From the IMG/VR virus record IMGVR_UViG_3300016662_000082, positions 1 through 44,904 of that record: a DNA stretch of 44,904 nt. One strand, 5' to 3'. Under the pieces are notes generated by a model. The model saw only the letters and a list, made by a program, of their open reading frames with translations. It was not told where the DNA came from and made no database searches. Made by a program: the position numbers and the translations under genes. Below, one piece after another: positions 1 to 44,904 of the stretch; position 1 is the first letter of the stretch, and each line of letters begins with the position of its first letter. The DNA comes from a virus. Its lineage: Duplodnaviria > Caudoviricetes.

Positions 1-642
1 AACAGTAGCATTGTACCGTTCCATAACAGTATTCAGTTTACGAAACTCTCTGCTACAAATCTTTGCCCTTTCTCCCGGCTGCTCATTTGCTCCGACAATT
101 GCCTTGAATTGAGCTTTAGTATAACCCTCGGGAAGTTGAACCTCTCTCAATTCACGGGCTGAAGGAGAAACACCAATCGAGTCATAAACAAGGACAAGAG
201 GAACATCTAAGGATGTTTTTTCTCTCGCCTTTTCAATAACTTTGTACATTTTTGCAAACACTTCTTCCAATGTTTCTGGAGTGTGTCTCACAATCCTTTT
301 AAGGTTACAATGTGATGCTTGCTGAATAAATTCTTTATTTGCGCTGTTTTCGCAATCAATCAAAACAGGGATGCCTTTGACTTTTTGAGTTCCAAAAAGG
401 ATATTGGCACCAATCAAAGACTTGCTGCTGCTGTTTGGCCCATAAATTTCGGTAAGCTTCCCGCCGGGGATACCACCAGTAATAAATTGACCACTACAAA
501 TATAATTTAGAGCCAAGCTACCAGTATCTACAAAATACTTTACTGAATCAATATGGTCGAGGACATCACCACCTGTTTCCTCTGCCAAAGATTCAAAAAA
601 CCCATCATCAACACCGCCATCCGAAGCTTTTTTCTTAGCCAT
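1..642 (-). CDS. recA: RecA/UvsX-like recombinase (3' end outside the window)
   Basis: Not in the ORF track. Manual translation from ATG 642: MAKKKASDGG...VDTGSLALNYICSG...GGIPGGKLTEIYGPNSSSKS...LIDCENS...LVLVYDSIG...QPGERAKICSREFRKL; frame is open to base 1. RecA MAW, Walker A and Walker B regions are recognisable. Confidence 0.9.
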   Translation of the reverse strand, partial: MAKKKASDGGVDDGFFESLAEETGGDVLDHIDSVKYFVDTGSLALNYICSGQFITGGIPGGKLTEIYGPNSSSKSLIGANILFGTQKVKGIPVLIDCENSANKEFIQQASHCNLKRIVRHTPETLEEVFAKMYKVIEKAREKTSLDVPLVLVYDSIGVSPSARELREVQLPEGYTKAQFKAIVGANEQPGERAKICSREFRKLNTVMERYNATV

Positions 643-660
643 GATTCACCCCGCAAAAAT

Positions 661-716
661 AAAAAAAAAAAAAACCAAAACAAGCCAGCCACAGAATTGA
701 ACTGTGGCTGGCTTGT
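661..716 (-). terminator. Rho-independent terminator after the SSB gene
   Basis: Perfect 15-bp stem (680-694 with 702-716) and 7-nt loop, followed on the minus strand by TTTGG and a T14 run (A14 at 661-674 on plus). Confidence 0.85.
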
Positions 717-724
717 AAATCTTT

Positions 725-1717
725 TTACATATTGTTCAAGTCTTTCATGAAGTCTTCGTCGGCAAGAATATCCTCTGCGGATTTTGTTTCCTTAGAGGTT
801 GAACTGCTGACAGCCAGTTCTTCACGCAAAACTTGAGGCACAGGTTTAACAGGCTCACTCGGCTTGGAACGAAATTCAGACAATTCGTCGCCTGAATTAC
901 TGCTCTCATCACGCACCATTCCAAGATGAACTTTCAAAGCATGTTTGAGTTCATCGGCACTCTTAACGGCACGAAGAGCTTGAAGATCATGCAGACCATC
1001 AATCCACTTTTTGATTTCATCAAGGTTGCCAGCAGGAGCAACATCCTCAAACTTCGAAGAATCGTAGTTGGGATATTCTTCTCCACCGCCACCTTTGACG
1101 ACTTTCTTAACGACTCGGAAATCCCGACCATTCATCGGATGAGTGATGTCGCCAAGAGGTTTCTCACCAGCAGATTCATCACCAATGATCGCACGAACGA
1201 TCTTGGAATGAACGGTCTTACCGCAAGAGTAAATCTTGGGTCCGACATTCTTCTTGATGTTGCCTTCTTTGTCCTTCTCGGAACGAACAATAACATTGTA
1301 GTAATACCGTTCAACAGCTTTCATTTGACGGTATTGATTGCGGAGTTCTTCCTGCTCTTTGCCAGAGCATTTATCACTTCGTTGCCAAAGATCAGCGAGA
1401 TAAGTGCAAATGATGCAATCACCCTTCCAGCGATCTTGACCACGCTCATCCTTGACCAAATTGCGAGGACAATGGTATGTCCTTTTGGTCCGTGTAGCGG
1501 GATTGTTTAAAGTGTGAACCCTAGTGGCACACCAAGGCACCGCTGTGCCTTTCTTGCGTGGAAGAATTCGCACCAATACATACCCGTCACGCTCGGGCAG
1601 TCGCACAAATTTTTCAAGGTAGTCGGAATTGTTTTGGTTAGCAGTTGTCTCTTCGCTAACACGCTTTGCCTCGTTAATGACAGCGTTCATGTCAAGGGCT
1701 TCATATTCAAGTGACAT
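725..1717 (-). CDS. T4 gp32-like single-stranded DNA-binding protein
   Basis: VRILP, Zn-ligand pattern H..HCP..CIIC, RYYYNVIVR, PKIYSCGK, ITHPMNGRDF, YPNYDSSKF and acidic C-tail (DEDFMKDLNNM); lies next to recA. Confidence 0.88.
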   Translation of the reverse strand: MSLEYEALDMNAVINEAKRVSEETTANQNNSDYLEKFVRLPERDGYVLVRILPRKKGTAVPWCATRVHTLNNPATRTKRTYHCPRNLVKDERGQDRWKGDCIICTYLADLWQRSDKCSGKEQEELRNQYRQMKAVERYYYNVIVRSEKDKEGNIKKNVGPKIYSCGKTVHSKIVRAIIGDESAGEKPLGDITHPMNGRDFRVVKKVVKGGGGEEYPNYDSSKFEDVAPAGNLDEIKKWIDGLHDLQALRAVKSADELKHALKVHLGMVRDESSNSGDELSEFRSKPSEPVKPVPQVLREELAVSSSTSKETKSAEDILADEDFMKDLNNM

Positions 1718-1745
1718 GGAAGTAAATCCTCAAGTTAAAGAAAGT

Positions 1746-1794
1746 GTCGATGCCTCTGTTGTATCCGCAACACTCGGGTCATCGGCGAGTGTTG
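1746..1794 (-). promoter_or_regulatory. Putative H-type pseudoknot in the SSB leader (gene-32-like autoregulatory element)
   Basis: mRNA reads CAACACUCG-CCGAUGACC-CGAGUGUUG-N13-GGCAUCG: a 9-bp stem whose loop can pair with the downstream GGCAUCG, then a U-rich tract and SD GAGGA. Confidence 0.5.
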
Positions 1795-1856
1795 TTATAA
1801 ACAATATCGGCACAACCCGCAATAAACTTTAGAGGATTTTACAAAATTTTTAAATT

Positions 1857-2318
1857 TTACTTTACAGCATAATTTTGTTGTGCAGCATGATTTGCTTCAT
1901 GTTCGGCAAGGCGTTCTGCAACTTCTTTTATCTTTGTGCTCTTTTGAGCAAGAGCATCCATCTTTTCCTTCAAAGTCTCATATCCTTCTGCTTCAAGACC
2001 TTCATTTAATTGTTTTCGCATTTCTTGTTCTTTTTCAAATTCAGATTGTAAGTTTTTAAGTAATTCCAAATTTTTAGCAATTTTATCAGCAGCTTTCTTT
2101 GTTCTCTCTACTTCTTTTTGAGCAGCAAGTTCGGGGTTTCCCGGCAAAGCCGCTGGTGTCTTACCATGTTCCAAAATATATCTTTCCAATTCTTTCTTTT
2201 TCTCTTCTTCCATAAGTTTTCTTTCTTTACGCAATTCGCCACGCTGTTCAATAACCTTTTTCCTTACAGCTTTCTCTCTGGCTTTTCGCTTTTCAATTTC
2301 TTTCCTAGACAAAGACAT
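1857..2318 (-). CDS. Hypothetical charged coiled-coil protein
   Basis: 153-aa K/E/R-rich ORF coupled to the upstream gene by a TAATG overlap. Confidence 0.75.
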   Translation of the reverse strand: MSLSRKEIEKRKAREKAVRKKVIEQRGELRKERKLMEEEKKKELERYILEHGKTPAALPGNPELAAQKEVERTKKAADKIAKNLELLKNLQSEFEKEQEMRKQLNEGLEAEGYETLKEKMDALAQKSTKIKEVAERLAEHEANHAAQQNYAVK

Positions 2319-3082
2319 TACCTTCTCCTTAAATCAGGCATACCCGGTTCATTTGACGCATTGCCCCAATACAAATTGCCACCATCTTTTTGCTCAGGAG
2401 TTTCGCTGAAATTTAATTCTCTGTCCGCAACCAAATTGATATTTGCCGGGACAAAGTAAACATCTGATATAATTTGTTCTCTTCCTGTATCATCTTGTGT
2501 TACAAACAATTCGCCGCCATTTGGCGCAGGTCTTTTTTCAAAAATTGGGTACTTCTTATTAGTTGTAAAACGAAGATTTTTTTGCTTTGCTTGATGCAAA
2601 TGAAGCGGTTCAGGCAAAAACACCATTGCGTCGATAGGTCTGCGATTCAAATTTTTAAGAGGTGCAGGCGCAGAAACATTGTGAGGATGAACAGCAGCAG
2701 CAGAAAGCTGTTGCGTAGGCATTTTCTGCACAGCAGGTTGGTATTCAGTTACTGTATATTGTTGATTTTCGTTTGTGGGTAATGTCTCAACTGCAACGAA
2801 AGTTGAATCTTCATTGCCATCAAAAGAAAACTTTTTGTTTTTTATTACTATGCCGCCCTTGGATTCTTTAAAACTTACTGGCTTTTTACTAAGTTCAAAT
2901 ATCTCAACATTTACAATCCAAATATCTCTTCTTGCCATTTGTGCCATTATAGACGCTGCTAATTTCTCAAGAGGCACATCATCAAATGGGTCGCCAACCT
3001 TCTTTTTGAAGGTCTTAGTCTCTTCTTTATTATAATCACCATCTACTTTTTCGTGATAGTAATAGCAGCACTCAAAACCCAC
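2318..3082 (-). CDS. Hypothetical phage protein
   Basis: 254-aa ORF, GTG start with AGGAG SD; C-terminal part (FTTNKKYPIF...VTQDDTGREQ) looks like a small beta-barrel. Confidence 0.75.
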   Translation of the reverse strand: MGFECCYYYHEKVDGDYNKEETKTFKKKVGDPFDDVPLEKLAASIMAQMARRDIWIVNVEIFELSKKPVSFKESKGGIVIKNKKFSFDGNEDSTFVAVETLPTNENQQYTVTEYQPAVQKMPTQQLSAAAVHPHNVSAPAPLKNLNRRPIDAMVFLPEPLHLHQAKQKNLRFTTNKKYPIFEKRPAPNGGELFVTQDDTGREQIISDVYFVPANINLVADRELNFSETPEQKDGGNLYWGNASNEPGMPDLRRR

Positions 3083-3125
3083 GATTCTCTCCTGTTACTC
3101 GTTATAAGAGTCATCAGTATTTATT

Positions 3126-3752
3126 TTATTTTTGAATCAAACCAGTTTCATATCTTGTCCTAAATTTTATTGGCTCTCTATTCTTACTTTTACAAAAAGC
3201 CAAGAATGCTTGTTTAGCCGGTGGATTTTTTGACAAATTATCAATTACCACAATTCCGTTTTCATTAAGGTTTGGCCATAAAAAATCAAAATATTCCAAG
3301 TGTTTATCATAATTTTTTTCAGCAGTAATTATCACAAAATCAATACCACCCATGACCAAATTTTGAAATTCCTTGTCATATAACGACCCTACATAACACT
3401 CACGAATTCCTTTCATAACCCTTTTGATATTTTGCTTACCAAGTCTCATAGAAATAAATTGGTCATTAGTTTCATCAAAACCAATGAATTTTTTTACCGA
3501 TTTACACGAAGTCAAAAAACTTGCTGACAGTAAACCCAAATTAAAACCAATTTCCAACATTGATTGGGGAATAATTTTTTTTCCTAGGTGATAATAAAAC
3601 CCAGAAAAATTCGGGTCTAAATACGCTGGTGATTTTCTTGAATTTTCGTCAATAACACATAGTCGATCAAGCAATGCTCTACCACTTACCTTTTGAGCTT
3701 TCAATTCTTCTCCTAAAAATTGACTTAAGATTTTTGAATCGATTGCCACCAT
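3126..3752 (-). CDS. Class I SAM-dependent methyltransferase (Methyltransf_24-like)
   Basis: MLEIGFNLGLLS motif I, IDFVII, LWPNLNENGIVVIDN. Confidence 0.7.
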   Translation of the reverse strand: MVAIDSKILSQFLGEELKAQKVSGRALLDRLCVIDENSRKSPAYLDPNFSGFYYHLGKKIIPQSMLEIGFNLGLLSASFLTSCKSVKKFIGFDETNDQFISMRLGKQNIKRVMKGIRECYVGSLYDKEFQNLVMGGIDFVIITAEKNYDKHLEYFDFLWPNLNENGIVVIDNLSKNPPAKQAFLAFCKSKNREPIKFRTRYETGLIQK

Positions 3753-3802
3753 ACTCTAAAATAGAGACAGAAATGACCATTTTTAAATAATGTTTTTGCA
3801 AA

Positions 3803-4948
3803 ATGGTGAAAAATATGAATAATCGTTATGAATTTTTGATTGTTGGAGCAGGTTTTTTTGGTGCAACATTTGCTCGAAAAGCTACGGATGCTGGCAAAAA
3901 ATGTTTAGTTATTGATAAAAATAACCATATTGCCGGTGCAACCTACGATAAAAAATGGGACAACGGAATAATTGTTGGGGAATACGGCGCACATATATTT
4001 CACACAGCAAGCGAAGAAGTTTGGCAATTTATCAATCAATTCACAACCATACATAATTTCATCAATAAACCTAAAGTTATATCAAACAATCGAGTCTATT
4101 CTTTCCCTATAAACATGATGACTTTACATCAATTGTGGGGCGTAGTAACACCACAAGAAGCATTCAATAAATTACAAGAAGTTAGAATACCCTGCGAAAG
4201 ACCTCGTAATTTTGAAGAATGGGCATTAGATCGTGTTGGCAAAGAACTTTACGAACTATTTTTTTATAGCTACACCAAGAAACAATGGCTCAAAGAACCA
4301 AGCCAACTGCCAGCATCGATCATTCAACGATTACCGATAAGACTCACTTACGAAGAAAATTATTTTACAACCAAATATCAAGGAATGCCCGAAGATGGAT
4401 ACGGCGAAACAGTTAAAAATATGTTGGATGGAATTGATGTTAATCTTGGAGTGGACTTTTTTACCATGCGAAACAATTGGCGTGATTATGCCAAGCATTT
4501 AATTTACACAGGACCGGTAGACAAATTCTATAACTTTGAACATGGCGAACTTGAATACAACACACTAAGATTTGAACATAAAGTTTATAAAGGCGATTTT
4601 CAAGGCAATGCTGTTTTCAATCATGCGGATATCAATGTACCTCATATAAGAACTATTGAAAACAAACATTTCCATGATCGAAGAACAAATAAACATTATG
4701 ATCCAAAAAACTTTGATTTAAATGAAACAGTCGTTACATACGATATTCCTGTATCATACAAAGATCATCCCGAACCTTATTACCCAATTAGAGATGAAAG
4801 AAACAGCGCAATATACGAAGAATACCTGAAACTCAAATCAAATGAACCCGACATTACTTTTGGTGGCAGACTTGGCGAATACAAATACCTTGATATCGAT
4901 CAAACGATTGCCTCTGCTCTGGTTAAAGCAAAAGCTTTTTTTAATTAA
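3803..4948 (+). CDS. glf: UDP-galactopyranose mutase
   Basis: IVGAGFFG FAD motif, YGAHIFHT, YTKKQW, RLPIR, YQGMP, EPYYP, GRLGEYKYLD. Start may be 3815. Confidence 0.95.
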   Translation: MVKNMNNRYEFLIVGAGFFGATFARKATDAGKKCLVIDKNNHIAGATYDKKWDNGIIVGEYGAHIFHTASEEVWQFINQFTTIHNFINKPKVISNNRVYSFPINMMTLHQLWGVVTPQEAFNKLQEVRIPCERPRNFEEWALDRVGKELYELFFYSYTKKQWLKEPSQLPASIIQRLPIRLTYEENYFTTKYQGMPEDGYGETVKNMLDGIDVNLGVDFFTMRNNWRDYAKHLIYTGPVDKFYNFEHGELEYNTLRFEHKVYKGDFQGNAVFNHADINVPHIRTIENKHFHDRRTNKHYDPKNFDLNETVVTYDIPVSYKDHPEPYYPIRDERNSAIYEEYLKLKSNEPDITFGGRLGEYKYLDIDQTIASALVKAKAFFN

Positions 4949-5132
4949 GGAAGCAAGGCCACAAGCACTTGCTTCCTTGTCCTTGTCAGAGAATTTCTCT
5001 AATTTGAAATCCAGCCTGATCGGTGCCTAAAAGCATCCCAATCCTGTATTGGCCTCATTCATCCACAACTACAGGTCAAACATCCATACAGACAGTCGGA
5101 ACCTTAGAATGTTGTAGGATAAGGTAGAATCC
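4947..5132 (-). ncRNA. Candidate GGA-rich small RNA (CsrA/RsmA-sponge-like) ending in a hairpin
   Basis: No credible ORF; 8 GGA on the minus strand (7 within 4974-5085); 11-bp hairpin 4947-4957/4968-4978 at the 3' end. Confidence 0.35.
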
Positions 5133-5147
5133 AAGGATAAATATATA

Positions 5148-6098
5148 ATGTTCAAACTTATCAAAAAGCAAACGATGTCGCCTGTAACTTTAAAGGAACA
5201 TTATTTGAGAAAAGACCGTGTTTTAATCAAAAGAAGAGTCGGCGGATTTGGCGATATTTTGATGCAAAGAATGATGTGGGAAGATTTCAAACTTCAACAT
5301 ATAGACTTAAAATTTACATACGCCTGCCCAGCAAAATACATGGACTTTGCTCTTAACCACCCTTTTATAAAAGTCATAAAAATTGATGATATAAATGAAA
5401 AAGAATATGGAATAATTTATGATATTACAAATTGCTGCTGTGTTTATGAATCACGACTCGGTGCGAAAAATAAAAAACATCGTAGCGACATTTGGGCAAA
5501 CTTTTGTGGAGTAGAACTTCAAAACCACAATATGCATTTACAAGTCGATGATGAGTATAAAAAAATAGTTCAAAAAGGACTATCGGAATTAAACCCAAAT
5601 AATTTACCCATAGTTCTTTTTGCTCCTCGTTCAACAAACTGTGATTATGGAATAGGAAAAAGTTTAACTCACGATCAAATCAAAGAAACAACAATTAAAT
5701 TGTGGGAAATGGGATTTTTTGTGATTTCAGTTCACAATCAAATTATTGAAGCATTTCAAGAACTTGGGGTTCCACAACTGATAAGAATTCATCCTTTAAT
5801 TTGGATCGCACTTACAGATACGGTTGATTATGTTATTTCAGTTGATACCTCCACTTTTCATCTAGCAGGCGGATTAGGTAAAAAACTTGTAGGTATTTTC
5901 ACCTACACAGACGGAAAAATTTATGGAAAATATTATGATTTTGTCTTAGTGCAAAAACATCGTGACAATAGGGATTGGGACTGCGGTCCATGTCTTCTCA
6001 ATCACCTTTGTCCAAAAACAAAAGAGAAACAAAAACCATGTTTAACTGAACTAAGCTCCGATGATATAATCGATGGATTCAAAAAACTAATTATTTAA
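5148..6098 (+). CDS. Glycosyltransferase family 9 (heptosyltransferase-like, GT-B)
   Basis: RRVGGFGDILM, VISVDTSTFHLAGGLGKKLVGIF, and a C-terminal CGPC...C...C cluster. Confidence 0.85.
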   Translation: MFKLIKKQTMSPVTLKEHYLRKDRVLIKRRVGGFGDILMQRMMWEDFKLQHIDLKFTYACPAKYMDFALNHPFIKVIKIDDINEKEYGIIYDITNCCCVYESRLGAKNKKHRSDIWANFCGVELQNHNMHLQVDDEYKKIVQKGLSELNPNNLPIVLFAPRSTNCDYGIGKSLTHDQIKETTIKLWEMGFFVISVHNQIIEAFQELGVPQLIRIHPLIWIALTDTVDYVISVDTSTFHLAGGLGKKLVGIFTYTDGKIYGKYYDFVLVQKHRDNRDWDCGPCLLNHLCPKTKEKQKPCLTELSSDDIIDGFKKLII

Positions 6099-6512
6099 TA
6101 AACAAACCTCTACACCCGATTCTGCGAATAAATTAAGTGACATCTCAATGTCTGAAACCCATCGTGGATTATCACAAACAGGAGCAACAACCCGCTTGAT
6201 TCCTGATTGAATTACCATTGATGCACAAGAAGCGCAAGGCATCATGGGATACACATATAATGTGCAATCTTTTAAACTTTTTTGAGCAAAAAGAATGGCA
6301 TTCCTTTCCGCATGTATTATAATCTTATATTTTATATCCCGATTATTCAATCGCTCATCTGTGTCTTCCACACCACGGGGCAAACCATTGTAGCCTACCG
6401 ACACAACTCTTCTATCAGCATCAACAATAACCGCTCCAACCTTGGTAGATGGGTCTTTTGACGCTGTAGAAATATATTGGGCCAAGCCCAATAACCAATT
6501 ATCCCAATTCAC
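6087..6512 (-). CDS. dCMP deaminase
   Basis: SKDPSTKVGA, GYNGLPRG, HAERNA and PCASC zinc motifs. Confidence 0.93.
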   Translation of the reverse strand: MNWDNWLLGLAQYISTASKDPSTKVGAVIVDADRRVVSVGYNGLPRGVEDTDERLNNRDIKYKIIIHAERNAILFAQKSLKDCTLYVYPMMPCASCASMVIQSGIKRVVAPVCDNPRWVSDIEMSLNLFAESGVEVCLLNN

Positions 6513-6972
6513 TTTTTTCCCTTTTGATCTTACATTTAACTTTTTTTAAGGCATCATAAATAAATTCATATCCGTCATGATTAGGGCCAAAATGTTCTTT
6601 TAAAATATTAACAGCAACAAATCCATTCTTCTTAAAGAAGCAATGCTCTGCCTTTTTTTCATCACTTATAATCAATTTAATTTTATTTTTAATGGTGTTT
6701 TTAAGATAATTTATCATTGCAGAACCAGCACCATTATGCCTATACGCAGGTTCAACAGCAATACTGATCAGTTTATAATATTCGTTCTTAATTTGATACA
6801 ACATGAATCCAATTACTTTGGTTTCATGTTCCACAACTAAGCCTACATAATCCTTGCGTTTCAGACACGCTAAAAAATCGTCATATTCCAATGGAAATTC
6901 AAAACTTTCAAGTTCAATACAGGCAATCCTTTCTAAATCGGACTGCAAGCACCAACGAACTAAAAACTTCAT
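6499..6972 (-). CDS. GNAT acetyltransferase (RimI-like)
   Basis: DLERIACIELESF, VIGFMLY, IAVEPAYRHNGAGS (motif A), FFKKNGF. Confidence 0.85.
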   Translation of the reverse strand: MKFLVRWCLQSDLERIACIELESFEFPLEYDDFLACLKRKDYVGLVVEHETKVIGFMLYQIKNEYYKLISIAVEPAYRHNGAGSAMINYLKNTIKNKIKLIISDEKKAEHCFFKKNGFVAVNILKEHFGPNHDGYEFIYDALKKVKCKIKREKSELG

Positions 6973-7001
6973 CTTATGGCCCTTCCTTGGACAAAGATAA
7001 A

Positions 7002-7151
7002 TTATAGACTTTCAATCAATCGATTGATAATTTTTTGCATGGAATTTGGATTAACATCAGTCAAAAGACTTTGAATTTGAAGGTCCGTCAATTTTTTGTG
7101 CTTGATAAAAAGGCTATAGAGTTTTTGTTTGTTTCCCTTGAAAGTAATCAT
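7002..7151 (-). CDS. Small hypothetical protein, 49 aa (possible HTH)
   Basis: Below the ORF-track cutoff: MITFKGNKQKLYSLFIKHKKLTDLQIQSLLTDVNPNSMQKIINRLIESL, with AAGGAG SD and a sigma70-type promoter upstream. Confidence 0.6.
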   Translation of the reverse strand: MITFKGNKQKLYSLFIKHKKLTDLQIQSLLTDVNPNSMQKIINRLIESL

Positions 7152-7180
7152 AAAGTCTCCTTTGTTAATTGGTACAAATG

Positions 7181-7209
7181 TTTATACCACGCCCAAAGGA
7201 GATTATCAA
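7181..7209 (-). promoter_or_regulatory. Sigma70-type promoter
   Basis: TTGATA-N17-TATAAA with an extended -10 TG. Confidence 0.6.
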
Positions 7210-7476
7210 TCAGTTTTTTACCCTGCTTATAAGCCAGTTATACACCTCTTCAATATCGTCTCTACTAGATGTGATATGATCACTAGCCCAATCATGACCG
7301 TTTGCTAACTCAGAATCTATTTTGCTAACATCCATTTTAAGCATTGCATCAATCTTTTCTTTGATAACCTTGAGGTTTGAAAAAAACATATAATGTTTTA
7401 TTTCTCCATCCTTAGCTTCATGGTATTGTGATTCGTTCATAACACCGGACAAATAAAGAAAATCTTCTTTTTTCAT
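7210..7476 (-). CDS. Hypothetical protein, possibly head-associated
   Basis: 88 aa, GAGG SD, preceded by the late-type TATATA box at 7494-7499. Confidence 0.7.
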   Translation of the reverse strand: MKKEDFLYLSGVMNESQYHEAKDGEIKHYMFFSNLKVIKEKIDAMLKMDVSKIDSELANGHDWASDHITSSRDDIEEVYNWLISRVKN

Positions 7477-7488
7477 GGTAACCTCACT

Positions 7489-8145
7489 TCACTTATATAT
7501 TTTATCAACAACATAATCCATCAATTCATGATAATTTTTAATTCGATCTTCAAGTTGATAATTCAATTTATGATAACCATCTAAAAAATAACTAAACTTT
7601 GATTCGTCAATAACCGAAAGACCACAATATTTCAAAATTTTACGAGCATAGATTTCTTTAGTCTCTGGATTTTCAAACAAATCCTCATAGGAAATTATGT
7701 GAGAGTCTTTAAGAAGACCAATGTAACTTAGATGCATTCTTGCTTGCTTTGCAATTTCAATCACAATATCTTGATTTAATTCATATTTTTTTTCATAATA
7801 GTCAGGATTTACTGCTGTTTTTTTATAAACTTTAGTAGTCCTAGCTAACGCAAGAGATATTGCAGATTTAATCAAATCTTTTCTATAAAGATATATGACT
7901 TTAAATCTTTTTAAAATTTCTATGTTTTGTTCTTTATTTAAATGAAAACTTAAATGCTTGAAACCATCAAATTTATTTTCTAATAAATTCAGCGATCCCA
8001 CAAAATTAGTTTGTGCTATTTTGTAATATTCTTTTTGAAATATTGGGCTGTATGGCTCAAAATTAAAATTTGCACCTTGAGAATTAAGAAGATGCATCAA
8101 ATTAGTGCTTCCGCACCTTGCAAATGAAAAAATTACAAACTTCAT
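7489..8145 (-). CDS. Sulfotransferase (Stf0-like P-loop fold)
   Basis: FARCGSTNL 5'-PAPS loop, FEPY, LYRKDLIKSAIS 3'-PB motif, ISYEDL. Start placed at MKFVIF (ATGA overlap with the upstream gene). Confidence 0.85.
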   Translation of the reverse strand: MKFVIFSFARCGSTNLMHLLNSQGANFNFEPYSPIFQKEYYKIAQTNFVGSLNLLENKFDGFKHLSFHLNKEQNIEILKRFKVIYLYRKDLIKSAISLALARTTKVYKKTAVNPDYYEKKYELNQDIVIEIAKQARMHLSYIGLLKDSHIISYEDLFENPETKEIYARKILKYCGLSVIDESKFSYFLDGYHKLNYQLEDRIKNYHELMDYVVDKIYK

Positions 8146-8768
8146 TTTATTTTTTTCATTACAACACAATCTTTTCCTAATTCACAAACTTTTTCACAAA
8201 ATTGCATCAAATAATTAAATCCTTTTTGTGTAGTTGGAGAAATACTTCCGTCCATCCATGTAGTATCATCAAAAAATATAAAACCACCGACTTTGACTTT
8301 GGGATAAAACAATTTTGCATCTTCAAAAGCATTTTTCTCAGAATGATTTCCATCTATATGAAGCAAATCAATTTGTCCATCCTCAAATTGCTTTACAGCT
8401 TGAATTGATTTTTTTCTTAAAACTTTCACATATTTGCACAAATTCATACTTTTTTTAAGATTTATAAAATGATTATAAATTTCTTCCATTGGAACTTTTG
8501 ACCAAAAATCTAAGTTTTTGTCATTTTTCATTTCTTCTAATGCAATTTTATTACTCCAAGGATCAATTCCATAAATAAAACCAGCGCCATTATTTTTTAA
8601 AGCAATTGCTTGAGGGAATAAAGACGATCCGCCGAAAACTCCAATCTCAACACAGCATTCTAATTTATTTTTAGTAATTATTTCAAAAAGCTTCATAGCT
8701 TTATCTTCAGAACACCAGCCTTTAACAGCCTTTGCTTGATTATTTAAATAAATTTTAATATTTTTCAT
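8142..8768 (-). CDS. Class I SAM-dependent methyltransferase (Methyltransf_24)
   Basis: VEIGVFGGSS, GIDPW, IDLLHIDGNH, VKVGGFIFFDD. Confidence 0.9.
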   Translation of the reverse strand: MKNIKIYLNNQAKAVKGWCSEDKAMKLFEIITKNKLECCVEIGVFGGSSLFPQAIALKNNGAGFIYGIDPWSNKIALEEMKNDKNLDFWSKVPMEEIYNHFINLKKSMNLCKYVKVLRKKSIQAVKQFEDGQIDLLHIDGNHSEKNAFEDAKLFYPKVKVGGFIFFDDTTWMDGSISPTTQKGFNYLMQFCEKVCELGKDCVVMKKIK

Positions 8769-9268
8769 GGTTTCCCCGGCAGACTATTCAAAAAGTCTTC
8801 TGCTGATGTTGTTGAGTTGTTTTCCGCATCATAAATATCACGATTCAAGACTTTCATTTCCGTCCTAATCGTATGCCCACGATTCTGAGCATTTTCATGG
8901 TTTTTATTCCAAGCACTCAAATGTGCTTTTAAATGACCAACTACTTCCTTCCTATCAACCACATGCTTTTTTGCCGCAACTACATCAACATGACAATTAG
9001 CAAATGCTTTAGCATAATTATCTGAATTTCCAATGGCTTTTGATTCCATAAACTTGGAACTAAACATGGCTTCAGCGTCAATTTCAGCTAACAATAACTC
9101 TTTTTGAGCATATTCTAACTGTTTACCTAAATAATCAACCCATCCATATTCTTTGCTCATGTATTCAGGCAAATTATTTTCACTATATTTCATGTTGTCG
9201 GGGTCGAGAACAATTTCTCTCCCCCGAACAATTACTTTTACTTTTTCAATAGGAGCATCATTTGCCAT
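8765..9268 (-). CDS. UvsY-like recombination mediator
   Basis: Size, helical pattern and position among the recA, gp32 and helicase genes; no diagnostic motif. Confidence 0.55.
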   Translation of the reverse strand: MANDAPIEKVKVIVRGREIVLDPDNMKYSENNLPEYMSKEYGWVDYLGKQLEYAQKELLLAEIDAEAMFSSKFMESKAIGNSDNYAKAFANCHVDVVAAKKHVVDRKEVVGHLKAHLSAWNKNHENAQNRGHTIRTEMKVLNRDIYDAENNSTTSAEDFLNSLPGKP

Positions 9269-9280
9269 TATTCAGCATCC

Positions 9281-9451
9281 TTATTTTTCAAAATGTTTGT
9301 TGTTGATCTCAAAGGTTGCCTTATTGGGGTGACGAAGACGGGCCAATCTGTTGGCTTCTTCTGCCGTCTCCGCTTCAATCACATCGATGAGATTACGAAT
9401 AGGATGATCTACATATTCATTGAGAATCATTTCAAAAACTTCATATTTCAT
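9281..9451 (-). CDS. Small hypothetical protein, 56 aa
   Basis: Manual ORF MKYEVFEMILNEYVDHPIRNLIDVIEAETAEEANRLARLRHPNK...; fills the gap between the helicase and the UvsY-like gene. Confidence 0.65.
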   Translation of the reverse strand: MKYEVFEMILNEYVDHPIRNLIDVIEAETAEEANRLARLRHPNKATFEINNKHFEK

Positions 9452-9453
9452 TT

Positions 9454-10989
9454 TTATGCCTCATAAGTGTTTTCTAATGCATCGTCGCCTTTAAAACCTC
9501 GCTTACTACGCTGTTTTTTACCAGAAGGCTCACCGACAGCATCCATATTTACTTCATCGGCTTTCTTTTCTTGGACAAGGTTCATTTGTTCTCTGTATCT
9601 TTCCTTGGAAATCTCAAACATATCCAAGGTTCCTAACTTGTAATCAAATCCAATCTTAAAAGCAAACCTTGATCGACCATTACGATGTTTAATCACAAAA
9701 ACACGACCAACTTCGGCATCCTTCTCTAGAACCTGTTGATTGATGCTCCAAAATGCATCTAAAGGCTTGAACTGATCAAAACTTGTGCCGATATTTCCTT
9801 CGTCAATAAACTGGCCTATTTCCAGCTTTGCAGCGGATTGATTGGGCTGTACGCAAGTAAAAGTACAATGCCCCTTTTCAACACCAAAACCACGCAGATC
9901 ACGCAAAATTCGATACGCTGATTCGTACTTCTTGACGGAAGGATCGTCTTTCATTTCTCCGACATAATCAAGAATCAAAAGATTGGGTTTGAATCCACGC
10001 AATTCTAATTGCGCCATAAAAGCACGAATACCGTTCACATCAAGTTGACCGCCGGGAAATTGTTTTACATGCAATAAATTTGGATCATGCTTATCTTTCT
10101 TAAATTCCTCAATCATGTGTTTGATTTCATCTTTAACACCACGAAGATTGTTGATGTCCATTTTAGCAAATTGACTAGTAAATCTTTGAGTAATACCCAA
10201 TTCATCCATTTCAAGCGTGATGTATAAAACCTTGTGTCCCAAAAGAACATTTTGTACTGCCGCTTTTACCAATGCTAAAGATTTACCTGTACCCGGCAAA
10301 CCAATCCAACTTGCAATTTGACCAGCAAACAGTCCACCACCAGTTAATGCATCATCAATCGACGGAAAACCTGAAGTAAATCTTTCTTTGCCTTCAAAAA
10401 CATAATCCATTCGAGTGAACATCTCATCGATGTTCATGAAATACTCAAGTCCCGGTTCATAAGACCTGTCAACAAGCATGGCTTGTCGCATTTTTTCATA
10501 GACAAAATTCCAAGTTTTCTCGTCTTCTGGCGATTCATTCATCTTTTCAGCACATTGATGAAAAGCAATTTTTACAGCTTGAACCTTGGCAAAATAAGTT
10601 ACTTTTTCAATAAGATATTCTCTAGATTCAAGACCCGGTACATAATATGTGTAAAGAGATTTAAGTTCAGACAAATAATGCAAAAGAACAGACTGGTCAC
10701 GATCTTTTAAAGAGGAGCGCAGTTCATTGGCAATAATAAATTCATCTGGGATGACAGCCTTTGTAATGAATTGTTGCAGTAAAATTTTAGAAATGATTAC
10801 ATGGGCTTCATTGCTAAAATAGTCTGGCTTTATTTTATCAACCGATTGAATTAACATAAATCGATCTTTAAGAAGCATTGCCAAAAGTTTGCGCTGAAAT
10901 GTGTCGTCCCAAGCAAATTTTGGCTTAACAACTTGAGAATCTGTCATTGACTCAAGTTGCGCTTGTTCTTCCGGTGTCAAATCACGCAT
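9454..10989 (-). CDS. Replicative helicase, DnaB/T4 gp41 family
   Basis: SGFPSIDDAL, Walker A GLPGTGKS, YITLEM, LILDY Walker B, IKHRNG arginine finger. Confidence 0.93.
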   Translation of the reverse strand: MRDLTPEEQAQLESMTDSQVVKPKFAWDDTFQRKLLAMLLKDRFMLIQSVDKIKPDYFSNEAHVIISKILLQQFITKAVIPDEFIIANELRSSLKDRDQSVLLHYLSELKSLYTYYVPGLESREYLIEKVTYFAKVQAVKIAFHQCAEKMNESPEDEKTWNFVYEKMRQAMLVDRSYEPGLEYFMNIDEMFTRMDYVFEGKERFTSGFPSIDDALTGGGLFAGQIASWIGLPGTGKSLALVKAAVQNVLLGHKVLYITLEMDELGITQRFTSQFAKMDINNLRGVKDEIKHMIEEFKKDKHDPNLLHVKQFPGGQLDVNGIRAFMAQLELRGFKPNLLILDYVGEMKDDPSVKKYESAYRILRDLRGFGVEKGHCTFTCVQPNQSAAKLEIGQFIDEGNIGTSFDQFKPLDAFWSINQQVLEKDAEVGRVFVIKHRNGRSRFAFKIGFDYKLGTLDMFEISKERYREQMNLVQEKKADEVNMDAVGEPSGKKQRSKRGFKGDDALENTYEA

Positions 10990-11038
10990 GGAAAGCCTCG
11001 GATGGTTTATTTATTATTACCAGCCCAAGGCTTCATAA

Positions 11039-11404
11039 TCAAGCCAGATCAGTATCACGACGCCTAAAATACCAAAAAATCAATCTTGCAAGATTATGAG
11101 CATAAGGAGTCAGGGCTTTATTTTGCATCAATCCTTTTATTTTTTTAGCAAATGCAGAATCAGCAGAAATAGTTTCCGGCGATTTAAACAAACTTAATGG
11201 AACAGCCGCTTTCCAATCTTTTCCTGCTTTACAGTAATCAATGTCATGTTGCCTACAAGCAGAATCCAAAGGATCAATTGGTTTTGGCAAAGGAGCATCA
11301 TCAGCCAGCTTATCGCAATCCGGTTGCTTTAATTTGGGACCGGGACCGCAATAAACGCCGTACCAATTCTCGTTTTTTTGATTTAACCACTCGGAAAATT
11401 TCAT
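11039..11404 (-). CDS. Phospholipase A2-like protein with a capsid-targeting-like N-terminus
   Basis: Ca-binding loop YGVYCGPG and catalytic DxLDxACxxHDxxY (PIDPLDSACRQHDIDY). Start set at MKFSEWL, 4 nt after TATAAATA. Confidence 0.8.
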   Translation of the reverse strand: MKFSEWLNQKNENWYGVYCGPGPKLKQPDCDKLADDAPLPKPIDPLDSACRQHDIDYCKAGKDWKAAVPLSLFKSPETISADSAFAKKIKGLMQNKALTPYAHNLARLIFWYFRRRDTDLA

Positions 11405-11408
11405 ATTA

Positions 11409-11416
11409 TATTTATA
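11409..11416 (-). promoter_or_regulatory. T4-type late promoter TATAAATA
   Basis: Exact T4 late consensus immediately before the PLA2 start. Confidence 0.6.
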
Positions 11417-11427
11417 ACAGAAGGAAG

Positions 11428-11525
11428 AAAAAAGGTGGCGCACCGCTATTCATGCCGCATAATAAAAAAATATAATCATCTATTGACCTCAATAATTCGG
11501 CAAGACGATGAACTACACCACCTTT
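11428..11525 (-). terminator. Structured RNA element or terminator closing the polA-sigma unit
   Basis: AAAGGUGGUGU/GCGCCACCUUU 11-bp closing helix, inner UGCCG/CGGCA and UAUUGA/UCAAUA pairings, ending in a U6 run. Confidence 0.5.
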
Positions 11526-11537
11526 ATATTTTTTACA

Positions 11538-12092
11538 CTAATTTTGCAAATAGTCAAATTCACTTAAGGAAACCATTCCGCTACGAATTGATTTTTCTCT
11601 AGTTATCTTCTTGCCCATCGACTTTTGTCCGTTCCAGACAATTGCCTTGCAGTATGTGGCAAATTTTGAATCAATTTTTAAAGGGGCATCCTTAATTGGT
11701 TGCTCCTCTTTCGGAACCATTCTTCGAACAATTTTATCTAGTAAATTTTCTTGATGCTTGCCAAACTTTTGCCTATTGGCTCCATGCCTTGTTCTATTAC
11801 TCCAAAGATTTTCGAGTTCTTGAACAATTTTAAAAACAAATTTATCATCAGCATGTTTTTTTGCAGCAGCCAAGCATTTTTCAATATAAATCTGTCGTTT
11901 ATAATAGCTTCCAGCACGAAGCATACTCATCTGCAATTCTTGTTTGATGTCTTCGGCATCATCGAGGAAGTTGTTATTTGAATTTTTTCTTTTTAATTCA
12001 TGTGCAGCACACCAGCACAACTTAGAAAATTTTTTGTCGAGTTCAAGGAATTCTTTTTCCGTAATTGGAAAATCATGAATAATTTCACGCAT
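11538..12092 (-). CDS. Sigma-70 region-2-only factor (no region 4)
   Basis: DAEDIKQELQMSMLRA resembles region 2.2 (DL.QEG.IGL..A); SKFATYCKAIVWN resembles region 2.3 (KFSTYA.WWIR); ends shortly after VSLSE. 184 aa, TAATG-coupled to the polA-like gene. Confidence 0.6.
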   Translation of the reverse strand: MREIIHDFPITEKEFLELDKKFSKLCWCAAHELKRKNSNNNFLDDAEDIKQELQMSMLRAGSYYKRQIYIEKCLAAAKKHADDKFVFKIVQELENLWSNRTRHGANRQKFGKHQENLLDKIVRRMVPKEEQPIKDAPLKIDSKFATYCKAIVWNGQKSMGKKITREKSIRSGMVSLSEFDYLQN

Positions 12093-13414
12093 TATGACCC
12101 TTTTCTTACCAATGGCTTCAGACTACTTAAATTTCTCCCAGCACGACAAGCCACTTTAAGTCGTAAACCGGGGCACAATACCGATTCGCCAGTCAAGACC
12201 TCAAAACCAGTCGCAAATACTTGCTTCCAGTTGTCTTTGGTGGCATAAACAACAAATCCGTCATGAACAGTATAAGAAATATCTGCCTTGCCTTTCAACG
12301 CAAAATAAAGACTTATAAGTTTTTCGGAACATATCGTGGCAGCAGGAGCTTGAACACAAAAATTGCGAACAAGGTATTCTTTGCCAGATTCAAAATTAAC
12401 TCTACGCTTCCCAAATATGTCTTTTGCGTAGCCTGTTTCACGAAGCTGTTGCTCATAACTTGCCACAAACCTCAAAGCGGTCGGAAAAAAAGAACTAATT
12501 CGTTCCACAACACGCTCGGCTATGTCCATTGCAACCCCACATCGTTGCGACAACGAGTAGGCGGACTGCCCGTATATATGCGGAAGAAAACATTTTTTTG
12601 CGAATTCCCTATCTTCTTTACTGACAGGCTCTTTATCAGTCAAACAGCGATATAATTCAGAATAAATATCAGTTTCCCTACACAGTCTTTGCAAAAGCGG
12701 GTCTTTACTCATCCATCCCAACATATAAACTTCCATGCCCTTAAAATCAAAAAGCATGAAAAGTTCATCCTGAGTTCTTGTTTTTAAAACCTCCTTCTTT
12801 TCCGGTTTCAAAGTGTGAGGCAGAAAACTATGCTTAAAAGCATCAAAACAACGAAACCGACCATTTTCCTGACCATCAATCTCATAATGGCTATAAGCCA
12901 TAGATTGTTGGTCTGGATCAATGATGCCAGTAGTTTCAATGTTAGGCAAAACAGTTGTAATGAGAGGCAAATGTATTTTTCTATAAATTGATTCTATTTC
13001 TTTCCAAATTCCCGATGAAACTATATTTCGCAATCTGTTTAAAGCTTCAGTTAAGTTTTCTGGAGATTTTTCTTTTATACCACTATAAGATTCAATAATC
13101 TTAAGATCAATAATAGAACAATCAACAACAAATTCTGTTTTAGTAACAAACTTTACATACGAAACAAATGATTTCCAATCCCAAGATATTACTTTTCTAT
13201 CTTTTGAAAACAAAGAAAGTTGAAACATACTCAAAGTTAAATATATGTTATCCGGCGTGAGCGATACAACAAAGTGCGATTCTTGGCCCGTAAAGACTTC
13301 AATCTGTGCGGGCGACTCCAAATCCGTAAAATCAAAAACAGCGGGGTTAAAACGCAAATAAACGCTTTTGGCGTCAACGCTGGTCAAAAGGTTTGCGAGT
13401 TGGCTGTAATCCAC
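12092..13414 (-). CDS. Minimal family-A DNA polymerase-like protein (thumb deleted, degenerate exonuclease)
   Basis: Motif A FDFKGME, motif B REFAKKCFLPHIYG, motif C TVHDG, NGRF (TGRL equivalent), DIFGKRR, RNFCVQAPAA; only 440 aa. Confidence 0.85.
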   Translation of the reverse strand: MDYSQLANLLTSVDAKSVYLRFNPAVFDFTDLESPAQIEVFTGQESHFVVSLTPDNIYLTLSMFQLSLFSKDRKVISWDWKSFVSYVKFVTKTEFVVDCSIIDLKIIESYSGIKEKSPENLTEALNRLRNIVSSGIWKEIESIYRKIHLPLITTVLPNIETTGIIDPDQQSMAYSHYEIDGQENGRFRCFDAFKHSFLPHTLKPEKKEVLKTRTQDELFMLFDFKGMEVYMLGWMSKDPLLQRLCRETDIYSELYRCLTDKEPVSKEDREFAKKCFLPHIYGQSAYSLSQRCGVAMDIAERVVERISSFFPTALRFVASYEQQLRETGYAKDIFGKRRVNFESGKEYLVRNFCVQAPAATICSEKLISLYFALKGKADISYTVHDGFVVYATKDNWKQVFATGFEVLTGESVLCPGLRLKVACRAGRNLSSLKPLVRKGS

Positions 13415-13420
13415 AAGCTA

Positions 13421-13449
13421 ATTATGCAAAGGCGATGAAATTGAGTCAA
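13421..13449 (-). promoter_or_regulatory. Sigma70-type promoter giving a leaderless polA-like mRNA
   Basis: TTGACT-N17-CATAAT, 6 nt before the GTG start at 13414; no SD. Confidence 0.65.
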
Positions 13450-13564
13450 GTCAAAAGCAAGTCAGATCAAACTTATGAATTCTGCTTTACAATAGAATTA
13501 TACACCGGGGGGCTGTCTCAAAGTAACGCATTGCATTAGAAATGTATAATACTTATACACTTCA

Positions 13565-13958
13565 AGAGAAGATGAAAATTAGTAGTGTGAAATCTTTTGG
13601 TGTTTAAACCTACTCAATTGCATTACTCTTTTCATTCTCCTGCTATGATCCTTTGTAGTGATGCTAATTTGTGTACTTTTGGGTTGGCATCCAAAATCCA
13701 AGCAGTCAATGCTCTTGTCGCTCAACATTGAATCAGCCATTAGGTCTGCTCGGCGTTCACCTCTACCAACTGTGTGACAATGCCTCCCGTAGCGGCATTC
13801 ATTGTAGAACAACTACAAAGTCTCACCCTGTTAAGGGCCACACAGGTTTTTACATCATTGCTTTTCAGGAGGTACAACACCTGATTGCAATAAAGGGACA
13901 ATAGAGTGTCCTTCTCAGTAGTTAGAAAGTTTCTCGACAAGTAGCCTTTCGGCTTCAT
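13565..13958 (-). ncRNA. Candidate large structured non-coding RNA (~400 nt)
   Basis: More than ten helices found by eye, a GAAA tetraloop, several pseudoknot pairings, G-U wobbles that work only on the minus strand, its own promoter, and no credible ORF. Confidence 0.65.
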
Positions 13959-13960
13959 AA

Positions 13961-13988
13961 ATCGTAATACCTTAATCATCAAAGTCAA
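13961..13988 (-). promoter_or_regulatory. Sigma70-type promoter for the candidate ncRNA
   Basis: TTGACT-N16-TACGAT just upstream of the first hairpin AGCC-GAAA-GGCT. Confidence 0.5.
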
Positions 13989-14051
13989 GTTCAACAAAAA
14001 ATTGTCTGCGACTCATTGATAACTTGCAATCAACCAATCTTGTGGAGTAAC

Positions 14052-14780
14052 ATGGCTGAATCAAATCAAGAGGATGAACCTTTGAACTTTGATGCTATAG
14101 CAAAATACAATATGACTGATATTGAGATCAAAGCATATAAAATAACTATGCTATGGCTTGATAGAAGTAGAAAACTATTTCCTGACTATCGCCACTCTAC
14201 AATGAAAAAGGGTGACCCACGCAAATCTCTTGTATTTAAAATTTGTTTTAAACTTGTTCGTGAAACTCAAGGTGTGTTAGAAGACCAAGAATATCCTCTC
14301 TATGTTCGTGCTCAACTCGAAGTTTTAAAATATGTTAACGCTGATCGGGTTGACCCTCTCATCGATCCTAATTGCCTTGTAGGAGAAAAAGCATGGAAAA
14401 GATGGAAACTTTGGAAAAAGAAATATGATAGTTTGTCTAAATCATCTGCACCTGTTGCTACAAACATCGGAATTGCTAAGGCAATAGATGGATTGGAAAA
14501 GACTAAAGAATTTTTGGTTAAAACATTCAGTTCAGACTTGTCTTTTAACCGATTTCAAGAATCATATTTAAACAATAACATATTTAGATGGATTAACTTA
14601 AATAAGATATCACCATATTATATTGCAATTTCTCCATACATTAAAAAACTTTTCAACGAAAACGATTATAAAAAAATAAATTTTGATACGCAAGTTTATA
14701 TGACTTGTATAGATCAATCAGTTATTGATAAATTCAATCAATTATTTGTCGAAGAATCAGATTTCAAGAGCACGACCTAA
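14052..14780 (+). CDS. Hypothetical protein, possibly a gp59-like helicase loader
   Basis: ATG 14052 has a GGAG SD. AYKITMLW, KAWKRWKLWKKKYDSL and NIFRWINLNKISP recall T4 gp59 (VYKLYLM...YIFKLLQSNIIS). The ORF is solid; the function is tentative. Confidence 0.45.
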   Translation: MAESNQEDEPLNFDAIAKYNMTDIEIKAYKITMLWLDRSRKLFPDYRHSTMKKGDPRKSLVFKICFKLVRETQGVLEDQEYPLYVRAQLEVLKYVNADRVDPLIDPNCLVGEKAWKRWKLWKKKYDSLSKSSAPVATNIGIAKAIDGLEKTKEFLVKTFSSDLSFNRFQESYLNNNIFRWINLNKISPYYIAISPYIKKLFNENDYKKINFDTQVYMTCIDQSVIDKFNQLFVEESDFKSTT

Positions 14781-15702
14781 TTTGTTTGTGCATTGGGCTT
14801 GTGTATAACATATAATCAAGAATTGCTGTTCTGATATACAAACCATTCCTTACTTGTCTTTCGTGATAATCTGCTCTTGGATCATCATCAATATCCTCGC
14901 TGATTTCTTCATTTCTTGGCAAAGGATGCAAAATTGCCGCATTTTCTTTGACATATTGAATATTTTCTTTATTTATTTTGAAGAAATCAATATTATCACA
15001 AATGCCTTTAAATCTTTCTTTTTGAATCCTTGTCATATAAATAATGTCAATTTCTGGAAGCACATCGTTTGCGTCACAAATTTCAACATTTTTGCAAGGA
15101 ATTTTTTCAAGATATTTTTCTGGAATGCTTAGATCGCAGTTATTATGGTCTGTTGCTGCACAGTAATAAATTTTTAATTCATATAAATTAAGAAGTTCGA
15201 TAAGGCTATGAATTGTTCTTCCGTTTTTAAGGTCGCCACACAACATAATTTTCAAACCATTGATATTTTTCCATTTTTGTTTAATTGTATGAAGATCAAG
15301 AAGTGCTTGTGTTGGATGTTCACCAGAACCACTACCCGCATTTATAACTGGAACTCTTGAATAGGCTCTGGCAACCTCTGGCCACGACGAGTCGCTATGT
15401 CTCATGACAATAGCATCTGCATATTGTCCAAGAGTTCTAAATGTATCTTTAAGGCTTTCACCCTTGGTTAAACTGCTGCTTGAAGATGCATCTGCGGCAG
15501 TAACAATTCTCCCGCCAAGCCAATGCATGGCTCTTTCAAAACTAAATCTTGTTCTAGTTGAAGGTTCAGCAAAAAAACTAGCAATACACTTGTTGTTCAT
15601 TTGGCGACAGTAAGTCCAATTTTTTTCAATTTCTATCGCAATTTCAAGTATCTTTTCAATTTCTTCTTTATTAAAGTCTGAAATAGAAAGGAAATGTTGC
15701 AT
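14764..15702 (-). CDS. pyrB: Aspartate carbamoyltransferase catalytic subunit
   Basis: FAEPSTRTRFSF, KGES, VMRH, EHPTQALLD, GDLKNGRT, MTRIQKER, HPLPR: catalytic motifs intact. Confidence 0.96.
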   Translation of the reverse strand: MQHFLSISDFNKEEIEKILEIAIEIEKNWTYCRQMNNKCIASFFAEPSTRTRFSFERAMHWLGGRIVTAADASSSSSLTKGESLKDTFRTLGQYADAIVMRHSDSSWPEVARAYSRVPVINAGSGSGEHPTQALLDLHTIKQKWKNINGLKIMLCGDLKNGRTIHSLIELLNLYELKIYYCAATDHNNCDLSIPEKYLEKIPCKNVEICDANDVLPEIDIIYMTRIQKERFKGICDNIDFFKINKENIQYVKENAAILHPLPRNEEISEDIDDDPRADYHERQVRNGLYIRTAILDYMLYTSPMHKQIRSCS

Positions 15703-15726
15703 ACTTTTTTCCTTTTGGTCTGCAAC

Positions 15727-15756
15727 ATTATAGTTTTGACAAAATTAGTATTGCAA
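15727..15756 (-). promoter_or_regulatory. Sigma70-type promoter of pyrB
   Basis: TTGCAA-N18-TATAAT followed by AAGGA SD. Confidence 0.55.
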
Positions 15757-16554
15757 GAAAAGTTTTACTATATTTTCAAGGATTTTATCCTCATCATCCT
15801 TTGGGGAAAATGCTTCATCCCATTCAGAAGGTTGTACATAGAATTTTCTTTCACGCATACTGCTATCAATATCATAACCCATACATCTAATTAAACCTTT
15901 TTGTGGATAATAAATTAAGTCGATATTGAACTGTTCGCTTCTTCCAGTTTTGCCGTTATATGGCGAACCAACGCCTTGACCTCTAAATTCATAGACAAGT
16001 TTGTAGTAATTTTCATCTTGTTTTCTAAGGCTTACTGGAAACATGATATAGGATGGGTGTCTTTTTTTTGTTGTGTGCCATAGTTTCCAAGCAAATCTTT
16101 CAAGTTCCTGATATTCTCCAAAAGGCGCATCTATTGGTTGTTGAGCCAATTCTTCTAAAGACTTATGTAAAATATGTGCTAATTCAATTTCTTTGTGTTG
16201 ATCACGATAATCTTTGATTGGCAAAACATCTTTACAAATCCACATTGGTTCCCCATGAAGATCATGGGATAGTCTTCTGGTCATAAGTCGCAAAGAACCT
16301 AGAGGACTAGCAGAAACTCTGATTGCTCCAGCTTCAGAACCCCATTGAACAGCTTCGTCCCATATCTGCACAGCGTTATGAGTTGAGATCGCAGGAAGCC
16401 GAGTCAATTCCTCGATAATAAGATTTGGATTGAACTTAGAAAATAATCCATCACCTTGCATTTGCTCTGTGCCACCCATGATACGATTTGTATCCGTGGT
16501 GTCATAGCCGTAATTGGCCATTTCTAGGAAATGCTTGAAAGATAATTTATTCAT
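15745..16554 (-). CDS. Hypothetical protein with a capsid-targeting-like N-terminus
   Basis: 269 aa starting MNKLSFKHFLE, 5 nt after TATATA. Confidence 0.75.
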   Translation of the reverse strand: MNKLSFKHFLEMANYGYDTTDTNRIMGGTEQMQGDGLFSKFNPNLIIEELTRLPAISTHNAVQIWDEAVQWGSEAGAIRVSASPLGSLRLMTRRLSHDLHGEPMWICKDVLPIKDYRDQHKEIELAHILHKSLEELAQQPIDAPFGEYQELERFAWKLWHTTKKRHPSYIMFPVSLRKQDENYYKLVYEFRGQGVGSPYNGKTGRSEQFNIDLIYYPQKGLIRCMGYDIDSSMRERKFYVQPSEWDEAFSPKDDEDKILENIVKLFLQY

Positions 16555-16559
16555 GAAGG

Positions 16560-16565
16560 TATATA
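16560..16565. promoter_or_regulatory. Palindromic late-type box TATATA between divergent genes
   Basis: Fits the TAnATA motif found before other virion genes in this window. Confidence 0.4.
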
Positions 16566-16592
16566 GTTTTGATATTTTTTAATTGAGGCACC

Positions 16593-16862
16593 ATGAATTT
16601 TAAGACATGGCTAGAATTTGAAGAAAAAGATTTTAATTATTACAAGAGCCTTATTCTTGGTAAACTTGATTTAGAGAGCCCAGAAGGTTTGTCTGTTTCG
16701 CTCGATACATTTAACACTCAAAATTTAATTGAGCAACTACAAAGTCTAGGTGAATTTAAGGAATTGGCTTCTGACACTCAGCAATTTATTTTAAATAAAG
16801 TAAAAAGTGGTGATGGAACAGTAGAGGATTTAATTAGAATCATGGCTAAGAAATCAGCTTAA
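16593..16862 (+). CDS. Hypothetical protein with a capsid-targeting-like N-terminus
   Basis: 89 aa starting MNFKTWLEFEE, GAGG SD. Confidence 0.75.
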   Translation: MNFKTWLEFEEKDFNYYKSLILGKLDLESPEGLSVSLDTFNTQNLIEQLQSLGEFKELASDTQQFILNKVKSGDGTVEDLIRIMAKKSA

Positions 16863-17907
16863 ATATTTTTTGAGCCATTTTTTCCCAAGTTTTTGTTTTC
16901 ATAGTTTGTGCTGCATTCTTACCTAACATTTGAATTTTTTTACGATTTTCGTATGACCATTTAATTAGTTCGATAAGATGGTCGGAGTCAGGCTCCTCCC
17001 AATTGCTAATGATTTCTCCTTCGGTAGATTTCAAGACAATTATGCCTTTAGAATTGAGTGGCAATCCGTTCTCAGAATTAAGAATGTCACCTTGACCTGT
17101 TCCAATAGTCCCTATGCAAGGTTTGCCGCAAGCCATATATTCCATCATTACTAGATTAGTTCCTGCTTCACATCTAGATGGAAAAATTCCAAGATCAGTA
17201 TTTTGATAAATTTCTGCCATCATTTCATTACTATGCAAAGGTGTCATGATAACTCGGTCTTGAGGTATGCCTGCCTTGATCAGATCATCTTTGCCGTCAT
17301 CTTTTGTATAAGTATTCGTCCAATTACACACCAGCTTAATGTCTGCATACTTATCGCAAATGGATTTAAATGCTTTTATGATGACATCCTGACCCTTTCT
17401 CGTTTCGTATTTACATCCTGAAAATAAAAAGAAATCATCTGTAAAATACTTTTTAATTTTTCTTGATTCGTTAAAAATAATTGGGTTGATACCCTGATGG
17501 ATTACTGTCGATTTGACTCCATAACTCTCAAGTAGCTTTTGGCTCCATGATGAACCTGAAACTATGAAATCATAGTGCTTTGACTTTATCACCAAATCAT
17601 TAGGTATTTTCCTATCGGAAAATGTAATGCCCACTTTGATTGATCCATTGAAGTAATCAATATATGGTTTCAAATCATGTTCTAAAGCTTGGATTAAAGG
17701 ATAATCTTTTTGATTTTTTAAATAATTGAAATCATTATAAGATATTTTTTGAAAATAAGTGTTCGCTATTGAACTTACTTTTTCGTTATTATCAAATTCA
17801 CTTGAACAATATTTAATTTTTGTAATTTGGGAAAGTTCTGTGGCTAAGTTTAGACTACAAACTCCCCAGCCTGTATAGTTGTTGTATGGCAAAGCCAAAA
17901 ATATCAT
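16846..17907 (-). CDS. Glycosyltransferase family 4 (GT-B)
   Basis: RKGQDVIIKAF and FPSRCEAGTNLVMMEYMACGKP (EX7E-like motif). Confidence 0.88.
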   Translation of the reverse strand: MIFLALPYNNYTGWGVCSLNLATELSQITKIKYCSSEFDNNEKVSSIANTYFQKISYNDFNYLKNQKDYPLIQALEHDLKPYIDYFNGSIKVGITFSDRKIPNDLVIKSKHYDFIVSGSSWSQKLLESYGVKSTVIHQGINPIIFNESRKIKKYFTDDFFLFSGCKYETRKGQDVIIKAFKSICDKYADIKLVCNWTNTYTKDDGKDDLIKAGIPQDRVIMTPLHSNEMMAEIYQNTDLGIFPSRCEAGTNLVMMEYMACGKPCIGTIGTGQGDILNSENGLPLNSKGIIVLKSTEGEIISNWEEPDSDHLIELIKWSYENRKKIQMLGKNAAQTMKTKTWEKMAQKIFKLIS

Positions 17908-18443
17908 AGCAAGTAACCGAGTATTGTCCCTTCAAAGTCACAACCTACTGGAGCTTCGTGTTTTACTTTAATTGTTATTGTATCACCTGCGGCAACTTTA
18001 ATTGGCGAATGTGAATAAGAAATTGTCACAGTAAGATTTGCTACTGAGCTTCTTGCAGCTAAAACAACATTCCCGTCAACATAAAGTTTGAAAACAGCAT
18101 TTGCATTTCCGCTCACATTGAGGCCAATAAAATAGAAAACTTTTCCAACAGGGACAGCATAAGTGACTACTGTTGTTTCCGATGAAGTAGGAACTAAAGT
18201 TACATCATCGTATGTATTGGCTTCTGTGCCGGGAAAACTGGAAATTATCGGTCTGGTAATTAAACCGAATTCATCTCCAACAGGATTAGTCGTTTGGGCT
18301 GGTACAATATCATCTAAACCTTCGCCTGTTATGACGACACGGGGTCTTTTGCGGTTAGTTGGTGCGCTTGGATAAACCACAAGGGATTCATCCATGACAT
18401 CCCCGCCAACACCGGGATTCAGAACTGTGTAATCGTCAGCCAT
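17904..18443 (-). CDS. Hypothetical beta-rich virion protein
   Basis: V/T/G-rich, AGGAG SD, TAAATA late-type box at 18465-18470. Confidence 0.65.
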   Translation of the reverse strand: MADDYTVLNPGVGGDVMDESLVVYPSAPTNRKRPRVVITGEGLDDIVPAQTTNPVGDEFGLITRPIISSFPGTEANTYDDVTLVPTSSETTVVTYAVPVGKVFYFIGLNVSGNANAVFKLYVDGNVVLAARSSVANLTVTISYSHSPIKVAAGDTITIKVKHEAPVGCDFEGTILGYLL

Positions 18444-18518
18444 TTTAAGAATTTTCTCCTTTTTTATTTAGTGAGGCAATGAATAAATCATATATGGTGC
18501 AAATTTTTTGTCTAAAGT

Positions 18519-18526
18519 TATAAATA
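18519..18526 (+). promoter_or_regulatory. T4-type late promoter TATAAATA
   Basis: Exact consensus followed by GGAGG (18531-18535) and ATG 18541. Confidence 0.6.
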
Positions 18527-18540
18527 GTATGGAGGATTTT

Positions 18541-18852
18541 ATGCGTATATCCAAGGACAATCCCATAGTAATACCGGCTTCAGATGAAAAAACCTACGAC
18601 ACATGGTGGGTAGAAAATATAAGTCTTGACGCAACTTTAATAGCCAGCACAGAACCAATTTTGGTTGTTGATTATAGGCTTTGCTATCTAGACGAAGAGA
18701 GTAAACCGCATTTTCACCCAAACGAACGCAGAAGATTACATCTGCGTGATATGTTCACATTTATGTCAGATAAACCAGAATTGTATGAAACAGTCTGGAA
18801 TGCAGTCTCGGTGCTTGGAAATATCGGCAAAGATACTGGAGTTCTAGATTGA
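18541..18852 (+). CDS. Hypothetical protein, paralogue of 42811..43125
   Basis: Shares NPxxIxxxxxKTYDTW; start revised using the SD. Confidence 0.75.
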   Translation: MRISKDNPIVIPASDEKTYDTWWVENISLDATLIASTEPILVVDYRLCYLDEESKPHFHPNERRRLHLRDMFTFMSDKPELYETVWNAVSVLGNIGKDTGVLD

Positions 18853-18855
18853 CCG

Positions 18856-18864
18856 TGGTATAAT
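18856..18864 (+). promoter_or_regulatory. Extended -10 promoter
   Basis: TGGTATAAT ahead of AAGGAG SD and the exonuclease start. Confidence 0.55.
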
Positions 18865-18886
18865 CCTGTCACAAGGAGAAATTACC

Positions 18887-19600
18887 ATGCGTTATCTGTC
18901 AATTGACATCGAAACAACAGGACTGAGTCCCGAAAACTGCGACATTATCCAATTCGCTGCGGTTTTGGATGATCTCAAAAATCCTAAACCATTAGCTGAA
19001 TTACCGAAATTTGAAGCGATAATTTTAAAAAGGTATGGATATCAAGGACATCCCTTTGCATTATCAATGCATTCAAACTTATTTAAAAAAATAGATATAG
19101 CTATCAAAAAGAATTTAGAAATTTGTCCTACAACAGGTGTTCGTTTTTTACAAATTTGTGAATTACCACAAGCATTAGAACTATTTTTACTATCAAATGG
19201 GTTCGACCAAAATCATGGCAAAATGTATGTGAATGTTGCTGGAAAAAACATTGGACAATTTGATTTGCCATTTTTAAATGCCAAAATCAAAGATTGGGGA
19301 TCAATCAAATTTTTGAGCCGTGTCATTGATCCGGCTATCTTGTATTTTGATATTCAAAAGGATATTTCTCTTCCTGACATGAAAACTTGTTTGGAAAGAG
19401 CGGGTCTAGCCGAAGAGGTAGCCCACACAGCTTTAGAAGATGCATTGGTAGTAGTAAAACTTTTGAGGAAAAAATTATTGGAGGAAAAATGTGTTGCGGA
19501 AGAAAACGACATGCAAAAAGAAAGGTTACAGGAATGCGTTCGGGAAGATTTAAGGCCAAAATTAAAAAAGAAGTCCAAGTCCCTCAAGAACAAGAGGTAG
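18887..19600 (+). CDS. DEDDh 3'-5' exonuclease (DnaQ-like)
   Basis: SIDIETTGL (ExoI), GKNIGQFDLPFL (ExoII), HTALEDA (ExoIII). Confidence 0.9.
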   Translation: MRYLSIDIETTGLSPENCDIIQFAAVLDDLKNPKPLAELPKFEAIILKRYGYQGHPFALSMHSNLFKKIDIAIKKNLEICPTTGVRFLQICELPQALELFLLSNGFDQNHGKMYVNVAGKNIGQFDLPFLNAKIKDWGSIKFLSRVIDPAILYFDIQKDISLPDMKTCLERAGLAEEVAHTALEDALVVVKLLRKKLLEEKCVAEENDMQKERLQECVREDLRPKLKKKSKSLKNKR

Positions 19601-19638
19601 TTACTCCGATCCATGAGCAACATACTCCGCATAAATAA
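19489..19638 (+). CDS. Small basic protein, 49 aa, overlapping both neighbours
   Basis: GGAGG at 19480-19484 then ATG 19489: MCCGRKRHAKRKVTGMRSGRFKAKIKK... Confidence 0.45.
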   Translation: MCCGRKRHAKRKVTGMRSGRFKAKIKKEVQVPQEQEVVTPIHEQHTPHK

Positions 19639-21058
19639 CGATTATTCGTTTTTCTTAACCGCAGACGAACATCTGCGACGAGAGTTGTTTCAACGACTTC
19701 GTTTCAGAGATAAAAATTATTTTCACAACAGAGCTTATAAGATGAAGAAGTGGGATGGTTTCATCAACTTCTTCGCAAATGATACAGGCAAATTTCTCAC
19801 TGGACTTCTTCCTGAAGTAACCGCTGTTCTCAAACATTTCAATGCCGAATATACTATTGACGATCAACGACAAAAAACTCCGTTTTCAATTGATACAATT
19901 AACGAGACATTCCTGAATCAATGGTTGCCGGAAACCAATAGCGTTGGCGATAAAATATCTGATTTTAAGTTATATGACTATCAAGTAGAAATGATCAATC
20001 AAGTCATTAAACATCGTCGTGGAGTGATATATGCTCCTACTTCTGCCGGTAAATCATTAGTCATGGTTGGAATTTTAAAAACCATAGCACCAAATATGCC
20101 GACTCTTGTCCTGCAAAACAGGGCTTCTTTGGCACAGCAAAACTATGAAGAGTTTGTAAAATGGGGATTGCCTAATGTAGGATGCTTATGGGGTGGTTCT
20201 GTTAAACCTAATATGATCACGGTGGCTACTGTTCAAAGTATTGCCAAAATGGAAAAAGTGTTGCCTAAAATTCGTGTTTTAATTGTTGATGAAATTCATG
20301 ACATGATGAGCACTTTGCCAAAAGCTGTCTATAGACGACTTAAAGCTGCTGACATTAGAGTCGCTGTATCAGCCACACCATTTAAGTTTGGCGGAAAAGA
20401 TAGCGTCCAAAAATTTTATGTAAGAGGTTTTTTTGGTCCTATCTTAAAGATTAAGTCTGCCGAAGGTGGTGTGCTTACAACTTCAGAACTCCAAGATCGT
20501 GGAATTCTAGCACAAAGTAAATGTACATTTTATCCTATTCGTGAGCCACAAATTCCACACGATATCTATATCGATGCCGTAACCAGAGGGATTGCTGAAA
20601 GTTTTTATTTCCATGATGTTGTAACAAGATTAGCTCGACAACAAAAAGGAAGAACCCTTATTTTAGTCGATAGAATCGCTCACGGAGATGCCCTGCACAA
20701 TCTTTTACCGGGAAGTTTATGGGTTCAAGGAAAAGATAACGCAGAAACTCGCAAAGGCGTTATCAAAGAATTGCAAAAAGCTAAAGGCGATTTAATTGCG
20801 ATAGCAACACAACAAATTTTCAATACAGGTATCAATGTGCATCCAAATAATCTTATCAATGCTGCTGGTGGCCAAGCCGACCACATGATTATTCAGCGCA
20901 TGGGTCGTGGATTAAGAACCGCTTCTGATAAAGAACGGTTGAATTATTATGACTTTGTCTTTGAAATCAATGATTATTTGCTTGAACATAGCAACAAAAG
21001 ACTTGCCATTCTTAAAAAAGAAGGACACGAAGTAACAATAAAGGAAATAGATTTCTAA
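19613..21058 (+). CDS. uvsW: UvsW-like superfamily 2 helicase
   Basis: LYDYQ Q-motif, APTSAGKS, DEIH, SAT, TGIN, QRMGRGLR and the N-terminal WDGFINFF typical of UvsW. Confidence 0.9.
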   Translation: MSNILRINNDYSFFLTADEHLRRELFQRLRFRDKNYFHNRAYKMKKWDGFINFFANDTGKFLTGLLPEVTAVLKHFNAEYTIDDQRQKTPFSIDTINETFLNQWLPETNSVGDKISDFKLYDYQVEMINQVIKHRRGVIYAPTSAGKSLVMVGILKTIAPNMPTLVLQNRASLAQQNYEEFVKWGLPNVGCLWGGSVKPNMITVATVQSIAKMEKVLPKIRVLIVDEIHDMMSTLPKAVYRRLKAADIRVAVSATPFKFGGKDSVQKFYVRGFFGPILKIKSAEGGVLTTSELQDRGILAQSKCTFYPIREPQIPHDIYIDAVTRGIAESFYFHDVVTRLARQQKGRTLILVDRIAHGDALHNLLPGSLWVQGKDNAETRKGVIKELQKAKGDLIAIATQQIFNTGINVHPNNLINAAGGQADHMIIQRMGRGLRTASDKERLNYYDFVFEINDYLLEHSNKRLAILKKEGHEVTIKEIDF

Positions 21059-21369
21059 TGTTACAATCTCCTGACTACGAACCCGCATTTTATGAAAAAC
21101 AAGTCCTTCAGATGAAGGATAGATTTGCAAAAATATTCAAAGTATTTAAAATTCCTTGGAAAACTTATATCAAGGATGTTGAAAAAAGACTCCGAGGAAG
21201 AACATATTGGTTGTGGAATTACTTGGTTGGCTTAGAGTCATTTATTCAACCACACCAAAAAACAGGATTGGCTCCAAGTAAGGAAACATTAGAAAAAGAT
21301 AAAGACTCAAGGATAAGTAGAATAGTTGGTGACTTTTACAAAGTTGAACAATATGTCAAAGGTTTATGA
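21058..21369 (+). CDS. Hypothetical protein
   Basis: 103-aa ORF, TAATG-coupled to uvsW. Confidence 0.65.
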   Translation: MLQSPDYEPAFYEKQVLQMKDRFAKIFKVFKIPWKTYIKDVEKRLRGRTYWLWNYLVGLESFIQPHQKTGLAPSKETLEKDKDSRISRIVGDFYKVEQYVKGL

Positions 21370-21514
21370 TACAATTAAAAAATTGCCCTTTTTTGTATTG
21401 CTTTTTATTCTTAGCATAATTTACTTAGCTTGTGGCTATATCGCAGGCTATTACATTGGATACAACCAAGGTCAACAAGACTATTTTAATTTTATTGAAA
21501 ATGTCATGCGATGA
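21353..21514 (+). CDS. Small single-pass membrane protein
   Basis: Hydrophobic FFVLLFILSIIYLACGYIAGYYIGY with GxxxG repeats; ATGA overlap with the next gene. Confidence 0.6.
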   Translation: MSKVYDTIKKLPFFVLLFILSIIYLACGYIAGYYIGYNQGQQDYFNFIENVMR

Positions 21515-22179
21515 AAAATAATTTTTTGATTCTTGCCCACGCTCGAAGTGGCAGTACAACATTAGCAGAAATATTTGAAAGCCAAAACCAAACGGTTTCA
21601 TTTGAACCATTCAATGCTCACAACCATCGTGGAATAAATTATTTGGATCATTGGGGCAAAGAAGGATTTGAATCAGCTTTTGATCTTATTCTTGCAAGTT
21701 ATAATGGAATAAAACATCTTTACAGTTTCACAAATTTTGATCAAACAAAATACATGAAATCTAAGTGCAATACAATTTTCTTATACAGAAATAATTTACT
21801 CGATGCAGCTTTGTCTTTGGAATTGGCTTTTAAAACAAATGTGTGGATGAAAGCACAGAAAAACCATGAATATTTAAAAGAAAAAGTAAATATAAAAATA
21901 GAAAAAATTCAAGGTGCAATATCTAATCTTCGCACACACCTAAAAAATCTTGATGATACTTGTTACAAAATATCTTACGAAGATTTATACGGATTAAATG
22001 GTTTCGACATAATAAAAGAAATATTTAAATTTACTAATTGTCCTATTAAAAATGAAAGCCTGATACATGAACTTTTGAATAAAAAAAATAAATTAAATAA
22101 TCGTTCTTGGTGTGAAGTAATTGGTAATTGGGACGAAATAGCATCCATAAATTTTGGTAATACAGTTTTTATGGATTAG
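21511..22179 (+). CDS. Sulfotransferase (Stf0-like), paralogue of 7489..8145
   Basis: HARSGSTTL, FEPFN, LYRNNLLDAALS, ISYEDL. Confidence 0.87.
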   Translation: MKNNFLILAHARSGSTTLAEIFESQNQTVSFEPFNAHNHRGINYLDHWGKEGFESAFDLILASYNGIKHLYSFTNFDQTKYMKSKCNTIFLYRNNLLDAALSLELAFKTNVWMKAQKNHEYLKEKVNIKIEKIQGAISNLRTHLKNLDDTCYKISYEDLYGLNGFDIIKEIFKFTNCPIKNESLIHELLNKKNKLNNRSWCEVIGNWDEIASINFGNTVFMD

Positions 22180-23740
22180 TTTTTGTCATCTCAACATAAA
22201 TGCTTATTTCAGGGAGATAATCCATAGTCTCCCTGATAATTTCTGGATGACCTTCATTAAATCTTTTTCTTTCAACTTGGAATCCAACCAAGTTTCCAAT
22301 CTTTGTTAAACTGTTGATGTCGTAAGCAATTTTATGATTATCAAATAAATATGACCAGAATTTGAATGACTCTTGATCATTGGAAGCGGCATTTAAGTTA
22401 ATTTCATCAAGTTCATGCAATTTGCCGTTAAGGTATTTCTTAACCATTAAATCTAAATCAGGAACGGCAATACGCATCACCGCTCCAGCTTTCATCACAC
22501 GATAACATTCTCTAAGGAAATTCAATCCTTCATTCCAATCCAAATGCTCCAACATATGGCTTGAGACAATTAAATCAACGCTATTTGATTCAAATGGGAA
22601 AGTTCCTCTGCTGTCCATCTGTAAAAATTTATATTGATTTGCCATAGCATAAGAGCTTAAATCAATCACATCGGTATTGATCCAGCCATTGTGCAGCATG
22701 ACTGTGAAGCTGCCAATATTTAATTTAAGTTTACCATTACCGGCGGGAACGGCGAAAGGCAAAGAACCATCAACTATTTCATCATTGCCTAGAAAATATT
22801 GATTTTCCCAATTCAGCTTTAACTTATTCGTGTCAACTGAATGTATGCCTCTTTTGCATACACGATTTGCTTCTTTTAATACTTGTGGAATAATTTCAGG
22901 ATTCAAGTAGTCAAGGACACCTTGAGAAAAACACAGATCAAATTGCTTGTCCTCAAATGGCCAAGGAATTTGTCTAATATCAATTTTTTGAACTGCATTT
23001 GTGACTCTTGTGAGCCAACAATGGTCAGAAATCTCTAATCCAAGTGCCGTAATTCCATGAGATTCAAATCTTTTCAGTAAATAACCACGACCGCATCCTA
23101 GCTCAAGAATAGATGACGGATTTTCTTGCATGAGAGTATTGAAAACAATCCAGTTCGTTGGATGATCACGATAAAATCCTGTGTTTTCTCCGTAAAAATT
23201 CATATTATCAAAATATTCACGGTCAAACTTAATTTCACCTGTTGTTTTTTGTACCTCTATTATCATGTCTGTGCCTAAAGCCCCATGTGGCACAACAATA
23301 ACATTTCTAAATCCTGCTTCTGTCAAAAGCTTGATTGCATACCTTGGATTAAGACTATTACGATGCGTGTTTTCTGGATAATCTTGGTCACCAAATATAA
23401 TGCAGGAACAATCATCGTTCCATTCATCATGATTCAAGACATATTTCATTTGTCTTTCTGTGTTTGCAGTAATGAATACTGCTTTTCCATTCTTCTTCAA
23501 AATCCTGAAAACTTCTGAAATAAAAAGTCTTACTTTACGCCAGCTAAGATGTTCGATGCAGTAGCAACTGAATACGCCATCATAATCTTCATCTTTAAGT
23601 GGCAAAACATCGTTAAAATCAGCAACAATATCAATGTTTTCGCCAGACCTAACATCAAGATTGGGACGGAAATATGGCCTGTTGCCACCGCCCAATTCGA
23701 TGACTTTATGTTGTGGTGTAAATGGGATAGTGTAACTCAT
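22169..23740 (-). CDS. Triple-domain class I SAM methyltransferase
   Basis: Three motif sets: VIELGGG..YCIEHL, ILELGCGRG..GVLDYL, LNIGS..HMLEHL. Start placed at MSYTIPF (ATGA overlap). Confidence 0.85.
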   Translation of the reverse strand: MSYTIPFTPQHKVIELGGGNRPYFRPNLDVRSGENIDIVADFNDVLPLKDEDYDGVFSCYCIEHLSWRKVRLFISEVFRILKKNGKAVFITANTERQMKYVLNHDEWNDDCSCIIFGDQDYPENTHRNSLNPRYAIKLLTEAGFRNVIVVPHGALGTDMIIEVQKTTGEIKFDREYFDNMNFYGENTGFYRDHPTNWIVFNTLMQENPSSILELGCGRGYLLKRFESHGITALGLEISDHCWLTRVTNAVQKIDIRQIPWPFEDKQFDLCFSQGVLDYLNPEIIPQVLKEANRVCKRGIHSVDTNKLKLNWENQYFLGNDEIVDGSLPFAVPAGNGKLKLNIGSFTVMLHNGWINTDVIDLSSYAMANQYKFLQMDSRGTFPFESNSVDLIVSSHMLEHLDWNEGLNFLRECYRVMKAGAVMRIAVPDLDLMVKKYLNGKLHELDEINLNAASNDQESFKFWSYLFDNHKIAYDINSLTKIGNLVGFQVERKRFNEGHPEIIRETMDYLPEISIYVEMTKTNP

Positions 23741-24747
23741 GACAATAGCTCCTTCCAAACATTAAGGTAAAGCGGTTTTACCTTTTCCCAAGTATATTCT
23801 TTTGACCTATATTCTGCGTTTTTGGAAAACTGCTCTCTCAAATTTTGATTTTTTCTTAAATTGTCAATACATTCGGCAAGTAATTTAGAATTACATTTGT
23901 TGAAGACAAGTCCGCAATCTTCAACCACATCACTAGCACCAGCGCCATCACTAACTACAACAGGTCTACCTGCGCTCATTGCCTCAAGAACTTCAATCCC
24001 AAATCCTTCTGTTGCGCTAGGTTGCACATATAATGAACATGAATTGTAAAAATCTTCAACAGAATCCACCCAACCCTCAATGCTGATATTGCCTTTTCCA
24101 AAATGCCTAATGAGAGGCATGAGCATAGGAGTTTGACTTCCAGCCAAACTAAGAATAGCATCATGGTAATTCAGTATCGACCATGCCTCGATAAGATATC
24201 GAATACCCTTATCTGGACCACATTGTCCCAAATATCCAACTGTGAATGTTTTAGGAGTTCTTTTATTTTTTACTGGTTCATGACCATGTGGAATAATCGT
24301 AGTTTTTTGAATTCCATATCTGTTGTTAATTTCTTGTGCAATCTTAGAAGGGCATATCACTAAGTCCGATTTCTTATAAGAAGAAATGTACCTCTCAAAC
24401 AAATCTTTATTGTTCAAATGTGGAAAATTAAAATTCATTTTCAAACATTGAAATTCACTCCTGCTCACATCGACATCATGTGCCGCTACTGTATAGGTCA
24501 CCTTTACGCCAGAATCCTTTAGCTTCTGAACAAGATTGGGGAAAGTACCACCATAGAAATGTGCAAGTTTGTATGTCGAAAAATCTTGCCCAAGTAGTGC
24601 TTTTTCTGCGTCAAATGGATCGGGTGTGGATTCAGGATTAAGAACATCAACCGAACCAAGGGTCGTCAATGCTTCCAATTCATATTTCGTGACCTGTCCT
24701 CCACCTGTGATAGAGCCAATTCGATCATTTGTCACATATAGGAACAT
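23737..24747 (-). CDS. Glycosyltransferase family 4
   Basis: GQCGPDKGIRYLIEAW, PSATEGFGIEVLEAMSAGRPVV. Confidence 0.92.
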   Translation of the reverse strand: MFLYVTNDRIGSITGGGQVTKYELEALTTLGSVDVLNPESTPDPFDAEKALLGQDFSTYKLAHFYGGTFPNLVQKLKDSGVKVTYTVAAHDVDVSRSEFQCLKMNFNFPHLNNKDLFERYISSYKKSDLVICPSKIAQEINNRYGIQKTTIIPHGHEPVKNKRTPKTFTVGYLGQCGPDKGIRYLIEAWSILNYHDAILSLAGSQTPMLMPLIRHFGKGNISIEGWVDSVEDFYNSCSLYVQPSATEGFGIEVLEAMSAGRPVVVSDGAGASDVVEDCGLVFNKCNSKLLAECIDNLRKNQNLREQFSKNAEYRSKEYTWEKVKPLYLNVWKELLS

Positions 24748-24748
24748 T

Positions 24749-25399
24749 TTACTTCCTCAACTTGAGAAAACATGAAATATGAGGCAATCCTTTTGTGTTC
24801 AAAATCGCTTCATTTAGAGTTATTGGATCGCCTGCTTTTAGAACCTTACCATTGATTGTAATTTCTTCACAAACACCAAGGCTGAATATTTCTGTTTGAA
24901 AATCTTGGATTATTCTGTCTAAGAGATTGGCCCAATCATAAACACGCCAATGAGGTTTTTTTTCTACAAACTTGCCTCCAAAAGGAGTAGTCACATAACA
25001 AGTTCCACCGGGCTTCAACAAATCGTAAATATAACGCATGGCTAGAACATCATAAAAATCATGCGTTCTGCCTTCTTCGTAAGTGTTTAGACCCAAATGT
25101 TCTATGGCAGAAATAATGACGGCAGAATCAAAAGTGCCAATATTTTCACGAAGCCATTCTGGTGGCATTCTGCAAAAATCTGCTTTGATATGATTATAAA
25201 TTGGTTCTTGATCGCAATCTCTTAAATCAACTCCTGTGACATTGAAACCACTTTTTGTTAAAATACTTGAAATTGGACTGTGTTGAGAGCCAATCTCAAG
25301 GATTTTTGCTCCTACTGGTTCGTCAAAATCACGAAAAAATAAATCCGCTTCAGGATCAAATATTTTATATTCTTCTTTTATTTGTTGAGGAATTATCAT
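24749..25399 (-). CDS. Class I SAM methyltransferase (DUF268-like)
   Basis: ILEIGS, GVDLR, ISAIEHLGL, LLKPGG, TPFG, RVY. Start placed at MIIPQ (ATGA overlap). Confidence 0.8.
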   Translation of the reverse strand: MIIPQQIKEEYKIFDPEADLFFRDFDEPVGAKILEIGSQHSPISSILTKSGFNVTGVDLRDCDQEPIYNHIKADFCRMPPEWLRENIGTFDSAVIISAIEHLGLNTYEEGRTHDFYDVLAMRYIYDLLKPGGTCYVTTPFGGKFVEKKPHWRVYDWANLLDRIIQDFQTEIFSLGVCEEITINGKVLKAGDPITLNEAILNTKGLPHISCFLKLRK

Positions 25400-26103
25400 A
25401 TATCCCAAACTTTCAAACAAATAGTTGCAAGAATACAACCACCGGGAAATTTAGCGGTATAATACTTGTCATCTTGAAAACCTGATATTCCAAATAATTG
25501 GAGGATTTCTGCTCCATCTTCTGGCTTCATGTAGAAATCAAATTGTGTCTCTCCCGGCTCCAATACAATGTCAAATGTTAAATAAAATTCTCCGCCTTTT
25601 TTCAACATATTGAGCATATTGCCAATACATGCGAACCTTATGTTTTTATCTTGAATATGTTCAAGAACTGATAAGCAATAAATTTTGTCAAATTTTTCTT
25701 CTGTCCTGAGGCTTTCTATTGTGCTGTTGTAAAACTCAATGTTTTTGAAACCAAGTCTTTCAGCGGATTTAATTGACTTATCAAGGTAGTCTTGGTTCAT
25801 GTCAATAGTGACTACCTTTTGACACCTTTTTGCAAGAGCATACTTAAAAACGGCATATGCTCCTCCTGCATCAAGACAAACATCAGTAGGCTTCAAATTA
25901 CTGTGACTAAGTGCCCAAGGATATTCATATTGTCTGCTCCAATGCAAACTGGTGAGGCTCGTATTGGAAATTTTGTAATTTAGAGAAGCTTCTTCTTCTG
26001 GCACAAATTCACAACATTCAGGGCATTGAATGTCGTAACTACAGAATTCCCTGAGTAAATTTACATCAGGACAACCATAAGCATAAGAAATATGAATTCT
26101 CAC
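25396..26103 (-). CDS. Class I SAM methyltransferase
   Basis: WSRQYEYPW, CLDAGGA, FDKIYCLSVLEHI, LKKGG. Confidence 0.85.
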   Translation of the reverse strand: MRIHISYAYGCPDVNLLREFCSYDIQCPECCEFVPEEEASLNYKISNTSLTSLHWSRQYEYPWALSHSNLKPTDVCLDAGGAYAVFKYALAKRCQKVVTIDMNQDYLDKSIKSAERLGFKNIEFYNSTIESLRTEEKFDKIYCLSVLEHIQDKNIRFACIGNMLNMLKKGGEFYLTFDIVLEPGETQFDFYMKPEDGAEILQLFGISGFQDDKYYTAKFPGGCILATICLKVWDI

Positions 26104-27158
26104 CAGCCACCTGTGTCTATTGCTTCAAAACATAGTTCTTCATAACGATTAACCATGTTTTCATAGGAAAATTGCATCGCCCATTCCATGCAGCGTTCTG
26201 GCTTTATCGAAGAAACTGCATCGCTTTTGATAAGTTCTTGCATTTCATCTTGCGTATTTACCAAGAAACCTGTTTCGCCATGCTTGATAGTTTCTTTGCA
26301 AGCACCATGATTCCAAGCAATAACTGGCATACCGCAAAGTTGTGCTTCGACAGGAGCAAGTCCAAATGGCTCACGGAATAGCATATTCGGGTGAAGAAGA
26401 GCCTTATTTGTATTGAACCAAGTAACGCACTCATCACGATTCTGATGTCCAACATATCGTAAATTTGGCGAAACGCTACAAGTTTGTTTGACTCTGTTAA
26501 GAAGGTCTGGTTCTCCTGTAATCTTGTCATCTCCCACAAGATCAAGTTCAATCTTGCATTTGTTAGCCACATCTACTGCGATGTGTGGTCCTTTGATTGT
26601 GCTAATCCTTGCAAGGAAAAGGTAACGATTATTTCTTTTCAATCCTGTATTTTTATAAAAACTTGTATCAACACCGTTGTATGAAACCCTTGAGGCGCAC
26701 TTTAGGTGAGCAGAGCAGGCTTCTGATTGGTCTTTTGAAATACAAACAAAGTTAGGAAAAGGAACAGGTGGTGCGCTGTTGTACATCGTTTCAACTGGCG
26801 CATGAAGAACACCGAGAATAGGTTGTGGAAGTTTGCCTTCCATTTTCAAAATATAAGACCATTTCTCCCAACTATGATCGATGATTACATCAAAACTAGG
26901 TAGTTTTTGCCAATAACCCGAATAGGCTTGTCCTTCTGGCTCATATTGTGTTGTTTCGTGAATTTCACAGCTACTTGTTGAGCCTCTGGGGGCAACAAGC
27001 ATTACTTCATGACCTTTTGCTTTAAGACCTTCCGCTATCTGCCATGCTAACATCTCTAGGCCAGAGTAACCCTTTGGAGGACAATGCAGAACGGTGCTGG
27101 ATATAACACAAATTCTTAACTTTTTCATTGGAGTCGTTGGCAAGTAGGTAAGTTTCAT
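26100..27158 (-). CDS. Glycosyltransferase family 4
   Basis: PPKGYSGLE, LARISTIKG, EPFGLAPVEAQLCGMPV. Confidence 0.92.
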   Translation of the reverse strand: MKLTYLPTTPMKKLRICVISSTVLHCPPKGYSGLEMLAWQIAEGLKAKGHEVMLVAPRGSTSSCEIHETTQYEPEGQAYSGYWQKLPSFDVIIDHSWEKWSYILKMEGKLPQPILGVLHAPVETMYNSAPPVPFPNFVCISKDQSEACSAHLKCASRVSYNGVDTSFYKNTGLKRNNRYLFLARISTIKGPHIAVDVANKCKIELDLVGDDKITGEPDLLNRVKQTCSVSPNLRYVGHQNRDECVTWFNTNKALLHPNMLFREPFGLAPVEAQLCGMPVIAWNHGACKETIKHGETGFLVNTQDEMQELIKSDAVSSIKPERCMEWAMQFSYENMVNRYEELCFEAIDTGGW

Positions 27159-27814
27159 TAGGCTTTGATCTCCAATGGTTTGAAGGTTCCGCCGATGCTG
27201 CTTTCACCAAAACCGGCATGGCGACATTGAATTCCTGTATCAACATAAATTTTGTAACCGTGGTTTCTTGCGTGTTTGCAGAATGTGAAGTCTTCGCTTG
27301 TTCTTTCAAGATGGGGCAAATCAGTCCTGTCACAACGCCATTCAAACCAACGGCAACGGGCACTTAAAGGTTGAAGGCTATTGAGGACATCACGATGAAT
27401 AAGAAGGCAACCAGCACCCACATAATCGACTTCAATTAGGTCAGGAGCATTGAATTCTCTTATCCATTGAGGTCCGTGTTCTGAATCACGAAGCATGACA
27501 GGAACAATTGGCTCGTATCTTCTGTAATACAAACCGCTTACAATAGGTTTTTTATGATTTAGAAGCCTCATAACGGCATCTGGTGGAGGAATAACATCAT
27601 CATCAAGAAAAAAGAGCCATTCCCAACCTAATTCAAGGAGTTTTTGACAACCTGTGTTTCGTGCATGGTCGAAGGGCATACCGGAAAGTCCGGTTATTGC
27701 CCCCGGAATTTGCAGATTTCTTAGACCAAATGCCCAAGCAACACTTGCCGATTCTCTTGTTAATATGCAGCAAAGAACTCTATTTTGATTGATTAGTTCC
27801 CATGATCCCGGCAT
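27158..27814 (-). CDS. Glycosyltransferase family 2-like (GT-A)
   Basis: ARN, FFLDDD, VSGLY, GAGCLLI, SEDFTFC, CRH. Confidence 0.85.
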   Translation of the reverse strand: MPGSWELINQNRVLCCILTRESASVAWAFGLRNLQIPGAITGLSGMPFDHARNTGCQKLLELGWEWLFFLDDDVIPPPDAVMRLLNHKKPIVSGLYYRRYEPIVPVMLRDSEHGPQWIREFNAPDLIEVDYVGAGCLLIHRDVLNSLQPLSARCRWFEWRCDRTDLPHLERTSEDFTFCKHARNHGYKIYVDTGIQCRHAGFGESSIGGTFKPLEIKA

Positions 27815-27835
27815 TTTTTATGGCCCAATATTATT

Positions 27836-27863
27836 TTGACAATGTTGTCATTTGTATTATAAT
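27836..27863 (+). promoter_or_regulatory. Consensus sigma70 promoter with an overlapping palindrome
   Basis: TTGACA-N16-TATAAT, 5 nt before ATG 27869; TGACAA-TG-TTGTCA inverted repeat at 27837-27850. Confidence 0.65.
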
Positions 27864-27868
27864 AGGAT

Positions 27869-29101
27869 ATGAGCAATTTTCAAAAAATTTATACCGCATC
27901 AAATCAACCTAAATTTCAAAAGGTGGGTTCCATGAACGAAATTGTGGCTCTTGATGAACGCATTCAAAACGCAATGAATGCGATTAAGAATTTAGAAGAC
28001 GCATTTCTCGAAATCCAACAACCAAGGACTGCATATGTTCTTGAAAAGTTTGTCGTAGGTCAGCATGACACCATCGAATCGCAATACGCACAATGTGTTT
28101 TGGAAATGCAAATCAAATATGACAATCTTCGTCGTGCAAAACTGAATAAAAGAAAGATTGAAATAAAGATCAAGGAAGCCGAAGATAAAAACACGGAACT
28201 CGATCAAATTGAAGCAGATTTAATGCGTATTGATCTTGAAGAACAAGATCGTGCCGTTTTGGGCGCACTTCGTGAATTTGAGGCATTGTATAAAATTTGG
28301 CAAAGTTTCCCCAAGAAGTTTACCCGTGCTGAACTTGATGCGGGACAGGAGCAATATTGGCGATTGAGGCTTGCTCGTCAGGCTCAACAAGACCTACAAG
28401 CAACAGGAAGAATTGGTGTTGGAAATAATGAGGCATTGCGTCAAATCGGGCTTACAGGAACGCCTCAACTTGATCATGTGCGTGAAGTTGAAAAAAAGTA
28501 TCTTGAAGTTGGTGATGTTAAGGTTTTGATCTGCGTTCCAACTAGAGAAAAAGCTGAAAAACTGCCTGTCCTTGAAAACTTGGCAATTCCTTCAGGAGTA
28601 CAAGTAAAATTTCTAAATGTATTTGGAAGGACTACTGCTGAAGCCTATAACGAGGCAATTCAAACTGCCTTGAATGATGGCGCTGATTTTCTTCTTACAG
28701 TTGAGGATGATACTTTCCCACCACCTGATGCTTTTCAAAAGATTGTGACAAGGTACAGAGAATTAGGTGATCCTAAAGTTGTTTTGGGTGGTTATTATGT
28801 GAAGAAGACACCATATCCTGAGGGTGTTCATATTCACATTGTCGCAGGAAAGCGTCAGGCATTGACATTGCCCCCCAATGATACTGCAGTCCATGAGGTT
28901 TACACGATTGCACAAGGATTCACCTTGTTCCCCATGGAGGCATTCCTGCAAACGGAATATCCTTGGACTGTAACAACACCGCATCTTACTCAAGACAGCT
29001 TCCTGTCTCAAAAATTGCGGGAAAAGGGCTGGAGATTGCTTGTTGATGCAAGCATTCGATGCAAGCATCTTGATGTGAATACTGGCAAAGTTTATGAATA
29101 A
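27869..29101 (+). CDS. Coiled-coil domain fused to a GT2-like glycosyltransferase
   Basis: N-terminal ~210 aa helical (FVVGQHDT...YAQCVLE); C-terminal ICVPTR, TVEDD, GGYY, QGFTL, QDSFL, CKH. Confidence 0.75.
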   Translation: MSNFQKIYTASNQPKFQKVGSMNEIVALDERIQNAMNAIKNLEDAFLEIQQPRTAYVLEKFVVGQHDTIESQYAQCVLEMQIKYDNLRRAKLNKRKIEIKIKEAEDKNTELDQIEADLMRIDLEEQDRAVLGALREFEALYKIWQSFPKKFTRAELDAGQEQYWRLRLARQAQQDLQATGRIGVGNNEALRQIGLTGTPQLDHVREVEKKYLEVGDVKVLICVPTREKAEKLPVLENLAIPSGVQVKFLNVFGRTTAEAYNEAIQTALNDGADFLLTVEDDTFPPPDAFQKIVTRYRELGDPKVVLGGYYVKKTPYPEGVHIHIVAGKRQALTLPPNDTAVHEVYTIAQGFTLFPMEAFLQTEYPWTVTTPHLTQDSFLSQKLREKGWRLLVDASIRCKHLDVNTGKVYE

Positions 29102-29684
29102 GATTAAATGTGAGTTGGTGTTTCCAACCACAATTTTCTTTTCTGACTTATCTGATTCATATCGTGAAGAACTGATTGATTATACTCGCTATTGTCAAGC
29201 TGTTGATCCATCTGGTGTTCAAAAAACGAACATGGGAGGTGGCTGGCAAAGCAAAGACAATTGGTTGGATAATTCTGTTTGTAGTCGTTTGAAAAACGAC
29301 TTACAAAATCTAGTCAATGAAGTTTGTGGTTCTTTGCAAATTTCAGAAAAAATGAAAATATATAATTCTTGGGTCAATGTTAATCCGTCTGGCGGATACA
29401 ATGTTGCACATACTCATCCAAGAAATTACTTATCTGGATGTTATTACTTACAAACACCTGAAAATTGTGGCAATATAGTTTTTTATTCGCCATTACACGC
29501 AAAAGAAATGCTTGATGCTCATTATGGACAAATGACTGCAACTACTGCAAATCACTTAATTTACCCTGCTGTTGCTGGAAGAGTGTATTTGTTCCCTTCT
29601 TGGTTGCAGCATAGTGTTGAGCAAAACCGATCCGATCAGGATCGAATCAGCATGAGTTTTAATGTGTTTTTTGAGAAATTTTAA
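29094..29684 (+). CDS. 2OG-Fe(II) oxygenase (TIGR02466-like)
   Basis: VFPT, GGWQS, WVNVN, HTHP, SGCYY, FPSWLQHSV, RISMSFN. Confidence 0.9.
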   Translation: MNKIKCELVFPTTIFFSDLSDSYREELIDYTRYCQAVDPSGVQKTNMGGGWQSKDNWLDNSVCSRLKNDLQNLVNEVCGSLQISEKMKIYNSWVNVNPSGGYNVAHTHPRNYLSGCYYLQTPENCGNIVFYSPLHAKEMLDAHYGQMTATTANHLIYPAVAGRVYLFPSWLQHSVEQNRSDQDRISMSFNVFFEKF

Positions 29685-32600
29685 CGCATATCGTAAGGCA
29701 AAGTGCCTTGGAATCCGCTTCTAATCATCATTGGGCTTGGCATCACGAATAAGCCACCGCTCATCGCTATTCCAATTTGCTGTTGCATATCACCTGAGAG
29801 GAATGGTGCGCCTGAAGCTGCTCCTCCCATGAATCCGCTTCTGTTAACAATGAAACCACCTGATCCTACATAAAGTGGTTGACCTTGGAATCCTGATGCA
29901 ACTTGACCTGAAACAGTTTGCCCAACATATCCATAGTAGAAAACCCTGCCAGTTGTTCCACTTAGAATTGCACCGCTTGTTACACCAATTGCAGGAAGTC
30001 TCAATCCACTTGCTCTTTCTGCTCTTCTGACGAAATTACCAGAAGTCATACAAACTGCTTTTATTCCAGAAATCAGTTCTCCAGCACGGAAATAATCAAA
30101 CATTGGTCTGTTAGTGTTTATTTGCGCTGTTTCTGCTAGGTTATAAGGGAATCCTGCATTTTGTCCGCTTGCGGTGACAAGAGAAATTGTACCAGAAGCT
30201 AGTGTGCTGCTGGTAAGGTATACTTCATTTGAGACTCTAGCTTGAGGAGAATTATTGGGTGAAGTGCCACCATCGACACCACCATAATTATATCTTAATT
30301 GATTTAAGTTGGCGAGTGGTTGAGAAGAACTGGTGTCTGTTGAATATGTGATTTTGTCAGTTGTTGTTGCAGACTGACCATTAGAAAAGAAACCTTTTGT
30401 TGATCCTTCAGTTACTCCAGCAAGGGGTATTCTTGCTTGGGTTAGGTCAGCAGAAGTTTGTGCAGCAGTAGTATCATTTGTATATGTTATTTTATCTGTA
30501 GTGGCGACATTAGCACCGCTGTTTCCACCCGCAAAATAACCTTTAGTACCTTCACCAGAGCAGCCTCCCAATAACTGTCTTGCTTGACTAAGATTCGCAG
30601 AAGTTTGAGCAGCGGTGGTATTGGTAGCAAATGTTATCAAATCTGTAGTGGCTGTAACTGCACTTGAAAGACCGCCAGCAAAATAACCTTTTGTCAATCC
30701 CTCAGATGCACTAGCTAAACGATATCGTGCCACGCTTAAATTAGCAGTTGTTTGTGCAGTAGATGTATCTGTGGCATATGTTAATATTTCTGCCGTTACC
30801 TGTGTTGAATTATTAAACCCACCAGCAAAACAACCTTTCGTAGACCCGTTTGAAACTGCTGCCAATTGGGATCGTTGTTGGCTTAAATTAGCACTTGTTG
30901 TCGCAACAGAGGAATCAGATGAATAAGTAATCTTATCTGTGACTTCAGTATAGCCTCCTGAAGTTCCGCCACCTCCCATGTAGCCTTTAGTTCCTTCACC
31001 TGAACATCCAGCACAGCCATTTCGACTTTGGCTTAGGTTAGCACTCGATTGTGCGACTGTGGTTTCTACTGAGTAAATTATTTTATCTGTTGTATTAACA
31101 AATGCCGTCGTTCCCGTTTGTCCTCCAGCAAAATAACCGGCTTTTGCGGTTGTGCCATTAAATATCCAATTCAAATGATACTGATCAATTTGACCGCTTC
31201 CAATATTCACATATTGAGTCACATTTCCAAAAACTGTTGGGAAGTTGAGTACACCGCTTCCAATATTTCCTGAAAGTATTGTGCCGTTTGCAAAATGAAC
31301 TCTTGCTACTTCACCTGATTGGATGTTTCCACTTCTAACGCCAGCGTTTGAGAAGTTATTTGTGGTCGCATCACTAAATACAACTCCTGAAACGATGCTG
31401 CCGCTTAATACCGCACCAGATGCCATGTTGGTTGATCTGATTTCATTAGCGGCGGTTGTGGTAAGTTTACCAGAAGTAACGACTATATTTCCAGAAAAAA
31501 TTGGTTGAGCACCAGCATCAATACCAGCTACATAGCCACGACTTTGACTAAGATTTGCTGTGGATGTTGCTGATCCAAAACCCGTTGTCAAATCGATTTT
31601 ATCTGTTACATTTGTTTGGATGTTAGTTGAAGTTTCACCACCAGCTACATAACCAACACTTGTGCTTGGATTAGATGATCCTCCACCACCTGCTCTTACG
31701 CTTGATAGATTTGCTGAAGTTGAACTAATTGCTTCATTTGATAAATCAATTCTATATCCATTATTTGTAAAACTTGATCTATTAGTGGTTCCTCCTAAAA
31801 ACCATCCTAATGAATTGTTAGAAACACTCGACATTCCGGCTCTTGCTGCGGAAAGATTTGCAAAAAACGATGTTGTATCAGTAGAAAATATAATTTTGTC
31901 TATTGTTGTTTGTTCACCACTTAGGCTTATATTTCCTTGTGTGGTGCCTCCAAACCAATATCCAGCAGAAGACTTATTTGAAACTCCTCCCATATAGGCT
32001 CTTGCAACACTTAGTACAGCGGTCGCAATAGATGATGTGGTATCAGATGAAAACAAAAGTTTATCTGTAGTTGTCACCATTGCTCCAGCAACGGTGGTTG
32101 CACCACCGCCCAAATATCCAGCAGACCCAGAACCATTTAGTGCCGTTGGGTTTCTGTTTGATGTTATGTTGGCTGTTGTAAGTGCCGATGAAATATCAGT
32201 CGTGTATGTAATTGCATCTGTTCTATTGGACATGCTTGCTGCTTCACCGCCGCAAATATAACCTTTCGTGCTGCTTCCAATAGTTCCGCCAGCATTTTGT
32301 CTGTTGACACTCAAGGATTGTCCGGTTGCTGTGCTTGTATCATTGGCATAATTGATTTTATCAACTGTTCCAACAGCAGCACCAAAAGTTCCTGTAGTTC
32401 CTCCTGCAAAATATCCAATATTTCTATTGGTATTAGTAAAAGACATATTTGTTGAGAGAATTGAATTTGTATTAAACATGAAGGCAGTAATGCCTCCAGA
32501 CACATAAAATGCAGTTGGTTGTTGCCAAACTCCATCCGCAAGATTTACACCCGTGACGCTTTGTAATGCAAAGTTACCCGAAGCTAATGCTACATCTGCG

Positions 32601-35600
32601 AAATTATTTGCTACTGTTGCATTAGCTCCAACCATGTTGAATATGACTGTTCCGCTTGGAACTGCTCCGCTTGTAACGGATGAGTTTGCGGGATGGAAGT
32701 TGCCAATTACGCCGCTTGCAATTGCGCCACTAAGGACAGATGAATCAGCAAAAGGAGTAAATAATATCACACCTGATGCGATGTTTCCACTTACTACGAT
32801 TCCGCTTGCGAGTTTGAACGCACCTACTGCTGCTCCACTTGCTAGTTGTGCAGCTAAGATTGATCCGCTTGATATATTAAATGATTGAAGTGCTCCGCTG
32901 CTTAGATTGATGCTCGTAATTGTACCGCTCAAAATATTTCCGCTAGAAATTGCATTGTTACCAAATGAACCGCTTTGAATAGCACCTGAAGCCAAATTTG
33001 TAGTGTTTATAGCGCCGCTGTTGCTGATGTTGCCGCTCGAAATGGCATTGTTGGAAAAGGCGAATGTTACTAAATTTCCGCTTCTTATCGCATTAGAAAA
33101 AATAGATTGATTTGATAAATGAAATCTTGAAATTATACCAGAAGCAATATTTCCACTTAATGCCGAATTATCTCCAAACATTCCGCTCGTTATTGATCCT
33201 GAACTAAATACGAGATTAAGTCCTCCCCCGCTTTGAAAAGTTCCTGAAATGAAATGTAGCCATCCTATTTCACTTTGGCTTACACTTCCTGAATATACAG
33301 AATTGTTACCGAATTCTGTAGTAAATTCTTGTCCAGCAGCGGCTAGTCTATATCTCGATTGACTTAGATTAGCACTTGCTTGTGCTGAAGTAGTATCGCT
33401 AGAATATGTTATTTTATCTGTTGTGGCGACTCTAGCTGCTGTAAATCCACCAGCAGCATATCCTTTTGTAGCACCTTCGGATAGTCCAGCCATTTCTGAT
33501 CTTGCTTGAGTTAAATTAGCACTAGTAGAAGCTGCCGTAGTATCAGTAGGATATGTGATTTTGTCAGTTGTGCTGTAAAATGTAGACTCAAATGTTGAAC
33601 TGCCGCCCGCAAAATATCCTGCAAGCCCATTTCCAGACATTCCTGATAAATTTCCTCTTGCTTGACTCAAGTTGGCAGTAGTTTGTGCGGCAGTTGTATC
33701 AGTAGCATAAGTAATTGTCTCGGATGTATTTACTCCATTTGATACAATACCTCCAGCAAAATACCCTTTGCTTACTCCTTCAGTTACGCTATCTAATCCA
33801 TATCTTGCTTGACTTAAGTAATATGTAGTTTGAGATGTTTGTGTATTTGTAGAGTATGTTATTTTTTCTGTAGCATCGGTAACTACTGTTGTATTGCTAT
33901 TTAACGAACCACCAGCAATATATCCTTTTGTACCTTCGCCTGAACAACCAGCGGCAAAAATTCTAGGAAGAGCTAAATTAGCGCTTGTTGAAGTAGCAAT
34001 TGTGTCTAGAGCGTAAATGAATGTTTCAGCAGTCGATAGGACTGCTGATCCCGTTGATCCACCAAAAAAATAGCCTTTAACATATCCTTCAGTTACCCCT
34101 GTTAAACCACTTCTTGCTTGATTTAAGCTTGCTGTTGCTAAAAGAGCAGTCGTATCAGTAGAGTAAATTAGCTTGTCTATGGTGGATACGACTGCGTTTC
34201 CGGCTGTTGTTGTCCCACCTGCAAAATATCCTTGTGTTCCGCCTCTTATGGTGTGGTTTAGTAAAACACCTACATCAAAATAACTAATGTGATTATTGTT
34301 TATTTGACCACTTCCTATGTTGCCGCTATTGACTGCATCATCACCAATATTTCCAGATTTAACTAAACCGCTAGTCGGGTATGAAAATCCGAAATGTACA
34401 GAGCCAATTTCTCCTGAAGAAATATTACCAGAGTTAACGCAAGAATTACCAAATACCGTGCTGTATTCTTCTCCAGCAGCGGCTAATCCAACTCTAGCTT
34501 GACTCAAATTCGCTGTCGTTTGAGCTGATGTTATGTCATTGGAAAATAATAACTTATCTGTCGTAGCTACATTAGCACCGGTGTAGCCACCGGCAAAATA
34601 ACCTTTGGATGATCCATCCGAAATTCCTGATAAACCATATCTTGCTTGAGTTAAATTGGCTGATGTCTTGGTAGAAGTAATATCAGTTGAGAAAATTAAA
34701 ATGTATGACGATGATACATTAGTGCTAGCTCCGGTTATGCCTCCGGCAAAATAACCTTTTGTTTGACATTCTGAGACTGATGCTAAGTAACCTGTGCCAA
34801 TACTTAAATTAGCACTAGTCTGAGCATTAGTCGTATCTGTAGAGTAAGTTACTTTATCCGCAGTCGATACTTTAGCAGACCCCACATTGGTAACGCCACC
34901 GACATAATATCCTTTACTTCTATCGCCAGAACAACCGGCTAATCCAACTCTACCTTGACTAAGATTAGCTGTTGTTTGTGCAGCAGTCGTATTGTTGCTA
35001 AATGTAATTTTATCAGTTAGCTGCACAGTATATGTGCCACCAGCAAAATAACCTTTAGTCGAGCCTTCGGTAATACCAGCAGTATTTCTTGCTTGGCTTA
35101 AATCTGAAGATGAATTGTAACTTGTAATTTCTGAAGAATAATTTATTATATCTGTCGTTTTTACTAAACCAGTAGTCGCATCACCGCCAGCAAAATATCC
35201 CTTATTCCCTTCACCGGAACAACCAGCCAGACTTCTCCTCGGTTGACTAAGATTTGCTGAAGTTTGTGCTACAGTTGTTTCTGTCGAATATGTTAATTTG
35301 TCCGCTGTTGCAACAAGGTTGTAGATTCCCGTATCACCGCCAGCAAAAAACCCCTTAGTTCCACCGGCGGTCAGTTTAACAGTAGCGTCATTCAAAAAGG
35401 CTAGTAGCGGGCTAACAACTGAATACTGATTAACAGAAGCTAGTCCTCCTCTTGCTTGACTCAAGTTAGCGGTTGTGGATGCATTGGTCGTATCATTTGA
35501 ATAATTGATTTTGTCTGCATTAGGAGAAAATACAAATCCTGTAGATAATCCCCCTGCCACAAATCCCTTGTTTATGCCTTGAGATACTCCAGTACTCTGA

Positions 35601-36649
35601 TAATGTGCATTTGTTAAATTAGCAGATGTTTGAGCAGTAACTACTTCTGTTGAATATATGATTTTATCTGCTGTTCCTAAAATATTGCCAGCGAAGTATC
35701 CACCTATGAAATAACCTTTTGCTGTTTCACCAGTAACACCAGATAAATATCCTCTATTTTGGCTAAGGGTGGCTACAGTTACACTAGATGTGGTATCATT
35801 GGAATATGTTATTCTATATACATCAGTTAATTCATTGCCGCCACTATCAAAACCACCAGCATAAAATCCTTTTGTACTTCCGTTTGTAACTGCCGCCAAT
35901 CCTAAAATGCCTATTGGTAAATCAGCGGTTGTTTGTGCCGCTGTTGTGTCATTAGAATATGCGATCCTATCAGAAGTAGTAAGTGCTGCACCTCCGCCAG
36001 TAAAATATCCTTTTGTTCCTTCGCCAGAACATCCGGCTAAATAACCTCTCGCTTGACTTAAATTAGATACAGTACTTGCAGAAGAAGTATCAGTTGCAAA
36101 CAATAATTTATCGGCGTTTACTGTATCCCCACTAACTCCATCATAACCTCCAGCCAGATATCCTTTAGTTGTATTTTCAGACACACCAGCTAAATTTATT
36201 CTTATTTGACTTAGATTTGCTGTTGTTTTTGCTATTGTTGTATCGTTTGAGAAATTTAGTTTATCTCCTGTTTGATATATGGCTAACGAGTCGCCGCCGG
36301 CGATAAAATATCCTGCTCCATCAATTGGCGATATGAAGTGAAATAATCCAATTTGTCCCGAAGCAATATTTCCACTTGTAACAGCATTATTTCCAATTAA
36401 ACCAGAAACAACCGTGCCGCTAGTTAAAACTAATGAACCACCTCCAATAACTCCGCTTGCTAATGAAAAAGCACTTATGCTTCCAGATGCAATATTTCCA
36501 CTAAAAATTGCATTATTGCCTATATTTCCGCTTGTAATGCTTCCAGAAGCGCCAGTAGATTGCCAAAATGTGCCATTCCAAGTCCAAGCATTAAAGCTGA
36601 ACTCATATCTTTGTCCAGATGAAGGTGAAGATGGAAAATTGATTGACAT
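29681..36649 (-). CDS. Giant fibre/adhesin: five six-bladed kelch-like propellers on a Ser-Gly repeat stalk
   Basis: 30 repeats of about 50 aa (KGYFAGG...DKITYSxDT...ANLSQAR) in five blocks of six, with IxSG repeat linkers; N- and C-termini shared with 36661..38904. Confidence 0.85.
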   Translation of the reverse strand: MSINFPSSPSSGQRYEFSFNAWTWNGTFWQSTGASGSITSGNIGNNAIFSGNIASGSISAFSLASGVIGGGSLVLTSGTVVSGLIGNNAVTSGNIASGQIGLFHFISPIDGAGYFIAGGDSLAIYQTGDKLNFSNDTTIAKTTANLSQIRINLAGVSENTTKGYLAGGYDGVSGDTVNADKLLFATDTSSASTVSNLSQARGYLAGCSGEGTKGYFTGGGAALTTSDRIAYSNDTTAAQTTADLPIGILGLAAVTNGSTKGFYAGGFDSGGNELTDVYRITYSNDTTSSVTVATLSQNRGYLSGVTGETAKGYFIGGYFAGNILGTADKIIYSTEVVTAQTSANLTNAHYQSTGVSQGINKGFVAGGLSTGFVFSPNADKINYSNDTTNASTTANLSQARGGLASVNQYSVVSPLLAFLNDATVKLTAGGTKGFFAGGDTGIYNLVATADKLTYSTETTVAQTSANLSQPRRSLAGCSGEGNKGYFAGGDATTGLVKTTDIINYSSEITSYNSSSDLSQARNTAGITEGSTKGYFAGGTYTVQLTDKITFSNNTTAAQTTANLSQGRVGLAGCSGDRSKGYYVGGVTNVGSAKVSTADKVTYSTDTTNAQTSANLSIGTGYLASVSECQTKGYFAGGITGASTNVSSSYILIFSTDITSTKTSANLTQARYGLSGISDGSSKGYFAGGYTGANVATTDKLLFSNDITSAQTTANLSQARVGLAAAGEEYSTVFGNSCVNSGNISSGEIGSVHFGFSYPTSGLVKSGNIGDDAVNSGNIGSGQINNNHISYFDVGVLLNHTIRGGTQGYFAGGTTTAGNAVVSTIDKLIYSTDTTALLATASLNQARSGLTGVTEGYVKGYFFGGSTGSAVLSTAETFIYALDTIATSTSANLALPRIFAAGCSGEGTKGYIAGGSLNSNTTVVTDATEKITYSTNTQTSQTTYYLSQARYGLDSVTEGVSKGYFAGGIVSNGVNTSETITYATDTTAAQTTANLSQARGNLSGMSGNGLAGYFAGGSSTFESTFYSTTDKITYPTDTTAASTSANLTQARSEMAGLSEGATKGYAAGGFTAARVATTDKITYSSDTTSAQASANLSQSRYRLAAAGQEFTTEFGNNSVYSGSVSQSEIGWLHFISGTFQSGGGLNLVFSSGSITSGMFGDNSALSGNIASGIISRFHLSNQSIFSNAIRSGNLVTFAFSNNAISSGNISNSGAINTTNLASGAIQSGSFGNNAISSGNILSGTITSINLSSGALQSFNISSGSILAAQLASGAAVGAFKLASGIVVSGNIASGVILFTPFADSSVLSGAIASGVIGNFHPANSSVTSGAVPSGTVIFNMVGANATVANNFADVALASGNFALQSVTGVNLADGVWQQPTAFYVSGGITAFMFNTNSILSTNMSFTNTNRNIGYFAGGTTGTFGAAVGTVDKINYANDTSTATGQSLSVNRQNAGGTIGSSTKGYICGGEAASMSNRTDAITYTTDISSALTTANITSNRNPTALNGSGSAGYLGGGATTVAGAMVTTTDKLLFSSDTTSSIATAVLSVARAYMGGVSNKSSAGYWFGGTTQGNISLSGEQTTIDKIIFSTDTTSFFANLSAARAGMSSVSNNSLGWFLGGTTNRSSFTNNGYRIDLSNEAISSTSANLSSVRAGGGGSSNPSTSVGYVAGGETSTNIQTNVTDKIDLTTGFGSATSTANLSQSRGYVAGIDAGAQPIFSGNIVVTSGKLTTTAANEIRSTNMASGAVLSGSIVSGVVFSDATTNNFSNAGVRSGNIQSGEVARVHFANGTILSGNIGSGVLNFPTVFGNVTQYVNIGSGQIDQYHLNWIFNGTTAKAGYFAGGQTGTTAFVNTTDKIIYSVETTVAQSSANLSQSRNGCAGCSGEGTKGYMGGGGTSGGYTEVTDKITYSSDSSVATTSANLSQQRSQLAAVSNGSTKGCFAGGFNNSTQVTAEILTYATDTSTAQTTANLSVARYRLASASEGLTKGYFAGGLSSAVTATTDLITFATNTTAAQTSANLSQARQLLGGCSGEGTKGYFAGGNSGANVATTDKITYTNDTTAAQTSADLTQARIPLAGVTEGSTKGFFSNGQSATTTDKITYSTDTSSSQPLANLNQLRYNYGGVDGGTSPNNSPQARVSNEVYLTSSTLASGTISLVTASGQNAGFPYNLAETAQINTNRPMFDYFRAGELISGIKAVCMTSGNFVRRAERASGLRLPAIGVTSGAILSGTTGRVFYYGYVGQTVSGQVASGFQGQPLYVGSGGFIVNRSGFMGGAASGAPFLSGDMQQQIGIAMSGGLFVMPSPMMIRSGFQGTLPYDMR

Positions 36650-36660
36650 TTTATAATCTC

Positions 36661-38904
36661 TTAAACATCATAAGGCAGACTGTTTTGGAAACCACTTCTC
36701 ATCACATAAAGGTTCGGCATCACAAACATTCCACCGCTCACAGAAATGCCTATGATTTGTTGCATATCGCCAGACAAGAATGCGGATTGCAAAGCACCTC
36801 CTTGAGTGAATCCACTTGTACTTACGATTATGCCGCCAGAACCAACATAAAGGGCATTTCCTTCAAATCCGCTTGCAAGCATTCCAGAAGCAGTATTGAA
36901 TATTCTTCCATAAGAAACAACAGTACAGGCAGTACCGCTTAATGCGCCACTCATTGTCACGCCAATTGCAGGCAATCTTAAGCCAGAAGCTCTTTCTGCA
37001 CGGAAAATAACACCGCCTGATCCCATGCAAACAGCTTTAATTCCAGAAATAAGTTCACCAGCATTGAATGAAGTCGTGAGCAATCTATAGGATTGCAATG
37101 CCACAGCAGTAGTTGCTAAATGAACTGTATCAATTTGACCTGAACCAATGTTTGCTGCGATAATTGATGAATTTCCCAAATGAAATACGCCAACTTGACC
37201 GCTTCCTATTTGACCTGATGCTAAAGCTCCTGAACTTAGATGAATTGAACCGATAATGCCATCGGCTATGATTCCACTTACAAATGTTCCTGATGCCAAG
37301 TGAACACCAGCCACTTGACCTGAGGCTATATTTCCACTTCTGACAGCGTTGTTGGCTAGATGAAATTGTCCAATTTGACCTGATGCGATGGCTCCGCTTG
37401 TGACGCTTCCTGAGCCTAAATTTGTTGCAAAAATAACACCAGAAGCAATATTGTCGTTAAATATTTGACCAGAAGCAATATTAAAATTAAATACGGCGCT
37501 ATCTCCAACCATGCCTGATTTTATATCGCCAGATCGTATATTTGGAACACCAGCAGTTAATACACCGCTTGCTAAGTGTCCGCTGCCAATTTGACCACTT
37601 GCGATATTTCCACTCAGAATTGAACCTGAGCTAATTTTTCCGCTTGAAATTGCTCCCGAAGCGATGTGAAATTGCCCAATTTGACCTGATGCAATGGCAC
37701 CGCTTCTGACCGCACCGCTGGCTAGATGAGGTGCGCCAATTTGACCCGATCCTATATTTCCACTTAAAACACCGCCTGCCGCAATGTGCGTCCACCATAT
37801 AGAGCCAGAGGCGATATTTCCACTCAACACGGCGTTTAGTGAAAGTTTTCCGCTTATTACTGCTCCCGACAAAATATGATAATCAAATATTTGTCCTGAT
37901 TGAATGTGAACATTCTGGACTGCGCCGCTGACTAAGTGGAGTCCACCAAATTGACCTGAAGCAAGGTTTCCGCTTAGGACTGCTCCTGCGGCAATTTTTC
38001 CTGATGTAATTGCGCCTGAGGCAATGTGTATAAATCCTACTTGACCGCTCCCAATTTGTCCGCTTTGTAAAGCTCCGCTTCCGATGTGAAAAGAGAATAT
38101 TTGACCGGAAGCGATGGCTCCGCTCGTCACGGAACCACTTGAAAGGTGGAATTGTCCTATCTGACCTGAGGCGATTGATCCGCTCAATACAGCGTTATTT
38201 CCAATTTCGCCGCTTGTCACCGATCCAGATAAAATTGCTGTCGTACCAGAAGCTAAGTGGATTAAACCTAAACTTCCTGATGCCACATTTCCACTAAAAA
38301 TTGCTGAATTGCCTATGTTTCCACTTTGAACTTGACCTGATCTTAGAAGTATTGATCCGCTGACTATGTGAAATTGTCCAATTTGTCCTGAGCCAATATT
38401 TCCACTTAATACAGCATTGTTTCCAATTTCGCCGCTAGAAACTTGTCCAGATGATAATTCAAGAGTTCCACTTGCTAAGTGGTTGATTCCTACTTGTCCA
38501 GAAGCAATATTTCCGCTAAAAATTGCACTATCGCCAATGTTTCCAGATTGCACCTGACCAGAAGAAAGAAAAATAGCTCCGCTTGCAATATGAAATTTTC
38601 CAATTTGACCTGAAGCGATATTACCACTTGTTACTGCATTGTTACCTATATTTCCAGACTGAACCTGACCAGATGTTAGGCTTCCACCACCACCACCACC
38701 ACCCACACCGCTAGCTAAATGAAATGTACCAATTTGTCCTGAAGCGATGTTTCCACTAAAAATAACATTGTCACCTAGCTGTCCACTTGTGATGGAGCCA
38801 GAAGCATTAGTTGCTCTCCAAAAAGTACCGTTGTAAATCCAAGCATTAAAGCTGTATTCGTACCTTTGTCCCGAAGATGGTGATGATGGAAAACTAATTG
38901 GCAT
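36661..38904 (-). CDS. Ser-Gly repeat fibre protein
   Basis: About 20-aa repeats AVLSGNIASGQIGxxHLASG; N-terminus MPISFPSSP; C-terminal AGELISGIKAVC domain. Confidence 0.8.
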   Translation of the reverse strand: MPISFPSSPSSGQRYEYSFNAWIYNGTFWRATNASGSITSGQLGDNVIFSGNIASGQIGTFHLASGVGGGGGGGSLTSGQVQSGNIGNNAVTSGNIASGQIGKFHIASGAIFLSSGQVQSGNIGDSAIFSGNIASGQVGINHLASGTLELSSGQVSSGEIGNNAVLSGNIGSGQIGQFHIVSGSILLRSGQVQSGNIGNSAIFSGNVASGSLGLIHLASGTTAILSGSVTSGEIGNNAVLSGSIASGQIGQFHLSSGSVTSGAIASGQIFSFHIGSGALQSGQIGSGQVGFIHIASGAITSGKIAAGAVLSGNLASGQFGGLHLVSGAVQNVHIQSGQIFDYHILSGAVISGKLSLNAVLSGNIASGSIWWTHIAAGGVLSGNIGSGQIGAPHLASGAVRSGAIASGQIGQFHIASGAISSGKISSGSILSGNIASGQIGSGHLASGVLTAGVPNIRSGDIKSGMVGDSAVFNFNIASGQIFNDNIASGVIFATNLGSGSVTSGAIASGQIGQFHLANNAVRSGNIASGQVAGVHLASGTFVSGIIADGIIGSIHLSSGALASGQIGSGQVGVFHLGNSSIIAANIGSGQIDTVHLATTAVALQSYRLLTTSFNAGELISGIKAVCMGSGGVIFRAERASGLRLPAIGVTMSGALSGTACTVVSYGRIFNTASGMLASGFEGNALYVGSGGIIVSTSGFTQGGALQSAFLSGDMQQIIGISVSGGMFVMPNLYVMRSGFQNSLPYDV

Positions 38905-38921
38905 TTCTTTATCCTAAAATT

Positions 38922-41900
38922 TTATTGTACCCATTGTGCCGTAGCACCATCATAAATATAAGTTAGTAATGTTCCTGTGTTTGTATCAAACCAACGATCA
39001 CCATAAAGTGGGCTGGATGGGGCGCTTGCGCTAATTGTAAAAGATGGAACAAGACCGCTTGTGAGGCTAAATTTTCCAACATTTCCGCTTGCGATGCTTC
39101 CACTCACAACTGATGCATTTGCAAGAAGTCCGCTACCAATTGATCCACTCAATAAGTTAAATATTGCAGCGCCTGATGATAAGTGAAAGTTAGAAATTTG
39201 ACCGCTGGCTATGCTTCCGCTTACAATAGCTGCGTTGCCAACATGACCACTTGTGACACTTCCTGATGAATGGTGAAACTGACCAATACTTCCGCTGGCT
39301 ATGGTTCCTGACAACACGGATGCATTTGCAAGCAATCCGCTGCCAATTGAGCCGCTTAACAAGTTAAATATTGCAGCGCCAGATGATAAGTGGAAATTGG
39401 AAATTTGTCCACTACTAATTTCGCCGCTTTGGATCGTTCCATCAGCAATGTGTACTGAACCAATACTTCCGCTGGCAATGCTTCCACTTACAATAGCTGC
39501 GTTGCCTATATGGCCACTTGTGACACTTCCTGATGAATGGTGAAACTGACCAATACTTCCGCTGGCTATGGTCCCCGACAACACGGATGCATTTGCGAGA
39601 AGTCCACTTCCGATTGAACCAGACTGAATATTTGCTATTGTAGCGCCAGATGAAAGGTGGAAATTAGATACCTGACCGATGGCAATGCTTCCGCTTACAA
39701 TAGCAGCGTTGCCTATATGGCCACTTGTCACGCTTCCTGATGAATGGTGAAACTGACCAATACTTCCACTAGCTATGGTTCCTGACAAAACCGATGTATT
39801 TGCGAAAAGTCCGCTACCAATTGATCCACTCAATAAGTTAAATATTGCAGCGCCAGATGATAGGTGAAAGTTAGAAATTTGACCGCTACTAATTTTACCA
39901 CTTAGGATTGCTCCATCAGCGATGTGTACTGAACCAATACTTCCGCTGGCTATGGTTCCTGACGCTACTGATGCGTTGGCAAGTAATCCGCTTACAATTG
40001 AACCAGACTGAATATTTGCTATTGCAGCGCCTGATGACAGATGAAAATTTGACACCTGACCAGAAGCAATACTGCCGCTTACTACAGCAGCATTTCCAAT
40101 GTAGCCGCTTGTAACGCTTCCTGAATTTAATCCAGCAGATAACACACCTGAAGCAATGTGGTTTGCTCCAATTTGACCTGAAGCAATACTTCCAGACACG
40201 ACCGATGCATTAGCAAGCAAACCGCTAACAATTGAACCCGATTGAATATTTGCTATTGCAGCGCCAGATGATAAATGGAAATTAGAAACTTGACCAGATG
40301 CAACATTTCCTGATATAACTGATGCATTTCCCAACGAACCGCTTTGGACTGATCCGCTGGTAACAAATGTCCCAGAAAATACAGTTCCCGAAGCCAAGTG
40401 ATAAAGTCCTATTTGTCCACTAGAAATATCTCCACTTAATACCGCACCATCAGATAAATGGACACTTCCAATACTTCCACTAGCAATACTTCCAGAAACT
40501 ACAGCAGCATTACCAATGTAACCACTAGTGACACTTCCAGAAGTTAATCCAGCAGAAATAACACCAGACGCTATATGGTTGGCTCCTATTTGTCCACTTC
40601 CTATACTTCCGCTCACAACGGCATTATTGCCTATCATTCCAGAGACAATAAATCCAGAAGTAAAGAAACTGTTTGCCGTACCAGAAGCAAGATGGTTGAT
40701 ACTTACTTGACCAGATGCGATGCTTCCACTTACGACTGATGCATTTCCCAACGAACCGCTTTGGACTGATCCACTTGTAACAAATGTACCAGAAAAAACC
40801 GTTCCAGAAGCCAAGTGAACTAATCCTATTTGCCCACTTGCGACAGTTCCACTTACTACACTATTGTTTGCTAATTTTCCGCTGCCTATTGATCCACTCA
40901 ATAGATTTGCAATTGCAGCACCAGATGCTAAAGCAATAGTTACGGCACCACTACCGTTATAACTGCCACCATCGAGCCCTGTTCCAATAGTTAATGTCGA
41001 ATTGGTATAACTGCCTCCCAAAGCCGTGGAAGCACCATTTATTGTAATTGCAGAATTGGCAAGTTGGTTGTTGGATACACTTCCTGACAATAAATTAAAT
41101 GTAGCAGCACCGGAAGATAGGTGCAGATTTGAGATTTGACCACTAGCAATACTCCCGCTAACAACGGCATTATTTCCTATCATCCCAGAAGTAATATGTC
41201 CTGAAGTAAAGAAGCTGTTTACAGTTCCAGATGCTAAATGATTGATTCCTATTTGTCCACTAGAAATATTTCCAGAAAGAACTGCTCCATCAGCCAAATG
41301 AACAGAACTGATACTTCCACTTGCGATACTTCCGCTTACAACAGATGCATTTCCTAAACTTCCACTCTGCACACTACCAGAAGTTACAAATGTACCAGAA
41401 AACACAGTACCAGATGCTAAGTGATAAAGTCCTATTTGACCACTACTAATATCACCACTTAATACCGCTCCATCAGCCAAATGAACACTTCCAATAATTC
41501 CACTAGCAATACTCCCGCTAACAACGGCGGCATTTCCAAGCATTCCTGAGACGATAAAACCAGAAGTGAAGAAACTGTTTACCGTACCAGATGCTAAATG
41601 ATTGATTCCTACTTGACCCGATGCGATACTTCCGCTTACGACTGTTGCATTTCCCAATGAACCGCTTTGGACTGATCCACTTGTAACAAATGTTCCAGAA
41701 AAAACAGTCCCAGATGATAAATGATACAAACCAATCTGTCCACTAGAAATATCGCCAGATTGTACTGCACCATCAGCTAAATGAACTGAACCAATACTAC
41801 CACTAGCAATACTTCCACTTACAACAGATGCATTTCCTAAACTTCCACTCTGAACACTACCTGATGTGACAAATGTACCAGAAAAAACTGTGCCTGAAGC

Positions 41901-42749
41901 CAAATGATAAATTCCTATTTGACCACTAGAAATATCGCCACTTAATACTGCACCATCTGCTAAATGAACAGAACCAATAACTCCACTTCCAATAGAACCA
42001 CTGAGTAATCCACCGGAAGCAATGTGAATGTCTCTTATTGTGTTTTGTGTAATATTGCCTGAATTAACTGAATTGTTGCCAAGATAACCCGATGTCACAT
42101 TTCCTGAAAGCAAGAAAGTACCAGACAATATAGTGCCTGAAGCCAGATGATACAGTCCAATTTGTCCACTAGAAATATCACCAGACTGAACCGCACCTTC
42201 TGCCAAATGGACAGAACCAATAACTCCACTTCCAATAGAACCGCTTAATACAGCAGCATTTCCAATTAAACCAGAAGTAATAAATCCAGAATTGAAGAAA
42301 CTATTGACAGTCCCAGAAGCAAGATGGCTGATTCCTACTTGACCTGATGCGATGCTTCCGCTCACAACTGCATTATTGCCAATATAACCAGATGTAACAC
42401 CACCTGAAGTCAAACCAGCAGGAATTACTCCAGACGCAATATGAGTTGTTCCTACACTTCCACTCGCAATTGATCCGCTTGTTACAGCAGCATTGCCGAT
42501 ATAACCACTTGTGACTGAGCCACTTGATATTGAGGATGGTGTGATCCAAGAAAATTGTCCAGAAGAATTTGTGGCTAAAATTTGACCACTACTGCCATAA
42601 CCAGTAGGCAAAGTAAGGTTAACATTGCCTGAATTTACGGCAGATGGCGCTTGAATACCCACATAGAGTGTTCCAGAAGCATCCGTAAATTTAGCGGGGG
42701 CTTGATTGTTGAGGATCAAGCCTCTTTTGACTACAAATTCGTTTGACAT
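38922..42749 (-). CDS. Long Ser-Gly repeat fibre protein
   Basis: Repeats VVSGSIASGQIGxxHLASG; N-terminus MSNEFVVKRGL; C-terminal APSSPLYGDRWFDTNTG...QWVQ module. Confidence 0.8.
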   Translation of the reverse strand: MSNEFVVKRGLILNNQAPAKFTDASGTLYVGIQAPSAVNSGNVNLTLPTGYGSSGQILATNSSGQFSWITPSSISSGSVTSGYIGNAAVTSGSIASGSVGTTHIASGVIPAGLTSGGVTSGYIGNNAVVSGSIASGQVGISHLASGTVNSFFNSGFITSGLIGNAAVLSGSIGSGVIGSVHLAEGAVQSGDISSGQIGLYHLASGTILSGTFLLSGNVTSGYLGNNSVNSGNITQNTIRDIHIASGGLLSGSIGSGVIGSVHLADGAVLSGDISSGQIGIYHLASGTVFSGTFVTSGSVQSGSLGNASVVSGSIASGSIGSVHLADGAVQSGDISSGQIGLYHLSSGTVFSGTFVTSGSVQSGSLGNATVVSGSIASGQVGINHLASGTVNSFFTSGFIVSGMLGNAAVVSGSIASGIIGSVHLADGAVLSGDISSGQIGLYHLASGTVFSGTFVTSGSVQSGSLGNASVVSGSIASGSISSVHLADGAVLSGNISSGQIGINHLASGTVNSFFTSGHITSGMIGNNAVVSGSIASGQISNLHLSSGAATFNLLSGSVSNNQLANSAITINGASTALGGSYTNSTLTIGTGLDGGSYNGSGAVTIALASGAAIANLLSGSIGSGKLANNSVVSGTVASGQIGLVHLASGTVFSGTFVTSGSVQSGSLGNASVVSGSIASGQVSINHLASGTANSFFTSGFIVSGMIGNNAVVSGSIGSGQIGANHIASGVISAGLTSGSVTSGYIGNAAVVSGSIASGSIGSVHLSDGAVLSGDISSGQIGLYHLASGTVFSGTFVTSGSVQSGSLGNASVISGNVASGQVSNFHLSSGAAIANIQSGSIVSGLLANASVVSGSIASGQIGANHIASGVLSAGLNSGSVTSGYIGNAAVVSGSIASGQVSNFHLSSGAAIANIQSGSIVSGLLANASVASGTIASGSIGSVHIADGAILSGKISSGQISNFHLSSGAAIFNLLSGSIGSGLFANTSVLSGTIASGSIGQFHHSSGSVTSGHIGNAAIVSGSIAIGQVSNFHLSSGATIANIQSGSIGSGLLANASVLSGTIASGSIGQFHHSSGSVTSGHIGNAAIVSGSIASGSIGSVHIADGTIQSGEISSGQISNFHLSSGAAIFNLLSGSIGSGLLANASVLSGTIASGSIGQFHHSSGSVTSGHVGNAAIVSGSIASGQISNFHLSSGAAIFNLLSGSIGSGLLANASVVSGSIASGNVGKFSLTSGLVPSFTISASAPSSPLYGDRWFDTNTGTLLTYIYDGATAQWVQ
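39090..42490. repeat. Intragenic near-identical tandem duplications
   Basis: 59 identical nt at 39247-39305 and 39514-39572, a near-identical third copy near 39721-39779, and SGTVFSGTFVTSGSVQSGSLGNA repeated five times. Boundaries approximate. Confidence 0.85.
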
Positions 42750-42810
42750 CGAATTTCCTTTTTTTCACTATCCAAAAAGAAAATTTCTTTTAATTATCTA
42801 TGCTTTGCAA

Positions 42811-43125
42811 TCAAATAACATTTGCTCTTTTGCTGACTGCTTCAAGAGTTGACAAGAAATTTGGTACTAATTCAGATATTTCAGGATTTGTTGCAATTGT
42901 TTCAGGGTTTAACAAATCTGGAATAAAATGATTTACTCTTTTTTCTGACATTTCTGATGTTCCGTCTGCATTAAGTTTACCTAATTGCCAGAAAACTTCT
43001 GCAACAAATTTACGATCACCCGTTGCGCTTAGACGAAAATTGGTCAAAAACCATGTATCATATGTCTTTGCAGGAACCGGATCGATTGTGACAGGATTTG
43101 ATGAAACAATTGGTTGAATATCCAT
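42811..43125 (-). CDS. Hypothetical protein, possible fibre assembly chaperone
   Basis: 104 aa, AGGAG SD, TAAATA box at 43143-43148; paralogue of 18541..18852. Confidence 0.7.
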   Translation of the reverse strand: MDIQPIVSSNPVTIDPVPAKTYDTWFLTNFRLSATGDRKFVAEVFWQLGKLNADGTSEMSEKRVNHFIPDLLNPETIATNPEISELVPNFLSTLEAVSKRANVI

Positions 43126-43145
43126 GAATTTCTCCTTTGTTTTAT

Positions 43146-43853
43146 TTACAAACCATACCTACTTTTTAATGCATTGTAATTTTGTGTAATTTCTGATGCC
43201 GATAATGCACGGTTATACATCATGAAGTTACCTATCTGGCAGTTTGCCGCTCTTGTTGAGCCAACTAATTCATTTCCGACACTTCTTGCTACATAATATT
43301 CGCCATATGCATTGTTTGATAAGCTACCAGAGCTTTCTGCAATAAATTCATTGTTTTTATATGCCGATGGCACTCCGCTAGAATTGAGAACCATAGTTAC
43401 CATCTGCCAACCTGAATTCCATGTTGAGCCTGTGCCTATCCATCGAACATCAGGGAAAAGCATTATGACGCTGTTGCGATTAGAATCAAAAGTGCCGCTT
43501 CCCATGCCGATGGCGCATCCGCCACCGCCGCTTGCGCTTTTGAAAAATGCTCCTTTGGTGTTTAGGTTAACTTTTACAAAACCAGTCATTGTATAATTGG
43601 TGTTTCCACTAACTGGTGTGTTGCCATATGCATAATCATCAACACCATCAAAAACAACACTTCCTAAATTAGAAGCACTATATGTAGGTCCATTGGTGAG
43701 TGTTGCATGATTGCTATTTCCGCTTAAATCATTCCAATTAGTTCCATAACCGGGATAACTTAAAGAATTTCCTGCGTCCAAATGTAATACAAGACCATTT
43801 TGAACTATGGTATAGCGACCAATCGTTACTTTTCCTTTTAGGTTTATAGCCAT
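43146..43853 (-). CDS. LamG/concanavalin A-like lectin domain protein
   Basis: GLVLHLDAGN..SYPG..WNDLSGN, FDGVDDY, YNRALSASEITQNYNA. Start placed at MAINLKG (TGATG overlap). Confidence 0.9.
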   Translation of the reverse strand: MAINLKGKVTIGRYTIVQNGLVLHLDAGNSLSYPGYGTNWNDLSGNSNHATLTNGPTYSASNLGSVVFDGVDDYAYGNTPVSGNTNYTMTGFVKVNLNTKGAFFKSASGGGGCAIGMGSGTFDSNRNSVIMLFPDVRWIGTGSTWNSGWQMVTMVLNSSGVPSAYKNNEFIAESSGSLSNNAYGEYYVARSVGNELVGSTRAANCQIGNFMMYNRALSASEITQNYNALKSRYGL

Positions 43854-44569
43854 CAGTAGATGCTCCACTTGGCGTTTAGGTAGTTTTTGCAATTTGTAAT
43901 TTCTGTATCAGATAGCAATTTTTTATAAACTAAAATTTCATAAAAATAGTTGTTACCGTATTGAGAATAAGACGGAATCGCAGAAACATAGAATCCGTTT
44001 GGCACAGCAGTGCCAGCATTTCCAGTCAAAACTGATCCGTTATAATCCAAAACACTTGAAGCACCATTTACTAATGCATAAACAAGGTATCTCGTTCCAG
44101 CAATCGCCTCTCCACCATTCACTCCCCACGGGTGGCCAGCATACAAACCCCATTTTCTGGGGCCAAGGTCTTGAAATATATCCACATTTCCTACATCATT
44201 TGTCCCACAAAAACACCTACGAGTTACTGAGTCGGTTTGCATTGGTCGTAATGCCAATAAATATGTATATGGTGTGGTCGTGAGGCCAGAACTAGCCGTT
44301 TGCAGGACATCATTGCTGCCGTCAAATAGAGTCGCATTTCTGCCATTCTGATTTGCTACCCTTAGCGTCGGTTTTTTCGCCCCATCTGACTGCGTAGCGT
44401 GTCGTCCATTCCCACTTTTATCGAACCAAAATCCAACAGGATCACCATCACTAACAGCAGGGGTTACACCGTTGCTATCCTGAAACAATGACCTTGGATC
44501 GGATGCGTCCAGCCAAAGCTGTAATCCCGATATCGTCTTTGGTATTGGTATGTTAGACAATACTGTCAT
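43853..44569 (-). CDS. LamG/concanavalin A-like lectin domain protein
   Basis: GLQLWLDASD, WFDKSGNGRHA, FDGSND, EILVY, YLNAKW. Start placed at MTVLSN (ATGA overlap). Confidence 0.87.
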   Translation of the reverse strand: MTVLSNIPIPKTISGLQLWLDASDPRSLFQDSNGVTPAVSDGDPVGFWFDKSGNGRHATQSDGAKKPTLRVANQNGRNATLFDGSNDVLQTASSGLTTTPYTYLLALRPMQTDSVTRRCFCGTNDVGNVDIFQDLGPRKWGLYAGHPWGVNGGEAIAGTRYLVYALVNGASSVLDYNGSVLTGNAGTAVPNGFYVSAIPSYSQYGNNYFYEILVYKKLLSDTEITNCKNYLNAKWSIY

Positions 44570-44904
44570 GGAAATTTTCTCACTACTCTTGAAAGTCCTA
44601 ATTCGCCCACGCAATTATCAAAAGACCAAGATTCACCAATGTGCGCCTCATTTGGATGATTGGTGGTTTGTAAAATTCCATCAGGATTGCCACACCTCCA
44701 ATATGTCACGCCCGGTGTGTTTGCCAATCCGATATTCTCTAGATTCTGTCTTATTTCCTCTGTCACGACAAAACTTGATCCATAATGTGTGGCTGGCAAT
44801 TGTCCATTGAGCGACAATTCACATCCATGTTGTTGAGGTTGAGACGCATCTCTTGGTGTTCCATCGTCTTTGGGGAAGGCGATGTCGAGTGCTTGAATTG
44901 CGCC
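44566..44904 (-). CDS. Hypothetical protein (5' end outside the window)
   Basis: Frame open from the window edge: GAIQALDIAFPKDDG...LSLNGQLPATHYGSSF...RKFP. Confidence 0.65.
   Translation of the reverse strand, partial: GAIQALDIAFPKDDGTPRDASQPQQHGCELSLNGQLPATHYGSSFVVTEEIRQNLENIGLANTPGVTYWRCGNPDGILQTTNHPNEAHIGESWSFDNCVGELGLSRVVRKFP

Follow-up and report, generated by a model that had tools for sequence, protein, structure and literature searches.

A covarying, predicted large RNA beside a thumb-less family A DNA polymerase as a candidate RNA-primed replication origin of huge phages

Phage T4 starts DNA replication at transcript-primed R-loop origins (oriF/uvsY), whose transcripts are the 5′ parts of mRNAs, and its late sigma factor gp55, a protein of ~185 aa, consists of region 2 only; we know of no PolA in T4. 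Huge phages carry large RNAs whose function is obscure. In the plasmid ColE1, a G-rich loop of RNA II contacts a C-stretch near the origin. RNA II is a pre-primer that is extended by DNA polymerase I (PMC5043065), and in ColE2 the primer is made by Rep, an AEP primase, and extended by Pol I (PMC4538821). Minimal family A polymerases termed TV-Pols, predicted to be primase-polymerases, swap in place with AEPs, and this in situ displacement has been read as indicating that the enzymes are functionally equivalent (Iyer et al. 2008, PMC2579912). The phage enzyme divPolA1 combines an intact palm with a truncated thumb and an inactivated exonuclease, is encoded in addition to the regular polymerase and lies upstream of replication genes, and divPolA2 is a small PolA/RNAP-like enzyme; the phages concerned are of 155-190 kb and 80-85 kb, and the role of the thumb-truncated PolA enzymes was left open (Yutin et al. 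2024, PMC11348598).

Here we describe a locus that brings together features of these systems, in a 44,904-nt stretch of DNA from a huge freshwater phage (the window). An initial annotation had read four co-oriented elements in it, namely a structured RNA, a family A polymerase, a sigma-like protein and a short structured element, and all four lie where it placed them, on the minus strand (Table 1). The same gene order recurs in 88 related huge-phage lineages as divergent gene, slot, thumb-less PolA, sigma-2-like gene and helicase, where the slot is occupied in the window by the RNA. The sigma-like gene is found downstream of polA in 82 of the 88 lineages, and the linkage of the two genes that the annotation implied is tight: in 65 of 68 loci the sigma-like gene comes immediately after polA, the three exceptions being cut contigs, and the helicase follows downstream in 67 of 68. 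The module is real and conserved. Its placement between the replicative helicase and a divergent gp59-like gene is right as to the flanks, but a PLA2-like ORF intervenes before the helicase, and the gp59 label found no Pfam, PHROGs or PDB-sequence match; the divergent gene is a candidate helicase loader or initiator.

Table 1. Features of the locus, with positions in the window
Feature	Position	Strand	Basis or remark
Conserved divergent gene	14052..14780	+	flanks slot in most lineages
Sigma-70-like promoter of RNA	13961..13988	-	9/12 consensus matches
Large structured element, predicted non-coding RNA	13497..13955	-	nhmmer core, alignment, covariation; 5′ end inferred from promoter
Conserved core of structured element	13497..13922	-	nhmmer
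Internal 5-mer, identical to 3′ 5-mer	13820..13824	-	predicted pairing with template DNA strand
Hairpin loop ACRRG	13786..13790	-	complementary to 3′-terminal CYYG
5′ arm of second long-range pseudoknot	13734..13737	-	pairs with 13512-13515
3′ target segment (5-mer, spacer, CYYG)	13503..13519	-	predicted DNA-synthesis start at or just past segment
Imperfect palindrome past RNA 3′ end, candidate protein-binding site	13478..13499	.	by eye
Sigma-70-like promoter between RNA and polA	13421..13449	-	best promoter match, 10/12
Thumb-less family A DNA polymerase, 440 aa	12092..13414	-	Pfam DNA_pol_A E 7e-24
184-aa protein, probable sigma region-2 fold with helical insertion, no region 4	11538..12092	-	
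Long rod, then U-run	11433..11525	-	folds with z -3.0
121-aa PLA2-like ORF	11039..11404		between rod and helicase
DnaB-like replicative helicase	9454..10989	-	Pfam DnaB_C

Other replication genes accompany the module. T4-like genes for a gp32-like SSB and a UvsW-like helicase lie near the locus, and among five phage records DnaE is present in four (G001 gave no DnaE match), a DnaG-like primase gene in four and an RNase H-like gene in three; in lineage L231, an RNase HI gene sits just upstream of polA. A repeat search of positions 11000-14200 returned weak repeat families only, with no iterons or IS ends.

The reading of the polymerase as a family A enzyme without a thumb is borne out by its Pfam match, by its active site and by the lack of about 100 thumb residues. 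The predicted structure (pLDDT 95.7) matches the exonuclease and polymerase folds of Pol I (Foldseek E 1e-20 to Pol I), and the catalytic residues D223, E228, R186, K273, Y281 and D385 are invariant (n = 124 sequences). Profile positions 165 to 173 align to positions 157 to 267 of KlenTaq, leaving 7 residues where KlenTaq has a thumb of ~109. The 3′–5′ exonuclease domain is present and, judging from its sequence, probably inactive: only D28, at Exo I, is invariant, and there are no acidic residues at what we take to be the Exo II and Exo III positions. By description, this enzyme shares with divPolA1 the truncated thumb, the intact palm, the status of an extra polymerase and the location beside replication genes, whereas the section of PMC11348598 on divPolA1 and divPolA2 mentions no RNA or origin. 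No Flavobacterium phage is among the best 25 of 482 tblastn matches to the phage PolA, nor among the 10 organism groups listed for them. TV-Pols, unlike the phage PolA locus, keep the thumb module and are linked to D5 helicases or resolvases, and the parts of PMC2579912 covered here describe no RNA alternative.

Upstream of polA, where the annotation had seen a structured RNA of ~400 nt with its own promoter, there is a covarying, pseudoknotted element of ~430 nt. Folded as a single sequence, the element scores weakly on either strand (z -2.3 and -2.5). Covariation among the elements of relatives, which the annotation's reading implied, is strong: in the alignment, 36 of 52 helix pairs are compensatory, and helix pairing reaches 84.7%, against 33-48% when the helices are slid. 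Of 29 lineages, 21 have a similar promoter-like site ahead of the element (6.5 expected). The promoter between RNA and polA, by comparison, recurs in 11 of 29 against 7.4 expected, and is thus not clearly conserved. Relatives show similar palindromes past the RNA, as judged by eye.

The element is likely an uncatalogued RNA gene. Rfam 15 covariance models, including those of GOLLD, ROOL, HEARO, RNase P, tmRNA and group I/II introns, gave no match in the window or in 10 diverse loci, and relaxing the search to E up to 10 added only two chance rows; ARAGORN found no tRNA or tmRNA, and blastn with the element found no match in plasmids. The architectures of RNase P, tmRNA, group I introns and HEARO were compared by eye and rejected because their helix order differs. 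GOLLD, ROOL and HEARO resemble the phage RNA in size class, pseudoknots and phage location; it differs from them in lacking an Rfam match and in its fixed place at a replication cassette. Searches of the openly accessible literature found no earlier description of it, and a listing in a supplementary motif table is possible.

Within the RNA, three segments refer to its own 3′ end. An internal 5-mer equals the 3′-end 5-mer in 28 of 28 sequences, in 8 variants, and in the sister lineages L017/L150 and L002/L006 both copies have changed together; the 5-mer is missing in 3 of 32 aligned RNAs. Over all aligned 5-column blocks no RNA partner for it emerged, the best block complementing 10 of 28, and this lack of a partner inside the RNA points to pairing with template DNA. 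The second segment, the ACRRG loop, pairs with the CYYG tail as helix 8 of the covariation model, and its pairs 13787-13508 and 13788-13507 are canonical in all 31 filled rows, with A-U and G-C exchanged. The third forms the second pseudoknot (helix 10), in which 95% of cells are paired and 2 of 4 pairs are compensatory. A pattern search gave 28/37 matches, a count that is partly circular because these RNAs had also served to build the pattern; matches in L098 and L177 were off-position and discounted, whereas L108, L144 and L189 came out as additional carriers. Against an RNA-primed origin stands the possibility that the 3′ pseudoknots lock the RNA 3′ end away instead of offering it as a primer.

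Two kinds of evidence bear on what this RNA does. First, the slot that it occupies has other tenants. Among the 88 lineages it holds the RNA in 39, a second RNA class in 6 (with the 5-mer repeat in none of the 6), an AEP gene in 4, a small PolA-like gene in 5 and other content in 32, and is too short in 2. In the 9 protein-slot lineages, searches up to 1.5 kb upstream did not find the RNA. The AEP carries motifs I (DxD), II (sxH) and III (D/E) in 36-37 of 38 homologues and is predicted from sequence to be a primase; its Pfam AEP-TOTE matches (E 9e-5 and 6e-5) are below the curated cut-off, and one of three proteins tested gave none. The small polymerase has the motifs GRV, DIxNSQP, QRxE and HDS, falls into an Atlas family A palm cluster (TM 0.85) and is predicted to be a PolA/T7-RNAP-like, primer-making enzyme, similar by description to divPolA2 (PMC11348598). 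It fills the slot in at least two separate places of a quick version of the PolA tree. Database matches to this slot enzyme came only from 6 uncultured huge phages. Some of the 32 unclassified slots hold unrelated genes (TnpB-like, HNH-helicase and GNAT), and in L222 there is no gap at this position at all, so the slot also accepts ordinary insertions. A GTDB scan returned four contigs in unrelated MAGs; they are probably mis-binned phage DNA, and therefore no host is assigned to the phage lineage. Thirteen sequencing runs listed no carrier of the RNA.

Second, GC skew inflects at the locus, one of the signs by which the annotation had thought an origin might show. In G001, a complete record of 533 kb, the global cumulative minimum falls within the RNA, 261 nt upstream of polA, and the skew contrast at the locus ranks 1/533 there and 1/431 in G002. 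After strand correction, 7 of 10 long records have their minimum ≤1.5 kb from polA, and in 7 of 10 the genes of the two strands shift in the same direction (z ≥ 2.7); G005 and G006 enter with 200 kb around or near the locus only. Some records fail to show the sign, which counts against an origin. The corrected minimum is 7.4 kb away from polA in G002 and 11 kb away in G010, which has an AEP in the slot. The RNA-bearing G003 has its raw detrended minimum at +201 and a strand-corrected rank of 50/320, and in G009 the skew shifts in opposite directions on the two strands. In the window itself, skew only flattens near 14-15 kb. In some records gene orientation also switches at this junction.

The skew flip, seen in most relatives tested, together with a predicted primer-making enzyme in some slots, makes it likely that the RNA primes phage DNA replication. 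Our preferred reading, to which we give a probability of roughly 0.55, is a ColE1-like RNA-primed origin with PolA as the starter polymerase. The annotation had offered an RNA-primed origin-firing module as one of two options, and adjacency, covariation, the skew minimum and the fact that predicted primer-making enzymes take the place of the RNA in some lineages speak for it. The conserved promoter would drive a transcript of ~430-460 nt towards polA, which would take up the multi-helix, doubly pseudoknotted fold evident from covariation. The template strand would be bound by the internal 5-mer, whose copies co-vary, and the sense sequence, be it the RNA tail or the displaced DNA strand, by the ACRRG loop together with the arm of the second pseudoknot, so that the duplex would be kept open with the 3′ part of the RNA hybridised as an R-loop. 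The RNA 3′ end, possibly trimmed by RNase H, would be extended by PolA, whose active-site residues are intact, and a short, non-processive run would be enough. The helicase encoded downstream would load on the displaced strand, and a DnaE-type polymerase and the DnaG-like primase may then take over.

Such an origin would resemble that of ColE1 in its long structured RNA with its own promoter, ending at an origin that in the phage is placed by skew, and, as predicted, in a persistent hybrid, RNase H trimming and Pol I-type extension followed by helicase loading. The predicted pairing of the internal 5-mer with the template near the origin parallels the contact between the G-rich loop of RNA II and the C-stretch. 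By contrast with ColE1, the phage RNA has no plasmid (blastn) or Rfam match to RNA II or RNA I and contains two long-range pseudoknots, the phage encodes a dedicated thumb-less polymerase where ColE1 uses host Pol I, and its skew suggests bidirectional replication of a genome of 380-530 kb. Where the slot encodes a primase, that protein would give the primer, as Rep does in ColE2 instead of the RNA II of ColE1; this likeness concerns relatives, the 4 lineages with an AEP gene, rather than the window, and a predicted primase that Pfam matches weakly. A bolder form of the RNA-primed origin, which we consider unlikely, makes the RNA a self-targeting guide that would grip both origin strands, open the origin and hand its 3′ end to PolA, the RNA fold replacing the grip of the thumb; evolution would exchange such an initiator freely for primases made of protein, and replication might be directed to sites of choice by redesigning the 5-mer and the loop.

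The sigma-like protein is the least certain part of this scheme. Its model (pLDDT 90) gives moderate support for a sigma-region-2 fold: about 23 of 50 VIA rows are sigma factors, at Z 5.5-6.9, which is under the bar for helical proteins, and an Atlas search (2 of 30 matches) contains a Sigma70_r2 row at 0.95. Foldseek, Pfam and PHROG returned no match, and residues 48-61 and 144-158 resemble, by eye, what we take to be regions 2.2 and 2.3. The annotation had the gene joined to polA by TAATG. ORF and overlap are present (bases 12090-12094), but the overlap is peculiar to this genome; gaps of -65 to +78 nt in 28 relatives rule out such coupling as a conserved feature. Most likely the protein would steer RNA polymerase here or in late transcription. 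T4 offers a likeness in its ~185-aa region-2-only sigma, its transcript-primed origins and the T4-like replication genes near the locus; unlike T4, the phage has a dedicated folded RNA and a PolA, and no locus protein gave a sequence or fold match to gp55 or, in sequence searches, to gp59. The 95-nt structured element does fold but is lineage-restricted, with related rods in some lineages and short hairpins or nothing in others, which removes it from the core module; it is a probable operon terminator or 3′-end stabiliser.

Among the alternatives, the one that survives best, though we think it unlikely, is a stable RNA particle that would recognise and open the origin through base pairs to both DNA strands, the 5-mer contacting one and the loop the other. 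Its partner would be PolA, the sigma-like protein or the divergent protein, and priming would fall to the DnaG-like primase, or to the RNA only secondarily. Two guide-like segments 14-38 nt apart indeed address opposite strands of one site of ~17 nt, the skew minimum lies at that site and the heavy pseudoknotting suits a stable particle. However, the target is the 3′ end of the RNA itself, which fits action in cis, the loop may simply pair with the RNA tail, and the swap with predicted primases points to priming and not to opening.

We consider it improbable that the RNA or the sigma-like protein is a PolA cofactor replacing the thumb, or that the RNA is a template, retron-like, which was the annotation's second option and found no positive evidence. 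The loss of the thumb is complete and 39 lineages have the RNA immediately ahead of polA, but the 9 lineages with a protein gene in this place keep the same thumb-less PolA, a point against the RNA as an obligatory thumb substitute; moreover, neither a conserved tract resembling a template nor a repeat product came to light, and the skew minimum would be left unexplained. Co-folding of PolA with the sigma-like protein (score 0.02) gave no answer and carries no weight either way.

It is likewise doubtful that an independent large phage RNA, GOLLD/ROOL-like or a regulatory leader, happens to sit at a divergent-promoter junction, with PolA serving in repair or primer removal and the sigma-like protein as a gp55-like late sigma. 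Huge phages do carry large RNAs of obscure function, the junction doubles as a gene-strand switch in some records and the slot takes unrelated genes; yet the skew shift survives strand correction, the RNA and the predicted primases never occur together in the slot, and the repeated 5-mer without a partner would go unexplained. Least probable is that the element acts as DNA, either as an origin that folds in single-stranded form or as a series of protein sites, with a promoter that only aids opening. Covariation looks alike for RNA and single-stranded DNA, proteins could bind the direct repeat and the palindrome, and the location is that of an origin; but G-U pairs are common in the helices, several relatives have hairpins capped by GNRA or UUCG, a conserved promoter closely precedes the 5′ end, and the concerted base changes in sister lineages are better explained by base pairing than by recognition through a protein.

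An RNA-primed origin would give a widespread freshwater lineage a concrete, testable start site and bears on how phages of 400-700 kb begin replication. It would offer a likely job both for an uncatalogued family of large RNAs and for thumb-truncated PolA enzymes, and the co-varying 5-mer and loop open it to exact compensatory-mutation tests. One genomic slot, shared by an RNA and two unrelated proteins predicted to make primers, would be a natural parallel to ColE1 versus ColE2.

The four co-oriented elements singled out by the initial annotation, namely a large structured RNA, a thumb-less family-A polymerase (PolA), a sigma-like protein and a 95-nt rod, are all present in the window as described. 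A phospholipase A2-like ORF between the rod and the helicase was overlooked; it occurs in just 3 of 68 related loci. These loci were found via the sigma-like protein: polA lies directly upstream of the sigma-like gene in 65, the three loci without it being cut, and a helicase lies downstream in 67. Three more scans brought the total to 302 loci, of which 294 with a long polA ORF form 88 lineages at 90% identity, the window's own included. A divergent gene, whose gp59-like label drew no support from Pfam, PHROGs or PDB sequences, is a constant neighbour of the cassette, and we call the space between it and polA the slot.

At 45 kb, the window represents a fragment (completeness about 10%) of a virus record from freshwater metagenomes; contigs bearing relatives reach 533–595 kb. 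The window encodes a gp32-like SSB and helicases of DnaB-like and UvsW-like type, along with numerous genes for sugar modification.

Features of the cassette, its surroundings and the slots of related lineages (L-numbers)
Feature	Locus	Position	Strand	Remark
Large RNA, core	window	13497–13922	−
Hairpin loop; 3′-end partner	window	13787–13788; 13507–13508		long-range pair
Repeated 5-mer, two copies	window	13824–13820; 13519–13515
polA	window	12092–13414	−
Sigma-like ORF	window	11538–12092	−
95-nt rod	window	11433–11525	−
Phospholipase A2-like ORF, 121 aa	window	11039–11404	−	Pfam PF08398, E 2e-5; between rod and helicase
Divergent gene	window	14052–14780	+
Aspartate carbamoyltransferase-like gene	window	14764–15702	−	adjoins cassette; retained in many relatives
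Large cluster of glycosyltransferases, methyltransferases, sulfotransferases, UDP-galactopyranose mutase, 2OG-Fe(II) oxygenase	window	3126–8768; 16846–29684		possible virion or DNA glycosylation
DnaQ-like exonuclease adjoining UvsW-like helicase	window	18887–21058	+	could proofread in trans
AEP gene with ~25-nt DNA-level conservation in variable linker near its 3′ end	L057; L064; L216; L428	3362–4645; 3390–4655; 2585–3901; 		candidate origin inside gene
Small-polymerase gene with short conserved DNA stretch in an insertion	L137; L142; L425	3772–4947;; 		near G008 skew minimum
RNase HI gene	L231; L239	3333–3881; 3701–4237		0.7–1.6 kb upstream of polA, then one or two unknown ORFs
TnpB/Cas12-like genes	L238; L242; L138	1971–4250;; 1946–3109		inserted in or beside slot
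91-aa ORF in slot	L065	4354–4629		matches EF-Tu C-terminal domain (E 3e-7)

PolA has lost its thumb: its alignment places profile positions 165 and 173 on KlenTaq residues 157 and 267, skipping the region between. The Pfam match spans residues 207–429, and the structure model (pLDDT 95.7) resembles the exonuclease and polymerase folds of Pol I. Since R186, D223, E228, K273, Y281 and D385 are invariant in 124 sequences (27–91% identity), catalysis is under selection; H384 is replaced by tyrosine in one distant member. PolA is probably an accessory enzyme, because 4 of 5 long records encode a DnaE-type polymerase. This polymerase is in two ORFs 10–21 kb apart in records G003, G004 and G005, and none was detected in the complete record G001. 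PolA also fits the account of divPolA1 in PMC11348598, although no named member appears among the tblastn matches listed.

The sigma-like gene is the most conserved of the cassette (55–80% identity, 1090 relatives). Its product has no match in Pfam, PHROGs, PDB sequences or Foldseek. A region 2 is probable, given that about 23 of 50 entries in a wide structural search are, counted from their titles, sigma factors or sigma-like subunits (Z 5.5–6.9) and that a Sigma70_r2 cluster is among its Atlas matches; the sigma-factor alignments cover 70–89 residues, around a helical insertion. Each of the five records tested has 1–3 further sigma factors, making the cassette protein an extra one. The TAATG overlap reported between polA and the sigma-like gene exists in the window but is not conserved in relatives.

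A profile built from upstream regions defines an element of about 430 nt (class I RNA), with no Rfam match, whose 3′ end lies ~45–230 nt before polA. The predicted upstream RNA does covary: in 20 sequences, 84.7% of cells are paired, against 33–48% in slid controls, and 36 of 52 pairs are changed on both sides, figures that lean towards the 52-pair structure, which was drawn from the window sequence and derived from the same data. In an unsupervised scan of 32 sequences, canonical compensatory pairs rank at the top; among them are two long-range pairs that join a hairpin loop to the 3′ end, and each of the 31 filled rows has canonical bases there. Of 29 lineages, 21 show a promoter-like site ahead of the element, where 6.5 were expected. 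Another promoter lies between the element and polA in the window, but it recurs in 11 of 29 versus 7.4 expected, an enrichment that is not clear. In part of the RNA clade the rod recurs in related, covarying forms. Short terminator-like hairpins take its position in other lineages, with no rod where the helicase directly follows. It is most simply interpreted as a terminator or 3′ stabiliser.

The contents of the slot are exchanged between lineages. It holds a ~425-aa gene with AEP motifs (a predicted primase) in four lineages and a 370–400-aa PolA/T7-RNAP-like gene (the small polymerase) in five, and also in LR756511.1; a search of the upstream stretch found class I RNA in none of these nine. 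Homologues of the small-polymerase gene are present in 634–735-kb phage records. Six lineages (L199, L211, L213, L217, L265 and L289) have a second RNA class, class II, about 700 nt before polA; by eye, changes in its internal G-rich arm track those in a C-rich 3′ arm, and the L213 example has no Rfam match. A quick PolA tree gives one origin for the AEP group, one for class II and two or more for the small polymerase. The exchange can be likened to the in situ displacement that PMC2579912 takes as evidence of equal function. As a counterpoint, 32 lineages are unclassified, some with unrelated genes in the slot. Gene-free slots of 500–900 nt with promoter-like sites and hairpins (L145/L255, L200/L201/L203, L221, L234, L248, L251, L206 and L065) probably represent more RNA classes.

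GC skew inflects at the locus in most records tested, a check that the initial annotation had proposed. In G001 (533 kb), the cumulative GC-skew minimum, at 512,998, falls inside the RNA, 261 nt before polA. Left–right skew contrast at the locus ranks 1/533 in G001, 1/431 in G002, 30/380 in G003 and 11/436 in G004. With gene strand corrected via third codon positions, the minimum lies ≤1.5 kb from polA in G001, G004, G005, G006, G007, G008 and G009, and not within that distance in G002 (+7.4 kb), G003 and G010; genes of both strands shift in the same direction in 7 of 10 records. By record, the corrected minima indicate that the signal follows the slot, whether RNA or small polymerase; it is weak in the AEP group. 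We consider it likely that the locus is the replication origin.

The unsupervised scan also found column pairs 13823/13518 and 13821/13516 varying together by identity, not complementarity. The 5-mers there are the same column for column in 21 of 28 rows and with a one-column shift in 7; of the 32 rows scanned, 4 were excluded, one because it is cut and three because they lack the internal segment. Eight variants occur, and sister lineages L017/L150 and L002/L006 differ at both copies at once; over 10,000 shuffling trials, which ignored kinship, the matches never exceeded 11. Within the RNA, the best-complementing block pairs with the 5-mer in 10 of 28 rows at most; what complements the internal copy in every row is the 3′-end template DNA strand. 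A pattern scan (~0.4 matches expected over all 83 loci) located the 5-mer-plus-loop arrangement in L108, L189 and distant L144, all missed by the profile; the 14 loci with an AEP gene, the small polymerase or class II RNA gave no match.

We favour, at a probability of roughly 0.55, an RNA-primer mechanism in which the structured element would be transcribed, the transcript would form an R-loop at the origin, pair with template DNA and be trimmed, PolA would extend it, and the helicase would then be loaded. We found no prior description of the large RNA in the open-access literature. The RNA lineages would work like ColE1 RNA II with Pol I (PMC5043065) and the AEP lineages like ColE2 Rep (PMC4538821), but the phage locus itself does not belong to the ColE1 family.

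Follow-up and report, generated by a model that had tools for sequence, protein, structure and literature searches.

A family of knotted RNAs directly upstream of a thumb-less phage DNA polymerase gene, with a possible role at a replication origin

INTRODUCTION

What occupies the gene-free gap in front of a short phage DNA polymerase gene, and what might it do there? The locus lies in a 44,904-nucleotide (nt) stretch of viral DNA (Duplodnaviria; Caudoviricetes; record IMGVR_UViG_3300016662_000082, positions 1 to 44,904), here called the window, which also carries gp32-like, DnaB-like, helicase, and tail-fibre genes. The gap separates a divergent 254-aa gene from a gene for a 440-aa family-A polymerase. 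A first-pass annotation, made from the letters of the window only, had placed a large multi-pseudoknot noncoding RNA of no recognized class in this gap (13565-13958) and had suggested a ribozyme-scale fold or a conformational switch. Here, we describe the extent, relatives, and genomic setting of the element and weigh the functions that it might have.

RESULTS

Covariation supports a knotted RNA element in the gap.

Loci were gathered via the flanking proteins, and the element was then followed with an iterated DNA profile. Removal of near-duplicates left 35 relatives with a mean identity to the window of 49%. The formal covariation count used 21 of the 35, the subgroup that aligned best (MAFFT). 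The relatives' profile, the alignment, and covariation together describe a minus-strand element at about 13955-13500, longer than first proposed. We infer both ends; the element reaches about 13500 because two conserved knots tie its core to 13515-13506. Its parts are as follows.

13500..13955, minus strand: predicted noncoding RNA, about 455 nt, with seven knots
13935..13941, minus strand: 5' strand of knot 1, CUUGUCG, pairing with the loop at 13720-13714 (covariation)
13896..13916, minus strand: mini-knot GAG/CUC and hairpin GGACA/UGUCC (covariation, mutual information)
13855..13893, minus strand: two-stem hairpin whose loop UGUAC pairs with GUACA at 13676-13672, forming knot 3 (covariation)
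13759..13847, minus strand: core junction of ACCU/AGGU, GUGUG/CACAC, and three hairpins (covariation)
Core to 3' end, minus strand: loop CGGG at 13789-13786, pairing with CCCG at 13509-13506 (covariation)
13698..13753, minus strand: stem CCGAGCAG/CUGCUUGG, enclosing GGCUG at 13738-13734 and a stem at 13731-13706 (covariation)
13738-13734 with 13515-13511, minus strand: GGCUG pairing with CAGCC (covariation)
13539..13696, minus strand: knot joining UUUUGG to 13608-13603; also a variable A+U-rich rod and a hairpin (folding, covariation)

The segment 13565-13958 had a folding-energy z-score of -2.05, and 2 of 100 shuffles folded as well. For 13500-13955, the two strands scored -2.84 (minus) and -3.25 (plus) against 60 shuffles. 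Folding was therefore modestly better than in shuffled sequence but did not discriminate between the strands. In the 21-sequence alignment, a 99-pair model with seven knots was paired in 80.0% of 1969 cells, compared with 67.8 ± 0.6% for shuffled controls and 38-45% for slid partners, a control that is inflated because the model was drawn from the same sequences. The model pairs covaried: 73 of the 99 had changed on both sides, a number reached by 0 of 500 shuffles. When mutual information was calculated blind across all 35 relatives, several model pairs were among the top ranks, and the strongest pair, 13908-13899, fell within the mini-knot/GGACA region. Covariation, rather than folding energy, makes the case for the predicted element.

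Every strand named in the first-pass annotation was present in the sequence where it had been placed, and most of the proposed helices held up. The long-range pairing CUUGUCG/CGACAAG was 73% paired, with four of its seven pairs changed on both sides. Covariation also supported the GGACA/UGUCC hairpin, the stems at 13893-13855 (58-62% paired, with four relatives lacking the 5' domain), the GUGUG/CACAC core junction, and the stems CCGAGCAG/CUGCUUGG and UCAAUGUU/AGCAUUGA. The pairing GUUGGUA/UGCCAAC (13770-13764 with 13689-13683) was supported as well, though a register that differs from one relative to the next left it only 53% paired in the alignment. Several pairings had been missed: the GAG/CUC mini-knot, UGUAC/GUACA (78% paired, five of six pairs changed on both sides), ACCU/AGGU and CGGG/CCCG to 13509-13506 (both 100% paired, with swaps from G-C to A-U), and GGCUG/CAGCC to 13515-13511. 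Two other proposals gained no support from covariation: GCUGAUU/AAUUAGC was 51-60% paired, and the 9-bp alternative CUUUGUAGU/ACUACAAAG was 64.5% paired with only three cells changed on both sides. UUUUGG, proposed to pair with CCAAAA (71.2%), has its partner at 13608-13603 (85.7%) in most relatives. The suggested conformational switch loses ground here, as its alternative pairings get no support from covariation. In one relative (L285), the variable 3' rod contains a tandem duplication of about 40 nt.

Searches with Rfam 15 (GOLLD, ROOL, HEARO, group I, RNase P, and others) at the gathering score returned 0 matches in the window and 0 in 11 related loci. At E values up to 10, there were four weak matches in the window, all outside the element. 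ARAGORN models for tmRNA and tRNA genes found 0 genes, and blastn of the element against 50,697 phage records gave no match. An 85-aa open reading frame at 13740-13997 was rejected as coding, with no Pfam match and with non-triplet insertions at that place in relatives. The literature searched, which left most subscription papers outside, held no description of the RNA or its context. A short piece of it could be among the candidates of PMC10690425, which are at most 151 nt long; supplementary files 1, 2, and 4 of that source lay outside the search. The RNA family is real and was found in neither Rfam nor the literature searched, which bears out the original claim of a large multi-pseudoknot noncoding element.

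The first-pass annotation had also raised the possibility of a ribozyme; such an RNA might, for example, cut after the two repeat segments described below or make its own primer end. The tertiary structure is of ribozyme scale, and no phage RNase H family was matched in the five partial records searched. Set against this, no Rfam ribozyme matched even at an E value of 10, the 21-sequence alignment has few invariant bases, and nothing in the analysis points to RNA catalysis. We regard a ribozyme as most improbable.

The RNA directly precedes a short family-A polymerase gene.

The likeliest function of the RNA comes from two links absent from the first-pass interpretation, the adjoining short polymerase gene and a step in strand skew at the locus. 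The neighboring genes are as follows.

12092..13414, minus strand: family-A DNA polymerase, 440 aa, catalytic motifs kept and most of the thumb missing (motifs, predicted fold)
11538..12092, minus strand: 184-aa protein, probable sigma domain 2 with an insertion (fold match)
9454..10989, minus strand: DnaB-like replicative helicase (family match)
14016..14780, plus strand: divergent conserved 254-aa gene, with T4 gp59 helicase loader as a weak lead

The polymerase retains the motif A Asp, the motif B Arg/Lys/Tyr-Gly, and the motif C His-Asp; after alignment to KlenTaq, D223, R269, K273, Y281, G282, H384, and D385 were invariant in 17 sequences. Its predicted fold is Klenow-like (pLDDT 91, Z 31.6, rmsd 2.9), the 440 aa spanning KlenTaq 301-832 with 389 aligned. 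A full thumb subdomain is absent from the predicted fold, which has no helix of at least four residues between 163 and 203. Of five records, four encode DnaE and none encodes PolB; a separate DnaE indicates that the short polymerase is accessory. In three records (G001, G003, G005), the DnaE polymerase domain is split between two genes 5-10 kb apart, and in G004 it is in one piece. A DnaG zinc ribbon was found in one of five records.

The polymerase gene is followed by the 184-aa gene, one further gene, and the helicase, and gene order in this replication cluster is conserved among relatives. In the viral set, every one of the 57 distinct polymerase loci has the 184-aa gene next to the polymerase gene; in three further loci the 184-aa gene lies near a contig end. 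The 184-aa protein matched SigB (VIA Z 7.6, rmsd 3.9, 80 aligned), a score in the range of common helical arrangements. Many sigma factors were within its top 50 matches, and Foldseek and PDB profile searches did not place it. It is likely a sigma domain 2 with an insertion, with middling support. The 254-aa protein gave T4 gp59 helicase loader an Atlas score of 0.80, a lead only, and had no Pfam or PDB match. Elsewhere in the window, a phospholipase A2-like open reading frame is found at 11039-11443, and large sets of glycosyl-, methyl-, and sulfotransferase genes are found at 3803-8768 and 21511-29684. An aspartate/ornithine carbamoyltransferase gene (14764-15702) is kept near the locus in many relatives.

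Among 76 distinct regions upstream of this polymerase, the window included, 48 contained the element, and every homologue directly precedes the short polymerase. A core-pattern scan blind to protein gave 56 hits; 30 were rejected as chance matches, and all 26 true homologues lay before the polymerase. A pattern for the 5' domain matched 0 viral contigs. The longest contigs with relatives measure 381 kb (viral set) and 463 kb (metagenome set). Genes inserted at the locus lie upstream of the RNA. One locus, near-identical to the window, repeats 112 bp within the polymerase gene (L266:3423-3534), likely an assembly artefact.

A promoter-like site marks the 5' end of the RNA.

Two sites resembling sigma70-type promoters flank the element.

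13961..13988, minus strand: promoter-like site, boxes TTGACT and TACGAT with a 16-nt spacer, immediately ahead of the 5' end of the RNA (consensus match)
13421..13449, minus strand: second such site, ahead of the polymerase gene, boxes TTGACT and CATAAT with a 17-nt spacer

At the level of consensus matching only, an upstream site of at least 9/12 was present in 26 of 35 relatives, compared with 26% of shuffles, and a site of at least 10/12 was present in 13 of 35, compared with 4%. None of the 35 relatives had such a site inside the RNA. The upstream site tracks the 5' end, being 65-67 nt before the core in relatives with a truncated 5' end and about 100-160 nt before it in most others. The site before the polymerase gene was weakly enriched (18 of 35 relatives versus 31% of shuffles). 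In the model, G-U cells outnumbered A-C cells (161 versus 84), which favors the minus strand. The element is likely an RNA gene transcribed from the upstream promoter-like site.

The structure might instead act as single-stranded DNA at an origin. Folding energy does not pick a strand, and the corresponding slot of a distant branch carries tandem 9-bp repeats and short perfect hairpins, as such an origin might. A DNA structure does not account for a promoter-like site that follows the 5' end even in truncated relatives or for the excess of G-U over A-C on one strand, and we consider it highly improbable.

Beyond the RNA, a palindrome, TGATT-N4-AATCA, lies 20 nt past the 3' knot in one branch (L021, L054, L055, L072, where it occurs twice, and L290). 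The window's branch has a half-site, ATTGTA, at that position (13493-13488 in the window). These may be protein-binding sites.

Two segments of the RNA are kept identical.

The RNA contains two copies of one 5-mer.

13820..13824, minus strand: segment c1, GAGAC, predicted to pair with template DNA at c2 (identity to c2)
13506..13519, minus strand: segment c2, GAGAC at 13519-13515, followed by the 3' strands of two knots (identity to c1, covariation)

The two segments were identical to each other in 28 of the 35 relatives, in seven different 5-mers, and ranked first among 113,523 pairs of 5-column windows. Identity failed in the other seven, one six-member branch and L303. The segments are 305 nt apart in the window and 217-429 nt apart in relatives. 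In the model, c1 is single stranded and is flanked 5' by a hairpin. The alternative, that c1 has a complementary partner within the RNA, was judged only by eye and from mutual information. The RNA strand facing c2 was 76% pairable, showed no double change, and was mismatched in the window itself; it varies among relatives in which c1 and c2 still match each other. Such identity, with no covarying partner in the RNA, would be required for pairing with the complementary strand of the DNA. At 5 bp, such an RNA-DNA hybrid would be weak, and the 76% pairability means that a folding switch could contribute.

The facing strand bears on a second alternative, that the element is a cis-regulatory leader, riboswitch-like or protein bound, that controls the polymerase, sigma, and helicase genes while c1 and c2 compete, as the RNA folds, for a single partner strand. 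The RNA lies on the same strand as the polymerase gene, 63-229 nt before its start codon, with no terminator-like site between the two, and the partner strand is pairable with c2 to the extent given above. However, that partner drifts while c1 and c2 do not, the gene has the second promoter-like site in front of it, and a leader leaves the protein swap and skew step described below unexplained. We judge a leader to be very unlikely.

Proteins take the place of the RNA in other branches.

The same polymerase occurs without the RNA in 28 of the 76 loci. In a quick IQ-TREE version of the polymerase tree, the RNA family fell in one group of 51 rows (support 94), which includes six rows with other noncoding content. 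Outside this group, the slot upstream of the polymerase held a 371-402-aa protein with a family-A palm in five RNA-less loci and in LR756511 (L309 was left out of this count). This protein was found in none of five partial records with a noncoding slot, and a profile comparison of the slot polymerase with the short polymerase gave no significant match. In three other loci, the slot protein had a weak match to a primase domain (E 9e-5), below the cut-off. Truncated family-A polymerases beside helicases have been proposed as primases, and primase activity has been shown for CcPol together with its partner MP (PMC2579912 for the proposal; PMC10061031 for both). Read most simply, these data suggest a slot whose product provides the first primer, an RNA in one branch and a protein in others.

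Slots with further contents were also observed. In L001, L003, L004, and L184, the region from about 600 to 100 nt before the polymerase holds another kind of element that looks structured, with the motif AATGGGCCGAC ... TAGCGGCTA; these phages are far apart on the polymerase tree despite this common motif, and the element is possibly a second, exchanged RNA type. The last 310 nt before the polymerase in L117 and L121 contain short perfect hairpins closed over a CGAAG loop, with about ten tandem 9-bp repeats in L117; the slot looks like an origin at the DNA level. Noncoding slots of 450-800 nt with hairpins, unmatched by the family profile, were present in L096, L188, L189, L194, L199, and L200. 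Distant relatives of the slot polymerase are carried by LR756501-LR756504 and LR745206, which at 635-735 kb are the largest huge-phage records in the collection.

Strand skew changes at the locus.

Skew was measured as G+T at fourfold sites on the polymerase strand, averaged over both gene orientations, in eight long records that are related and mostly partial. In all eight, it was higher downstream of the polymerase start (+0.047 to +0.192) than upstream (-0.119 to +0.038). In the window, the sign changed in both orientations, from -0.087/-0.069 to +0.193/+0.128. The best change point lay within 2 kb of the polymerase start in five of the eight records and within 10 kb in seven; in a 595-kb record, it was 43 kb away. 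The distance for G001 was 15 kb with one baseline and 0.65 kb with another. The raw cumulative GC minimum of G008, at 88,534, fell inside the RNA (88,307-88,762). Skew of G versus C alone ran in the opposite direction in G001, G002, and G008. The RNA family is carried by only three of the eight records (G001, G005, G008), and the step is also present in G004 and G007, which lack the RNA, so that it is a mark of the locus rather than of the RNA itself. The step fits a replication start, which is indirect evidence. The downstream arm, in the direction of transcription, was the stronger in all eight records, marginally so in G003.

The direction of the stronger arm bears on an RNA-templated primase. 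In this reading, the RNA and the thumb-less polymerase would assemble into a particle resembling telomerase. With c1 as template, it would make a short DNA that anneals to the displaced strand at c2 and primes synthesis back toward the promoter. Such a particle accounts equally well for the identity of c1 and c2; c1 is unpaired and preceded by a hairpin, an RNA could fit where the thumb is missing, and primase-like proteins replace the RNA. Yet the stronger arm follows transcription rather than leading back toward the promoter, the repeat is lacking in seven relatives, and 28 of 76 loci have the polymerase without the RNA. We consider this mechanism unlikely.

DISCUSSION

The promoter-like site, the skew step, the identity of c1 and c2, and the predicted primase-type polymerase found in the same slot of relatives that lack the RNA lead us to propose that the RNA is a ColE1-like origin primer, which would mark and prime a replication origin of huge phages and be extended by the thumb-less polymerase. 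We give this proposal an even chance of being right. The sigma70-type promoter would make the transcript, and folding of the RNA would pull the 3' knot strands off the template. Single-stranded c1 could then pair with the freed template DNA at c2, much as the G stretch of ColE1 RNA II does with the template C stretch, and the run-on tail would stay hybridized as an R-loop. The short polymerase may extend the RNA end toward its own gene, after which the DnaB-like helicase and the phage DnaE would take over.

The primer RNA of ColE1, RNA II, is about 550 nt long and, as its pairing requirement implies, would hold the same run twice. Transcription from a ColE1 promoter yields an RNA whose persistent hybrid with the template is the start for extension by a family-A polymerase; pairing is required between a stretch of rG in the primer and one of dC in the template (PMC4412123). 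The proposed system would share a promoter-driven transcript, a template-pairing stretch, and extension by a family-A polymerase, and the RNA is of similar length. It differs in belonging to a phage, in its seven covarying knots, in a variable 5-nt segment instead of a G run, and in a dedicated phage polymerase without most of the thumb; no sequence link to ColE1 was seen.

T4 replicates with PolB, unlike these phages, which carry DnaE. One resemblance to T4 lies in the neighbors, as the window encodes gp32-like, DnaB-like, and UvsW-like helicase families. The T4 origins oriF and oriG combine a phage promoter with an R-loop primer, and PMC4412123, where it treats the T4 origin transcripts, describes a promoter plus an unwinding element and not a conserved folded RNA.

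The architecture of the short polymerase matches that of divPolA1, which has an intact palm, a truncated thumb, and an inactive exonuclease and is second to a regular polymerase; the passages that describe divPolA1 mention no RNA (PMC11348598, Yutin et al. 2024). The 441-aa product of gene 1 of MW353176, a presumed divPolA1 member, shares 23% identity with the short polymerase (HHalign 82%, E 1.1e-5); tblastn and profile searches did not find it. divPolA1 is only a distant relative. The loci also differ: the space upstream in MW353176 is taken up by a 323-aa gene, and the RNA profile has no match in this phage. This cultured phage was rejected as a test system for the RNA, having a one-way skew, no RNA match, and no neighbor-profile match. 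Truncated family-A polymerases tied to a helicase are also known as TV-Pol and CcPol-MP, and CcPol, with its short thumb, needs a partner to prime (PMC2579912, PMC10061031). There the partner is a single-stranded-DNA-binding (SSB) protein; the short polymerase instead has an RNA gene beside it.

GOLLD and ROOL occur in phages and prophages. They are large, knot-rich RNAs (PMC12286853), as is the present one, and a stand-alone ornate RNA of their type could act away from the DNA and be in the cluster through synteny only. The size and knot density are comparable, the RNA has its own promoter-like site, and gene order in the cluster is conserved anyway. Unlike GOLLD and ROOL, the present RNA has no Rfam match and has a fixed tie to the polymerase and the skew step. 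It is never found apart from the polymerase, and a stand-alone role would leave the c1-c2 identity, the skew step, and the polymerase swap unexplained. We find such a role quite unlikely.

A bolder reading is a ribonucleoprotein primase of RNA and thumb-less polymerase, in which the knotted RNA would replace the thumb, find the origin via c1, and either prime directly or template the primer as telomerase does. This idea is unlikely. If it were true, the RNA would be exchangeable in evolution with protein primases, and a huge phage would start its replication with an RNA-programmed machine.

Many huge-phage genomes show bidirectional or one-way replication skew patterns (PMC7162821), and the literature searched held no description of how huge phages start replication. 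If the origin-primer proposal is true, one answer would be a primer RNA unrelated to that of ColE1, which works with its own short polymerase and can be exchanged for a primase protein. The second polymerases with truncated thumbs in large phages, so far unexplained, would then have a suggested role as well. Large structured RNAs of bacteria and phages are few, and their functions are mostly open; the RNA described here has a concrete, testable proposed job, and the c1-c2 pair is suited to a test by compensatory mutation.
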